A stretch of DNA of 64,000 bases from Candidatus Spongiisociaceae bacterium (GCA_965262915.1 OZ253564.1:608001-672000); one strand, 5' to 3'; numbered from the stretch's first letter, positions 1 through 64,000 are shown. Numbers and translations are program-made. Notes: generated from the letters alone by a model not told the origin.

Positions 1-62
1 CGTCCACGGTCGTGACGGTGCGGGTCAAAAGCCCCGGGCAACCGGGGTGACAGAGCCCGGCC
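1..62 (+). ncRNA. 3' portion (P3.1/P4/P4.1 region) of a probable glmS ribozyme, cut by the window edge
   Basis: CACGGTCGTGAC...CGGGT-CAAAA-GCCCCGG-GCAA-CCGGGGT-GACAGA-GCCCG: GNRA-capped hairpin inside an A-rich internal loop, resembling the P4 domain of glmS ribozymes; lies ~240 nt upstream of glmS. Catalytic core would be outside the window. Confidence 0.65.
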
Positions 63-300
63 GGTGTGGAACCCCCCGCGTGCGCGCACCCAGGCAGCAC
101 GCCGGGGGACAGCGTGAGTCCGTGCCGGACGTTCTCCCGAGCGGGGAACCCCCGGTGCGGAGCGCAGGGCCAAGGGTGCCCTTTCGCACCCGGCTGCCCG
201 CACCTCTCCGATCGGTCCCGGATCCGGGATCGGCAAGGCCCGGAACCTCCGGGGTGTCCGGAACAGCGGATGGACGAGCAGAGCCGGTTCGGAGGCGCGC

Positions 301-2139
<1,839 letters not shown>

Positions 2140-2303
2140 CTGTCGGTTGTCCGTTGCCGGTTGCCAGTCGTAGGTAGCCTGTGGTGGAAGGTTCAGGTCT
2201 GTACTAGCCCGAGCGAGTCAGGTCGGCAAGATCTCAATGGGCTCAAGCGTTCCCTGCGCGTGAGATTGAGTGGCCAGTGACGACTCACACAACCGACACC
2301 CGA

Positions 2304-2387
2304 CACCTGGCACCTGGCACCTGGCACCTGGCACCTGGCACCTGGCACCTGGCACCTGGCACCTGGCACCTGGCACCTGGCACCTGG
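2304..2387 (+). repeat. Heptamer tandem repeat (CACCTGG)x12
   Basis: 12 perfect copies read directly, preceded by degenerate AACCGAC/ACCCGAC units. Confidence 0.97.
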
Positions 2388-2408
2388 CCTCCGCCTACCC
2401 TGCGGGCC

Positions 2409-2798
2409 ATGCGCATCATCGGGCTGGGGGTCGACCTCGCCGACATATCCCGGATCGAGCGGCTGCTAGTCCGCTATCCCCGCTTCGCCCGGCGCTGTTT
2501 CACTTCTCACGAGCAGGAGTACGCCGAGCGGTTTGCCCGCCCGGCCCGCCGCTACGCCGCCCGCTTCGCCGGCAAGGAAGCGGTGATGAAGTCACTCGGC
2601 ACCGGGTACCGGCAGCTGCGCTGGACCGACATCGAGATCACAGGGGGCGGCAAGCCGACGGTGAACCTAACCGGAACCGCGGCAGCTCGGGCCGAGCAGC
2701 TCGGCGTTACCCATTTCGAGGTGGCCATCACCCACACGGACACCGACGCGCTGGTGTTCGCGGTGGCGCTAGGGGAGCACCGCGTCGGCGAAGGCTGA
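2409..2798 (+). CDS. acpS: Holo-[acyl-carrier-protein] synthase
   Basis: MRIIGLGVDLADISRI, AARFAGKEAVMKSLGTG, AITHT motifs; real start is ATG 2409, after the heptamer repeat. Confidence 0.93.
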   Translation: MRIIGLGVDLADISRIERLLVRYPRFARRCFTSHEQEYAERFARPARRYAARFAGKEAVMKSLGTGYRQLRWTDIEITGGGKPTVNLTGTAAARAEQLGVTHFEVAITHTDTDALVFAVALGEHRVGEG

Positions 2799-2825
2799 CA
2801 CCGGATCGGAAAGGAGACCATGCCC

Positions 2826-5800
2826 TCAGGACCGTTCACCGGGCGTTGCCGGCGAGTCGCCCGAACTCCGGACTTCCTGGACACCCGCGGGCGAGGGTAG
2901 CGTCCACAACCTGCCCCAGCAGGCAACCGTGCCGTCGGTGCGAAGCCCGCAAGAGTGCTCGTATCCGCCGACGAGCATGGTGAACCGCCCTTCCGGTGGG
3001 TGCACCTGCTGACTGTACGTTTTGGCCCAGCAGACTACCGTGCCGTCGGTGCGTATCCCGCACCAGCGACGGAAACCGGCGGCAAGTGCGGTGAACCCCG
3101 TGGTCGGCGAGACCGGCGGTTCCGGGACGTGGGAACCGCAGCAGGTGACGGTTCCGTCTTCTCGGATCCCGCAACTGGCGCCGTCAGCGACACCTAGGGC
3201 GGTGAACCGGCCTTCCGGTGGTTCGGCCTGCCCGCTGAAGGGGCGGGTATTCAGCGGGTAAACCCCCGGTGACCCCATCAACCCCTGCACCCCGTCCGGC
3301 GGTGCCCGCCACTGCGACGAGCCCCAGCATGTGATCGTCTCATCCGTGCGGAGCCCGCAGGAGAAGCGGTCCCCGGCGGCGAGCTGGGTGAACCGGTCTT
3401 CCGGTGGGTACGTTCGGTCGCTACGGTCGTTGCCCCAGCAGGCGGCGGCGCCGTTACTTCGAAGCGCGCAGGCATGGTAGGGACCGGAGGTCAGCGCGGT
3501 GTATTCCCCGCGCGCCGAGTTGCGCCACTGGCCCAGGTGATCGCTCCAGTCCCAGCACTCGACATCGCCGCCGACCCTTATCCCGCAGTGCGCTCGCCCG
3601 ACCGCCGCTATGGCGGCGAACCGGCCTGCCGGTTCATATATCTGCTCGTAGCCCCAGCAGGCTACGGTCCCGTCGGTTCTGATCGCGCAGTTTCCGACTA
3701 TTGAGGTGAATTGGCCCTCCGGTTCATTTCCCTGCCGGTAGGGGTTGGAGTCCCAGCAATCGATGGTGCCGTCGGTTCTGATCCCGCAGGCTTCGGTTAT
3801 GAAGGTGAATCTGCCGTCCGGTTGGCCTCCCCACCCGGTGATGCTTATTCCGCAGCAGATCGCAGTGGCATCGACTCGTAACCCGCACGTATGGCGGTAG
3901 CCGGCGGCAAGGGCGGTGAACCGGCCGTCCGGGGCCGCGGAGTGCCGGTAGTCGTCGTCGCCCCAGCAGGTGACCTCACCGTCGGTGCGCAGCCCGCATG
4001 TGTACACCTCACCGGCGGTTAAGGAGGTGAACTGCCCGCCGGGTGCGTCGGCTTGTCCGAAGCGGTTGTCGCCCCAGCACGTGATGGCTCCGTCGGCGCC
4101 GAGCGCGCACGAGTGGTCACCTCCGGTGGTCACAGCGGTGAACGTCCCGGAGGGGGCGTTGAGCTGGTTCCAGTGGTTGTCGCCCCAGCAGGTGATGGTT
4201 CCGTCGGTGCCGAGCGCGCACGAGTGGTCACCTCCGGCGCTGACGCCTGTGAACGTTCCGGCGGGTGCCTTCGACTGGCCTGACCTGTTCCTGCCCCAGC
4301 AGTTGATGGTCCCTCTGGAGCGCAGCGCACAGGTGTGATGCCGACCGGCGTCCAGCGCGACGAACCGCTCGTCGGACACATCGAGTTGCCCGTACTGGTT
4401 CTTGCCCCAGCATGCGACGGTCTCGTCGGCGCGCAGCCCGCACGCGTGCTGGTGTCCTGCCGACACGGCACTGAACCTTCCGGGCGGCAGCGTCTGCTGG
4501 AGTAGATGTTGGTCCATCCAGTAGGGGCGTTCAGCCCTTCCCCAGCAGCTGATGGTTCCGTGGATCCGTATACCGCAGGTTTGGTTCACGCCTCCACTCA
4601 GGGCGATGAAAGGTCCCTCCGGCGTGCCGGCTTGGCCGCTGACATTGTTGCCCCAGCATGCCACGCTGCTGTCGGCCAAGAGCCCGCACGCGTGACCGGC
4701 GCCCGCGGACACCGCCGTGAACGGGCCCGCCCGCCCCGCATCCCCCGGCGGAGAGTGGGTTAGGTCGCGCACGCCTTCGGTGGGGGCTTCGACCAACAGG
4801 CCGCCCCAGCAACTGACCGTGCGGTCGGCTCGAAGCCCGCAGGAGTGGTCTCCTGCGGCGGTCAGAGCCGCAAAAGGTCCGTCTGGAACATCGAGTTGAC
4901 CGTGCGAGTCCCAGCCCCAGCAGGTGATCCTGCCGTCCGTGCGGAGCCCGCAGGAGTGGTGGGTGCCTACGGCGACGCCGCTGAACCGTCCGGAAGGGGC
5001 GTTCAACTGTCCGCGGCTGTTGCTGCCCCAGCAGGTGATCCTGCGGTCGGTGCGCAGTCCGCAGGTGTGGGTTTGACCGACGGCTATTGCTCTGAACCGC
5101 CCGTCAGGTGGTGTCGCTTGGCCGTTCTCGTTGTCGCCCCAGCATCTGACAGTGCCGCCGACGCGCAGTCCGCAGGTGAAGGTGGGGCCGGCGTCTATGG
5201 CGCCGAAGTAACCGCTGGGTGCCCGGGTCTGGCCGTTCTCGTTGTCGCCCCAGCAGGTGACTCCACCGGTGGTGCGGAGTCCGCAGGTGAAGGCGGCGCC
5301 GACCGTTATGGCTTTGAAGTGGCCGGCGGGTGCCCGGGTCTGGCCGTTCTCGTTGTCGCCCCAGCAGGTGACGGTGCCGCCGACGCGCAGCCCGCACGAG
5401 TGAGCAGGTCCCGTCGCCAGCGCAGTGAACGGTCCGACCCGTATGTTTGCTCTCTCGAGTTGTCCCCAGCAGACCGCGGCGCCGTCGGTCCGGATCCCGC
5501 ATGTGCGGCCGTCGCCCATGTCCAAGGTCGTGAAGCGTCCGCCGGGGGTGCGGTACCGGCTGGCATCGTCGTCCCCCCAGCAGTCCACGGAACCATCCAC
5601 TCTCAGACCGCACGAGTACTGGGTGCCGGAGGCCACGGAGGCGAAGTGCCCGCCCGAAGATCCGAATCCGGGCCTGCTCCACGCGTCTCCTCCCCAGCAG
5701 TCGATCGTGCCGTCCGGCCTCCGCCCGCACGAGAACCGGGCTCCCGCGGTTATTGCAGTGAATGGCCCGCCGGGCGCATCCAGTTGTCCGTTGCGGTTGC

Positions 5801-6195
5801 TGCCCCAACACAGGACGGATCCTTCGGTGCGAAACCCGCACACGTGGTCTTCGCCCACCGCAATCGAGCTGAACTCCCCGTACGCGAAGTCGGCATGGTC
5901 CGAGATTCTCCTGCTCCAGCAGGTGACGGAGCCGCCAGTCCGTATCCCGCACGACGTTTCCATGCCCGAGTCCAGCGCGGTGAACTTCCCGTCCGGCGGG
6001 TTCAGATTCCCGGAGGAGTTGTCGCCCCAGCACGTGATGGTACGGTCGGTGCGGATTCCACACGAGTAGGAATCACCGGCGGACACGGCGATGAATCTGC
6101 CGCCGGGTGGGTCGAGCAATCCATCCCGGGTCCAGCCCCAGCAGTCCAGAGTGCCGTTTGTCCGGATCCCGCAAGTGTGGAGGAAGCCTGCGCGC
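2826..6195 (-). CDS. RCC1/BLIP-II-like beta-propeller repeat protein (about 37-aa repeats); N-terminus frameshifted/degenerate
   Basis: Over 20 repeats of F.A..AG..H[ST]CG[LI]R.DG...CWG; the frame continues upstream of TTG 6119 as AGFLHTCGIRTNGTLDCWG to ~6195. Confidence 0.88.
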
Positions 6196-6719
6196 GACGG
6201 TGTCGGGTTCCGGCTGGTTGGTGTGTCCGTGCCAACGTACTATGGCGCCCTCGAGACCGAACCTGGCCGGCACCGAACAACGGTAGTCGTTGTAGCGGAC
6301 CTGCTCCCGGTGGGTGTCCAGGTAGGGATCGTCCCACCGGTCCACCGCCAGGCGGTCACCACGGTGGTTCCACAACCCCGCCGGGTGGGGGCGGCGTCGC
6401 AGGGTCGAAGGTCGAAGACCTGCTCGGGCGGCCAGACCCTCAACGTTGACCGGGGCTGCCACATCACCGCACCATCCCGACCAGCCCCACCACACCGCAT
6501 ATGTGGCCCGGTCCGTATGCGACCACCCTCACCCGATACGGCCCCCCGAATCACGGTCATAAACAATCCCTCCACCTCAGCCACCAAACGCCGGTACCGC
6601 ACCGGGCAACGGGCCACCCCACAAGAAGGCGTCCTCCACCCCCACAGCCACCACCAGACCCGCCAGCACCAACCCTGCTCGATCCAACCGGCCTTCGGTA
6701 TCGGGGGTTAGCGGAATAT
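6196..6719 (-). pseudogene. Degenerate signal peptide/SLH N-terminus of the RCC1 gene, abutting IS982
   Basis: Hydrophobic LVLAGLVVAVGV and SLH-like DVAAPVNVEGLAA remnants in different frames. Confidence 0.45.
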
Positions 6720-7650
6720 CTAGATGGTTAGTTCCAAGGTTTTGGTGGTCATATGCGATGAGGGAGCGTGCTGGGCCTGGTCGTTGGGTGGTTTCGTTGT
6801 GCCAGATGACGGTGGTGAGGGCGAGTATCGGTTGGAGGACAGGTGCCACAACACCCGCTTTGGTGCGTCCGCCGTGACGTTCGAGATCGAGTTGGCCCTT
6901 GAAGGTTTGGAAGATCGATTCGATGATGTGGCGGAAGGGTCGGAGGAACCGCTGGCCGCTTCTGGGCGCTTCTGTTTTTGTGGCGGGGCGGATGAGGGTC
7001 ATGTGGGCCTCGTTGAGGTCTTCCTCGAAGCTGGCGCTTCGGTATCCTTTGTCCGCCATGAGAGTTTGGCCCGCTCGGGCTAGGCGGGCGTGGGCGATCA
7101 TTTCTGTGGCGATGTCGCGTTCGTCCGCTTTGGCCGGCGCCAGCGCGAAGGCTATCGGCAGTCCCGATGGGGTGGCCACCAGGTGGAAGCGCAGCCCCCA
7201 GAAGTAGCGGGAGTGGGAGGCGCAGTAGCCGTATTCGGCCCATCCCCCCAGGTCAGAGCGTTGTTGGGTTGTGCGGCTGCGTCCGCACTCGACGGGCGTG
7301 GAGTCCACCAACCACAGGTCGTCATGCCACGACGGGCAGTCCCGGGCCAGCCAGGCGATGATGTGTTGCATCGTGAGGCCGAGGCGGCGTAGCCGCCTGT
7401 TGTAGGCGGATCGGGTAGGCAGATACGGGAACCATGGTTTGAGATGGGCGTGCGCGTAGCGCAAGAAACGGGCCTCGGAAGTGTATCTGAGCAGCGACTG
7501 GATCACCGCCAGGGTGACCAACTCGGCGTCGGACAGCTTGGGAGCGATCCCCACCGCGGGTCGCTCCGGCACCCACTCGGGATGCTGGATCAACAGATCA
7601 TCAACCGTCACATATACTGTGGTAGCAAGGGTGTCCAGGTCCGGGTTCAT
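6577..7650 (-). CDS. IS982-family transposase (stop lost, reads through the element end)
   Basis: PKLSDAELVTLAV, LVDSTPVECGRSR, GYCASHSRYFWG, ADKGY, IES; the family-typical end AYDH is followed by readthrough. Confidence 0.88.
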   Translation of the reverse strand: MNPDLDTLATTVYVTVDDLLIQHPEWVPERPAVGIAPKLSDAELVTLAVIQSLLRYTSEARFLRYAHAHLKPWFPYLPTRSAYNRRLRRLGLTMQHIIAWLARDCPSWHDDLWLVDSTPVECGRSRTTQQRSDLGGWAEYGYCASHSRYFWGLRFHLVATPSGLPIAFALAPAKADERDIATEMIAHARLARAGQTLMADKGYRSASFEEDLNEAHMTLIRPATKTEAPRSGQRFLRPFRHIIESIFQTFKGQLDLERHGGRTKAGVVAPVLQPILALTTVIWHNETTQRPGPARSLIAYDHQNLGTNHLDIPLTPDTEGRLDRAGLVLAGLVVAVGVEDAFLWGGPLPGAVPAFGG

Positions 7651-7756
7651 ACCAGGTCCTCCGGGATCGGGGAAGTTTTTTCACCCCGGATTCTGGACAC
7701 CCCCACCCCCAAAACGGTGGATTATCCACCCACACCCCTTGGAACTACTCATCTAG
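6720..7756 (-). mobile_element. IS982-family insertion sequence
   Basis: Terminal inverted repeats CTAGATGGTTAGTTCCAAGG / CCTTGGAACTACTCATCTAG with CTAG at both ends, enclosing the transposase. Confidence 0.9.
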
Positions 7757-7857
7757 ACGAGTTGTAACCGTTTGGTCCATCGATACCGTCCGGCGCTAAC
7801 CCGAAGAACCTCCACCCGGTGGTGATGCCCGTCTTATTACATGCTACGATAGGGGTG

Positions 7858-8139
7858 GTGATAAAGAGCTACAGCCACCGAGGACTCAGAAGGGCACACC
7901 AACGCGGCAACTACCACCAAGTCAACGCCGCCTACGCCAACCGGATCGCCCGAGTGATCGCCACCCTGCAGGCAGCAACCAAACCCTCAGACCTCGACAT
8001 CCCCGGATACCGGCTCCATCCACTCAAAGGCAACCTGGAAGGGTTCTGGAGCATCAGAGTTTCCGCCAACTGGCGGATCACCTTCCGGATGGACGGAGTC
8101 CACGTCGTAGACGTGGACCTAGTCGACTACCACAACTAG
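7858..8139 (+). CDS. higB: HigB/RelE-family toxin
   Basis: IKSYSHRGL...LDIPGYRLHPLKGNLEGFWSIRVSANWRITFR...VDLVDYH. Confidence 0.93.
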   Translation: MIKSYSHRGLRRAHQRGNYHQVNAAYANRIARVIATLQAATKPSDLDIPGYRLHPLKGNLEGFWSIRVSANWRITFRMDGVHVVDVDLVDYHN

Positions 8140-8151
8140 GAGCGAACACCG

Positions 8152-8460
8152 ATGCCCATGATGAAAGACCCCCCACATCCTGGCGGCACCATCAAAGAGG
8201 ACTGCATCGAGGCCGAAGGTCTCACTGTCACCGAAGCAGCCCGCATCCTCGGTGTAACCCGTCCCACACTCTCCCGCGTCCTCAACGGCCGCGGTGGGAT
8301 CTCACCAGAAATGGCAATCCGCTTCGAGAAGATCGGATGGTCCAACGCCGAGTTCTGGATGCGTCTCCAAACGTACTACGACCTCGCCCAAGCACGCCTC
8401 AACGAAGACCGGATCAACGTCGAGCCCTACCAACCCGCAGCCGCAGCCGCGGGCTCCTAG
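8152..8460 (+). CDS. higA: HigA-family HTH antitoxin
   Basis: PPHPG...[34 protein letters not shown]...FWMRLQ..YDL, directly downstream of the toxin. Confidence 0.93.
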
Positions 8461-8682
8461 ACCCGGGGGGACGTCGAATCGGCGTCCTCTGCCGTAGGTA
8501 AGGGGTAGCCCTTACCTCGTCGGTCACGGTCGATGGCCATGCAGGGCAAGGGCTATCTCGATGACCAGAACCGGGCGGGTCTCCCTGCGAGGAGGTTCCG
8601 CCAGGCCGTGAGCCTCACCGCTATGTGACGCAATACATCACGGGTCGGGGGCGGTTTCGGGGGTGGCGTAGGTTTGGTTCAG

Positions 8683-9947
<1,265 letters not shown>

Positions 9948-10115
9948 GGTTTGCCCGACGTGCGGACAATCTCCACCGCATCACGTTTGAACTCATCGGA
10001 GCACTTGCGTCTCGGTCGACTCCCTCCCAACAGGACTCCTTCCCCACACGCTGCGTCCATTCTCGGACATCAAACGCGCTCTTTGTGGAAGCGTCCGGCC
10101 ACCGGGGGGAACTCC
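9948..10115 (-). mobile_element. Left-end fragment of a second IS3-family element
   Basis: IR TGGAGTTCCCCCCGGTGGCCGGAC; orfA start RRKCSDEFKRDAVEIVRTSGK. Confidence 0.7.
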
Positions 10116-10129
10116 ACCCGGAGTACGGC

Positions 10130-11067
10130 TCATTTTGGGTGTTGTGGGTTGGTGGTGGGGCTGGTGTTGGTTCGGCCTTGTTGGAGGATCCAGTGGCGGA
10201 ATGCTTGGACTTCGGGTCTTTGTCTGGAGGCTGTGGTGGTGATGAGGCAGCAGCGTTCGGGGGTGTCGGCTTGGTGGTTGAGGACGGGGACCAGTGTTCC
10301 GTTTTCGAGTTCGGGGGCGATTAGGACGGGGCGGCCGATCGCGGCGCCGAGCCCGTGGGTGGCAGCGTCGATGACCATGCTGTACAGGCGGAAACCTGAC
10401 GCCTGGGTGAGGTCGGGGGAGGGCTGCTTTTGGCATGCGGACCAGTAAGCCCAGTCGGTGTCCCACCCTAGGTCGTATAGCAGGGGCCAGCCCTGGAGGT
10501 CGGCGGGGCTGTTGGGCCGACCACGAGCCGCGAGCAGGGTGGGGCTGCACACGGCGGTCAGGTGTTCTTGGTAGAGCGTTTCCTCGATTAGGGTGTCTTG
10601 GCGTCTGGCGACGGGGCGTGGCGCCGCGGTCACGCCGGTGTACGCGATCCAGGCGTCGAAGTCGCGTCGGTCGGGGTCGACACCGCGATGGTCGGTTTCT
10701 AACTCGATCGCTATACCCGGATGGGTTGCTTCGAGATCTGCGAGCCTTGGCACCAGCCATTTCTCGGCGACTGCTTCAACCGACACGATCCGAACATGGC
10801 GCGGCTGGTGGCTTAGCCGTTCGGTGACGCCGTGAACGTCGACGAGGATGCGCTGCACTTCCTTGAGGTAGACCCGGCCGAGGTGGTTGAGGACCACACT
10901 GCGGTGGTGGCGGTCGAAGAGTTGGACACCGAGATGCTCTTCGAGGTCCGGACACGGTAGGCAACAGCCGCGGCGGTGACACTTAGTTCGGCCGCGGCGC
11001 GAGCGAAGCTCTGGCAGCGGGCGGCTGCCTCGAAGAAGCGCAGGCTTTCGAGCGGGGGCAAACGCAA
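10130..11067 (-). pseudogene. LysR-family (GcvA/AmpR-like) regulator with a frameshift near 10950
   Basis: LPPLESLRFFEAAARCQSFARAAAELSVT in one frame; LEEHLGVQLFDR and the substrate-binding domain (WLVPRL, GLGAAIG) in another. Confidence 0.85.
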
Positions 11068-11650
11068 AGAGAGGTCTCGAACGTCGGGGACGGATCTGGC
11101 GGACCTGATTATGCCACAAAGCGTCCTAACCACCCCACAGATGGGATAGGCCTACTAGCGCGTAGCACAAGATGTATTATGTCTATACGGGTGTGCACAA
11201 CCACTCTACAATTTGATAGACGCCCCCTCGTAACACTAAGACCCATGATTCTGTGTATGGCCACTTCCGGCTTGCTCCAGGCAAAACAGTCGGCGGGTTC
11301 AGGCTGGGTCTTGGACTATTCGAGGCGGCCGTTCTATCGACCTTGCCTACAGTCACCCCACCCAGACATAAGGGATAATTGTGTCACTGATTAGCACGAG
11401 AGTCTTTATGCCTAATCGGAACAGGTATCCGCTATCAGTTTTGGTAGTCTTCTGACGGATATTAGGGGGCGGTCAGCAGTGCTGCCTTCGGCTCAGTCAA
11501 CAGGACCTGATCAGGCGGGAGCCGACGAGCCCCCACGGAACCGCGCAGGGCTAACTCGTAGTAGTCCGCCGATAAGCGGCTGGATCGTATCCTCAGTCGT
11601 GTAACGGAGTATCCCGACTGTCTTGCAAGACACGGATAGAGAAGAAAGGG

Positions 11651-12208
11651 TTGTTGATAGCCAAAAGGATTGTGCTCTTGTTAGCTGCTCTGACACTGGT
11701 TGCCGGGGCGTGCGGCGGAGCCGAAGAAACCACCACAGATACAGGGCCGGTGACGGTGTCCACCACTGCTGGTTCTACGGCTGAAACGGTTGAAGCCACA
11801 ACCACCGAGGTAACGGTGGATCTGAGCCAAGCGGGTACTCTTGCCGAGGTTCAGGCCCGCGGTTCTCTGCGTTGTGGCGTTTCGACCAGCGCAATCGGCT
11901 TCGCCGAGCCTCAGGACGACGGTTCCTTCAAGGGATTCGACGCCGACTACTGCCGGGCCGTGGCTGCGGCGGTTCTCGGTGATGCCAACGCGGTGGGGTT
12001 CGTCGGTACCACAGCCGCTGAGCGCTTCAACGTTCTGGCCGCCGGTGAGATCGATGTGCTGTTCCGTAACACCACCTGGACGCAGAGCCGGGACACGGAG
12101 ATCGGCGGCGACTTCGGACTCGAACCGCACAGTACCCCTATCATCCCAGGTCAGCAGCTTTTGACTTCAGGAGATTGTTACTTCGGGTGTTATATCGTGA
12201 TCGAGTGA
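11651..12208 (+). pseudogene. Truncated AapJ/BztA-like amino-acid ABC substrate-binding lipoprotein
   Basis: Lipobox LVAGAC; TLAEVQARGSLRCGV, GFDADYCRAVAAAVLGD, GEIDVLFRNTTWTQSRD; similarity stops after GGDFG (~12118). Confidence 0.85.
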
Positions 12209-12419
12209 AACCCCCTAATTTGCGGTCCCACGCTGCTACGCGGCATTCGTCGACGCCCATCAGTCCGCACATTTGCAGCGCCCGGCCCAGGTCCATCCCA
12301 CTCGCGGCGATCGCTTTGAACGCTACGGCACGTCCGGCGAGGTCGTGTGCGTAGGTTGGAGGTGAAGTCGAACCGGACATCGGTGGTATCCAGCTTGGCG
12401 GCGAATTCGTCGCCGCCAG

Positions 12420-13156
12420 ACGCTCTATCCGCAGCCTGGCGTTCTCCCGCTCCAGTTCCCCGAGTCGTCCCCGCTCACTGCAAGTGAGCCCTTCCGCTCA
12501 GCCCTGTTGATCTCATCCTGACCTACCCAGTTGCCCAGGGTGTGCGCCGAGCTGCGCCGCCGTGGTCGGCGGGTGAACCACAAACGTGTCGAGCGGCTGA
12601 CGAAGCGCCACCACCTCCCGGGTTTCGTGCCCCACAAGCTCGCAGTGCGGCACCTTCTGAGGCACGGACCTACCAGCGCCTCCGATCCGGGGCTGCTTGA
12701 GCGCTTGGAGGTCAGCCGGGCGCAAGCCACCCAGGTGCTCCGCCGCCTCGAAGACGCCGAGTTCGTGTACGCATTCCAGGACAGAGGGGAGTCGGCCGTC
12801 CCCGAAAGCTGTACGCAACTCGTCTCAGCCACGAGGAGACTGGAGTTCCCCCCATGGGCTGGACACTTGGTTTATGCGGCCGTGTGATGGTAGTAGTTGT
12901 CCTCCCATTCGTTCGGTGGCTGTTGCCCGATCGTGGAGTGAAGCCGGCGGGGGTTGTACCAGGCTTCGATCCAGTACCGGATCGATAGGCGGGCCTGGCG
13001 GCGGCTTCGGTAGTCGGCTCGGTTGACGAGTTCCTTCTTGAGGGTGCCGAGAAACGACTCGGCGGCGGCGTTGTCCCAGCACACCCCGATCCGTCCCACC
13101 GACTGTGCGATGCCATATGCCCGGCACAGCTGGGCGGTGGCCCTCAAGGTGAATTG
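12420..13156. mobile_element. Scrambled IS3-family fragments (orfA tail, orfB HTH piece, integrase C-terminus, right IR at ~12841-12866)
   Basis: VPRVCAELRRRGRRVNHKRVERL (+); CWDNAAAESFLGTLKKE...WYNPRRLHSTIG (-); IR TGGAGTTCCCCCCATGGGCTGGACA. Confidence 0.8.
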
Positions 13157-13431
13157 CCCGGGTTCAAGGGGTCGTTGCAACACTGCCTTGTTTGAGGGAG
13201 TGTAGGTTGGAGTTCCCCCCGGTGGCCGGACGAGACGCGTGATTTCACGCCGTGGCTGGCTGAGAACCTGGACCTGTTGGGGGAGGAACTCGGGCCGGGT
13301 TTGGAGGCTGTCGGGAGTCGGATCCAAACCGTTTTGTGCCTTTCGTGAAGGGAATCTGGGGAGTTACGACCCTCTATTCGGGCCCTGGGGTGGTACCAGG
13401 CTACCGGTTGCCTTCACAGAAGGGGCATTCC
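13157..13431. repeat. Right arm of the 275-bp inverted repeat
   Basis: Reverse complement of 8683-8957. Confidence 0.93.
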
Positions 13432-13871
13432 GTGAACAGAACCTTGAACTCCCCTTGGCGCGTCCGGCAGCGATGCTGGTAGCCGGATGGGACCTCCCCA
13501 TAGCAAACCCCGCCCGGGGCTAACCGTCGAGATAGCCCTTGCTATGTGTGGCTTATCGACCGTAGTCAGATGAGGTGGGTGCTACTCCAGGCTTGCGGCA
13601 GAGGACACCGACCGGGCCACCTCGGTGAATGTGTCACCAGCCTCGTACCGATCCCAAATTGTTGTCTGCTCCACAGTGTTCATATGACGGCCCATCACAA
13701 CACCTCCAACTCATCCCAGCCGGTATTTCCAGCCCAGGGTGTTGCGTTGACCCTCTGAGGCCACAGAGTCCTTGTCTATTGCTTTGTCCAAGGCTCGCGA
13801 TCACGGCATTGTTGAATGGCTGGCGAGCCAGTGTCATCCTATACTCCAGGTCTTAACCACGGAGTAAAGAA

Positions 13872-13985
13872 GCAAATACCGTCACATTCCAACAATCTAA
13901 TTATGGATAAGCACATGCCGTCACATTCCAACAATCTAATTATGGATAGGCAAATGTTGTCACATTCCAACAATCTAATTATGGA
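13872..13985. repeat. Three AT-rich direct repeats, 39-bp period, invariant 27-bp core GTCACATTCCAACAATCTAATTATGGA
   Basis: Cores start at 13881, 13920 and 13959; 12-bp linkers are related (TAAGCACATGCC, TAGGCAAATGTT). Confidence 0.93.
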
Positions 13986-14298
13986 ATAGACAAAGAGATT
14001 TTATGTCTAAATGGCCTTGTCTTTTCGCCAGCAGTTTGCTGAAATAGACGGATGTACTTGGGTCGATACCCTGATGGATCTGCAGTCTTGATGTCGCCCA
14101 ACGGTTTCGGTCTGCGGCTGTTGGCTGTCGCCCGGATTCGTCTTTGGGTGAAGAGGTATAACTGGACAATTGCTGGGGTTTGTCGACGTTGGCTGCGCCT
14201 GAGGCGGCGCGCCCGCGTCGGGACCTGCGGCGCGGACTCTGCGCCCGATGGTCTTGAGGACACGCCGACGTTGCCAGAGCCGACGCGGGGGCCGGCCG

Positions 14299-14892
14299 GT
14301 GGACATCGTTGCTGATCTCGCCGTGATCGGCGCCGCCTCGGTGCTGTTGCTCAGCGGATCCTCCAAGATCGCGCGGCCTCGCCCCATCACGACCACCCTG
14401 GTGATGCTTTGGAACACCGCCACCAGACAGGCCCGGTCAGCTGCCTCGCCTCGGCTCGGGCTGATGCTGGGAGTCGGCGAGATGGGCCTCGCCGCCGTCG
14501 TTGCGACGGTGCGGTCCTGGCCGGCGGGCCTAGTCCTTGTGCTCTTCGCAGCGGGATTGGCGGCCGCGGGGGTGATGGGAGTGCTGAGCGGCGGCGAGGT
14601 ACCGTGCGCCTGCTTCGGCAAGGGCGACCGGACCCTGGGCTACGGGCACATCCTGCAGCTTCCGTTGTGGATCTTCGCAGCGTGGGCGGTGGCCCAGGGC
14701 GGAACCCTGTTCAGCGCGGGCACACGTCTCGAGCAGACGCTGGCAATGCTCGCAGTGTGCACCGCCCTCTCGACAGCGTTGCAGGTTGCGAGAGCATGGC
14801 GAGCGGTCTACCCGATCGCGCGGCAGCGCAGGAAGGGCGCGGCTGAGGCTGCGGTCCTGCCGCCGGCCGGTGCGGGGGTCTCCTCGTGGTAG
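14299..14892 (+). CDS. MauE/DoxX-family redox-associated membrane protein
   Basis: LLLSGSSKI, GVGEMGLA, conserved VPCACFG motif, 4-5 hydrophobic segments; GTG 14299 taken as start. Confidence 0.85.
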   Translation: MDIVADLAVIGAASVLLLSGSSKIARPRPITTTLVMLWNTATRQARSAASPRLGLMLGVGEMGLAAVVATVRSWPAGLVLVLFAAGLAAAGVMGVLSGGEVPCACFGKGDRTLGYGHILQLPLWIFAAWAVAQGGTLFSAGTRLEQTLAMLAVCTALSTALQVARAWRAVYPIARQRRKGAAEAAVLPPAGAGVSSW

Positions 14893-15506
14893 TCGCCGCC
14901 CTGATCATCTCGATTGCGGCCCTGCTCCTGAGCGGGTTCGTCGCGCTGGCTGTAATGGAGGTGGTCGCCGAGAGGCCAGCCGGTCCGAGACAGCCTGCCG
15001 AGGACTCCATCGAGGAGTTCGAGCTGTCACCGGCAGTGGCCGGGACCTCGGCCAGCTCGCACGGGCTGCCCGATCGGATCGACGGCGCCTCCGCACACCT
15101 TGTGCTCGTGATCTCGCCTCGGTGCTCGATGTGCAAGAAGCTGGCCCTCTCCTTCGACGGGAAGATTCCAGCCCATCTCACGGTCGTGGTGGCCGCGACG
15201 GACGCCGTCCGCATGAGGAAATGGGCCGCCGAGAGCGGGCTGTCGCTGCGGAGGACGGTGTTCGACGACGACATGACCATCGTGAACGGGCTCGAGGTGT
15301 CCTCTAGCCCGACAGTCGTGGGGTTCGTCAACGGCACGGTCGCGTTCGTCGCAGGAGTTGGCGGCCGCCGAGCTCTGGATGACCTGCTGGAGCAACGCAT
15401 TGCGATTCTCGAGCAGGTTCCGAGCGTCGACGCCCCCGAGGAGACAGATGCCGCCGTGTCGGATACCGGCGACGGCTCGCGGGGGAGCCGGACCCGTGGT
15501 CCTTGA
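14886..15506 (+). CDS. MauD-like membrane-anchored thioredoxin-fold protein
   Basis: N-terminal TM helix, LVISPRCSMCKKL (CxxC), EVSSSPTVVGF (cis-Pro loop); start overlaps the MauE-like stop. Confidence 0.75.
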   Translation: MVVAALIISIAALLLSGFVALAVMEVVAERPAGPRQPAEDSIEEFELSPAVAGTSASSHGLPDRIDGASAHLVLVISPRCSMCKKLALSFDGKIPAHLTVVVAATDAVRMRKWAAESGLSLRRTVFDDDMTIVNGLEVSSSPTVVGFVNGTVAFVAGVGGRRALDDLLEQRIAILEQVPSVDAPEETDAAVSDTGDGSRGSRTRGP

Positions 15507-16194
15507 GTTCGTGTCGGCTGTCGGTCTGTTCCTGGGCGGATATCTGCAGAGACACAGTCCTTGAGGCGTCTCCTTCGTGGGCCAGTTCGGCCCCACGTTT
15601 GCGACGAGCAGAGGCATTCGACGGGTGTCTCGCAGCGGTGTCTACGTGCTGGGCGCCCTGCTGTCCTCGGGGATGTTCATTCTCGCGGTCGACATGACAG
15701 CGGGGCACTTCTCTCGAGATGTCCTAGGCGGCGACCGGTCCCGGGCCGCGGCGCTCGTCCTGGTGAGCGTGCTGATCCTCATCGACGCGATCCGGCTGTG
15801 GGGCGGACGCTCCACCTCCTTCGGACCGAACCGGCAGACCCCCTACGCCTGGCGAGCGAGAGGCTGGCCGGGCGTTCTCGGCTGGGGCCTCGACACCGGG
15901 GTTCCGCTCACGACGATTAGGACATCGTCGCTTCCCGTGCTGGGCGTGGTGCTGGTGGCCACCGGACACGGCGGCCCGCTGCACGGCCTGGCCTACGGCT
16001 CGGGCCTGGCGGTCGGCCTTCTCGGCGGAGTGGTTGCGATGTCGCCGCGCGGCGACATCCGAAGCGTGATGGCCGAACTGCTGCGGCGCCGCCGCGCTCT
16101 GAGGCCGGTCATGGTGACGGTGGCTCCGTCCGCGCTGATGATCGGCGTGCTCGTGACCGCCGCGCTGGCGGCGCCCGGCACGGCGGCACCATGA
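15496..16194 (+). CDS. MauF/DsbD-like membrane protein, putative selenoprotein (in-frame TGA at 15562-15564)
   Basis: GGAG + GTG 15496 gives VLEFVSAVGLFLGGYLQRHSP-TGA-GVSF, continuing in frame into ORF 15577-16194 (RQTPYAW, GWGLDTGVPLTT); hairpin follows the TGA. Confidence 0.72.
15562..15597 (+). promoter_or_regulatory. Candidate bacterial SECIS element
   Basis: TGA + 11 nt + stem CGTGGGCC / GGC(C)CCACG with loop AGTTC; the loop starts 19 nt after the UGA, with G second. Confidence 0.62.
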
Positions 16195-19100
16195 GGCGGG
16201 CTGGGATCCGCGCGGGGCCCGCGGCAGGGGTTGCCGGGCGAGTCCGCCGGGTGTTGTCCGGGCTGGTGCTTGCCGCGGTGGTCGCAGCCGGGATCGGACC
16301 CGGGGGGTCTTGGGCTCAAGTGGGCGACGGCGACGATGAGGGTCGTCATGACGGCTTCGATGATGTGGTCTCGGGTGTGCACGCGTCGGCGATTGATGCT
16401 CTGGCCCAGTTGGGGGTCTTCGAGGGCACCGAGTGCGGCGAGGGGCTGTTCTGTCCCGACGAGCCCATCCGGCGCTGGGTGATGGCGGTGTGGCTGGTGC
16501 GCGTCCTCGAGACGCCGTTGCCCGAGGCCGGCGCGTCGCGCTTCTCTGACGTGGACCCCCAGCAGTGGTGGTCGCGCCATGTGGAGGCCCTGGCCGATCT
16601 GGAGATCACCGCAGGCTGCTCGCGATCGCCGGCCCGGTACTGCCCCGACGAGGTGGTCAGCCGGGCCCAGATGGCGTCGTTCCTGGCCCGGGCGTTCCAC
16701 TTGGAGCCCTCCGAGGAGGGTGAGCGCTTCAGCGACGTGTCGGGCGGCGTGCATGCGGCGAACATCGACGCGCTGGCCGCGAGCGGTATCACCGCAGGCT
16801 GCGCTACCGACCCGGCGCGCTATTGCCCGACCAGGGCCACCACCCGCGCCCAGATGGCATCGTTCCTCAAACGGGCCCGCACCATGTTCATAGGCCCCTG
16901 CCCGACCGAGGCCACAGACGACACCGGCACCACCACACCAAGCACCGGGTCGCCCCCAAGCACCGGGTCGCCCCCAAGCACCGGGTCGCCCCCAAGCACC
17001 GGGTCGCCCCCAAGCACCGGGTCGCCCCCAAGCACCGGGTCGCCCCCAAGCACCGGGTCGCCCCCAAGCACCGGGTCGCCCCCAAGCACCAGGCCTGGTG
17101 TGGTGGTGCCGGGTGCGCCACGCGGTGTGGTGGTGGCGCCGGATGATGGGGAATTGTTGGTGTCCTGGTCGGCGCCGAGCGAGCTGGTGGGCGTGTCGTC
17201 GGTGACCTATGTGGTGGAGTGGCGCTTGGACACCCAGCCCTTTGGCGGGGGGCGCCGGTTGTTGGGTGTGTCGGAGGAGTCCGCGACGATCTCGGGGTTG
17301 GTGAACGGCGCGATGTACGCCGTGCGTGTGTCGGCGGTCTTGTCGGGAAGCCGGGGGCCATGGTCCGAGCCGGTGCCGGGCGCGCCCGGGCGGGTGCTGG
17401 GCGCGCCCCGTGAACTCGTGACCGAGAGGGGCGATCGGGAGTTGGGGTTGTCTTGGGAGCCGCCGGGTGATCCGGGAGGCTTGGAGCCGGGAGACTTCCT
17501 CGCGCCTGAGTACTATGTCGTGCAGTGGGCCGTGGAGGGCGAGTCCTACAGCCTGGACCGCCTGCTCGAGGTGACGGAGACCTCCGCGACGATCACAGGG
17601 CTGGACAACGGCACCCTCTACAGAGTGCGGGTCGCCGCGGTGCGGGTCGTCGCGGTGCCCGTTGCGAGCCCGGAGCTGTGGTCGGAGGCCACTGGCGTGC
17701 CTGCGGTCCCGCCGGACGCGCCCAGCGGCCTGATGGCCGCGGCCGGCGATCAACAGCTGATGCTGTCGTGGGTGTCGGGCGAGTCGGGAGGCTTGCCGGT
17801 AACCGAGCAGCGGCTGCAGTGGCGCTCGAACTCGCAGTTCTTCAGCGAGGACCGGCAACTCGTCATCGGCGACGACACCTCCGCGACGATCACAGGGCTG
17901 GACAACGGCACCCGCTATTGGGTGCGGGTGGCCGCGGTGAGCGGTGCCGGGGTCTCGGACTGGTCCCCTCATGCGTCGGGCCGCCCCGCGACGCGGCCGG
18001 GGGCGCCCGGCGGTCTGGAGGCGACCCGGGACAACCAGTCCTTGGTGCTGTCCTGGGACCGGCCGGCGGACAGCGGCGGGGCGGTGTCGTTGAGCTATGT
18101 GGTGCAGTGGCGCTCGGACGCCCAGTCCTTCAGTGCGGCACGCGAACTGGAGGCGGCGGACACGTTCGCGACGGTGACCTCGCTGGTGAACGGCACGGTC
18201 CACTGGGTGCGTGTCGCGGCCGTCAACGACGACGCGGACGCGGGCCGGGGGGCATGGTCCGAGCCGGTGTCGCGCACCCCGGCCACGAGGCCCGGGGCGC
18301 CACGGCGTGTGGCGGCGACTCGCGGCGACGGGTCTTTGGCTGTGACCTGGGCTGCGCCGGCCGAGTCGGGCGGCGCAGCGGTGGAGGGCTATGTGGTGCA
18401 GTGGCGCTCGGACGCCCAGTCCTTCAGCACGGCCCGCCAGCGGACCACCACTTCGACGTCGGCGACCGTGCCTGGGCTGGTGAACGGCACCACCTACACG
18501 GTGCGGGTCGCCGCGGTCAACAACGTCGGCGCCGGGGCGTGGTCCGAGCCGGTGTCGCGCACCCCGGCCACGAGGCCCGGGGCGCCACGGCGTGTGGCGG
18601 CGACTCGCGGCGACGGGTCTTTGGCTGTGACCTGGGCTGCGCCGGCCGAGTCGGGCGGCGCAGCGGTGGAGGGCTATGTGGTGCAGTGGCATGCCAGCGG
18701 CCAGTCCTTCAGCACGGCCCGCCAGCGGACCACCACTTCGATGTCGGCGACCGTGCCTGGGCTGGTGAACGGCACCGCCTACTGGGTGCGGGTCGCCGCG
18801 GTCAACAACGTCGGCGCCGGGGCGTGGTCCGAGCCGGTGTCGCGCACCCCGGCGACGAGGCCGGGGGCGCCGGTGATCGAAGCGGTCGACGGGGGCAGCG
18901 GCCGGCTCGTGGTTCGCTGGGCCGCGCCCGCGAACGGCGGGTTTCCGGTGAGGAGCTACCAGCTTCAGTGGAAAACTGACAGCCAGACCTTCAGCACGGC
19001 CCGCCAGCGGACCACCACTTCGACGTCGGCGACCGTGCCTGGGCTGGTGAACGGCACCGCCTACTGGGTGCGGGTCGCCGCGGTCAACAACGTCGGCGCG

Positions 19101-22100
19101 GGGGCGTGGTCCGAGCCGGTGTCGGGCATCCCGGCGTCGGCGCCGGGGGCGCCACGCGACCTGGTCGTGACACCCGGCAACGGCCAGCTCGGACTGTCCT
19201 GGCAGCCGCCCGGCGACACCGGCGACGTCGCGGTCGAGTACGTGGTGCAGTGGCGCTCGGGATCCGAGCAATACAGCTCGGCCCGCAGCCAGACCACCGG
19301 CGAGGACTACGCCACGGTCACGGGGCTGGCCAACGGCACCGCCTACTGGGTGCAGGTCACCGCGAACAGCTCCGCGGGCGCGGGGGGCTCCACGGAGGCC
19401 ACCAACGTCGTTCCACGCACCACCCCGTCGGCGCCGCTGCGCCTGGAGGCCACCGTCGGCGACGGCTCACTTGCCCTGCAATGGCAGCCGCCGTCCAGCG
19501 ACGGCGGCGACAGCGTCAGCGGCTACATCGTCCAGTGGAGGGCCGACGGCGAGGACTACGCCACGACCCGCCAACTCGATGCGGCGGGCACGTCCGCGGC
19601 GATAACCGGGCTGGCCAACGGCACCCCCCACACCGTTCGGGTCGCCGCGGTCAACGCGGCGGGCGCCGGGGCATGGTCTACTGAGGCCACGAAGACCCCC
19701 GCAGGCGTGCCGGACGCGCCCCGCGAGGTCACCGCCGCGAGCGGCGACCGGGCCCTGGACGTGTCCTGGGAGCCACCCCCGAACAACGGCTCAGAGATCA
19801 AGCACTATGTGGTCCAATGGAAGGCGGGCGGCGACTACAGCACGGCCCGCCAGCGGACCACCACTTCGACGTCGGCGACCGTGCCTGGGCTGGTGAACGG
19901 CACCGCCTACTGGGTGCGGGTCGCCGCGGTCAACAACGTCGGCGCCGGGGCGTGGTCCGAGCCGGTGTCGCGCACCCCGGCGACGAGGCCGGGGGCGCCG
20001 GTGATCGAAGCGGTCGACGGGGGCAGCGGCCGGCTCGTGGTTCGCTGGGCCGCGCCCGCGAACGGCGGGTCTCCGGTGAGGAGCTACCAGCTTCAGTGGA
20101 AAACTGACAGCCAGACCTTCAGCACGGCCCGCCAGCGGACCACCACTTCGACGTCGGCGACCGTGCCTGGGCTGGTGAACGGCACCGCCTACTGGGTGCG
20201 GGTCGCCGCGGTCAACAACGTCGGCGCGGGGGCGTGGTCCGAGCCGGTGTCGGGCATCCCGGCGTCGGCGCCGGGGGCGCCACGCGACCTGGTCGTGACA
20301 CCCGGCAACGGCCAGCTCGGACTGTCCTGGCAGCCGCCCGGCGACACCGGCGACGTCGCGGTCGAGTACGTGGTGCAGTGGCGCTCGGGATCCGAGCAAT
20401 ACAGCTCGGCCCGCAGCCAGACCACCGGCGAGGACTACGCCACGGTCACGGGGCTGGCCAACGGCACCGCCTACTGGGTGCAGGTCACCGCGAACAGCTC
20501 CGCGGGCGCGGGGGGCTCCACGGAGGCCACCAACGTCGTTCCACGCACCACCCCGTCGGCGCCGCTGCGCCTGGAGGCCACCGTCGGCGACGGCTCACTT
20601 GCCCTGCAATGGCAGCCGCCGTCCAGCGACGGCGGCGACAGCGTCAGCGGCTACATCGTCCAGTGGAGGGCCGACGGCGAGGACTACGCCACGACCCGCC
20701 AACTCGATGCGGCGGGCACGTCCGCGGCGATAACCGGGCTGGCCAACGGCACCCCCCACACCGTTCGGGTCGCCGCGGTCAACGCGGCGGGCGCCGGGGC
20801 ATGGTCTACTGAGGCCACGAAGACCCCCGCAGGCGTGCCGGACGCGCCCCGCGAGGTCACCGCCGCGAGCGGCGACCGGGCCCTGGACGTGTCCTGGGAG
20901 CCACCCCCGAACAACGGCTCAGAGATCAAGCACTATGTGGTCCAATGGAAGGCGGGCGGCGACTACAGCACGGCCCGCCAGCTGGAGGCGGCGGGCAACA
21001 CGGCGACGGTGACCGCTCTGGTGAACGGCACCGCCTACTGGGTGCGGGTCGCCGCGGTCAACAACGTCGGCGCCGGGCCGTGGTCCACCGAGGCCACGAA
21101 GACCGCCGCCACCGTGCCGAGCGCGCCCCGCAACCTGACAGTCGAACGCCGCAACTCGGCCCTGGCCGCGACGTGGACCGCGCCCGCCTCAACCGGCGGC
21201 CTGGCGATCGAGGAGTACCAGATTCAGTGGACGACCGACCCCAGCGACTACGGACCGGACAAGGAGGGCACCGTGACAGGCACGACGGCGACGCTCCCCT
21301 TCCTGGTCAACGGCACCGAATACATGGTGCGGGTCGCGGCGGTCAACGGCATCGGCGCCGGGGCATGGTCCACCCAGGAGTCAGGCACTCCCTCCCCTCC
21401 CCCGACGGTGCCGGGGCGGCCCGAGATCGACGCGGTGGACGCTGCGGACCGCCGGCTGGTGGTGCGCTGGAGCCCGCCCGCGAACGACGGCGGCGACGAC
21501 ATCACCGGCTACATAGTGCGCTGGCGCACCCAACTCGGCTCCTACAACGCCGCCAACACGCACCCGGGGATCGGCGCGTCGGTATCGAGCGACACGATCG
21601 ACGAGCTGGACAAGAACACCCGGTACTGGGTACAGGTTGCCGCGGTCAACGGCATCGGCGCCGGGCGGTGGTCCGACGCTGTGTCGGCCACCATCCCGAT
21701 GACCGCGCCGGGCGCGCCTCTCGGCCTGGCGGTCGCTGGAGGCGACGCCGAGCTCCAGCTGTCATGGAGGCAGCCCCACGACACCGGAGGCGCCCAGCCC
21801 CTCACCTACGTCGTGCAATGGCGCTCCGGCGACCAGCAATACGACACGACACGCCAACAGACGACCGTCTCGACGTCAGCGACGATCACGGGGCTCGACA
21901 ACGGCACCCGATACTGGGTGAAGGTCACCGCGACCAACGCCGAGGGGTCCACACCCGGCGTCGAACGCGACGGCACCCCGCTGACCGGGCCCGGCCCACC
22001 CACGATGGTCGAGTTCACAAGCGACCCCATGGCGCCGGGCCGGCTGGTGCTGTCGTGGGCCGCTCCCGACGACAACGGCGGAACCGCCCTCACCGGATAC

Positions 22101-24704
22101 ATGGTGCGCTGGAGAGTCCACGGCGAGCGCGACCACGAAGAGGATCGTGTGGGCGCCGCGAGCCTCAGCCACCGGATCGACGGGCTGGTCAGCGGCACCA
22201 GGTACTGGGCACAGGTCCGCGCCTTCAACCGGGTCGGCAACGGGCCGTGGTCAGACCTCCTGTCCACGGTGCCGCTCGCCGTGCCGGGCGCGCCCCGAAC
22301 CGTCGCAGCAGAAGCCCGCGACGCGGGTCTCGGAGTGACCTGGCAGGCTCCTGCCAGCGACGGCGGCGACCCGATCACCGAATACAAGATCCAATGGAAA
22401 ACCACCTCCGGCGCGTTCGGCGCGGCCGCCGCCGTGGACGCCGCCACACACCTCCATGAGATCACCGCGCTCACCAACAACACCCGCTACGTCGTGCAGG
22501 TCGTGGCGGTAAACTCCCAAGGCGACGGCAGCGCCGCCCAGATCCACGCCACGCCGCTGCCGCCCACTGTCCCCGGACCGCCCATCATCGCCGCCGTGGT
22601 GCCTCGCGAGGGGGGAGTCACGGTCCAGTGGCTGCCGCCTCCCGACGACGGCAGAGCGCCCGTGAGCTCCTACCGGCTGAGCTGGCCCGGCGGCCACGCC
22701 GAGATCACCGACCCGACCGACCTCAGCCATGACATCGTCGGACTGGACTTCGCCCTCGACTCCGTGATCAGGATCTCCGCGGTCAACTCCCAGGGCGAGG
22801 GAACCCCCGCCGCGGTCAGGGCCCGCTCCAATCAGGTCCCGGGCCCGCCGCAACGCGTGCTCATCGCTGAGGACGACGGCAGCCTCGTCGTGCGGTGGAA
22901 ACCGCCCGGCGTCGTGTCGGCGTTCGTCGCCTCATACAGCGGGTTCGTGGTCACCGAGTACCTGGTGCAGTGGAAGACAAGCGGCCAGGAATACAGCACC
23001 GACCGCCAGGCCACGGTCACACCGGACTCCATCCCGGACAACTCCTACGGGGTCTACACGATCACGGGCCTCAACAACGGCTCGGACTACTCGGTGCGCG
23101 TCATCGCGGTCAACGAGGGCCGCCGGGGGCCGCCCGGGGAGGTGTCGGGTCGGCCGAGGCCGGCAGTGGAGGGCGCACCGCCTCGTGTCGTCGCCTACAA
23201 CTACGGCGAACGCACGGGTGAACTCTGGGTGGATTGGTGGCCGGCCATACGAGAACACGACGGGGTGCAGGCCTCCATCTACGAGCTGCGTTGGGGGCCT
23301 GCCGGCCAGGCGAGCAGTCCCTCCGGATACCCGAGGATCCCCGTGGGGCCCCGCGTCATCGACGTCGGCTCTGACGCAGTGGGCACCGTGCTCCGCGTGC
23401 GGGTGAGAGCAGTCTATGGTGGCACGTTCGGGCCGTGGGCCGAGACGCTGGTCGCGGTGGCGGCGCCTCCGACCATCCCGCAGCGACTCACTGCGACCCC
23501 CGGCGACGGCAGTGCATCGTTGCAGTGGGATCCGCCCGAGTCCGACAGGGGGTCGCCGATCTCTGCGTATGTGGTGATCGTGAACGAGGTCGACGACATC
23601 GAAGACCAGGCGTCCGTCGTCGTGACCGGCGAGAGCTACGAGATGACCGGGCTTGAGAACGGCCGGACATACACGCTTCATGTAGCGGCGCTCAACAACG
23701 TGGGCATCGGATATCGCAATGAAGTGATGGTGACGCCCAACGGCGAGATCGACGGGCCGAGCGTGCCCGGCGCGCCGGAGGACGTGGTGGTGGTGCCCGG
23801 CGACGGTTCGCTGGCGGTGTCGTGGGCGGCGCCGGCCGATCACGGCGGGGCCGCCGCCAGCGCGTACCAGGTGAGCTGGGAGGCGGCCGGGCAGCCCGGC
23901 ACAGCCCAGCAGGCCGATGTGGGCGCGGCGTTGAGCCATGTGATCACTGGCCTGGTCAACGGCACCGACTATGCGGTGGAGGTGACCGCAGCCAACTCCG
24001 CCGGGACGGGGCAGGCAGCGGCGGTGACAGCTGCGCCCGCGGCGGCGGGGGCGCAGCCGGGCGCGCCGGGCGGGATCGTGGTGGTGCCCGGCGACGGCAT
24101 GCTGTTGGTGTCATGGCATGCGGCGACCGACAGCACCGGGGCCGCCGCCAGCAGGTACGAGGTGAGCTGGGAGGCGGCCGGGCAGCCCGGCACAGCCCAG
24201 CAGGCCGATGTGGGCGCGGCGTTGAGCCATGTGATCACTGGCCTGGTCAACGGCACCGACTATGTGGTGGAGGTGACCGCAGCCAACTCCGCCGGCAAGG
24301 GACCGGCCATAGTGACGCGGGCGGTGCCCACCGGGGTGCCGAGCGCGCCCCGCGGAGTGGTCGCCGCGCGCAGCACGGTCGTGGCCGGCACGGCCAGGAT
24401 CCTGCTGAACTGGCTTCCGCCCGACGACAACGGCGGCACCAAGATCACCGCCTACCGGGTGTCATGGCGCGCCGACGGCGAGAGCTACGACGACTCGCAG
24501 TGCTCGCACCGCCGAGCCGATACCACCGCCACGGGCCACCCCATCGGCGACTTGGACGCCGACACCACTTACCACGTTCGGGTGGCCGCCATCAACGCCG
24601 CGGGGCCCGGCCCCGCAACCGAGATAACGATCCCGCCCGGGAACACTGCGGCAGCTGACAGGAGGCACACAGAATGGGCATCGCCAGACACTCGGAACAG
24701 ATGA
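16191..24704 (+). CDS. Giant secreted surface protein: signal peptide, 3 SLH domains, S/T/P linker, roughly 25 fibronectin type III domains (2837 aa)
   Basis: FDDVVSGVHASAIDALAQLGV, TRAQMASFL; repeated PGAP...L.V.W..P...Y.VQW...GL.NGT.Y.VRVAAVN..G.G.WS; ATGA overlaps at both ends. Confidence 0.95.
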   Translation: MRRAGIRAGPAAGVAGRVRRVLSGLVLAAVVAAGIGPGGSWAQVGDGDDEGRHDGFDDVVSGVHASAIDALAQLGVFEGTECGEGLFCPDEPIRRWVMAVWLVRVLETPLPEAGASRFSDVDPQQWWSRHVEALADLEITAGCSRSPARYCPDEVVSRAQMASFLARAFHLEPSEEGERFSDVSGGVHAANIDALAASGITAGCATDPARYCPTRATTRAQMASFLKRARTMFIGPCPTEATDDTGTTTPSTGSPPSTGSPPSTGSPPSTGSPPSTGSPPSTGSPPSTGSPPSTGSPPSTRPGVVVPGAPRGVVVAPDDGELLVSWSAPSELVGVSSVTYVVEWRLDTQPFGGGRRLLGVSEESATISGLVNGAMYAVRVSAVLSGSRGPWSEPVPGAPGRVLGAPRELVTERGDRELGLSWEPPGDPGGLEPGDFLAPEYYVVQWAVEGESYSLDRLLEVTETSATITGLDNGTLYRVRVAAVRVVAVPVASPELWSEATGVPAVPPDAPSGLMAAAGDQQLMLSWVSGESGGLPVTEQRLQWRSNSQFFSEDRQLVIGDDTSATITGLDNGTRYWVRVAAVSGAGVSDWSPHASGRPATRPGAPGGLEATRDNQSLVLSWDRPADSGGAVSLSYVVQWRSDAQSFSAARELEAADTFATVTSLVNGTVHWVRVAAVNDDADAGRGAWSEPVSRTPATRPGAPRRVAATRGDGSLAVTWAAPAESGGAAVEGYVVQWRSDAQSFSTARQRTTTSTSATVPGLVNGTTYTVRVAAVNNVGAGAWSEPVSRTPATRPGAPRRVAATRGDGSLAVTWAAPAESGGAAVEGYVVQWHASGQSFSTARQRTTTSMSATVPGLVNGTAYWVRVAAVNNVGAGAWSEPVSRTPATRPGAPVIEAVDGGSGRLVVRWAAPANGGFPVRSYQLQWKTDSQTFSTARQRTTTSTSATVPGLVNGTAYWVRVAAVNNVGAGAWSEPVSGIPASAPGAPRDLVVTPGNGQLGLSWQPPGDTGDVAVEYVVQWRSGSEQYSSARSQTTGEDYATVTGLANGTAYWVQVTANSSAGAGGSTEATNVVPRTTPSAPLRLEATVGDGSLALQWQPPSSDGGDSVSGYIVQWRADGEDYATTRQLDAAGTSAAITGLANGTPHTVRVAAVNAAGAGAWSTEATKTPAGVPDAPREVTAASGDRALDVSWEPPPNNGSEIKHYVVQWKAGGDYSTARQRTTTSTSATVPGLVNGTAYWVRVAAVNNVGAGAWSEPVSRTPATRPGAPVIEAVDGGSGRLVVRWAAPANGGSPVRSYQLQWKTDSQTFSTARQRTTTSTSATVPGLVNGTAYWVRVAAVNNVGAGAWSEPVSGIPASAPGAPRDLVVTPGNGQLGLSWQPPGDTGDVAVEYVVQWRSGSEQYSSARSQTTGEDYATVTGLANGTAYWVQVTANSSAGAGGSTEATNVVPRTTPSAPLRLEATVGDGSLALQWQPPSSDGGDSVSGYIVQWRADGEDYATTRQLDAAGTSAAITGLANGTPHTVRVAAVNAAGAGAWSTEATKTPAGVPDAPREVTAASGDRALDVSWEPPPNNGSEIKHYVVQWKAGGDYSTARQLEAAGNTATVTALVNGTAYWVRVAAVNNVGAGPWSTEATKTAATVPSAPRNLTVERRNSALAATWTAPASTGGLAIEEYQIQWTTDPSDYGPDKEGTVTGTTATLPFLVNGTEYMVRVAAVNGIGAGAWSTQESGTPSPPPTVPGRPEIDAVDAADRRLVVRWSPPANDGGDDITGYIVRWRTQLGSYNAANTHPGIGASVSSDTIDELDKNTRYWVQVAAVNGIGAGRWSDAVSATIPMTAPGAPLGLAVAGGDAELQLSWRQPHDTGGAQPLTYVVQWRSGDQQYDTTRQQTTVSTSATITGLDNGTRYWVKVTATNAEGSTPGVERDGTPLTGPGPPTMVEFTSDPMAPGRLVLSWAAPDDNGGTALTGYMVRWRVHGERDHEEDRVGAASLSHRIDGLVSGTRYWAQVRAFNRVGNGPWSDLLSTVPLAVPGAPRTVAAEARDAGLGVTWQAPASDGGDPITEYKIQWKTTSGAFGAAAAVDAATHLHEITALTNNTRYVVQVVAVNSQGDGSAAQIHATPLPPTVPGPPIIAAVVPREGGVTVQWLPPPDDGRAPVSSYRLSWPGGHAEITDPTDLSHDIVGLDFALDSVIRISAVNSQGEGTPAAVRARSNQVPGPPQRVLIAEDDGSLVVRWKPPGVVSAFVASYSGFVVTEYLVQWKTSGQEYSTDRQATVTPDSIPDNSYGVYTITGLNNGSDYSVRVIAVNEGRRGPPGEVSGRPRPAVEGAPPRVVAYNYGERTGELWVDWWPAIREHDGVQASIYELRWGPAGQASSPSGYPRIPVGPRVIDVGSDAVGTVLRVRVRAVYGGTFGPWAETLVAVAAPPTIPQRLTATPGDGSASLQWDPPESDRGSPISAYVVIVNEVDDIEDQASVVVTGESYEMTGLENGRTYTLHVAALNNVGIGYRNEVMVTPNGEIDGPSVPGAPEDVVVVPGDGSLAVSWAAPADHGGAAASAYQVSWEAAGQPGTAQQADVGAALSHVITGLVNGTDYAVEVTAANSAGTGQAAAVTAAPAAAGAQPGAPGGIVVVPGDGMLLVSWHAATDSTGAAASRYEVSWEAAGQPGTAQQADVGAALSHVITGLVNGTDYVVEVTAANSAGKGPAIVTRAVPTGVPSAPRGVVAARSTVVAGTARILLNWLPPDDNGGTKITAYRVSWRADGESYDDSQCSHRRADTTATGHPIGDLDADTTYHVRVAAINAAGPGPATEITIPPGNTAAADRRHTEWASPDTRNR
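16941..17084 (+). repeat. 18-bp tandem repeat x8 encoding (STGSPP)8 linker
   Basis: AGCACCGGGTCGCCCCCA x8. Confidence 0.96.
18711..20981 (+). repeat. Near-identical 1128-bp tandem duplication (4 FN3 domains)
   Basis: Shadow ORFs recur identically at offset 1128 (19061/20189, 19106/20234, 19556/20684); only a few substitutions seen. Confidence 0.93.
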
Positions 24705-25102
24705 CAGGACGCGCCAAGCACACAGCCGACAGGACGCGCCGAGCATGGCCGACAGGACGCGCCAAGCACACAGCCGACCGGCCCCACCGACCGGACCGTC
24801 GAGCGTTCCTGCGTTGCGCCAGCGGGGCCGCGCTGTCGATTCTGGCGGTGGGAGCGCGAGCCGCACTGCATCCCCGGCCCGCGTCGGCAGGCCCCGCGGC
24901 GTCGTGTTGCGGTCTCGCGCGAGACGCCAATGCGTGGTGCCCGTACTTCTGCGGAGAGATCGGCGGAGGATTCAGCTGTTGGGCATGCAACAACGGGGCG
25001 TGCCTGTGCTGTGAGTGCATCCCCGGCGGGCTGGCCAGCTGCTTCTATTTCTTTGCGAGCTGCTCCTACAGCACTGGGTGCTGCGAGAGGGCGGCCGATT
25101 AG
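24701..25102 (+). CDS. Tat-signal, cysteine-rich small secreted protein (alternative start 24674)
   Basis: DRRAFLR twin-arginine motif, hydrophobic stretch, ASA cleavage site; predicted 70-aa mature part with 14 Cys and 2 Trp. Confidence 0.85.
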   Translation: MTGRAKHTADRTRRAWPTGRAKHTADRPHRPDRRAFLRCASGAALSILAVGARAALHPRPASAGPAASCCGLARDANAWCPYFCGEIGGGFSCWACNNGACLCCECIPGGLASCFYFFASCSYSTGCCERAAD

Positions 25103-25188
25103 GCACCGAGCGACACCGGAGGCGACTGTGGACTCAACAGACCGACCAACATCAGGCGCCCGGGCGCGCGGGCTCCGCGGGGGCGACC

Positions 25189-25599
25189 ATGACTGACTCG
25201 AACAAGACCACCCGTCCAAGGCCCGGGAGCCTCGGCTCCCAAGAGTTCGTGGACTTCCTGGCGCAAGTGCGCCGCGACCCGCGCCGGACACCGGCGCCCT
25301 CGCCCATCAACGCCGCCGCCGTCGAGTTGGGCACCTACGAGTCCGACGCTGGCGAGGGCCATGTATGGGTGCGCATAGACAGCACCGGCGAGACCGTGCG
25401 AGCCGCGCTCGACGGCTTCCTGCCCGAGTATCGCCTCGAGCGCGGTGACGAGCTGGGAGCAACAGTTGTGGACGGCGCCTGGCGGACGATCCCCACCGTG
25501 AAGTACACAATCAGGCACTCCGACCGGATCGATTTCTGGACCAAGAACCGCCGGACCGGGGGCTTTCGCCAGCTCGCCACGAGCAGCTACGAGCAGTAG
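25189..25599 (+). CDS. Hypothetical protein (136 aa), last gene of the Mau-like cluster
   Basis: ATG 25189, GC3-rich codons, globular-looking beta-rich composition; no family recognised. Confidence 0.65.
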   Translation: MTDSNKTTRPRPGSLGSQEFVDFLAQVRRDPRRTPAPSPINAAAVELGTYESDAGEGHVWVRIDSTGETVRAALDGFLPEYRLERGDELGATVVDGAWRTIPTVKYTIRHSDRIDFWTKNRRTGGFRQLATSSYEQ

Positions 25600-25750
25600 C
25601 GACCAGAAGCGTTTACACCACCACAACCGCCCGAGATCAAGCAAGCTGACCGGGCCTGGTTCCGGGTGGCGAAGCTGGTCCGGTCTAGGAGTTCGGTCTC
25701 GAGGGTGGCGAAGAAGGACTCGGCGACCGCGTTGTCGTAGGCGTCGCCTC
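25600..25750 (-). mobile_element. IS3-family integrase fragment
   Basis: DAYDNAVAESFFATLETELLDRTSF. Confidence 0.8.
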
Positions 25751-26430
25751 GGCGGCCAGGTCTGTGTCCCGCCCGTTGAGGATCCGTAGACGGGCTAGGA
25801 GCTCGTCGGTGATAGTGGTCCACATGAGCCGATCCGCGTTGCGCCACGCGTAGTCGGCCAGCACCCGGGCATCTTTGGGGTCGGTCTTGGCCGCTCCTGC
25901 GTAGAGCTCCGCGGCTCGGCGCATCGCCAGGCCGGTGACATAAGCCACCGGCATCTGACACTCGGCGGCCACCCCCAAGGCCAGCACAGCCGCAGACGAG
26001 GTCGAGTCAACCACCAGCGGCGGGCTGCCATGACCTGCTGCGTCGTCGATCAACCGCCGGATAGCCCCCTCGTCGTTGGGAACCGGACGGGCGAACAACG
26101 GCTCGCCTCGAGCCGACACCGCACAGGCATAATGCTTGCCTTTGGCGACATCAACACCGACGAACACCTCAGGGGCGGGCTGTGGGCAATCACCCACTCG
26201 GCAGGTCCCTTCCGGTCGGGAATACGTATGCCGATAACTCAGGACACCAACGCCTCAACCACATCTGCGAACCAGCCCCTCACTTCGGTGCATGTGATGG
26301 CGATCAGAGGTCGCAGGCACCCAACCACGGCGGGTGGAATCACACCCTAGGCCATCTCGGTGACAGGGGAATTAAGCCCAGCCCGCCGCGGCGAGTAACC
26401 GGCCCCGATGCTCACACACCAGAGCTACCC
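25750..26430 (-). mobile_element. IS110-family 5' fragment (DEDD domain plus upstream non-coding region)
   Basis: VFVGVDVAKGKHYA, AKTDPKDARVLAD; truncated by the IS3 piece. Confidence 0.85.
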
Positions 26431-26439
26431 AACAAGGTA

Positions 26440-26790
26440 AAGGGGAATTTCAATGATCGCCATCACCCGTCTCCAGCTCGGCAATCCGACGACGAGCGGC
26501 CCAAAGTTCCCCTTGTTCCGTCGAGGTCGCACCGGGCTTCAGGCCAAGGTCAACAACGTCCTGGCGTCGCCAGTTGTAAATCGTCTGCCTCGGACACACC
26601 AAGATCGACAGACAAGGACGCCACCGACCTTCCGGCCGCTAACAGATCCAGAACTCTGCGACGGAACTCGGGTGGATATCGATACGGCACCAAGACCCCT
26701 CCTTTTGCGGGTCAGCACACCACCAATTTCAAATATCCCGACTCCACGAAAGTGGGTCACCATCACACTCTCCGAGGAACCCGGTGCGGT
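26440..26790. mobile_element. Stack of IS end remnants (IS21-type end, IS3 orfA start)
   Basis: GGGGAATTTCAATGATCGCCATCA resembles the IS21 end at ~37780-37803; minus-strand orfA-like PYRYPPEFRRRVLDL. Confidence 0.55.
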
Positions 26791-26824
26791 TCAGAGACCT
26801 TATGGAGATCTTTCCCGTCGGGGT

Positions 26825-29800
26825 CTATGCCTTGTCTTTGGTGATGGTGATCGTGTCGCCGCTGGGGGTTACTGATTGGACGGTGATGGTGTAGCCACCG
26901 ATGGTGACGCTCTGTCCCTGGGTGAGTATGGGGTAATCGTTTACTTGTGCGTTGCCGGTGTCACCCGCCATTTTTAGGGGGAGACGACGTGTGGCGAGGG
27001 CAGCGTCGACGGTGTACACGAGAACTCCTTCGGTCGCTAACGCGGTGTCGTAGCCGAGTTTGTGTCGGGACTCCATAACGATCGCTTTGTGTCTCGAGAT
27101 GGGTATGGCAGCCATTGCTGTGCCGGTGCCGGGGTTGGCAACGGGGCTGAGGGTCACGGTCGCTTCGGTTCCGGTCACGCAGCGAATCTGGGCGGGTTCG
27201 AGCCAGCCGAGCTGCCAGCGGCTCCAAGCCAGCATTTCTGATCCCCCGGTGTAGGTGGAGTACGGGGCGCTGTCGCGGGTGAGGAAGCGAGCTTGCAGTC
27301 CCATGAGACCGAACCCTGTGGTTACCCATTTCTGACCCTCGGGAGGGTTGGGTAGCTTGTGGTCGGAGGTTGGGTAGAGATCCAAGAGTCCGAGATTGTG
27401 GGCGAGTTCGTGCGCTGCCGTGTGACCCCACGAGGTTGGCTTCCCAGGTTCTGGCCTCGGTTGGGAGTTGATAAGGGTGATGCTCTGGATGGTTCCTTCG
27501 TCTGTGCGGACTTTGTGTAATCCTGCTATTGCTGACCAGAAGTGGGAACCGGGCATCACGACCATCATGATGTCGTGTCCGGCAAAGTCGAGGTCGGGGT
27601 CGGCTAACCTGGCGGCCTCGTCGACGACGTACGTTTCGGGCTCCGTAGTACCTCCGCCAACGTAGTGGTCATAGTTGTGTTCGGGTCTGAGCCAGCGGTG
27701 CAGGGGGTTGAACTCGACATCTAGTTTCCCGTAGCTGGCCGCCTCGAGGTATTCCTCTGCGTAGGGGAGGCCGAGCGTGGCCTCGTCATGACTGGTATGG
27801 GCTGCCTCCTTGTCGGGGAAGTCCACGAAGATAACCGCCACCCGCAGGAGACCGGTGGAGGTTGGGGCCCATCCGGGCAGAGGAAACCCTGCCGTGGCAC
27901 CTGAGGTGCCCACCGGTTGGCACATGCCCGGGTCCGGTCCGTCGGCCCAGACAGCATATCGAACATTCGCCGGCACAGAAACAACCGGTGCTCGACCCCA
28001 GCAGACGACAGCACCATCGGGGCGTAGCCCACAAGAGTACCCATCGGAATACCCGCTCTTTTTGACTGAGACCGCTTCGAACCGTCCCGTGGGAGGCTGA
28101 GCCTGCCCGACCAAGTTGCCCCAGCAGATAACAGCACCACCGGTACGTAGCCCACAGGAATACCGATCACCGGCCGCCACTGCAATAAACATCCCATCCG
28201 GCGGGGTGGCCTCACCTGAACCGTTGGCACCCCAACAAGCCACCGTACCGTCGAGACGCAGCCCACAAGAATGCGAACCACCAGCCGAAACAGCAGTAAA
28301 CCGACCATCCGGCGGGGTGGCCTGACCCAAACCCTTCGACCCCCAGCAGGCCACCGTACCGTCGACGCGTACCCCACAAGAATGCGAACCACCAGCCGCT
28401 ACCGCGGTGAACGTCCCATCCGGCGGGGTGGCCTGACCCGAACCGTTGTACCCCCAGCAGGCGACGGTGCCGTCGAGGCGTACCCCACATGAATGCCCAC
28501 TACCGGCCGAAACAGAAGCGAACCGACCGTCCGGCGGGGTGGCCTGACCCAAACCGTTGTACCCCCAGCAGGCCACCGTACCGTCGACGCGTACCCCACA
28601 AGAGTGCGAACCACCAGCCGCGACTGCGGTGAACGTCCCATCCGGCGGGGTGGCCTGACCCGAACCGTTGGCACCCCAGCAGGCCACCGTACCGTCGACG
28701 CGTACCCCACATGAATGCAAATTACCGACAGAACTGGTGACGAACACACCGTCGGGCGGTTCCGGCTCACCGGACCAGTCGAAACCCCAGCACACAACAC
28801 TTCCACCGGCGCGTACCCCACATGAATGCAAATTACCGGCCGAAACAGCAGTAAACCGACCGTCCGGCGGGTCGGCCTGACCGTTTTCGTTAGCCCCCCA
28901 GCACACAACCGTCCCGTCGGTACGCAGCCCGCACATATGCCGGCTAGTGCCCGAGACAGTGCTGAACCGTCCCTCGGGTGGGTCGAACAGACCCCAGCAC
29001 TCAACACCGGCATCGGTGCGCAGCCCGCACGAATGGGCATTGCCCGTGGCAACGTCGGTGAACTTGCCCTCCGGCGGGTCGGCCTGACCGTTTTCGTTAG
29101 CCCCCCAGCACACAACCGTCCCGTCCGTGCGTATCCCACACGTATGAACGACACTCGTGGCAACGTCGGTGAACTTGCCCTCCGGCGGGTCGGCCTGACC
29201 GTTTTCGTTAGCCCCCCAGCAGACAACCGTCCCGTCCGTGCGTATCCCACACGTGTAATATCTACCCGCCGAAACGGAGACGAAGGTCCCCTCCGGGACA
29301 CCGGTCCGAGAAAATGGGGATCCCCAGCAGGCAACAGTACCGTCGGTGCGTATCCCGCACGAATGGTCCCAGCCCGACGAGATGACGGTGAACTCACCTT
29401 GCGGCGGTTCGGCCTGACCCTGAGTGTTCTCACCCCAACAAACGACCGTGCCGTCGGCGAGCAGCCCACACGAATGAAAACCACCCGCAGCCACCTCGAC
29501 GAACCGTTCCCCCGACGGCTCGAGGTCAAGTGTGAGTGCCCGGGTAAGGAATGTGGCCATCTGCGCTCGGGTGGTGTCCCGCCCCGGGCAGTAGCGGAGG
29601 GGTTCTGTCCTACACCCTGCCGTGACACCCGAAGCGGCCAATGCATCAATATTCGCCGCGTGGACACCGCCCTCAACATCTGCGAACCCCGCCGACGGTG
29701 CCGAAGACAGCCCGAACGCGCGGACCAGAAACGACGCCATCCGAGCACGATTAACCGTCTCGGTAGGACAAAACCTCGCTGGCTTCGTCGCGCAACCCGC

Positions 29801-30679
29801 CGTAACACCCAGATCCGCCAGACGCTCCACATAAGGCGCCCACCACTGCGACTCGTCCACATCCGCGAACCGCGACGACCCCACCGACGCCGGGTCGGCC
29901 CCGTCGAGGATACGCACCAGCCACACCGCCATCACCCAACGCTGCACCGGAACCGTCGGACAGAACTCCCCCGGCCCGCATTCGGTCCCCTCAAACACCC
30001 CATCAGCCGCAAGGGTGCTGATCGCCGCCTCATGGGTAGAGCCCTCCACATCCCAAAAGTCCCCCGAAGTACCCACGTCGGTAGCCGGCGGCGCCGTAGT
30101 AGGAGCAGTAGCCGGAGAGGTAGTGGCTGATCCTCCTCCTACCTCTTCGATCAGCCACCCCCCACCAGACTGCCTAGAAGCCACAAACGTGTACTCCACC
30201 CCATTCACCGACGCAGCCCGAAGCTCGATACGCTGCCCCGACGTGAAAAACAACAGACGTCCAGAACCCGAATCGTCCACCCGGAACTCCACGTCGGTAC
30301 CCGGATACCTACACGACCCACCCGGCTCCACCACCAACCCCACATAACAATCACCACCCCCCTGCGCCAACACCCCAACCGCCAACACCCCAACCGCCAA
30401 CACCCCAGAAGCCACCACCCCAAGCACCCCGACAACGCCAAACGGGAACGCCCCCGACATGGAAAAGAACTGTGACCGTCGCACCGACCGGCCCTTCCGT
30501 CGAGAACCCCCACCAACCCGACGGGAACCAAGCCCTACCATGCCCACAACCTTCCGAACTTCCATAACCACAGAAACCCGCTTTCTTCTCACACCCACAC
30601 ACCCGGAAGTGAGAACGGCGACGAAGCGGCGCGCAATCCAACCGTCCCTCACCGTTGCACCCGGCCCCCGGTCACTCAT
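26825..30679 (-). CDS. SLH + RCC1-repeat + M6-like zinc metalloprotease surface protein (true start probably near 30460)
   Basis: Three SLH repeats, ~13 HSCG..DGTV.CWG blades, RVAVIFVDFPD and AHELAHNLGLLDLY (HExxH). Confidence 0.9.
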   Translation of the reverse strand: MSDRGPGATVRDGWIARRFVAVLTSGCVGVRRKRVSVVMEVRKVVGMVGLGSRRVGGGSRRKGRSVRRSQFFSMSGAFPFGVVGVLGVVASGVLAVGVLAVGVLAQGGGDCYVGLVVEPGGSCRYPGTDVEFRVDDSGSGRLLFFTSGQRIELRAASVNGVEYTFVASRQSGGGWLIEEVGGGSATTSPATAPTTAPPATDVGTSGDFWDVEGSTHEAAISTLAADGVFEGTECGPGEFCPTVPVQRWVMAVWLVRILDGADPASVGSSRFADVDESQWWAPYVERLADLGVTAGCATKPARFCPTETVNRARMASFLVRAFGLSSAPSAGFADVEGGVHAANIDALAASGVTAGCRTEPLRYCPGRDTTRAQMATFLTRALTLDLEPSGERFVEVAAGGFHSCGLLADGTVVCWGENTQGQAEPPQGEFTVISSGWDHSCGIRTDGTVACWGSPFSRTGVPEGTFVSVSAGRYYTCGIRTDGTVVCWGANENGQADPPEGKFTDVATSVVHTCGIRTDGTVVCWGANENGQADPPEGKFTDVATGNAHSCGLRTDAGVECWGLFDPPEGRFSTVSGTSRHMCGLRTDGTVVCWGANENGQADPPDGRFTAVSAGNLHSCGVRAGGSVVCWGFDWSGEPEPPDGVFVTSSVGNLHSCGVRVDGTVACWGANGSGQATPPDGTFTAVAAGGSHSCGVRVDGTVACWGYNGLGQATPPDGRFASVSAGSGHSCGVRLDGTVACWGYNGSGQATPPDGTFTAVAAGGSHSCGVRVDGTVACWGSKGLGQATPPDGRFTAVSAGGSHSCGLRLDGTVACWGANGSGEATPPDGMFIAVAAGDRYSCGLRTGGAVICWGNLVGQAQPPTGRFEAVSVKKSGYSDGYSCGLRPDGAVVCWGRAPVVSVPANVRYAVWADGPDPGMCQPVGTSGATAGFPLPGWAPTSTGLLRVAVIFVDFPDKEAAHTSHDEATLGLPYAEEYLEAASYGKLDVEFNPLHRWLRPEHNYDHYVGGGTTEPETYVVDEAARLADPDLDFAGHDIMMVVMPGSHFWSAIAGLHKVRTDEGTIQSITLINSQPRPEPGKPTSWGHTAAHELAHNLGLLDLYPTSDHKLPNPPEGQKWVTTGFGLMGLQARFLTRDSAPYSTYTGGSEMLAWSRWQLGWLEPAQIRCVTGTEATVTLSPVANPGTGTAMAAIPISRHKAIVMESRHKLGYDTALATEGVLVYTVDAALATRRLPLKMAGDTGNAQVNDYPILTQGQSVTIGGYTITVQSVTPSGDTITITKDKA

Positions 30680-30936
30680 TCGTCACCGGCCTCCGGCAGG
30701 TACTTCTTGCGTGTCAGCCACAGAATCGCCGAACCAAGCGTCAGAGGCCCGAAGATGACTACGCCCACCCAGAGGGCAAGTGCGATCCCTAAAGCCTGGC
30801 CGAACGAGCACGCGGGATGATCGGAGGGTGCGCAATCCGGTGTCGCCAGCCCCAACCACAAGGTAGGGCCAACCGCGAGAGCCGCGAAGACCAGCGTCGT
30901 AATGGACCACACGAAGCGGGCCGGGTTCCGCCTCAT
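30676..30936 (-). CDS. Small two-TM membrane protein with a Cys pair in the loop
   Basis: TM-PDCAPSDHPACSF-TM-RKK. Confidence 0.6.
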   Translation of the reverse strand: MRRNPARFVWSITTLVFAALAVGPTLWLGLATPDCAPSDHPACSFGQALGIALALWVGVVIFGPLTLGSAILWLTRKKYLPEAGDE

Positions 30937-30965
30937 CCCATCCGGTACCGTCCCCGGTGCGTTTC

Positions 30966-31163
30966 TCACCGTCTCGTGCGCCACACCACAGCCGCCGTCG
31001 TAGTCAACGAACCAGCCACCACCGCCAGGGCCCAAACCCACAACCTCACGAACGCGACCGCCATCTCGCACTCACCATCACCGGGAAAGCACTCCCCCGA
31101 CGTTCCGGAAGTGACCACCAGACCAGCCACGACCGCAAACCCAGTCACCACAGCCAACAACAA
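30966..31163 (-). CDS. Small two-TM membrane protein with a Cys pair in the loop (5' end uncertain)
   Basis: TM-GECFPGDGECEM-TM-RTRR. Confidence 0.5.
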   Translation of the reverse strand: MLLAVVTGFAVVAGLVVTSGTSGECFPGDGECEMAVAFVRLWVWALAVVAGSLTTTAAVVWRTRR

Positions 31164-31443
31164 CCGTCACCACCGCCCTAACCCGGCTCCGCTCAGCCAC
31201 CGTCAAGCTCCGGGTTCCGCCCGAGCCAGCCAGCCACAAGCCGCACACAGGCACCCTCATCGAGGATCGCCACCTCGACCGGCCCCATGGTCTCAACACG
31301 CCGTGATCCGGCCCCGCACGTGCATGTCACCGGGTAGGAGCAACCCACAACATGTGCACTCCCGCGTCGGTGGCGATGATCCTCACCCACGTTCCCCGCC
31401 GCTAGGCCATCGGCCGGCATACCCGCCGGTGGAACACTTGTTG

Positions 31444-33225
31444 TTAGGTCCAGCATTCGATGCTTGGCAGGTGTTGGGGTAGTGCGGGTAGTCGTATCGT
31501 TATCCCTTCGATGTCTGTTCCCTCAACGGTGAGGATGACTGCTTCTTGGTAGCTGGTCGTGATGCCTTCACCGTTGTAATACCCTGCGCAGGCACCTTCC
31601 GGGGCGGCGTACACGTCTAGACGGTATAAGCCGTCGGGTACGCGTATGACGAACGTGCCGTCCGATCCGGTTTGAACCCAGCGGCTGTTGTCAGTGTTGT
31701 CGCTCTGCCAAGCCCACAGGCCCACGCCGGCTACCGGTCGACCGTCGGGGTCGACGATTACTCCCCGAATTGCTGGGGGGAAGACGACCAGTGGTGGGAG
31801 CGGCGGTGGGAGCTGTGTGATGAACGGGGAGCTGCGGAGGATGGCTTTTTCGTCGTCACGCAGATACGTGTCCGGATAGGCCTCATAGCCGTAAGACATC
31901 ATCGACAGGGAGTCACATGTTGGCAGGCCCTCGTCGCATCCCGGCGGGTGATAATCCACAGCCAGCGCATGGGTGAGTTCATGCGCCAGCCCACCCATCC
32001 AGCGTCCTAAAGAATTGTCGTTCGGTCCCTCGTCGCAGTAATAGAATTCCCCCCCCGGGTTGGTCACGCCTTCGACATCCCAACGGGGCATAATGGTCAT
32101 GCCCCAGCCTCCCCTTCCGAGTTCATGAGCATCCTGCCCGAGTTGGTGCCACTCGTCGCAGGATTCTTCCACATCCGCGTAGATAACCCAAGTATTGGTC
32201 GACCCCGGAGCGTCATAGGTTCCAGTGTCCCACCACCCTCTAACAGGTGCGCAGTGCTGCACCCCTTCCACTACTTTCTGCCAGGCGCCGCCCCGTGCGT
32301 AGAAGTCTCCGGGCTGGCTCATAGGGCAGTTCTCCACTATGGGATCGTGAAGCGAGAACCCCAGCCCTCCGAGCTGTTGGTGATACCAGGACTGAACATG
32401 CTCGACCGCTCGGCGGATCGCTTCGTGGCTGTCGGAGCTGAACTCCCGGTCTGCTGGCACCGCGTACAGCACCCGTACCACATGCTCCGGGTTAGGGTCG
32501 ACTGCGAGAGCGCGGGTGAGGAACGTGGCCATCTGAGCCCGGTTAGTGTCCCGGTCTGGACAGTAACGGGGGGGACCACTGGTAGTGCGCCCCGAAGTTA
32601 CCCCCGCCGCGGCCAAAGCATCAATGTTGGGTTCGTGGACACTCCCCCCAGTGTCGACAAACCGACCCGAACGGCCACCCGCCAGCCCGAAAGCACGAAC
32701 CAGAAACGACGCCATCCGAGCGCGGGTAACCGTCTCGGTAGGACAGAAACGGGCCGGTTCGGTGGCGCAACCATCCGTCACACCCAAATCAGCCAAACGG
32801 TCCACATAAGGCGCCCACCACTGCGACTCGTCCACATCGGCGAACCGTGTCGACCCCACCGGAGGCGGGTCAGTCCCATCCAGGAGGCGCACCAGCCACA
32901 CAGCCATAACCCAACGCTGCACCGGAACCGTCGGACAGAACTCCCCCGGCCCACATTCCGTGCCGTCGAACACTCCGTCAGCCGCCAACCCTTCAACAGC
33001 CGACCTATGAACCCCCGCCCCCTCCACATCAGAAAACCCCTCAGACGCAGCGCCAACACCACCAGCACCCACCCCCAACACCGAACCCACCACAACCGCA
33101 ACAACCACCAACCCCAAAACACGCCGACAAGAAACCCTCACAACCCCATCTCCCAACCGCGGACACCCTCCCGGGGCCGGCACACTACGAACTGAACTCC
33201 GTGTTTGACCAGAACCAGGTCGCAT
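31444..33225 (-). CDS. SLH + zincin metalloprotease + carboxypeptidase-regulatory-like domain protein
   Basis: Signal peptide, 3 SLH, GGLAHELTHAL..H...SMM (HExxH + Met-turn), IRGVIVDPDGRPVAGV...TGSDGTF. Confidence 0.88.
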   Translation of the reverse strand: MRPGSGQTRSSVRSVPAPGGCPRLGDGVVRVSCRRVLGLVVVAVVVGSVLGVGAGGVGAASEGFSDVEGAGVHRSAVEGLAADGVFDGTECGPGEFCPTVPVQRWVMAVWLVRLLDGTDPPPVGSTRFADVDESQWWAPYVDRLADLGVTDGCATEPARFCPTETVTRARMASFLVRAFGLAGGRSGRFVDTGGSVHEPNIDALAAAGVTSGRTTSGPPRYCPDRDTNRAQMATFLTRALAVDPNPEHVVRVLYAVPADREFSSDSHEAIRRAVEHVQSWYHQQLGGLGFSLHDPIVENCPMSQPGDFYARGGAWQKVVEGVQHCAPVRGWWDTGTYDAPGSTNTWVIYADVEESCDEWHQLGQDAHELGRGGWGMTIMPRWDVEGVTNPGGEFYYCDEGPNDNSLGRWMGGLAHELTHALAVDYHPPGCDEGLPTCDSLSMMSYGYEAYPDTYLRDDEKAILRSSPFITQLPPPLPPLVVFPPAIRGVIVDPDGRPVAGVGLWAWQSDNTDNSRWVQTGSDGTFVIRVPDGLYRLDVYAAPEGACAGYYNGEGITTSYQEAVILTVEGTDIEGITIRLPALPQHLPSIECWT

Positions 33226-33386
33226 ACAGCGCCCGTGCCAGACTATACCAGATCAATACATTTTGAAGGGGCATCATAAGTACACCCTCAAAGGCAAAGG
33301 AATGCTATCTTTATGCCCTAATATATCTATCCCTTATGATGGGTTGGATAGATATCTAATTGGTGGTGTGAGACGCCTATCCTAAA

Positions 33387-33792
33387 CCTGAATCCGCCGA
33401 CTGATTCGTGGGGTGGCTGGCCGGGTGTGCCGGTGCGGTTCACCGATCAGCGTGATCGATATGAGTGGCACCCACCAACAACGACAACACCTTACGACCC
33501 GGCCGTGCTCCACCCACCCGGTCACCCAGGCGCAGTGTCCCGTCCACCAACTCTTCCAAACCCAGACGATCCATCAACGTCTCGGCAGCTAACAACCCGA
33601 CATCAGCCACCAACGACTCGTCATCGAACACCACCTCAAGGCGGTCGGTTCTCTGCGATACCCTACTCATAGGAAGTGCCTCACCGATCCAGGCCAAAAC
33701 CATTACTTCTACCGGTTATTGTCCCAGATCAGAGGGCACTGTCTACGCCAAATCCACCCACCACCAAACCAAACCCCATCGGTGGATTGAGG
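33387..33792 (-). mobile_element. Internally deleted IS1380-family element (~406 bp, both ends retained)
   Basis: IRs CCTGAATCCGCCGA / TCGGTGGATTGAGG; N-terminal transposase DRLEVVFDDESLVADVGLL...GATHIDHAD. Confidence 0.8.
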
Positions 33793-34029
33793 CAAAAACT
33801 CTGCAGGACGACAGGGAAGTAAGCGAAGGGTAGGAACAGACCGAATCCGGTGATGAAGCTGGTCGTGTTCGCGACCGAGAACTCCCGGTTCCGAAACAGG
33901 AACAGCGGCAGGATGGGCGAAGCTACCTTCCTTTTCCTGCCTCACAAACCACACCAGCGCCACCCCTCCCACCGTGTTGACGATCGTTGAAACTCCCCAC
34001 TCTCGATCACTGAAATTCACTCATAGTGG

Positions 34030-35543
34030 ATGGTGCCCCGTTTCTTTGGGGGTCACTGCGATGATGCGGGTGGCCCCCCGGGACCGGGGGGCGGGTCTGA
34101 CCCAACTGAAATTTGGCGTGTGGATTGCCTTTGTGGGGATCTGTCGGCCTGTTCCCCCGGTCCCGGGGGCGGGGTTGTGGCTCGAAGCGGATGTGACCTT
34201 GTAGGAGCTTTAGCTTGCCAGCACCGTGAGTGTATTGTCCGCCGTTTTTGGCCGGAACCCCTTCTAGCAAGACGGTAGTCCACGGGGAGGTGGGTCGTGT
34301 CAGAGGATGGGGTTGGTGTTTTCGGTGGGGTTGATACCCATCGGGATGCCCATGTGGGGGCGGTGGTGGATAGCGCTGGTCGCCTGTTGGGTTCGGAGTC
34401 GTTCGCAGCGGAGAGAGCCGGGTATCGCCAGATGGTCGCCTGGTTCGGATCGCAGGGTCGGCTGGTTCGGGTCGGGGTGGAAGGGACAGGCAGCTACGGC
34501 GCTGGGCTGGCTCGTTATCTGACCGCAGCCGACATCGATGTGGTGGAGGTGAACCGCCCCAACCGCCAACTACGCCGCCAAAAGGGCGGGAAGTCTGACA
34601 GCGTCGACGCCGAGGGAGCAGCTCGGGCGGCTGCTAGCGGGGAGGCGGCGGCGGTTCCTAAGTCTGGTGATGGGCCGGTTGAGTGCCCTGCGGATGCTGT
34701 TGGTGGCCCGCCGCTGGGCGACCAAGGCCCGCACCCAGGCGGCTAACCAGATCCATTCTGTGATCGTTGGTGCCCCAGAGCAGGTCAAATGTCAGCTCAG
34801 GGGCCTGAACCTCAGAGTACGAGTAGCGGTTTGTGCCCGCTGGCGTCCCGGTGAAGCACAGACCACAGCCGCGTACGCGAAACGGGTTCTACGCCACCTG
34901 GCCCGCCGATACCAAACCCTCGACGCAGAGATCACCGAACTTGAGGGAGACATCCGTCGTCTCTGCGCTAGGGCGAACCCGGCGTTGTTGGCCGCCAACG
35001 GTGTGGGCCCTGACACAGCCTCGGTGCTGCTGGTCGCAGCCGGCGACAACCCCGGGCGAATGAAATCGGAACGGTCCTTCGCGGCGCTGTGCGGCACCAG
35101 TCCTGTTCAGGCATCATCGGGACAGACCATACGGCATCGTCTCAACCGGGGCGGTAACCGCCAAGCCAACAGCGCGCTGTGGCGGATCGCTACCACCCGG
35201 ATGCGCACCGACGCTGCCACCAAAGAATATGTGACCAGACGCCAGGGGGAAGGAAAGAACCGAAAAGAGATCATCCGCTGCCTCAAGCGGCACATCGCCC
35301 GAGAGATCTACCGACTACTCACCAACCCGCCCCCAACCCCGAACTGCGCCCGCCTACGCGACCAGCGTCAACATGCCGGTATCACCGTGACCCAGGCCGC
35401 CCAAGCCCTCGGAACCCACACAGCCCGCATCTCAGAACTCGAACTCGGACGGAACCACAACCACCAGCTAGCGACCCGATACCAGAGGTGGCTCCGCACC
35501 CACGAGGCGGCCCCATCACCGATTTGACAACCGTAGGAGCATC
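34030..35543 (+). mobile_element. IS110-family element; transposase 34297-35527 frameshifted near 34690, with C-terminal XRE-type HTH
   Basis: GGVDTHRDAH, GVEGTGSYGAGL, GKSDSVDA, SPVQASSG, RLNRGGNRQAN, RCLKRHIARE; right end TTGACAACCGTAGGAGCATC. Confidence 0.92.
34080..34270 (+). ncRNA. Probable IS110 bridge/seek RNA region
   Basis: Non-coding leader with blocks conserved in the second copy (53830-54010), including TAGGAGC matching the element's own right end. Confidence 0.55.
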
Positions 35544-35552
35544 CCCACCCTG

Positions 35553-37803
35553 TGACAGCAAATACCAGACGTTGAGTGGGGTCCTCTCCAAGCTGCTGAC
35601 TGAGAGATCTGGCAGCGAGGAGAGGGAGCCCCACCGCTGATGTTGGCACAGGAGGAATCCGTGGAAGTACACGCGTTGAGGAAGCGAGGCTGGTCGATGT
35701 GGGCCATTGCCCGCCATGTGGGAAGAGACCGCAAAACAGTACGAGCTCACCTGTCAGGTGAGCACGTGCCGGGCCGGCGGAGGTCGGCGGAGCCGGATCC
35801 GTTCGATGTGGTCGAGGCTTATGTTGGGCAGCGGCTGGCCGAGGATCCCCATCTTTGGGCGACGGCACTGTTCGACGAAGCCAAGGGTCTGGGGTATGGG
35901 CAGAGCTATGTGACGTTTGCCCGTAAGATCCGAGTCCGGCGGCTGCGTCCGTCGTGTGCGGCGTGTGGGGGAACCCGAGGACAGCCGACCGTGGTGATCG
36001 ATCATCCGGCGGGCGAAGAATGCCAGTGGGACTGGTTGGAGTTGCGGGACACCCCGTGGGGGTCGAAGGTTTTCGTGTTGGTGGGTGTGCTGTCACATTC
36101 GGGCAGGTTCCGGGCGTGGGTGAGCTCGAGCCAGGACCAGGCGCATCTGGTGGAGGGCATCGACGCGGTGCTGCGCCGCTTCGGGGGAACCGCTAGGCGG
36201 TGGCGGGTGGATCGTATGGCCACAGTCCTGGTGCCGGGCACTGATCGGATACAGGCCTCGTTCGTGGGAGTCGCCAAGCACTATGGGGTGGGGGTCGATC
36301 CGTGTCCCCCGAGACGACCGAACCGCAAAGGCGTGGTCGAGAAAGCGATCCATTACATAGCTCAGCGGTGGTGGCGCACCGCAGCAGTGGGGACGGTGTC
36401 CGAGGCGCAGGACAGCCTCGATGAGTTCTGCGAGAGGGTTGGGGATGCCCGCCGGCGGGCCGGGGGCAGCGTTGGGGAGCTCGCCGATACGGAACCGTTG
36501 CTTCCGCTTCCTGCGATGCCGTATCCGGCGGAGGGAGTCCTGGTCCGCAAAGTGGCTGCCAACGGGCTGGTGTCGGTGCGGGGCAACCGATATTCGGTGC
36601 CGCCTTCTGTGATCGGAACCGAAGTTAGTGTCGTTGGCGGCTGGGTGACCCAATCTTCGATGTGATCTCGGCTTCTGGGCGGCTGGTTGCCACACATCGG
36701 AAGGTTCCCCGCGGTCAAGGCAGGGTGGTTCGCCTCCCCCAACACACCGCAGCCCTCCAAAAGGTCGTGCTGGCCTCGTTCACCACCGCTCGGCCCCCCA
36801 AACCGAAGCCGAACCGGCCACCATCGCAAGCGGCTCGGGCGATCGCCGCCGACATTGGGGGCGGAGTGGAACACGGTGAGCCGGTTATCGACCTTGCCGT
36901 CTACCAGCGTCACATCGACCACCAGAACCACCATCGGGGCCGGCGATGAGCAGAGACAGCGTCTACCAACAGTTGCGGGGACATCTCGCCTACCTCAAGC
37001 TCGCAGCAGCTGCCGAGGCGCTACCAGGCCGGCTCGAAGCAGCCCGCAGAAGAAGCATCGGCCATACCGAGTTCCTCGAAGAGTTGCTCCGAGTCGAGGA
37101 CGCGTAGCCACCGAAACGCGACGGTGGAACAGCCGGATGCGGTTCGCGAACTTCCCAACGGCCTGGCAGCTCGAAGACTACGCGTCTTCTCCGCCCAGCC
37201 CAGCATCGACCAAAAACTCGTGCGGGAACTCGCCACAGGCGCCTACCTCGCCGACGCGACCAACGTGCTGCACATACGGCCCGCCCGGTGTCGGCAAGAC
37301 CATGCTGGCGGTCATCTTGGGCCGAGCCGCGGTCGACGGCGGCCACAGGGTGTACTACACCACCGCCGCGGACCTCGCAGCCCGCTGCCCCAACAGCCGC
37401 CCTCGAAGGCCGATGGGCCGCAACCATGCGGTTCTTCTCCGGCCCAGCCGTGCTCATAGTGGATGAACTCGGCTATCTCCCCATGCCATCCGAAGACGCC
37501 GCCTCCCTGTTCCAGGTCATCTCCCGCAGATACCAGAAAGGCTCGATCATCCCCACCACCAACCGCAGCGTCGCCGCCTGGGGAGACATCTTCTCCGACA
37601 CCACAATCGCCGCTGCCATGCTCGACCGGCTCCTGCACCGCAGCGTCGTCTTCACCATCACGGGAGACAGCTACCGGCTACGCGCCTACCACGCCCAGGC
37701 CCGAAAACACCGACCGAAAGGAGGCGCCAACTAGACTCACCAACACACCCGGGGTGGGGAATTTCAATGATCGACTCCGGGGAATTTCAGTGATCGCCAT
37801 CAT
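35553..37803 (+). mobile_element. IS21-family element; istA (35640-36949) and istB (~36946-37734), both frameshifted
   Basis: istA GEECQWDW, KGVVEKAIHYI; istB GPPGVGKTMLA, LIVDELGYLP, TTN, AMLDRLLH, GDSYRL; right end with repeated GGGGAATTTCA ending CA. Confidence 0.92.
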
Positions 37804-38139
37804 CCGCGCAGCCTCAAATATTCCGGAGACCCCGGGTTCGGAGCTGCTTGCGAATCGTTCCCCTCCCGGACCAGGGTCGCCCTCGGAGTGGCTCGGGTCC
37901 ATTCCTGTCACCAACTCTGAACAAGGCCCGACGTGCTGGCAGACTTGGTCGACGCTGATGATGTGCCCGGCTGGTTGGTGGTGTGCTAACTGTTGCGCAG
38001 TCTGAGCGTGGACGCGTCAAGGAGGCGACACTAACCATGGTTGTCGGATCACCTATGTGGCGTCTGGGAGCGAATCGCCATTCCGATCGTCAGGCGTGTG
38101 CGTATCTCCTCGGGGTCCATATCTGGCTCGCCAGCGAGC

Positions 38140-38230
38140 CATCCTATCACAGCTCGAACGAGGCCTCTACCACAACCACCAGCTGGCTACCCGATACCTC
38201 GAAAACGGATTTGCAAAACTTAGGGGCATC
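38140..38230 (+). mobile_element. Right-end remnant of a third IS110-HTH copy
   Basis: LSQLERGLYHNHQLATRY followed by TAGGGGCATC. Confidence 0.6.
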
Positions 38231-39895
38231 GTGACCTCACCAACCTGTGGCGCCTGCAGCTCCACGATAACCGGTTGAGCGGGTCGATCCCGGCGGAACT
38301 GGGTGACCTCACCTACCTGGAGCAGTTGGGCTTGACGGACAACCGCTTGAGTGGGTCGATCCCGGCGGAGCTGGGTGACCTCACCAACCTGCAGAACGTG
38401 CGATTCGCGCTCAATTCGTTGACCGGATGCGTTCCCCTCGGGTTGCGCCATCTGCTGCGCCTTTCAAACTATTACGACGGAACCCCAGCCCATGACTTCA
38501 TCGAGGTGGACGCCAACAACGACGGCGATACCAACGACGAGGGCGATGTCCCCGGCCTGGACCTACCGTTCTGCATGCTCAGGACGCTGACGCTCAGCAA
38601 CGGGACCCTCACACCGGAGTTCGCCACCGGCACAACAACCTATACCGCCTCGGTGGGCAACGATGTGGAAACCACAGTAACTGCGACGACCCACAACACC
38701 GCTGACAGCGTGTCCATCACGAAAGGCGCGGACACCTATACAAGCGGAACCGTGGCCGAGAACACCCCCGCAGGTCTGCCCATCTGCGCTCCGGTGGCCG
38801 CCTCCGATCCCGACGTGGTCAACGGCGACACGCTTACGTACACCCCCGGACGGCGACGATGCCGCTTCCTTCGACACCGTGACCTCGTCGGGTCAGTTGC
38901 GGACCAAGACTGCTTTGGATCACGAGACCAAGCCCAGTTACTCGATGACAGTCTCAGTCCACGACGGCAAAGACCACGACGGCAACCCCGACCTCACTGC
39001 TGACGACACGATCGCCGTGACCGTCACCGTAACTGATGTGGATGAGGCCCCCGATCTGAGCGGTCCCGCAGCGGTTGCCTACGACGAGAACAACAGCGGC
39101 CCGGTCGGTTCCTACACTGCCGACGATCCTGAGGGGGCCACTATCATCTGGACCCTGGCCGGAACAGACGCTGGCAGTTTCACATTCACTGATGGCGTAC
39201 TCGAGTTCGCGGTTATCCCAGACTACGAACAGCCTGCCGATTCGAACCGGGACAACACCTATGTGGTGACTGTTCAGGCGTCGGATGGGACCAACATTCC
39301 CACCCAGACGGTGACCGTTTCGGTGATCAACGTGGACCCCCCGAACAGAGGAGGCGGAAGTGGTGGCGGCGGTGGCGGTGGGTCGGGGCTGCTCCCTCCG
39401 GGTGCTAACCAGCCGCCCGCTTTCGCCGAAGGTTCCCGAACTATGCGTACAGTGGCGGAGAACAGCCCCGCCGGGACCAACATCGGTGGACCGGTCACCG
39501 CAGAGGACCCCGAAGACGATCCCCTCACCTACAAACTGGCAGGCACCGACACCGACGTGTTCGACTTCGACACCGAAACAGGGCAGCTCAAAACCAAAGC
39601 AGCCCTGGACTACGAAACCAAGAACAGTTACAGGGTGACCGTAGAGGTGCGGGACAGCAAAGACCCCGAAGGCGAACCCGACGAGCGGCGGGACGACTCC
39701 ATCGCAGTAACCGTCAACGTCGCTAACCGAAACGACATCGGACATCTCACCCTGTCCGCACCCACACCCAGAGCCGGCCAACCCCTCCAAGCCGTGCTAG
39801 CCGACCCCGACGGTGCCACCAACGTCGCGTGGGTTTGGGAACGCTCCACCGACCGGACCACGTGGGCACCCATCCCAGACGCCACCTCGGCTGCG
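38231..39895 (+). pseudogene. Decayed inverted paralog of the LRR-cadherin surface protein
   Basis: LRR tail, PAHDFIEVDANNDGDTND and cadherin domains nearly identical to parts of 40298-47338; frameshift ~38850; both ends cut by IS. Confidence 0.88.
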
Positions 39896-40350
39896 GGTAG
39901 TCGGATGGTCCATGCGCAACGACATGGCCATCACCACACGTAAACCCGACCGGGTGATCCATCATTCGGATAGGGGAAGCCAACCCGGGTTCAAGGGGTC
40001 GTTGCAACACTGCCTTGTTGGAGGGAGTCTAGGTGTTCGGTGAGGGCCTCGGCTGGGGTCCTGTAGCCGAGAGTTTTGCGGGGTCGACCGTTGAGGGCTG
40101 CGGCGACGGCGTCGCCGAGTCGTTCTTCGCCACCCTCGAGACCGAACTCCTGGACCGGACCAGCTTCGCCAACCGGAACCAGGCCCGCTCAGCCATATTC
40201 GACTACATCGAAGGCTTCTACAACCCCCACCGGCGGCACTCCACCATCGGATACCACTCACCCACCGACTACGAAAGGAGCACCACCACCACCCCAACTA
40301 CCCTGCCGATCCCCTAACCGAAACTGTCCACAAAAGCGGGGCAACTCCAG
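39896..40350 (+). mobile_element. IS3-family 3' fragment interrupted by an IS30 3' fragment (39983-40110, minus strand)
   Basis: VIHHSDRGSQ then IS30 tail LNGRPRKTLGYRTPAEAL...VATTP* (minus); AESFFATLETE...FYNPHRRHSTIGY; IR TGTCCACAAAAGCGGGGCAACTCCA. Confidence 0.85.
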
Positions 40351-41974
40351 TTCGGGTTGGGTCGGGTTCGGGTTGGTGGGTCAGGGCCCGGTGTAGGAAG
40401 CTGGCCATTTGTGCTCGGGTGACCGCCTGGTTGGGGCAGTATTGGGGTGGGCCGGTAGTAGCGCATCCTGCGGTGATACCGGCGGCGGCGAGGGTGTCGA
40501 TGTTGGCTTCGTGGACGTTGCCTTCGATATCGTCGAACCCGGCGGGTGTTTGGGCTGGGGCCAGTTGGAACGCTCTGGTTAGGAAGCTGGCCATCTGCGC
40601 TCGGGTGACCGCCTGGTCGGGGCAGTACCGGGGCGGGCCAGTAGCACACCCGGCGGTGACGCCTAGGTCGGCGAGCTGCTCGACGTGGCGGATCCACCAC
40701 TGGCCGCCGGCGATGTCACCGAAGCGGGAAACACCTGCGACAGGGGCTTCGCCACCGAGGACACGGATCAGCCATACGGCCATCGTCCATCGGCGGATGG
40801 GATCTTGGGGACAGAACAGCCCGTCGCCGCATCCGGTATCTACAAACAGGCCGTCTGCGGCTAGCGCGTCGATAGCGGGGGCATGCACTCCTTCTGCGGC
40901 AACGTCGGAGAAAACGGTTGTGTACCCGACAGTTACCGGGTTGGGGGGTGCGGCCGCCACGGTCTTGCCCGACCCGAACGGGTCCCCGTAGGTGGCCATC
41001 ACCCGCAGCTGGTGGCCCTCGTCGTCGGTGTCGGGGGTGTACACAGCCGAGGCGGCGTCTGGGATGAGTGCCCACGTGGTCCCGTCGGTGGAGCGTTCCC
41101 AAACCCAGCCGATGTTGGTGGCACCGTCGGGGTCGACTAGTACGGCTTGGAGGGGTTGGCCGACTCTGGGTGTCGGCGCGGATAGGGTGACCCATCCGGG
41201 GTCGTCTCTGTTGGTGACCCCAATCGTTACCCGGATGGAGTCGTCCCGCCGCCTGTCGGCCTCGCCGGCAGGGTCTTTGCTGTCCCGCACCTCTACGGTG
41301 ACCGTGTAACTGTTCTCGGTTTCGTAATCCAGGGCTGCCTTGGTTTTGAGCTGACCCGTTTCGGTGTCGAGGTCGAACGATTCGGCGTCGACGCCGGCCA
41401 GCTTGTAGATGAGAGGGTCCCCTTCGGGGTCGGCGGCGCCGACTGGTCCACCAACATTGGTCCCGGCGGGGCTGTTCTCCGCCACTGTCCGCATAGTTCG
41501 GGAACCCTCAGCGAACTCGGGCGGCTCGTTAGCACCCGGCGGCAAAGGCGCAGGACCCCCACCTCCGCCGCCACCTCCACCGCCTCCTCCACCGCCGCCG
41601 CCACCGCCTCCGGTCTGCGGTGGGGATGTTGGTGGGGGTGTTGGACGTGGGGGTGTTGGTCGTGCCGGGTTCGGAACGTGGTCGGTAGTGGCGGCGGTGG
41701 CGTCCTTGGTGGGGCCCTCGGCGTCGTCGTAGGTGACAACAACTTGGAGGTAGTGGCCCCTATCCGCGGTGGTCGGCGTGTAGGAATCCCCCTCCGCGCC
41801 GGGGATCGGAGTCCAGTACTGGTTGTTCTGGGACCGTTCCCACCGCCACACCCGGCCGCGGATCTCCCCGTCGGGATCCTCGAGAACAGCCGACATCTCA
41901 ACATCCACCTCCGGGCGGGCGGGCGTCAGCGTGACCGTACCCTTCTCCTCCTGGTTGGTCACCGACACCGTCAC
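40298..41974 (-). CDS. C-terminal part of the LRR-cadherin protein: Ig/cadherin-like domains, P/G linker, 3 SLH; tail runs into the IS3 end
   Basis: VAENSPAGTNVG, LDYET, poly-Gly, FSDVAAEGVHAPAIDALAADG, TRAQMASFL; separated from the upstream ORF by a frameshift at ~41985. Confidence 0.85.
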   Translation of the reverse strand: MTVSVTNQEEKGTVTLTPARPEVDVEMSAVLEDPDGEIRGRVWRWERSQNNQYWTPIPGAEGDSYTPTTADRGHYLQVVVTYDDAEGPTKDATAATTDHVPNPARPTPPRPTPPPTSPPQTGGGGGGGGGGGGGGGGGGGPAPLPPGANEPPEFAEGSRTMRTVAENSPAGTNVGGPVGAADPEGDPLIYKLAGVDAESFDLDTETGQLKTKAALDYETENSYTVTVEVRDSKDPAGEADRRRDDSIRVTIGVTNRDDPGWVTLSAPTPRVGQPLQAVLVDPDGATNIGWVWERSTDGTTWALIPDAASAVYTPDTDDEGHQLRVMATYGDPFGSGKTVAAAPPNPVTVGYTTVFSDVAAEGVHAPAIDALAADGLFVDTGCGDGLFCPQDPIRRWTMAVWLIRVLGGEAPVAGVSRFGDIAGGQWWIRHVEQLADLGVTAGCATGPPRYCPDQAVTRAQMASFLTRAFQLAPAQTPAGFDDIEGNVHEANIDTLAAAGITAGCATTGPPQYCPNQAVTRAQMASFLHRALTHQPEPDPTRTGVAPLLWTVSVRGSAG

Positions 41975-44900
41975 TGTCCGGCTGGGGGTAGGGTATACGT
42001 GCCGTCGGACGCTTCCACGATCACCACATAGATGTTGTTCCCGCCAGAGCCGGTCGGCGCTTCGTAGTCCGGTGGGCTGCTGAAGGTGAGCACACCCCCG
42101 CGGCTGATCGCGAAATCGTCCTGGTCGGCCCCCTCCAGGGTCCAGACAATGGTGGCACCCTCGGGGTCGTCCGCGGTGTAGGAAGCAACCGCGCCCCTGC
42201 TGTTCTCGTCGTAGTCAACCGCAGTCGGACCGCTCAGATCCGGTGGCTCATCGATGTTGGTGACATCGACCCGTACCCCGATGCGGTCGAACTCACCCGA
42301 CGAATCGGTAACAACCAGCATCATCGAATACGACCGCTTCCCCTCGTCGTAGTCAAGCGGCGCCTCGGTGCGTAGCTGCCCCGACAACTCGTCAATGTCG
42401 AACGCGGCCGCGTTGACACCCTCCAGCTTGTAGGTGAGCGTGTCCTCGGCGTTGTCGTCGGTGGCTTCCACCGGATCGCCAAACTCACGACCGGCAGGGG
42501 TGTTCTCCTCCACCTCCCGCCGGCCGGTCTCCGACGAGGGGAAGGACGGGGCGGTGTTGGGCGCCGACGGCGCCTCCTGCACCGCATTGGTCGACACCGC
42601 CTCAGCTGCCTTACCCGAACCCTCCCCATCGGTGTAAGAGGCCGTAACCCGAAGATAATGGTTGAGATCAGCATCCACAGGCGTGTAAGCATCCTCGGTG
42701 GCGCCCCCGATAGTCGCCCAGCCGCCACTGCCCTGCCTCCGCTCCCACACCCAGGTGACAGCTATAACCGACCCGTCAGGATCGGACAGATCCGCCCCCA
42801 ACCCGGTGCCCACCTGCGGCTGAGCCGACGACAAACGCACCACACCCGGCTCGTCCTCATTGATCACCGTAACCGTCACCGGCCGCATGGAAGTGTTCAC
42901 CCCGTCCCCAGCCTCCACCACCACGCTGTAAACGTTGTCACCACGGCCCGAATCATCAGGCGACTCGTAATCCGGTGACCTGCGGAAGCGCAGCACACCC
43001 GAATCGGACAACTCCAAATCCCCCGCATCGGTACCCGCCAGAGACAACGTCACCGGACTCCCCTCAGGATCCGAAGCCGAATACACACCCACCGGACCGG
43101 CGCCGTTCTCCACATAATCAACATCGTCGCGGCCGGACACGATCGGCGCCTCGTTGACATCGGTGACCGTCACCACCACATCCAGGCTGCCGTCCAAAGC
43201 CCGCACAGTCACCAAATACACATTGTCCTCACCCGAATCGGCAGGCAACTCGTGGTTCGGTATCTCACGGAAGCTCAACACACCGCTAGCAGAGATCTCG
43301 AAGTCGCCTGCGTCTGTTCCGGTCAGCGACCAGGTGATGTCGCCCCCTTCGGGATCGGTAGCCGTGTACCGGGCAACCTGATCGGTGCGGTTCTCCGCAT
43401 AGTCGGGGCTGGCATCACCAGTGATCACAGCCGCCTCGTTGATGTTGGTGACCGTTACTGTCACGTCCAAGGTGCCGTAACTGGTCACGTCCCGGGCCCG
43501 CACCGTCACCTCATACACGTTGTCCCGATTCGAATCGGCAGGCGACTCGTAGTTCGGTGACAGGCGGAAGCTCAACACACCACCAGCAACAGCGAAATCG
43601 CCCGCATCCGTACCCGCTAGCGACCACGTCACCGTCTCACCCTCAGGATCCGACGCCGTGTACCTGGCAACCCGGTCGGTGCGGTTCTCCGCGTAATCAG
43701 GGCTGGGGTCACCGCTGACCACAGCCGCCTCGTTGATGTTGGTGACCGTCACCGTCACAGCAAGGGTGCCGTAACTGGTCCCGTCCCGGGCCCGCACCGT
43801 CACCTCATACACGTTGTCCCGATTCGAATCGGCAGGCAACTCGTGGTTCGGTATCTCACGGAAGCTCAACACACCGCTAGCAGAGATCTCGAAGTCGCCT
43901 GCGTCTGTTCCGGTCAGCGACCAGGTGATGTCGCCCCCTTCAGGATCGGTAGCCGTGTACCTAGCAACCCGGTCGGTGCGGTTCTCCGCGTAATCAGGGC
44001 TGGCATCACCACTAATCACAGCCGCCTCGTTGATGTTGGTGACCGTTACTGTCACAGCAAGGGTGCCGTAACTGGTCACGTCCCGGGCCCGCACCGTCAC
44101 CTCATACACGTTGTCCCGATTCGAATCGGCAGGCGACTCGTAGTTCGGTGACAGGCGGAAGCTCAACACACCACCAGCAACAGCGAAATCGCCCGCATCC
44201 GTACCCGCTAGCGACCACGTCACCGTCTCACCCTCAGGATCCGACGCCGTGTACCTGGCAACCCGGCCGGTGCGGTTCTCCGCGTAATCAGGGCTGGGGT
44301 CACCGCTGACCACAGCCGCCTCGTTGATGTTGGTGACCGTCACCGTCACAGCAAGGGTGCCGTAACTGGTCCCGTCCCGGGCCCGCACCGTCACCTCATA
44401 CACGTTGTCCCGATTCGAATCGGCAGGCAACTCGTGGTTCGGTATCTCACGGAAGCTCAACACACCACTAGCAGAGATCTCGAAGTCGCCTGCGTCTGTT
44501 CCGGTCAGCGACCAGGTGATGTCGCCCCCTTCAGGATCGGTAGCCGTGTACCTAGCAACCCGGCCGGTGCGGTTCTCCGCGTAATCAGGGCTGGCACTAC
44601 CGCTGATCACAGCCGGCTCATCCACGTCGGTGACCGTTACGGTCACGTCGATCATGCCGTCAGCAGTGACGTCGGGGTTGCCGTCGAGGTCTTTGCTGTC
44701 GTGGACTGAGACTGTGACGGAGTAGTTGGGTTTGGTCTCGTGATCCAAAGCAGTCTTGGTCTGTAACTGACCCGTCGAGGTCACGATGTCGAACGATGAG
44801 GCGTCCGTTCCGCCGAGGGTGTAGGTGAGCGTGTCGTTCTCTGGGTCGTCCGCCGCTACCGGAGCACCAACGGGCCGACCTGCGGGGGTGTTCTCGGGCA

Positions 44901-47338
44901 CGGTTCGGCCTGTCTCAGAGGTGGGGAATTCGGGTGAGGTGTTCGGTGCTGTGGCGCGTGTCACCTCCACGGTGATGGTCTGCTTGGGGGTGGCGTCCGA
45001 TGAAGTGACTTCGATGGTGATCACATTTGGACCCACGTCGAGTGGTACCGATTCTCCGCTTGTATAGGTGTCCTCGTCTTTCGTGATGGACACGCTGTCA
45101 TCGGTGTTGTGGGTCGTCGCAGTTACTGTGGTTTCCATATTGTTGCCCACCGAGGCGGTATAGGTTGTTGTGCCGGTGGCGAACTTCGGTGTGAGGGTCC
45201 CGTTGCTGAGCGTCAGCGTCCTGAGCATGCAGAACGGTAGGTCCAGGCCGGGGACATCGCCGTCGTCGTTGGTATCGCCGTCGTTGTTGGCGTCCACCTC
45301 GATGAAGTCATGGGCTGGGGTGCTGTCGTAATCGTTTGAAACGCCCAGCAGATGGCGCAACCCGAGGGGAACGCATCCGGTCAACGAATTGAGCGCGAAT
45401 CGCACGTTCTGCAGGTAGGTGAGGTCACCCAGCTCCGCCGGGATCGACCCAGTCAACCGGTTGTCCTTCAAGCCCAACTGCTCCAGGTAGGTGAGGCCAC
45501 CCAGCTCCGCCGGGATCGACCCGCTCAACTGGTTGCCCGACAAGTCCAACTGCTCCAGGTAGGTGATGCCACCCAGCTCCGCCGGGATCGACCCAGTCAA
45601 CTGGTTATCGTGGAGTTGCAGGCGCCCCAGGTTGGTGAGGTCACCCAGCTCGGTCGGGATCGACCCAGTCAACTGGTTGCCCGACAAGGACAGATCTGCC
45701 AGGTTGGTGAGGCCACCCAGCTGCTCCGGGATCGGCCCACTCAACTGGTTGTCATTCAAGGACAGATAGGTCAGGTCGGTGAGGCCACCCAGCTCCGCCG
45801 GGATCGGCCCAGTCAACTGGTTATCGTGGAGTTGCAGGCGCCCCAGGTAGGTGATGCCACCCAGCTCGGTCGGGATCGACCCAGTCAACTGGTTGTCATT
45901 CAAGTACAGATAGAACAGGTTGATGAGTTTACCCAGCTCGGTCGGGATCGACCTGCTCAACAGGTTGCCCGACAAGTCCAACTGCCCCAGGTTGATGAGT
46001 TTACCCAGCTCGGTCGGGATCGGCCCGCTCAACTGGTTGCCCGACAAGGACAGATCTGTCAGGTTGGTGAGGTCACCCAGCTTGGTCGGGATCGGCCCGC
46101 TCAACTGGTTGCGGGCCATGTTAAGGGTTTCGAGGTTGGTGAGATTACCCAGCTCGGTCGGGATCGACCCGCTCAACTGGTTGTCATTCAAGGACAGATG
46201 GGTCAGGTTGGTGAGGCCATCCAGCTCCGCCGGGATCGGCCCGTTCAACTGGTTTTCCGTCAAGATCAGGGTTTCGAGGTTGGTGAGATTACCCAGCTCC
46301 GCCGGGATCGACCCGCTCAACTGGTTGTGATCCAGACCCAGATTGGTCAGGTTGGTGAGGCCATCCAGCTCCGCCGGGATCGGCCCGCTCAACTGGTTTT
46401 CCGCCAAGCCCAACAGCCTCAGGTTGGTGAGGTCACCCAGCTCCGCCGGGATCGGCCCGCTCAACTGGTTGCGGGCCATGTTAAGGGTTTCGAGGTTGGT
46501 GAGATTACCCAGCTCCGCCGGGATCGACCCGCTCAACTGGTTGGCCTGCAGACCCAGATAGGTCAGGTTGGTGAGGTCACCCAGCTTCGCCGGGATCGGC
46601 CCGCTCAACAGGTTGCCCGACAAGTCCAGATAGGTCAGGTTGGTGAGGTCACCGAGCTCCGCCGGGATCGACCCGCTCAACTGGTTATACTTCAGCCCCA
46701 AATACCTGACAAGGCCGTCGGCGTCGGTCCTCACGCCAAACCACGTGCTGAGTTCTGCAGTGGTATTCCAGTTGGTGCTGTTCAACCAACTCGTACCGTT
46801 TGTGCTGTTGTACAGGGCCACCAGCGCGGCCCGGTCCGTTTCTACCGTCCTGGTAGCGCCCTGCGCGAACCTCGTACCGTCCACGTCCAGTTCCGTACCG
46901 TCGAACGTATTGCTTGTTTGGGTACCGGAAGCAAAACTATGGAAGAGCTCTTCGTAATTCTTATCCTTGGCTGAGACGGAAGCGAGATCCCCCGACTTGT
47001 TCAGCGTGAAGGCGTCGGAGTCCGCGCCGCCCGCTTTGGTCCAGGTCAAGTCGATGGTGAGACCCGTCCAGCTATCTATAGAAGTTGAGTCGGACCAATT
47101 CAAAGTAGCAGTTCCCGCAAGGGTGTCCCGCGCTGCTAACAGCGTTTCACAATCGGCTGCCAGCCCGGGATTGTTTGTAGGGTCCCGGACCGCAACCCCA
47201 TTCGAACAGTCAGGTGTCTGAGCAAAACCCGGTGACAGTCCCAAAAACAAGCCAGCAAACACCGCGAGTGCCAGTACACGGATAGCAGGGCGCGTCACAC
47301 GACGGTACGACACTGCGGGGGGGGGGGGGGGGAGACAT
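41971..47338 (-). CDS. Giant secreted protein with ~18 plant-type 24-aa LRRs and multiple cadherin-like domains
   Basis: Signal peptide (VLALAVFAGLFLGLSPGFAQ), DRAALVALY...W.GV cap, L.G.IP.ELG.L..L..L.L..NQ repeats, cadherin D.D/PNYE motifs; the ATG at 47338 is out of frame across a C16 tract. Confidence 0.9.
43200..44610 (-). repeat. 591-bp tandem repeat (two cadherin domains per unit), about 2.4 copies
   Basis: Shadow ORFs recur at 43252, 43843 and 44434. Confidence 0.9.
47317..47332. repeat. G16/C16 homopolymer at the 5' end of the LRR-cadherin gene
   Basis: 16 consecutive G on the + strand. Confidence 0.95.
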
Positions 47339-47768
47339 GAACGGTCACGAGGTTCTCCGTGGCTGTAGTACGGCACCGTTGGTGTAGGGAGGTTGTGCCC
47401 GTCGGGCAGGTGTGGCTGTTTGAGGGGTATCGAAGAGGTGGGAGGGGGTGGCGGGGATGGTCTCTGGTCGTCGCTGGTATTTGGTGCTGATGGTTTCCGG
47501 TGTGAGCCGACACCGCGATAGCGAACCGTAGCCCGGGGTGTTATCGACTGTCGGGGTTGTCGGGTCGGGGTAGTCAACAGCAGCCGGATCTGAGAGTTCG
47601 GGTTGCTCGTGCACGTTGGTAACCGTCGGGATCATCCCGACGCTGTCGCGTTGGTGTCTGCGTTTGGAGGCACTCGACTCGCCACGATGAGGGTGGCAGC
47701 AGAACCGGCTCCGGTCTTTTCGAATCGACTTGCACGACTGTTGCCTCCCCGGTCAGGTCCATGTTTGC

Positions 47769-49201
47769 GGCTCATCGGATTTCAGTGGGGAGTGACCGAT
47801 GGGAGTAGGTCCCAGTTGGGTTTCCCCGCGTAGAGAAGGGCGCGGATTCGGTAGTTCGCGAAGTTGCGGAACCCGAACGCTGCTCGTTTGATCCGTTTGA
47901 TGAGGTTGTTGAGGGCTTCGGTGGGTCCGTTGGTTACCTTCGAGATGTGCCAGTTGGTGATCTGGGGGGTCCAGCGGGCGATGGTACGACCCAGCTTGTT
48001 GATCTCGGGTGGGCAGGATTCGTGTTGGAGGTCGTCTGCGAGCTGGAGGGTGTATCGGAGAGCAAGGACCGGACTCTCGATCCCGTAGATGCCTCGTACC
48101 GTCTCTTTCGCGTGCCAGGCTGTGCGCACTTCCCCGTAGGGGTCACCAGCATCGAGGAGACCACGCAGCCGTATTTGACCCCGGTCGCTGATCCTCTCAT
48201 GCGCAGCGGTTAGGAGCCGCCGTATCCGATACAGCGGGTCATCCTTGCGGCCTCGATGCCCGAGGGTTTCGTTTTGGACTCTTCGTCGTACCTCGTCGAG
48301 ACGCTGGTTGGCGAGGCGGATGACGTGGAACGGGTCCGCTACCTGCAGCGCGTGCGGCAGCACCCTGTCATACGCCTTCCGATACGAACCGGACATGTCC
48401 AACACCGCCCAGCGGATAGCCTCACACCATTCGGTGGGTTGTGACCGGAACCAGGCTGCGGCGCTTTCTGCTGTTCTACCAGGGACTATGTCGATCAGCT
48501 GGTGGCCGCCAACGTCGACGACAGAGGTGCACCAGACTTTGGTACGCCAACGGCCCCGACGCCAGAACAACGTCTCGTCCACTCCCACAGCTTCGACGGT
48601 CCCGACCCGATCGGTGTCTGCTTCCAGCAGCGCTTCGCCCCAGCGGCCAACCTCTTTGTTCACCGTATGCCAATCACAACCAAGTTCTGCGGCGACCTCG
48701 TCGACCGAACGGCCCCGCCCACCCACCTGGATGGTCACCCACCGGGCCGCTCGGGATGTCAACAACGCCCGTTGGGGACCAATCTTGGGGTCTTGTTCGA
48801 TGAACGATCTGAGCGCACAGTCGGGGTTCGGACATGTCCAGCGCCGTTTCCGCCACCGCAGCCGCACAGGCCGGCCGAACGCCGGTAAATCCACCAACAC
48901 AACCGTCCGATAGCCCTTCGACCACACCGACCCGCCACAGGACTCACACAACGGCCGGGGCTTGCGGGACCGGATCACCACCTCCAACGGTGCCTCCTCG
49001 CCCGGGTCGTTGATCCCTACCAGATCAACCTCACCTAGGCCTACCAACTTCTCGCACATGCGCGTAGGATCAGCTTCCACAGGGGTCCTCCTGCCTCGGA
49101 TGTCATTACCAACACCCGATTATGGAGGACCCCTCCTCACTTCTGGTGGATTCCAACTCCCCCTGGCAGATCCCCTACTCCCCACTCATTTCCGAAGAGC
49201 C
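47769..49201 (-). mobile_element. Intact ISL3-family element with 8-bp target duplication ATGTTTGC
   Basis: Ends GGCTCATCGG / CCGAAGAGCC; ATGTTTGC at 47761-47768 and 49202-49209. Confidence 0.95.
47782..49080 (-). CDS. ISL3-family transposase
   Basis: Zn finger CESC...CPNPDC, VGVDET, LDMSGSY, VADPFHV, TNGPTEALNNLIKRIKRAAFGFRNF. Confidence 0.95.
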   Translation of the reverse strand: MEADPTRMCEKLVGLGEVDLVGINDPGEEAPLEVVIRSRKPRPLCESCGGSVWSKGYRTVVLVDLPAFGRPVRLRWRKRRWTCPNPDCALRSFIEQDPKIGPQRALLTSRAARWVTIQVGGRGRSVDEVAAELGCDWHTVNKEVGRWGEALLEADTDRVGTVEAVGVDETLFWRRGRWRTKVWCTSVVDVGGHQLIDIVPGRTAESAAAWFRSQPTEWCEAIRWAVLDMSGSYRKAYDRVLPHALQVADPFHVIRLANQRLDEVRRRVQNETLGHRGRKDDPLYRIRRLLTAAHERISDRGQIRLRGLLDAGDPYGEVRTAWHAKETVRGIYGIESPVLALRYTLQLADDLQHESCPPEINKLGRTIARWTPQITNWHISKVTNGPTEALNNLIKRIKRAAFGFRNFANYRIRALLYAGKPNWDLLPSVTPH

Positions 49202-49701
49202 ATGTTTGCGAGGCCGGTGACATACTGATCGGCTCATGAAATCTGTGAGCAGATTACCAAAAGGGAAGGCTGGTTACTGCATCAAATAAGGCAGACAGAT
49301 TCTTGTGCTAACAACAAGCAGACCTATGTCTTAGTGAAGCTGTGCCGAGAACACTCATACTTGTAAAACGACCGGGGGGTCTATCAAATCGAACAGTGGT
49401 TGTGCACACCCGTATAGACATAATATGTCTTGTGCTACTCGCTAGTAGGCCTATCCCATATGTCGGGTGGCTAGAACGCTTCGTGGCATAATCAGATCCG
49501 CCAGATCCGTCCCCGACGTCCCTCCAGCGGAAGGGTGCTCCGCTGCACGGTCTTCCATGTCGGGAGGGCTAGCTGACACTGGCGTAGCCTCGCCAAACCT
49601 GCCCCTCCGAAGAACCAGGGCTTTAGACTTGGTGAACGGAAAGCACCCGGCCATCCTGCAAAGGGTCCGCCGCCGGTGCCCGGAACCCGACACGAGGACT
49701 C

Positions 49702-49874
49702 ATGAACATGCTGCGCGTACCGATGATCATCCTGGCCGTTCTTTATCTTGCCTTCTCGGTATTCACCGCAGGGGTGGGGGCCTTCGCCGACGGTGGCACG
49801 ATCCCCGAGCGTATCCTCATAAGCCTCATCCACCCCACAGCCGCCACCTGCTCCTCATGGCGGTCTCCTTTTCG
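49702..49874 (+). pseudogene. 5' half of a small membrane-protein gene split by a composite transposon
   Basis: MNMLRVPMIILAVLYLAFSVF...LLLMAVSFS (one frameshift ~49845); continues in frame at 55467. Confidence 0.78.
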
Positions 49875-50195
49875 GGCTCTTCGGAAATGGCTGGGGAGTC
49901 GGTGATCCACAAGAGGTGACGAGGGGCTCCTTCATAATCGGATTTCAGCAAACAACCTCTCCGAGGCAGGAGGCCCCCCTGGTGGGGGGTGATCCTACGC
50001 GTATGTACGAGTTGCTGGTGGGTCTGGGCGCGGTAGAACTGGTCGGGACCGAAGACGGTGATGGGTGGCTGGGGGTGGTGATACGCAGCTGTATGCCCCG
50101 GCCGGTGGGTGAAGCGTGTGGTGGAGGTCGGTGTGGTCCAAGGGTGAGGGGACGGTGGTGAGCGTCCACCCAAGCCGGTCAACCTCAGACTGTAA

Positions 50196-51857
50196 CTACG
50201 GGGTTTCCGTATGTTGATCCGTCGGATCGCAGAAAGGCCAGCCATAGCGATCGAGCATTAGCCTGTCGAGCTCCTTGCTAAGCTTTGGGCCGGCAAGCCG
50301 TGAAGTCTCGGGCTCCAACGCTGTATACACCTCGAGCAGTGTACAACGGACCATATTCCCAGTCTCGGTTGGATCGATATTGACTGTGGCTGAGGAGATC
50401 AGGTTGGTAACCGACGCGATGGGTGAATGCCGGTCAACCTGGGTAAGTCGCGCGTTGGTGAGGAGGGTCATGGTCAGCCCGATCCCTAGGCACATGGCAA
50501 GACCGATCGTCAGGACTCTGTTAACCGTGTTGGAACGGAACAAACCGAGGATCAGGACCAGCACACCGATGATTATGAATGACCAACCCGTTTGAGTAAG
50601 TAGGGTATCACGCCAGCCGTGATCGATGCGGCTCGTCTGTATCCACCGAGACAGCGAAATCAACAACGTCGATAACGCAACGATCGTAGTACCAAAGAGC
50701 CCGAGTATGATACCGAGACGAATCCTTGTGGATGAGACAGAGGCCGCTGGATGGACCTGTTGGTCGCCGGCTGGTTGAATCACGGTATTCCCAGCCTGGG
50801 ATGTGGCCGCCACGGCCGCTAGTATCGTTACGGCTACGATAGCCGCTAGGAGTAAGACCAAGAACGAGTTAGCAATCAGGTCCCACATACCGAACTCAGG
50901 GCCATACTTCCGAACGAGGCCCGAGACAAGCGACCATCCCGCTGGCGGTGTGGCACTGAAGGCTCTTACCGGTAGCACTTCGATGATGTCCTGCGACAGG
51001 CTGATATCCGTCCCGACGTAGCACGGTTCCCGGCTACAGCGTGTAGCGATCTCAATACGGGTAGGTACGAAGACCGCCAGGAAGCCGACGCTAAGAGCAG
51101 ACCACCGACGTACAGCGGCGCTACGAAGTAGGCTCCGAACTGACATACACGACGCTGCTGCACGGGCGACTATAAAAGTCGCTGCCAATGGTACCGCGAT
51201 ATAGACGAGGTCATAGTAACTAGCAGCGATCGCGCCTAACAGTGCCATCCCAACTAGCTCGTACCATGTCAGTGAACGCGGCTGCATATCGATATCACGA
51301 GCGACTAGTAACGCGACAAGAAATATGAACCCGACTGCAGTAATAAACACGAATGAAAAGTGTACCAGAGGTCCTGAGCGGCCATTAGCTACGAGCACAA
51401 CACCTAGGACCAATGGGTAGAGTACTGTAGCGGGTGAATTGAGATGTAACCCGGATGATCGTGCTAAAACAGCGACAACGTTAGTACAGATATAGGCCAG
51501 TATGAGGACTGCTAGAATCCGGAAAACACCCATGACCACATGTGGTGATAGCCGGGTCGCCTCTGCGACTTCAAACGCGAATCCGGTCAATAGTCCTTCA
51601 ACTAGCCGTCCCAGCGGTCTGAAGTTTCCGCGGTTCAGATAGCTGTCAGTACTATCGTACGCGTAATGAATGGCATTGAGCCATTCATCGCGTTCGAAGT
51701 AAGCGGCTTTGTAGATGGTCAGGCGTTCATCCAAGTGGAAGGCGAATCCAGCAAGAGGCGCTGTGACCAAGAGTGCGGGGGCTACTTTCCAGAGCCGTAG
51801 GTCTAGTATACGCCCTAAAGTCATAGATAATGAGTATAGCGTATCAAGCTGTCGCAA
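50196..51857 (-). CDS. Multi-pass membrane protein, possibly a GT-C-fold glycosyltransferase; lower GC than flanks
   Basis: ~11 hydrophobic segments, DE after TM1, GNFRPLG loop, small Cys-containing C-terminal domain. Confidence 0.6.
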   Translation of the reverse strand: MRQLDTLYSLSMTLGRILDLRLWKVAPALLVTAPLAGFAFHLDERLTIYKAAYFERDEWLNAIHYAYDSTDSYLNRGNFRPLGRLVEGLLTGFAFEVAEATRLSPHVVMGVFRILAVLILAYICTNVVAVLARSSGLHLNSPATVLYPLVLGVVLVANGRSGPLVHFSFVFITAVGFIFLVALLVARDIDMQPRSLTWYELVGMALLGAIAASYYDLVYIAVPLAATFIVARAAASCMSVRSLLRSAAVRRWSALSVGFLAVFVPTRIEIATRCSREPCYVGTDISLSQDIIEVLPVRAFSATPPAGWSLVSGLVRKYGPEFGMWDLIANSFLVLLLAAIVAVTILAAVAATSQAGNTVIQPAGDQQVHPAASVSSTRIRLGIILGLFGTTIVALSTLLISLSRWIQTSRIDHGWRDTLLTQTGWSFIIIGVLVLILGLFRSNTVNRVLTIGLAMCLGIGLTMTLLTNARLTQVDRHSPIASVTNLISSATVNIDPTETGNMVRCTLLEVYTALEPETSRLAGPKLSKELDRLMLDRYGWPFCDPTDQHTETP

Positions 51858-52199
51858 TAGCGGATTGCGTTTTCGGCGGTGCTTCGTGTTGGAGTTGGGG
51901 TCGTAGTGATGGTGGGGGGTGTAAATGCTTGAGGACGATATGGCGGTCTCCGATTTGTAGGAACAATGGAAGGCTCGGCTGATCGGCCCAGCGGGTTCGG
52001 TCGGTAAACCAGCAAGACGGCCAGCTCAGAGAACTAATCCCGGTTGGAGCGCCGAGAAGCCGTCAGGGCCAACACAGCCGGCGTGCTTCTACGCTCGATT
52101 CCGTTCCGGACTCCACTAGAAGCAACCGGCAAGGCGCTCGCGTGGGATCGGGTACGCGAGATCCGCGAGGTATCGACACTGTCTGGAGGCGATTACCGG

Positions 52200-52541
52200 C
52201 TGATTGGATGTCAGTGAGGAGTGGCGGTGGGGAGTAGGTCCCAGTTGGGTTTCCCCGCGTAGAGAAGGGCCCGAGTTCGGTAGTTCGCCAAGTGACGGAA
52301 CCCGAACGCTGTTCGTTTGATTCGAGTCGTTTGATCAGGTTGTTGAGGGCTTCGGTGCGTCCGTTCGTGACTCAGGACAGATGCCAGTTGCTGATCTGGG
52401 TGGACCACCGACCGATGGTACGACCAGGTTGGTTCACCTCGGGTGGGCAGGATTGGTCCTGGAGATCTTGAGATAGGCGGGTGGTGGATTCGACCGCGAG
52501 GGCAGCGTCGGCGATGTGGTAGAGACCTCGGACGGTTTCCT
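52200..52541 (-). mobile_element. ISL3 3' fragment
   Basis: SCPPEVNQPGRTI, RIKRTAFGFRHLANYRTRALLYAGKPNW. Confidence 0.8.
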
Positions 52542-52549
52542 GGCTCTTC

Positions 52550-54012
52550 GATGCTCCTATGGTTGTCAAGTCGGTGATGGGGCCGGTTGGTGGGTTAGGA
52601 GCCAGGTCTGGTATTGGCTGGCGAGTTGGTGGTTGTGGTCTCGGCCGCGTTCGAGTGCGGAGATGCGGCTGGGGTGGGTTCCGAGCTGTTGGGCGGCCTG
52701 GGTGAGGGTGATGTTGGCGTGTTGACGTCGGCGGCGGAGCCGGGCGCAGTTCGGGGTTGGTGGCGGGTTGGTCAGCAGTCGGTAGATCTGTGGGGCGATG
52801 TGCCGCTTGAGGCAGCGGATGATCTCTTTTCGGTTCTTTGCTTCCCCCTGGCGCCGTGCCACGTATTGGTTGGTGGCTGCGTCGGTGCGCATCCGGGTGG
52901 TAGCGCATCGGCCAGAGCGCGCTGTTGGCTTGGCGGTTACCTCCCCGGTTGAGACGATGCCGGATGGTCTGCCCGGATGATGCCTGGACGGGGCTGGCGC
53001 CACACAGCGCAGCGAAGGACCGTTCTGATTTCATCCGCCCGGGGTTGTCGCCGGCAGCGACTAGCAGGGCGGCAGCGGTGTCAGGGCCCACACCTTTGGT
53101 GGCTAACAGAGCCGGGTTAGCCTCGGCGCAGAGGCGACGGATCTCGATCTTGAGTTCTGCGATTTCTGTGTCGAGGGCTTGGTATCGGCGGGCCAGGTAG
53201 CGTAGAGCCATCTTCGCATACGCCGCAGTGGTCTGTTCGGGTCCGGGACGCCAGCGGGCACAGACCCGGACCCGAGCCTTGAGCTTGAGACCTCTGAGCT
53301 GGCGTTTTAGCGGCTCAGGTGCGGTAACGGTCACAGAATGTATCTGGTTAGCGGCCTGGGTGCGGGCCTTGGTAGCCGAGCGGCGGGCCACCACCAGCAT
53401 CCGTATGCACTCAACGGGGCCCACACCAGATTTGGGAACAGCCGTAGCTTGACCGCTGGCAGCCGCCCGAGCTGCCCCCTCGGCGTCGACACTGTCGGTC
53501 TTGCCGCCCCGCTGGCGGCGTAACTGCCGGTTCGGCCGGTTCACCTCTACCACCTCGACGCCCGCTGCGGTCAGATAACGGGCGAGGCCGGCGCCGTAGC
53601 TGCCAGTGCCCTCCACCCCCACCCGGCTAACGCGACCCTGTGACCGCAACCAGTCTTCGAGTTGCTCATAGCCGACTCGATCAGCTCCCAACGGTGCCGT
53701 TCCCAGCACTCGACCGGCGCCATCAACCACCGCCGCAACATGGGTATCACGATGGGTATCAACCCCACCGAACACAACCCGACCATCTTCTCCCATGACA
53801 CCTTCCTCCTCTGCGGGATAGAATCATTTCCGATCCCCGGACCCGGCAAGCGGTGGACAGGCCACTCACGGTGGTGGAAGATCAAAGCTCCTATAAGGTC
53901 ACATCCGCCCCGGGTCAGGGGGTTACGCCCTAGGCCGGGGACAGGCCGACAGATCGATGAAAAGGCACAAAGCCAGATTTCAGTTGGGTCAGACCCGTCC
54001 CAGCCCAGGAAC
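52550..54012 (-). mobile_element. IS110-family element, second HTH-tailed copy; transposase 52566-53796 frameshifted near 52910
   Basis: GGVDTHRDTH, GKTDSVDA, RLNRGGNRQAN, C-terminal HTH; right end TTGACAACCATAGGAGCATC. Confidence 0.92.
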
Positions 54013-54019
54013 CTTCTAA

Positions 54020-55458
54020 GTATGAGTGGATTTCAGTGGGGAGTGACGGTGGCGAGGAGGTCCCAGTTGGGTTTCCCGGCGTAGAGAAGGGCGCGGATTC
54101 GGTAGTTCGCGAAGTTGCGAAACCCGAACGCTGCTCGTTTGATCCGCTTTATGAGGTTGTTGAGGGCTTCGGTGGGTCCGTTGGTTACCTCGGGTGATGT
54201 GCCAGTTGGTGATCTGGGGGGTCCAGCGGGCGATGGTGCGACCCAACTTGTTGATCTCGGGTGGGCAGGATTCGTGTTGGAGGCCGTCTGCGAGTTGGAG
54301 GGTGTACCGGAGAGCAAGGGCGGGACTGTCGATCCCGTAGATGCCCCGTACCGTTTCCTTCGCGTGCCAGGCGGTGCGCACTTCGCCGTGGGGGTCACCG
54401 GCATCGAGGAGACCACGCAGCCGGGTTTGACCGCGGTCGCTGATCCTCTCATGCGCAGCGGTGAGGAGCCGCCGTATCCGATACAGCGGGTCATCCTTGC
54501 GGCCTCGATGCCCGAGGGTTTCGTTCTGGGTGCGGCGTCGTACCTCGTCGAGTCGCTGGTTGGCTAGGCGGATGACGTGGAACGGGTCCGCTACCTGCAG
54601 AGCGTGCGGTAACACCCTGTCATACGCCTTCCGATACGAACCGGACATGTCCAACACCGCCCAGCGGATCCCGTCGAGCCACTCGGGGGGCTGGGATCGG
54701 AACCACGAAGCTGCGCTATCAGCCGTTCTACCAGGGACTATGTCGATCAGCTGGTGGCCTCCCACGTCGACGACAGAGGTGCACCACTGCTTGGTTCGCC
54801 ACCGGCCTTTCCGCCAGAACAACGCTTCTTGTCGATGCCCACAGCTTGGACCTCGCCTATCCGATCGGTGTCGGCCCCCAGGAGTGCATCGCCCCAGCGG
54901 ACGACCTCGTTGTTCACCGTATGCCAATCACAACCCAACTCCGCGGCGACCTCGTCGACCGAACGGCCCCGCCCACCCACCTGGACGGTCACCCACCGGG
55001 CCGCTCTCGATGTCAACAACGCCCGTTGGGGACCAATCGTGGGGTCTTGTTCGATGAACGATCTGATCTCACACCCCGAGTTCGGACACGTCCACCGGCG
55101 TTTCCGCCACCGCAGCCGAACCGGACGGCCGAACGCCGGTAAATCCACCAACACCACACTCCGATAGCCCTTCGACCACACCGGGCCGCCACATGCCACA
55201 CACAACGGGCGGGGCTTGCGGGACCCGATCACCACCTCCAACGGTGCACCCTCGCCCGAGTCGTTGATCCCTACCAGATCAACGTCGCCCAGGCCTACCA
55301 ACAACTCGCACATGCGCGTAGGATCACCCCCCACCAGGGGGGCCTCCTGCCTCGGATGTCTTTTCTCAGCACCCGATTATGGAGGACCCCCCATCACTTC
55401 TGGTGGATTACCGCTCCCCCTGGCAGATCCCCTACTCCCCACTCATTTCCGAAGAGCC
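54020..55458 (-). mobile_element. ISL3-family element; transposase 54033-55334 with two frameshifts
   Basis: Close paralog of 47782-49080 spread over three ORFs. Confidence 0.92.
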
Positions 55459-55658
55459 CCTTTTCGAAGCCTATTTCAACGGGGCGTCGAAAGTTCACCC
55501 TGGTGTTGCTGGTGGTCGCCATCGCTGCAGACCTTGTGCTCGCCATACTGATAGGCCTGGATGTGGTAAAAGGTGATTGGCCCCTACCGCTGGCCTTCGC
55601 GGTCATCCCCGTCATCGGGATCGCCTACCTAGCAGCGCCAGGCGCCAAAACCACCTGA
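55459..55658 (+). pseudogene. 3' half of the interrupted small membrane-protein gene
   Basis: FSKPISTGRRKFTLVLLVVAIAADLVLAIL...VKGDWPLPLAFAVIPVIGIAY. Confidence 0.78.
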
Positions 55659-56153
55659 GAAGCGCTCAGCCGCCAACACTTCAAAGGATTGGGGGTTGAT
55701 AGGGGCCCGTCTAGCCGAAGCCATGCCAAACCCTCCCAAGAGCGCCTCGCAGCGGAAGGGTCGTCCGTTGCCACCGGCGACGCACAGCCAGGTAACCGGC
55801 TGTGGCAGTAGCAGTTGACTGGTGGAGTCCCACGGCTAGTACCACTCTCCGGCGGGACAGCATCCGAAATCAGCCTCCGAGAGGGCCGCCAACTCGGCGC
55901 CGAAACGGAGCATTATCCCGAGTTAAGGCCCGGTTAATGTTGGAGGTCGGAATGACCGAGCGGCGCCTCGAGGAACTCGCAGCGGTCCGCCGACGCCCTG
56001 AAGGCAGCCCGTCGGCGACGGTATGAGGCCCTCTCCGCCGCTGTCGCTGCCGACCATCCCCAGCCTGCCGTCGCAGCTGCGGCCGGTATGCCACCGCCGC
56101 AGGCCATACCATCGAGGTCGGCGACCTCTGGCGGCCCGCTCTCGGATACCGTC

Positions 56154-58643
56154 CTATGACGAGCTCTGGTCTTGCTGGTGGCGCCGGTGCGTGTCCTCGA
56201 TGGCGACGTCAAGATCGTTCCACATGCGCTCCACCATCGAGCGCATCCGCATGTTCTGGTAGGCGCCCCAGACCGTCATGGCGGGCGGCACGACCAGGAT
56301 GGAGACGATCAGCGCGTAGATGATCGTGATCGCCGCCGTGATGCCGAACTGCTCGAATGACTGCAGCGGTGACAGCGTCAGCACCGCGAACCCGAGCGCT
56401 GTCGTCAGCGCTGAGCCGAGCAGAGCCGAGCCGGTGGTGGCGAGCGTCCGGATCGCCGCCGTCTCCGGGTTGCGCTGCCTGGCGAAGTGTTCCCGGTAGC
56501 GATGGATTATGTGGATCGTGTAGTCCACGCCGATACCGATCGACAGCGCCGTGGTGATCGAGGTGATGATCGTGTAGGGAATGCCCAGCAGCGTCATCGT
56601 GCCCAGCACCCAGACGAGGACGAGCACTATCGGTCCCACCGCGATGAACCCCAGCACGGGCTGGCGCAGCGTTATCCAAAAGAAGATCGTGAGGATGCCG
56701 AGGGCTGCCGCGATCGTGGCGAGGATCGCCTCTGTCTGTCGATCCCGTATCTCGTCGGAGGCCGTGAGCGTGATGATGTCCTGCGAGGTCATCGCGATGG
56801 CGTCGTCGTCGCCGAACCAGAGCCCGTCAATGTCCTCTACCATCCGCTCGGTTCGCTCACGATCGCCCGAGAGGGCCCGGAACTGGAGCAGCGTGGTGTC
56901 GATGCCGTCCCGGTCCTGGACCAGAACCCGGGCCACGGCTTCGGGATCGGTGGCGGCGAGCGCGTCAAGGAACTTCTGAATCAGCGCAGGATCGAGATGC
57001 AGTCCCGTTGTCGCCTCCTCGAACAGCCGATCGAGTTCGGGGTCGTACCTGTCACCCGGCTTGCCGTCGTCTGTGGTCCAGTCGAGCACGAGCAGAGAGA
57101 GCGAAGCCTCCATCGCGCCATCCGCGGCCCGTGGCCGGGTTAGGTCGTCCTCAAACGCCTCCGTAATGTCGAACAGGTTCTGGAGGGTGCGTGTCTCTGT
57201 CACCTCTGCCTTGACCAGGACGCTGACAACTTCCGTTGAGCCTCCGACCGCCGCATCGAGCGAATTCAGATCCTTGAGCAAGTTCCCGTCCCTGGGCAGG
57301 ACGTCGCGGATAGTGAATTCGGTGGTGATCCGCGAGGCCGCGAACCCGAACCCGACCGTCACCGCAACCACCACAAAGAGGTAGGGCGCCGGCCTCCGCG
57401 TGACGGATGTCCCCAGCCTTTCCGCTAGCCGGTGGATGCCCGGGATCGCATTCGCGATCGGACGAGGAGGAGGAAGCGGTCCGCGGGCCTCTCGACGCCC
57501 GTCGATGATTGTTCGCACGGCTGGGACCAGCGTCAGCATCACGATCAGGCTCAACCCGACGCCAAGCCCCGCCACCACGCCGAAGTCCCCGATCGCCGAG
57601 ATCGGCGAGAGCAGGCTCGCCAGGAAACTTACGATCGTGGTGGCAGCGGCCAGCGCCAGCGGGATGATGACGTTCCGCAGCCCCGCCACCACCGCGACCG
57701 CCACCGGCTCGCCGGCTATCCGCTGCTCCCGGTAGTGCGACACCGCCTGGATCGAATAGTCCACCGCGAGGCCTATCAGGATGAGCGGCACCGTTGACGT
57801 GAGCGCGTTCGGTGGGCCGATCAGACCCAAGGCGCCCGGACCGAGCCAGCTCTCCGCCCCGACGGTCCAGATCAGCGCGAGTACGAGCCCCGTCAGCGTG
57901 AGCAGCAGGTCCGAGAGCGTGCGCATGAACAGCAGCGTCAGCAACGCGATCACCAGCAGCGCCAGCCCCATCAGCGGCAGCACCCCGGGGCCCGTGGCCT
58001 CCTGATACTCCTCTTCAATAACCGCGAGCGACACGCTACGCACGCTCAGCGGGCCCTCGTCCGCCTCCGCCAAGTCGTTGATCGCCAGCTGCGCGTCGTT
58101 AACGGCCTCGTCGCCGGTGTCGCGCAGCCGGATGGTGGCGACCGTGATCGTCGTGCCATCCGTGTCCGTTCCGGTCATCATGTCGAGCACCGTTCGCGCC
58201 GGCTGCAGCTCCGGGGTGGCCCGGACATGGTCAAGCACCGCATCGATCTGCTCCTGCGCGACCGAGTCGAAGTCGGTCACCTGAAGCAGGGGTTTCATCA
58301 GCAACGTAGGGGCGGCGACTGCGTCGACGGGCGGCAGGAGCTCCCCTACACCCGGGGTGCTAACGATGCGGCCGAGCAAGCCGTCCATCTGGGCTAGTCC
58401 ATCGGGCGTGAGCACTTCCCCACGGAAGACGAGCGTTACCACGACGACATCGGAGTGCCCGAAGAGGGTCTCGATCTCCTCCAACGCCTTCGCGACGGCG
58501 CTATCCCGGGGAAGGAACGCCTCGTTCTCCGCCACCGGCGCCCGCTGCGTAACCCCAGCAGCCAACATCAGTGTCACGATCGCGACAGCGACAAGCGTGA
58601 CCCACGGGCGCACCGTCACCAGCCAACTCAACCGGTCAAGCAC
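56154..58643 (-). CDS. MMPL/RND-family transporter
   Basis: Two repeats with GLAVDYSI and GIGVDYTIH, TTIVSF / LTTALGF, ~12 TM; 829 aa. Confidence 0.93.
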   Translation of the reverse strand: MLDRLSWLVTVRPWVTLVAVAIVTLMLAAGVTQRAPVAENEAFLPRDSAVAKALEEIETLFGHSDVVVVTLVFRGEVLTPDGLAQMDGLLGRIVSTPGVGELLPPVDAVAAPTLLMKPLLQVTDFDSVAQEQIDAVLDHVRATPELQPARTVLDMMTGTDTDGTTITVATIRLRDTGDEAVNDAQLAINDLAEADEGPLSVRSVSLAVIEEEYQEATGPGVLPLMGLALLVIALLTLLFMRTLSDLLLTLTGLVLALIWTVGAESWLGPGALGLIGPPNALTSTVPLILIGLAVDYSIQAVSHYREQRIAGEPVAVAVVAGLRNVIIPLALAAATTIVSFLASLLSPISAIGDFGVVAGLGVGLSLIVMLTLVPAVRTIIDGRREARGPLPPPRPIANAIPGIHRLAERLGTSVTRRPAPYLFVVVAVTVGFGFAASRITTEFTIRDVLPRDGNLLKDLNSLDAAVGGSTEVVSVLVKAEVTETRTLQNLFDITEAFEDDLTRPRAADGAMEASLSLLVLDWTTDDGKPGDRYDPELDRLFEEATTGLHLDPALIQKFLDALAATDPEAVARVLVQDRDGIDTTLLQFRALSGDRERTERMVEDIDGLWFGDDDAIAMTSQDIITLTASDEIRDRQTEAILATIAAALGILTIFFWITLRQPVLGFIAVGPIVLVLVWVLGTMTLLGIPYTIITSITTALSIGIGVDYTIHIIHRYREHFARQRNPETAAIRTLATTGSALLGSALTTALGFAVLTLSPLQSFEQFGITAAITIIYALIVSILVVPPAMTVWGAYQNMRMRSMVERMWNDLDVAIEDTHRRHQQDQSSS

Positions 58644-58809
58644 CCTACTTATGGCACACCACCCTCACTACGCCCACGGGGGGCGGCAGGCGATACCGGA
58701 CAGAGACCGGCCATGGCTGCTCCCCACCCTCGGTTCCCCCTCGCTTCACGGCCCGACGCAGTCACAAGCTCTGGTACGCCCCCCACACGACCATCGCCAC
58801 GGCACTACG

Positions 58810-59045
58810 AGCACGGCTGCGATCAGCGCGTACACGATCGTGATCGCTGTCACCAGGCCGAACTGCTGGAACGGCATCAATGGGCCTGGAAACGTTCAAC
58901 AGGTCGGTGGCCTGGGCCACGTCCACCAGCGGCAGGTCCTAGCGGCGTCGCCCGGCCGCCACCCAGGACCGCACCTCGCTGATCGGCGAACTGACCGTGG
59001 CCAGGACCCGCTGGTTGAACCTCGGAGACACCCCGCCCATCCGTG
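58810..59045 (-). pseudogene. Truncated excisionase-like HTH gene copy fused to a remnant of an MMPL 3' end
   Basis: 58883-58963 matches 63917-63996; 58821-58870 resembles 56308-56355. Confidence 0.55.
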
Positions 59046-59456
59046 AACCCCCGTCCATTGTGAGATCCTCCTGTTGAGATCCCCCACCGGCAGGAACTAT
59101 ATAGGCAACTCGACGGGCTGCTGCCCGGCTCCGGCCTTCACAGGGCGTCGAGGTCTGGGTTCCGGCGGCCTTCGGGATGACAAACCGGTCCGGTCCCCGG
59201 GTCCTGGTGTGGTTACCTGACAGCATCAGAATTCGCCTGCAGCCGCGACGGCGGCGTTTGGCTGGTGAACGCGGACGGTACCGATCAACTACAACTCAGC
59301 CGGTTCCATGATCTCAGTGTCCTCCGGGTTCCCCTGCTGTCCGACCTGGGTGTGCCAACGGAGATCGCTGCGCGTCACGGGAACGGCGAGATCTGCAAAC
59401 AGCGGTCCAGATCCTCCCAGAACTGCTCTACGTTTCTACATTGTTGCCTAGATACT

Positions 59457-59510
59457 CAATTGAAACTATAGTTTTAACTATACCCTATGACTAAAGTCAA
59501 GTTTCAGTTG
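59457..59510. promoter_or_regulatory. AT-rich inverted-repeat operator/promoter upstream of abiEi
   Basis: CAATTGAAACT ... AGTTTCAGTTG, internal palindrome AAACTATAGTTT. Confidence 0.6.
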
Positions 59511-59517
59511 AGGACAA

Positions 59518-60111
59518 GTGCCTACCGACCGCCAAGACCTCCATAGAGCGCTATTCCAGCTTGCCGTAACGCAGGCGGGCTACTTCACCGCTGCACAGGC
59601 GCGAGAGATCGGCTATTCCTACCAAGCGCAGCACTACCACACCCAGCGGGGTAACTGGGTGCGAGTCGATCGTGGCCTCTATCGGCTCTTCGTGTGGCCG
59701 GTAGGCGTGCATGACGACCTGGTTCGCTGGACGCTGTGGGCTGGGGAGGAAGCGGTCGTTTCCCACGAGACCGCACTGAACGTTCACGAGATCGGCGAGT
59801 TCAACCCGGCTCGGGTCCACCTGACTGCACCGAGGGGCTTCTCCAAGCGCGCGGTTGGTGTGGTGATCCATACGGCCGCGCTGGATCGAGTGGACATCGA
59901 GGAACGAGAAGGGTTTCGAGTGACGAAGCCGCTCCGGACACTGATCGACGTCGCTGCTGTCGGCGTCGACGGCGACCAGCTTGACCGTGCGATCGAGGAG
60001 GCTCGGGATCTCGGCGTGCTCACGTCCCGTCAGCTCCGCGAACGAGCCGAGGCCGTGGACGTCAAAGCCGCGCTGCGCATCGAGCAGTCTCTCGGGAGGC
60101 TCGGTCTCTGA
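59518..60111 (+). CDS. abiEi: Type IV TA antitoxin, AbiEi family
   Basis: AVTQAGYFTAAQA, WVRVDRGLYRL, VVSHETAL, VTKPLRTLID. Confidence 0.9.
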   Translation: MPTDRQDLHRALFQLAVTQAGYFTAAQAREIGYSYQAQHYHTQRGNWVRVDRGLYRLFVWPVGVHDDLVRWTLWAGEEAVVSHETALNVHEIGEFNPARVHLTAPRGFSKRAVGVVIHTAALDRVDIEEREGFRVTKPLRTLIDVAAVGVDGDQLDRAIEEARDLGVLTSRQLRERAEAVDVKAALRIEQSLGRLGL

Positions 60112-60971
60112 TGCGCTACCGAAGCCCGGCAGCACTGCGCATGGCGCTCGGACAGCTCCTCCGTAACAAGTCCCAGGAGTCCGGCATCAGCGTTGAGCGG
60201 CTTCGCCGACGGGTGATGTATGAGCGAATCGTTGTCCGCCTGGACTTGGCCGAGCCGGATACGTGGGTAGTGAAAGGGGGCCTTGCCCTCGACGTTCGGC
60301 TGGGTGGTCGGGCACGAGCATCTATGGACCTCGATCTTGGCCTCCGAGAAGACGCCATAGAAGGTGACCGCCTCCGGGGCCGGCTCATCGAAGCACTAGA
60401 GACCGACCCGGACGACGATTGGTTCACCTTCGCCGTCGGGCCCACCCAACGACTCCAACCCGACCAGGCAAGGCGGGCGACATGGAGGTACAGCGTCCAG
60501 TCCACTCTGGGAGGCAGACAGTTCGACACCCTCAAGCTAGACGTTGCGCCAAGAGTCGAGGAACTGAAGCCGACAGAACGGGTGCCCTTGCGCAACGCGC
60601 TTGCCTTCGCCGGAGTCCGGTCTCGGACAGTGGAGTTGATCGATGTCAACCGGCACGCGGCAGAGAAGCTCCATGCCATGACCCGTACCTACGGCAACCG
60701 ACCGAGCACTCGGGTACGAGATCTCGTCGACCTCGTTCTGCTTCTCGAGAACGACTACCTGGACGACGATGGTTGTCGTGCAGCGATCCAGACCACTTTC
60801 GAACAACTCGGCACCCACGAGCTTCCAAGCGAGTTGAGTGGTCCGCCGTCTGCATGGACAGACACCTACGTGTCGCTCGTCGCCGACCTTGATATCGAGG
60901 CCGACTCGCTACCCGACGCCTTCAACCTCATCCGGTCCTGGTGGACCCGGCTCGACCTAGGGGGGAACTGA
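60111..60971 (+). CDS. abiEii: Type IV TA toxin, AbiEii nucleotidyltransferase
   Basis: WVVKGGLAL, RASMDLDL, AEKLHA, TRVRDLVD. Confidence 0.92.
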   Translation: MRYRSPAALRMALGQLLRNKSQESGISVERLRRRVMYERIVVRLDLAEPDTWVVKGGLALDVRLGGRARASMDLDLGLREDAIEGDRLRGRLIEALETDPDDDWFTFAVGPTQRLQPDQARRATWRYSVQSTLGGRQFDTLKLDVAPRVEELKPTERVPLRNALAFAGVRSRTVELIDVNRHAAEKLHAMTRTYGNRPSTRVRDLVDLVLLLENDYLDDDGCRAAIQTTFEQLGTHELPSELSGPPSAWTDTYVSLVADLDIEADSLPDAFNLIRSWWTRLDLGGN

Positions 60972-60972
60972 C

Positions 60973-62466
60973 ATGGCCGACAAGAAGGCGGCCGCCAAGA
61001 TCAGACCTCATGCGAAGCTCTCAACTGTCGTCAAGGCCGCCCGCGATGCCATGCGCAAGGACGCCGGCCTGAGCGGCGATCTCGATCGGATTCCGCAACT
61101 TGCGTGGCTGCTGTTCCTCAAGGCCTTCGATGTCCTGGAGCAGAACCGCGAGATCAGCGACGCTGAGTTCCGACCAGCCATCGATGCGCCGTATCGCTGG
61201 CGTGATTGGGCTGCTGACCCGAACGGCCGGACCGGAAACTCGCTTATCTCCTTCATAGAGACAGAGTTCACCGATGATCGGCGGGAACGCCGGCCGGGGC
61301 TACTGCCGTACCTCCGGGATCTCGCCGGGACAGGAAGCCACGATCCCCGCGCTGTCCTGAGCGCGGTCTTCAAGGAGACCAACAACCGAATGTTCTCGGG
61401 CTATCTGCTTCGCGTCGTCGTCAACAACCTCAACGAGATCGACTTTGCGTCGTCCGGCGACATCTACACGATGGCTCATCTCTATGAATCGATGCTGCGA
61501 GACATGCGCGATGCCGCTGGTGGCGCAGGCGACTTCTACACGCCCCGGCCGGTCATTCGCTTCATGGTGCAGCAGATCGCTCCCCAACTCGGTGAGGTGA
61601 TCCTCGATCCAGCTTGCGGTACCGGAGGCTTTCTGATCGAAGCCCTGGAAAACCTCCGCCCCAGCGTCGAAACGACAGAGGAGCTCCGAAGACTCCACGA
61701 GAACCTACGAGGCGTTGAGAAGAATTCACTCCCGTACCTCCTCGGGATGATGAACATGCTCCTCCGCGGGGTAGGTCAGCCGAATCTGATCCGAGGCGAC
61801 GCGTTGGCCAAGCCGATCACAGAGATCAGCCACGCTGATCAAGTTGACGTCGTCATCACCAATCCCCCGTTCGGTGGTATAGAGGAGAAGACCATCCAGA
61901 ACAACTTCCCGGCCGACAGGCAGACGGCGAGGACAGAGTGGCTTTTCATCCAGCTCGTGGTTCGACAACTGAAGGATCGTGGCCGGTGCGCGATTGTGGT
62001 GCCGGATAGGGTGCTCTTCGGAGATGGCGTCGGTGCCCGCATCAAGGAGCACCTCTTGACAGAGTGCGATCTGCACACCGTTGTCAGGTTGCCCGATGGC
62101 GTACTCGAGCCCTACACGGCTATCCCGTCCAACCTGCTGTTCTTCGAGAAGACCGGGCGAACGAAGGATGTCTGGTTCTACGAGATTCCCCCACCCCAGG
62201 GACGAAAGAAGTACTCGAAGACCAAACCGATGAGGTTCGAGGAGTTCGACAGATGCTGTGCTTGGTGGAATAGCAGGGTCGAGGATGAGCTCGCGTGGCG
62301 AGTACCGATCGAGTCGATCGAATCGACGAACTTCAATCTGGATGTCAGGAACCCGAACCAGCCGCATGATCTCGCTCATCGTCCGCCGGCGGAACTGCTC
62401 GGAGAGCTCATAGAAGTAGAGTCAGAAATCCTTCTGCTCCTGAAGGATCTCGAACAGGGGATCTAG
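60973..62466 (+). CDS. hsdM: Type I R-M N6-adenine methyltransferase subunit
   Basis: GDFYTPRP, LDPACGTGGFL (motif I), TNPPFGG (motif IV). Confidence 0.95.
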   Translation: MADKKAAAKIRPHAKLSTVVKAARDAMRKDAGLSGDLDRIPQLAWLLFLKAFDVLEQNREISDAEFRPAIDAPYRWRDWAADPNGRTGNSLISFIETEFTDDRRERRPGLLPYLRDLAGTGSHDPRAVLSAVFKETNNRMFSGYLLRVVVNNLNEIDFASSGDIYTMAHLYESMLRDMRDAAGGAGDFYTPRPVIRFMVQQIAPQLGEVILDPACGTGGFLIEALENLRPSVETTEELRRLHENLRGVEKNSLPYLLGMMNMLLRGVGQPNLIRGDALAKPITEISHADQVDVVITNPPFGGIEEKTIQNNFPADRQTARTEWLFIQLVVRQLKDRGRCAIVVPDRVLFGDGVGARIKEHLLTECDLHTVVRLPDGVLEPYTAIPSNLLFFEKTGRTKDVWFYEIPPPQGRKKYSKTKPMRFEEFDRCCAWWNSRVEDELAWRVPIESIESTNFNLDVRNPNQPHDLAHRPPAELLGELIEVESEILLLLKDLEQGI

Positions 62467-62468
62467 GC

Positions 62469-63644
62469 GTGGGCGTAGGAGACCGACCGGTCCGCGAAGT
62501 TCTCACCCTCGACCTCGACCCGGTCCAGGTCGAAGCGACCGCCGGCTACCCGCTGGCGGGTGTGCACAGCTTCGGACGCGGGCTGTTCCAGAAGAATGAT
62601 CTTCGAGGGTCCGACACAAGCTACAAGAAGCTGCATCGTCTACGAAGAGGTCATCTGGTGGTGGGCAAGATGAGAGCCTTCACGGGAGCGGTCGCTGTCG
62701 TACCTCCCGAGTTCGATGGGTTTCACCTATCTCCCGAGTTCCTGACCTTCTCATGCCGAGACGGGAAACTCGACGAGGTATTCCTCTCACACTTGTGTGC
62801 CTGGCCCGACTTCTGGCAGCGGCTCGCGTCCTCATCTAGGGGACTCGGCGCTCTTCGCGGGCAGGTCCACTCCGCGCGGTTTCTCGAGACCCGGCTTCCG
62901 ATTCCAGATATCGATAGCCAGCGCAAGGTTGGCCAAACACTGACCCTTCGCAGACAGCAGGTCGAGGCTTTGGATGCGAGTGGCAAGCGGGCAACGGAGC
63001 TGAGCGAGGCTGCAACTGTCGCTCTTGCGTGCAGGCGTGATCTCTCCAAGTCGGAGAAGATGGCAAGAGGTTGGACGAAGGTCCCGCTGCGCCTTCTGAT
63101 GGAGCAAGTTGCTCACCCGGTCTCGGTCGATCCGACGGAGACATATCCAAACCTCGGTCTCTACAGCTTTGGCCGAGGCGTCTTTCGGAAGGAACCGATC
63201 GAGGGCTCCCGGACCTCGGCCACGACGCTGAATCGCGTCAGCGCCGGGCAGTTCATCTACTCCAAGAAGTCCGCTTTCGAAGGCGCCTTCGCTCACGTTC
63301 CCACCGAGTCCGACGGCTTCTTCGTGTCCGGCGAATTCCCGACGTTCCAGACTCACGCCGATCAACTGGATGCGCGCTGGCTGGCGACCTATATGCGATC
63401 GGAGTCGAACTGGACGGAACTTGGCACTACGAGCAAGGACCGCAGCCGGCGCCGACAACGAGTGCATGTCGACTCCGTCCTGGACTTCAGGATCTGGAAA
63501 CCGCCACTCGCGGAGCAGCGCCAAGTCTGGCGGAAAGTTCAGATCCTCACCCTTCATCGGAAACTGCGAGTTGAGGTAGAACCAGTTGTCGCGGCGCTCT
63601 GGCTATCGATACTCAACGAGCTTGTGACCGTACCGACCGCGTAG
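62469..63644 (+). CDS. hsdS: Type I R-M specificity subunit
   Basis: Two TRD-like halves, each followed by P....Q helices (PIPDIDSQRK, PPLAEQRQ); directly downstream of hsdM. Confidence 0.85.
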   Translation: MGVGDRPVREVLTLDLDPVQVEATAGYPLAGVHSFGRGLFQKNDLRGSDTSYKKLHRLRRGHLVVGKMRAFTGAVAVVPPEFDGFHLSPEFLTFSCRDGKLDEVFLSHLCAWPDFWQRLASSSRGLGALRGQVHSARFLETRLPIPDIDSQRKVGQTLTLRRQQVEALDASGKRATELSEAATVALACRRDLSKSEKMARGWTKVPLRLLMEQVAHPVSVDPTETYPNLGLYSFGRGVFRKEPIEGSRTSATTLNRVSAGQFIYSKKSAFEGAFAHVPTESDGFFVSGEFPTFQTHADQLDARWLATYMRSESNWTELGTTSKDRSRRRQRVHVDSVLDFRIWKPPLAEQRQVWRKVQILTLHRKLRVEVEPVVAALWLSILNELVTVPTA

Positions 63645-63779
63645 CCGGCGCATGGTCAGGCGCACGAGGAGGTCGCGCAGACCCCGCGGCGTGTAGCTCA
63701 CAGGCATCATAGGTGGCGCCGGAGCCCACGACCCACAGTTTCCCTAGTAGTCGGGAGGCCGAGCGTTGCGCCTCGGCGG

Positions 63780-64000
63780 TCAGCTGATCAGCGATAGCAC
63801 AACGTCGGGTGTCGTCGATGCGTTGTAAACGGTGAGGTCGGAGAGCTTGACGCGGCGGCGGTTGCCCACCCGACGATGCGGTATGTTGCCTTCATCTAGG
63901 TGTCTCACGAGATACGGCCTGGAAACGTTCAACAGGTCGGTGGCCTGGGCCACGTCCACCAGAGGCAGGTCCTGGCGCCGGCGCCCGGCCGCCACCGAGG
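63780..64000 (-). CDS. Excisionase-family (HTH_17) DNA-binding protein, 5' end outside the window, possibly degenerate
   Basis: [38 protein letters not shown]. Confidence 0.75.

What the first reader, a model, noticed from the sequence alone, without database searches (positions are those of the whole stretch)
14299..25599. Mau-like (MauE/MauD/MauF) maturation cluster with a giant SLH-FN3 protein and a Tat-exported 14-Cys peptide instead of methylamine dehydrogenase
Seen: six co-oriented genes. The first five overlap at their ends (GTGGTAG 14886-14892, 15496/15506, ATGA at 16191 and 24701), which indicates one operon. Known: in methylamine utilisation, MauD (thioredoxin fold), MauE and MauF mature the Tat-exported, disulfide-rich MADH small subunit MauA, which works with the beta-propeller MauB and the di-heme MauG. 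Seen: no MauB or MauG occurs in this window. A 2837-aa SLH-anchored FN3 array sits inside the operon, and the Tat substrate is a 70-aa Cys-dense peptide. Inference: this is a repurposed thiol/selenol-disulfide machine that folds a secreted disulfide-rich peptide, possibly displayed on or delivered by the FN3 stalk. It could be a host-interaction or RiPP-like system.
Basis: partly seen in the sequence, partly recalled or inferred. Interest (0 to 1): 0.9.

Follow-up and report, generated by a model that had tools for sequence, protein, structure and literature searches.

The report
Mau-like folding cassette with selenocysteine MauF
An uncultured, probably sponge-associated actinobacterium carries relatives of the three helper genes of methylamine dehydrogenase, one of them an unannotated selenocysteine membrane protein, next to a tiny exported 14-cysteine protein and a giant wall-anchored fibronectin-repeat protein, and it has no methylamine dehydrogenase.

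Summary
Six co-oriented genes lie at 14248-25599, four junctions overlap, and the 5.05-Mb genome has no MauA, MauB or MauG.

Gene 1 is MauE-family, with the CxC-FG motif. Gene 2 is a membrane-anchored CxxC protein, only weakly MauD-like.

Gene 3 is a true MauF homolog: a profile of 31 relatives hits Paracoccus MauF at E 2.5e-30. It is open only if the TGA at 15562 is read as selenocysteine. That TGA is kept in 26 of 26 Sec-form loci. Six actinobacterial relatives and MauF itself have Cys there (WSPCG). The genome has tRNA-Sec, SelA, SelB and SelD.

The Tat-signal peptide (14 invariant Cys, 2 invariant Trp) and a 136-aa beta-barrel protein are orphan families.

In 12 related Acidimicrobiia loci, the FN3 giant, the peptide and the barrel protein each sit beside the MauF gene in 11. 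At least six gene orders occur.

Best reading: a dedicated, selenium-using oxidative-folding cassette for a disulfide-knotted surface or secreted mini-protein. Any role of the FN3 stalk is inferred, and co-transcription is untested.

Earlier notes of this scan describe the same class, and this same cassette, on other DNA. Four selenoproteome papers do not mention Mau or methylamine in their main text.

The parts
14248..14892 (+). MauE-family membrane protein. The longest ORF starts at ATG 14248; GTG 14299 fits the orthologs' starts better. It has the CxC-FG motif 'PCACFG'.
   Evidence: Pfam PF07291 at 30.1 bits against a cut-off of 27, and 33.2 bits in the genome search. The motif is read. CxC is the active site according to Gonzalez et al. 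2026. Orthologs were found in 10 of 12 loci.
14886..15506 (+). Membrane-anchored CxxC protein with an invariant 'SPxCxxC' and a later 'SSSP'. It is thioredoxin-like and MauD/TlpA-type by architecture.
   Evidence: Alignment A6. hhalign against Paracoccus MauD gave prob 30%, E 5.4e-4, with the CxxC motifs aligned. Atlas look-alikes are Thioredoxin_2, Redoxin and TlpA clusters. Pfam Thioredoxin reached only E 0.16. Present in 12 of 12 loci.
15496..16194 (+). MauF homolog, 232 aa, with selenocysteine at residue 23 (motif 'QRHSP-U-GVSF'). Databases annotate it from 15577, truncated at the TGA.
   Evidence: The profile of 31 full-length relatives hits Paracoccus MauF at E 2.5e-30 (106 bits). All 38 database homologs start just after the TGA.
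15562..15564 (+). In-frame TGA read as the selenocysteine codon.
   Evidence: TGA is at this aligned position in 14 of 14 close loci and in 12 of 18 phylum loci; the other 6 have TGC or TGT. No difference is listed here in contigs of 4 runs from 4 studies. The genome has tRNA-Sec, SelA, SelB and SelD.
15577..15596 (+). Hairpin GUGGGCC-AGUUC-GGCCCCAC, starting 12 nt after the UGA: a candidate bacterial SECIS.
   Evidence: z only -1.25 to -1.29. In a second Sec clade a different hairpin sits at the same distance, with 95% of cells paired and one compensatory pair.
16191..24704 (+). 2837-aa surface protein: signal peptide, three Cys-paired SLH modules, a PSTGSP linker and about 25 FN3 domains.
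   Evidence: Pfam fn3 with 25 stretches and SLH at 35.8 bits. Cys at 82/88, 143/151, 204/212, 237 and 2771. An FN3 array was found in 11 of 12 related loci.
24701..25102 (+). Precursor of a Tat-signal mini-protein (alternative start ATG 24674). The mature part is about 70 aa, with 14 invariant Cys, 2 invariant Trp, and invariant P81 and E105.
   Evidence: It has no Pfam, NCBIfam or PDB sequence relative. TatC is present in the genome.
25189..25599 (+). 136-aa orphan protein with no signal peptide. The model is an all-beta, OB-like barrel (residues 45-133).
   Evidence: AF2 pLDDT 81, above 90 in the core. Only weak PDB fold matches, E >= 0.007. The family has 48 clusters, unnamed and without Pfam. 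Present beside the peptide gene in 11 of 12 loci.
12872..13327 (-). Integrase-core (rve_3) fragment on the upstream flank.
   Evidence: Pfam rve_3, E 2.2e-15.
25685..26197 (-). IS110-family transposase ORF on the downstream flank.
   Evidence: Pfam DEDD_Tnp_IS110, E 1e-34.

Best explanation
This is a dedicated extracytoplasmic oxidative-folding cassette. It descends from the same stock as the mauF-mauE-mauD part of methylamine dehydrogenase clusters.

Its client is not the dehydrogenase small subunit. The client is an orphan Tat-signal mini-protein of about 70 residues with 14 cysteines, probably forming seven disulfides.

Proposed steps (inferred):
- The precursor is exported by Tat.
- The MauE-type membrane protein (CxC site) draws oxidising power from the quinone pool.
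- The membrane-anchored CxxC thioredoxin-like protein passes disulfides to the peptide.
- The MauF-type membrane protein carries one redox residue next to a proline in its first membrane segment, here selenocysteine. It acts as a third, fast thiol/selenol exchange arm that reshuffles wrong pairings or recycles the partners.

In this clade of Acidimicrobiia MAGs, several of which carry sponge-derived names, the cassette is genetically tied to a giant SLH-anchored FN3 stalk and a small cytoplasmic beta-barrel protein. The folded knot is therefore most likely a cell-surface or secreted factor made together with the stalk.

Shown here: the homologies, the Sec/Cys pair, the Sec machinery, the gene linkage, the lack of MADH genes and a separate DsbB. 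Inferred: every biochemical step, the direction of electron flow, the role of MauF, and any contact between the peptide and the stalk.
For: MauE: Pfam hit over the cut-off, and CxC-FG motif. MauE homologs replace DsbB in E. coli through a CxC site (Gonzalez et al. 2026 preprint; abstract and passages).

MauF: a profile of 31 full-length relatives hits Paracoccus MauF at E 2.5e-30. That was the only non-self hit among 33,031 ORFs. MauF has 'TWSPCG' where this gene has 'HSP-TGA-G'.

Selenocysteine:
- TGA is kept in 26 of 26 Sec-form loci, with conserved flanks on both sides.
- Cys sits at that position in 6 of 18 phylum-wide relatives.
- The genome has tRNA-Sec, SelA (434 bits), SelB (333) and SelD (390).
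- Hairpins lie 11-15 nt after the UGA, with one compensatory pair.
- Contigs of 4 other studies list no difference at the TGA.

MauF-MauE fusion proteins exist: P0138 and P0171.

Linkage: in 12 loci of related species, Trx is present in 12, the peptide with the barrel protein in 11, an FN3 array in 11 and MauE in 10. At least six gene orders occur. In a 401-genome sample of the order, all 5 genomes with the peptide also have the MauF relative.

The system is dedicated, not housekeeping. The genome has a DsbB elsewhere, and the cassette is patchy (7 of 401 genomes).

No MauA, MauB or MauG was found in the genome. TatC is present.

Across Actinomycetota, the MauF relatives again sit directly beside unrelated Cys-rich secreted ORFs. 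None of the 9 scanned matches a Pfam family at E <= 0.001.
Against: - Gene 2 reaches no thioredoxin or MauD model threshold.
- MauE was not found within 10 kb in 2 of 12 loci (L033, L035).
- The SECIS hairpin of the window is not more stable than shuffles (z about -1.3), and Cys-form loci fold as well on average.
- The peptide model is poor (pLDDT 57), so no disulfide map or fold is known.
- Tat normally carries folded or cofactor-bearing proteins, which fits a metal-binding reading as well.
- No expression data exist.
- The role of MauF is unknown even in the classical system.
- Two more distant loci (L064, L015) carry the peptide and Sec-MauF without the FN3 or barrel genes. The stalk is therefore an addition in this clade, not a requirement of the machine.
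Confidence: 0.62

Rival explanations
1. The peptide is a ribosomal, disulfide-locked antimicrobial or signalling peptide (RiPP-like bacteriocin). The Mau-like proteins are its tailoring enzymes and the 136-aa protein is an immunity or chaperone factor. The FN3 giant is only a neighbour in a surface-protein island.
For: Kloosterman et al. 2020 listed three Streptomyces candidate RiPP families with mauE, one also with mauD, and precursors with at least 8 Cys (passages). The peptide is small, has a leader and is hyper-conserved in its Cys. The barrel protein gene is adjacent to the peptide gene in most loci. The cluster is flanked by transposase genes, and its G+C is 0.71 against 0.64 for the genome.
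Against: The leader is an ordinary Tat signal with an AxA site, not a RiPP recognition leader. I found no protease, transporter or other tailoring enzyme in the cluster. The FN3 gene stays in 11 of 12 loci through at least six rearrangements, which is hard to explain for a bystander.
Confidence: 0.13
2. The main client of the redox trio is the SLH-FN3 giant itself, through its three Cys pairs in the SLH modules and two lone Cys. The 14-Cys protein is an accessory redox or structural subunit of that surface layer.
For: The Cys pattern of P0005 is 82/88, 143/151, 204/212, 237 and 2771. A lone Cys after the SLH region is kept in the 9 orthologs read ('GPCP'-like in most). A lone Cys in a late FN3 ('C-S-x-R'-like) is kept in about 4. 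Neighbouring genes also encode SLH proteins.
Against: More distant cassettes (L064, L015) have the peptide and Sec-MauF but no SLH-FN3 gene. Across Actinomycetota the constant neighbour of MauF relatives is a Cys-rich protein, not an SLH protein.
Confidence: 0.1
3. The 14-Cys protein is a metal- or iron-sulfur-binding protein that is loaded in the cytoplasm and exported folded by Tat. The barrel protein is its loading chaperone. The Mau-like proteins keep its thiols reduced outside the cell; they do not oxidise them.
For: Tat export suits cofactor proteins. The peptide has CC and CxCC-E-C motifs. The barrel protein has no signal peptide. The Gonzalez preprint cites a report that MauE may act as a reductase (passage).
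Against: No ferredoxin, HiPIP or metallothionein model matched. MauA, the classical client of the same helpers, is also a Tat substrate and has six disulfides (introduction passage of the Gonzalez preprint, for the disulfides; the Tat status is recalled). MauE complements DsbB, an oxidase.
Confidence: 0.08
4. The peptide is the cofactor-bearing small subunit of an unknown quinoprotein. A Trp- or Cys-Trp-derived quinone would form from the two invariant Trp next to Cys, by analogy with TTQ in MauA and CTQ in QhpC.
For: W79 and W94 are invariant and each touches a Cys ('WCP', 'CW'). The same helper trio and the same Tat route serve MauA.
Against: The genome has no MauG and no MauB-like partner. 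hhalign of the peptide against MauA aligns only the leader (prob 0.2%). At about 70 aa the peptide is roughly half the size of the mature MauA domain.
Confidence: 0.04

Closest known systems
mauF-mauB-mauE-mauD-mauA segment of the methylamine dehydrogenase cluster (Paracoccus denitrificans PD1222 plasmid 1, NC_008688.1 216737-220681)
   Same: It has a MauF-type membrane protein with the SP(C/U)G motif, a MauE-type protein with CxC, and a TM-anchored CxxC protein in the MauD position. It also has a small Cys-rich client with a twin-arginine leader. The genes are adjacent and co-oriented.
   Different: There is no MauB, MauG, amicyanin or MauJ/M/N. The client is unrelated in sequence to MauA. 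MauF uses selenocysteine. Added genes encode an SLH-FN3 giant and an OB-like protein. The host is an actinobacterium, not a methylotrophic proteobacterium.
MauE as a generalist DsbB-like disulfide-forming protein (Gonzalez et al. 2026, bioRxiv 10.64898/2026.03.05.709764; abstract and passages read)
   Same: MauE occurs without MADH, has a CxC-FG active-site motif, and is proposed to work through a thioredoxin-fold partner.
   Different: In the text I searched, that work does not mention MauF or selenocysteine (0 occurrences each). It treats MauE as a general pathway. Here the genome also has a DsbB, and the MauE gene is locked to one client cassette.
Streptomyces candidate RiPP families with mauE and mauD homologs and precursors of at least 8 Cys (Kloosterman et al. 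2020, PMC7794033; passages read)
   Same: Mau helper genes sit beside a short Cys-rich precursor in actinobacteria that lack the rest of the mau cluster.
   Different: No MauF or selenoprotein is mentioned in the passages I saw. No Tat-signal 14-Cys family, FN3 giant or barrel protein is mentioned there. I did not compare sequences with those clusters.
CcdA / DsbD-beta (DsbD_2, PF13386) membrane thiol-disulfide transporters
   Same: Polytopic membrane protein with a redox residue directly after a proline inside the first membrane segment. Atlas look-alikes of the window protein include DsbD_2 clusters (16% of members at score 0.95, 85% at 0.82).
   Different: It has only one redox residue (the Sec) and no cysteine at all in the 232-aa protein, whereas those transporters have two membrane cysteines (recalled). 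Pfam DsbD_2 matched 1 of 35 family members at E 9e-4.

Membership tests
MauE (Pfam PF07291) | Score at or above the Pfam gathering cut-off | tested here: met
   30.1 bits against 27; 33.2 bits in the genome search. The margin is small; Paracoccus MauE scores 101.6.
MauE (Pfam PF07291) | CxC active-site motif followed by F-G | tested here: met
   'PCACFG' in P0001 and C-A-C-F-G in 8 of 8 orthologs printed. The motif is defined in Gonzalez et al. 2026.
MauF (methylamine utilization protein F) | Full-length sequence homology to a MauF from a genuine mau cluster | tested here: met
   An HMM of 31 relatives matched Paracoccus MauF at E 2.5e-30, 106 bits, over profile positions 5-213 of 228. Without the N-terminal segment the match is only E 0.063.
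MauF (methylamine utilization protein F) | Conserved Cys in the 'WSPCG' motif of the first membrane segment | tested here: met
   The position is occupied by TGA (Sec) in the window and by Cys in MauF and 6 actinobacterial relatives.
MauD (TIGR02661, accession recalled) / thioredoxin fold | Match to a MauD or thioredoxin-family model at its cut-off | tested here: not met
   No NCBIfam or Pfam hit reached a cut-off. The best were Thioredoxin at E 0.16 and pdi_dom at E 0.058. Paracoccus MauD itself hits AhpC-TSA and Thioredoxin_2.
MauD (TIGR02661, accession recalled) / thioredoxin fold | N-terminal membrane anchor followed by a CxxC motif aligned with that of MauD | tested here: inconclusive
   hhalign of A6 against MauD gave prob 30%, E 5.4e-4, 129 columns, with 'SPxCxxC' on 'APSCPVC'. 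Atlas look-alikes are Trx, TlpA and Redoxin clusters.
Methylamine dehydrogenase light chain MauA (PF02975) | Match to the light-chain model | tested here: not met
   No hit for P0003 and none in the genome. hhalign against MauA gave prob 0.2%. The positive control scored 180 bits.
Methylamine dehydrogenase system | Heavy chain MauB and di-heme MauG present in the genome | tested here: not met
   PF06433 and PF03150 gave no match in the single-contig genome, which is 96% complete. PF06433 had no positive control.
Bacterial selenoprotein | In-frame UGA conserved among orthologs, with conserved sequence on both sides | tested here: met
   14 of 14 close loci and 12 further loci.
Bacterial selenoprotein | Homologs with Cys at the aligned position | tested here: met
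   6 of 18 phylum loci and Paracoccus MauF.
Bacterial selenoprotein | Sec machinery in the same genome | tested here: met
   tRNA-Sec with anticodon tca; SelB, SelA and SelD over their cut-offs.
Bacterial selenoprotein | SECIS stem-loop just downstream of the UGA | tested here: inconclusive
   A hairpin starts 12 nt after the UGA, but z is only about -1.3. In a second clade 95% of cells pair and one pair is compensatory, GC 5 to CG 4. Coding constraint confounds this test.
Bacterial selenoprotein | Selenium found in the protein | not testable with these tools
   Needs 75Se labelling or mass spectrometry.
Tat substrate | Twin-arginine motif, hydrophobic stretch and AxA site, with a Tat translocase in the genome | tested here: met
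   R-R-x-F-x-R is invariant in 16 of 16 sequences. TatC scores 205 bits. Export itself was not tested.
CcdA / DsbD_2 (PF13386) | Two membrane-embedded redox cysteines (recalled) and a match to the model | tested here: not met
   There is one Sec and no Cys. No Pfam hit for the window protein. 1 of 35 relatives matched at E 9e-4.
RiPP biosynthetic cluster | A precursor with a recognition leader plus a class-defining tailoring enzyme, protease or exporter | tested here: inconclusive
   Among the six genes no known tailoring, protease or transporter family matched. The leader is a Tat signal. No RiPP-specific tool was available.

The most novel reading that the evidence does not exclude
MauF is an unrecognised family of membrane selenoproteins. 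Its single mid-membrane Sec or Cys is the catalytic residue of a third arm of Mau-type oxidative folding. In sponge-associated Acidimicrobiia this selenium-dependent machine builds a seven-disulfide knot. The knot is mounted on, or released from, a wall-anchored stalk of about 25 FN3 domains and serves as a host-interaction device.
Probability: 0.2. Interest if true: 0.85.

Novelty: new variant of a known kind. Interest (0 to 1): 0.66.

Why it matters
MauF has been a required but unexplained gene of methylamine dehydrogenase clusters (recalled). Selenocysteine replacing its one conserved cysteine marks that residue as a redox catalyst, which gives a direct handle on MauF's function.

The finding also points to a selenoprotein family that gene callers cut in two. 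All 38 database homologs start after the TGA. The words Mau and methylamine occur in none of the four selenoproteome papers whose main text I searched.

Together with the 2026 evidence that MauE is a DsbB-like oxidase, it suggests that MauF, MauE and MauD form a portable three-part folding machine. Actinobacteria would attach it to many different cysteine-packed exported proteins.

In this case the machine is tied to a giant fibronectin-repeat surface protein, a kind of eukaryote-like domain protein that comparative studies of sponge symbionts track (PMC11706023, passages). The cassette is therefore a concrete candidate for a symbiosis surface structure.

Tried and rejected
- Complex prediction of the barrel protein with the peptide precursor gave no verdict (score 0.26, mark 0.32).
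- The AF2 model of the peptide was too poor for a fold search (pLDDT 57).
- The fold search of the barrel protein gave only weak OB-fold matches (E >= 0.007).
- PDB sequence searches of genes 2, 5 and 6 gave nothing significant.
- The first scan of genome contigs with the peptide alignment found no relative.
- tblastn of the MauE protein against plasmids found nothing.
- No RNA holder was listed among public runs, so co-transcription could not be examined.
- The promoter and terminator scan was uninformative: 1 and 3 sites, no more than in shuffles.
Full-length MauF was therefore neither folded nor searched outside my scripts.
- hhalign of the N-terminally truncated family against MauF missed the homology (E 0.063). 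It appeared only once the segment before the TGA was included.
- I rejected the idea that the 'TGA inside' flags on peptide matches in G391 and G285 meant a Sec in the peptide. Those are the ordinary stop codons.
- I rejected DsbD/CcdA membership because there is only one redox residue.
- The Tertiapin hit to a neighbouring Cys-rich ORF (E 0.0033, below cut-off) was dismissed as a composition effect.


Full report
**Observation.** The window has six co-oriented ORFs on the + strand between 14248 and 25599.
- GTGGTAG at 14886-14892;
- GTG at 15496, ahead of the stop at 15504-15506;
- ATGA at 16191 and at 24701;
- an 86-nt gap before the last gene.

Gene 4 encodes 2837 aa with an SLH region and 25 fn3 stretches. 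Gene 5 has an RRAFLR leader and 14 Cys in its last 70 or so residues. The cluster has 71% G+C against 64% for the genome. It is flanked by an integrase fragment and an IS110 transposase ORF.

**Gene 1.** It matches Pfam MauE just over the cut-off (30.1 against 27 bits; 33.2 bits). It carries 'PCACFG'. A 2026 preprint showed that MauE homologs replace DsbB in E. coli and that the CxC motif, usually followed by F-G, is required (abstract and passages).

**Gene 2.** It has an N-terminal membrane helix, an invariant 'SPxCxxC' and a later 'SSSP'. No thioredoxin or MauD model reaches significance. A profile comparison with Paracoccus MauD aligns anchor and CxxC at E 5.4e-4, probability 30%. Atlas look-alikes are thioredoxin, TlpA and redoxin clusters. 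I call it MauD-like by architecture only.

**Gene 3, the main result.** By table 11 the ORF starts at 15577, but conservation runs on upstream across a TGA at 15562.
- In the window and 13 related loci the frame reads '...LQR(Y/H)SP-TGA-G(I/V/L)SF(V/L)GQF...'.
- All 38 database homologs are annotated from the residue after the TGA.
- A sample of 401 genomes of the phylum held relatives in 21. That tally includes three unpublished genomes, which I did not analyse.
- Of the 18 loci read, 12 have 'SP-TGA-G' and 6 have 'WSP-C-G'.

I fetched the classical mau cluster of Paracoccus denitrificans. Its MauF reads 'LLSTWSPCGYSS'. An HMM of 31 full-length actinobacterial members hits that MauF at E 2.5e-30 over nearly the whole profile. 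It was the only non-self hit among 33,031 ORFs.

The genome has tRNA-Sec, SelA, SelB and SelD. A hairpin starts 12 nt after the UGA, but it is not more stable than shuffles. In a second Sec clade another hairpin at the same distance is 95% paired, with one compensatory pair. Contigs of four runs from four other studies cover the site and list no difference there.

I conclude, at about 0.9, that gene 3 encodes a MauF homolog with selenocysteine in place of MauF's conserved cysteine. The protein has no cysteine at all, so it is not a two-cysteine CcdA/DsbD-type carrier. Two relatives are natural MauF-MauE fusions.

**Genes 5 and 6.** The peptide family is rare: 3 clusters in the large protein collection. 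Across 16 sequences, all 14 Cys, two Trp, one Pro, one Glu and the twin-arginine motif are invariant. It has no relative in Pfam, NCBIfam or PDB sequences, and nothing but the leader aligns with MauA. Its model is poor.

Gene 6 models confidently as an all-beta, OB-like barrel without a signal peptide, with only weak fold matches. Its family has 48 unnamed clusters.

**Linkage.** A scan of one genome per species found 12 loci. All are Acidimicrobiia MAGs, several with sponge-derived names: Ca. Poriferisodalis, Ca. Spongiisociaceae, Ca. Aldehydirespirator. The passages I read in one paper place those families within its discussion of sponge-associated clades.

By tblastn:

| Component | Loci of 12 |
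|---|---|
| CxxC gene | 12 |
| Peptide with barrel gene | 11 |
| FN3 array | 11 |
| MauE | 10 |
| MauE, CxxC, MauF, peptide, barrel and FN3 together | 9 |

MauE was not found within 10 kb in L033 and L035, and only a fragment remains in L041. At least six gene orders occur, and two loci have duplicated parts.

In a 401-genome sample of the order, the peptide occurs in 5 genomes and the MauF relative in 7, including all 5. Two more distant loci (L064, L015) hold the peptide and Sec-MauF without FN3 or barrel genes. Elsewhere in the phylum, MauF relatives sit directly beside other, unrelated Cys-rich exported ORFs; none of the 9 scanned matches a Pfam family at E <= 0.001.

**What is absent or elsewhere.** No MauA, MauB or MauG was found in the genome. 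The MauA search worked on the Paracoccus plasmid; MauB had no positive control. A DsbB homolog lies elsewhere, no VKOR was found, and TatC is present. The cassette is therefore an accessory, dedicated system.

**Mechanism.** My preferred model has these steps:
1. Tat exports the precursor.
2. MauE oxidises the CxxC protein.
3. The CxxC protein oxidises the peptide.
4. Sec-MauF adds a fast exchange step needed to reach one of many possible seven-disulfide pairings.

These steps are inferred from homology and context. The FN3 giant has three Cys pairs in its SLH modules plus lone Cys at 237 and 2771, and similar Cys occur in orthologs. It may be a second client or a docking partner. That is speculation.

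**Comparison and novelty.** The arrangement is the mauF/E/D plus Tat-client core of the MADH cluster with a new client and new partners. Mau helpers beside Cys-rich precursors were noted in Streptomyces, and MauE is now seen as a generalist.

Neither text, as far as I searched it, mentions MauF or selenocysteine. The words Mau and methylamine occur in none of four selenoproteome papers (main text only); PUG, SPU and transmembrane were also absent from the 2026 review. Two further searches found nothing relevant. Supplementary tables were closed and could list the family under another name.

Earlier notes of this scan report the same class, and the same cassette, on other genomes. I read them after my own tests, and they agree.

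I rate this a new variant of a known kind, of solid interest. The function of the peptide and of the stalk remains open.

Noticed in passing
window 26825-30679 (-) and 31444-33225 (-): Two more SLH-bearing surface proteins lie just downstream. One is 1284 aa with 12 RCC1 repeats; the other is 593 aa with a CarboxypepD_reg domain. The region looks like an island of wall-anchored, eukaryote-like repeat proteins.
   Followed up: no
window 8919-9575 (-), 12872-13327 (-), 25685-26197 (-): Transposase or integrase ORFs (rve, rve_3 fragment, IS110) bracket the cluster. Its G+C is 0.71 against 0.64 for the genome. This hints at horizontal acquisition.
   Followed up: partly
window 16938-17090 and 18094-20388: A perfect 18-bp tandem repeat of 8.5 copies encodes the PSTGSP linker. 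A 282-bp-period FN3 array contains near-identical longer duplications; for example, the ORF pair 19106-19684 and 20234-20812 has equal length. FN3 counts differ between orthologs, with gene lengths of about 800 to 2837 aa.
   Followed up: partly
window 16191-24704 (P0005 residues 237 and 2771); orthologs in L030-L040: Besides three Cys pairs in the SLH modules, a lone Cys follows the SLH region in the 9 orthologs read ('GPCP'-like in most). A lone Cys in a late FN3 domain ('C-S-x-R'-like) recurs in about 4 of them.
   Followed up: partly
P0138 (381 aa) and P0171 (367 aa): These are natural fusions of a MauF-like N-terminal domain with a MauE domain (Pfam MauE up to E 1.1e-16). They argue that the two membrane proteins work together.
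   Followed up: partly
G000:C1:4560939-4561865 (own genome, outside the window): The SelD gene itself contains an in-frame TGA. The organism probably makes a selenocysteine-containing selenophosphate synthetase.
   Followed up: no
L041 9052-10492; G169:C12:29825-30328: These look like decaying copies of the cassette. L041 keeps only a MauE fragment, a CxxC gene split into three tblastn pieces and the MauF gene. G169 has a MauF match with an extra TGA inside and no peptide hit.
   Followed up: no
L030 and L035: Partial duplications of the cassette: two peptide genes and two barrel genes in each locus. FN3 hits reach the locus start, upstream of the one SLH-FN3 gene hit by the SLH query, so there may be a second FN3 gene. 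L030 also has two CxxC genes.
   Followed up: no
L068 7148-7732, L079 7843-8373, L081 9095-9625 and similar: A recurrent, unannotated secreted protein family sits directly upstream of MauF relatives in other Actinomycetota. Its C-terminal motif is '...RCCxGR(V/I)R(K/R/T/Q)(L/I/V)xDCCSxSxxRINGDxx(L/V)xGYCxxG(R/K)(R/K)VFC(V/I)xYx(D/Q)(T/L/K)N-or-KxxC'. It has no Pfam match.
   Followed up: partly
window 15565-15655: In metagenome contigs of four studies, summed depth rises 3- to 100-fold in this bin, and several contigs end or start at 15567-15588. The stretch just after the Sec codon appears to be shared by several co-occurring relatives.
   Followed up: no
P0010 and window 24701-24830: The peptide precursors carry short internal duplications ahead of the signal peptide. 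'GRAKHTADR' occurs twice in the window, and 'GRRAFLRYAGGAAL' twice in P0010.
   Followed up: no
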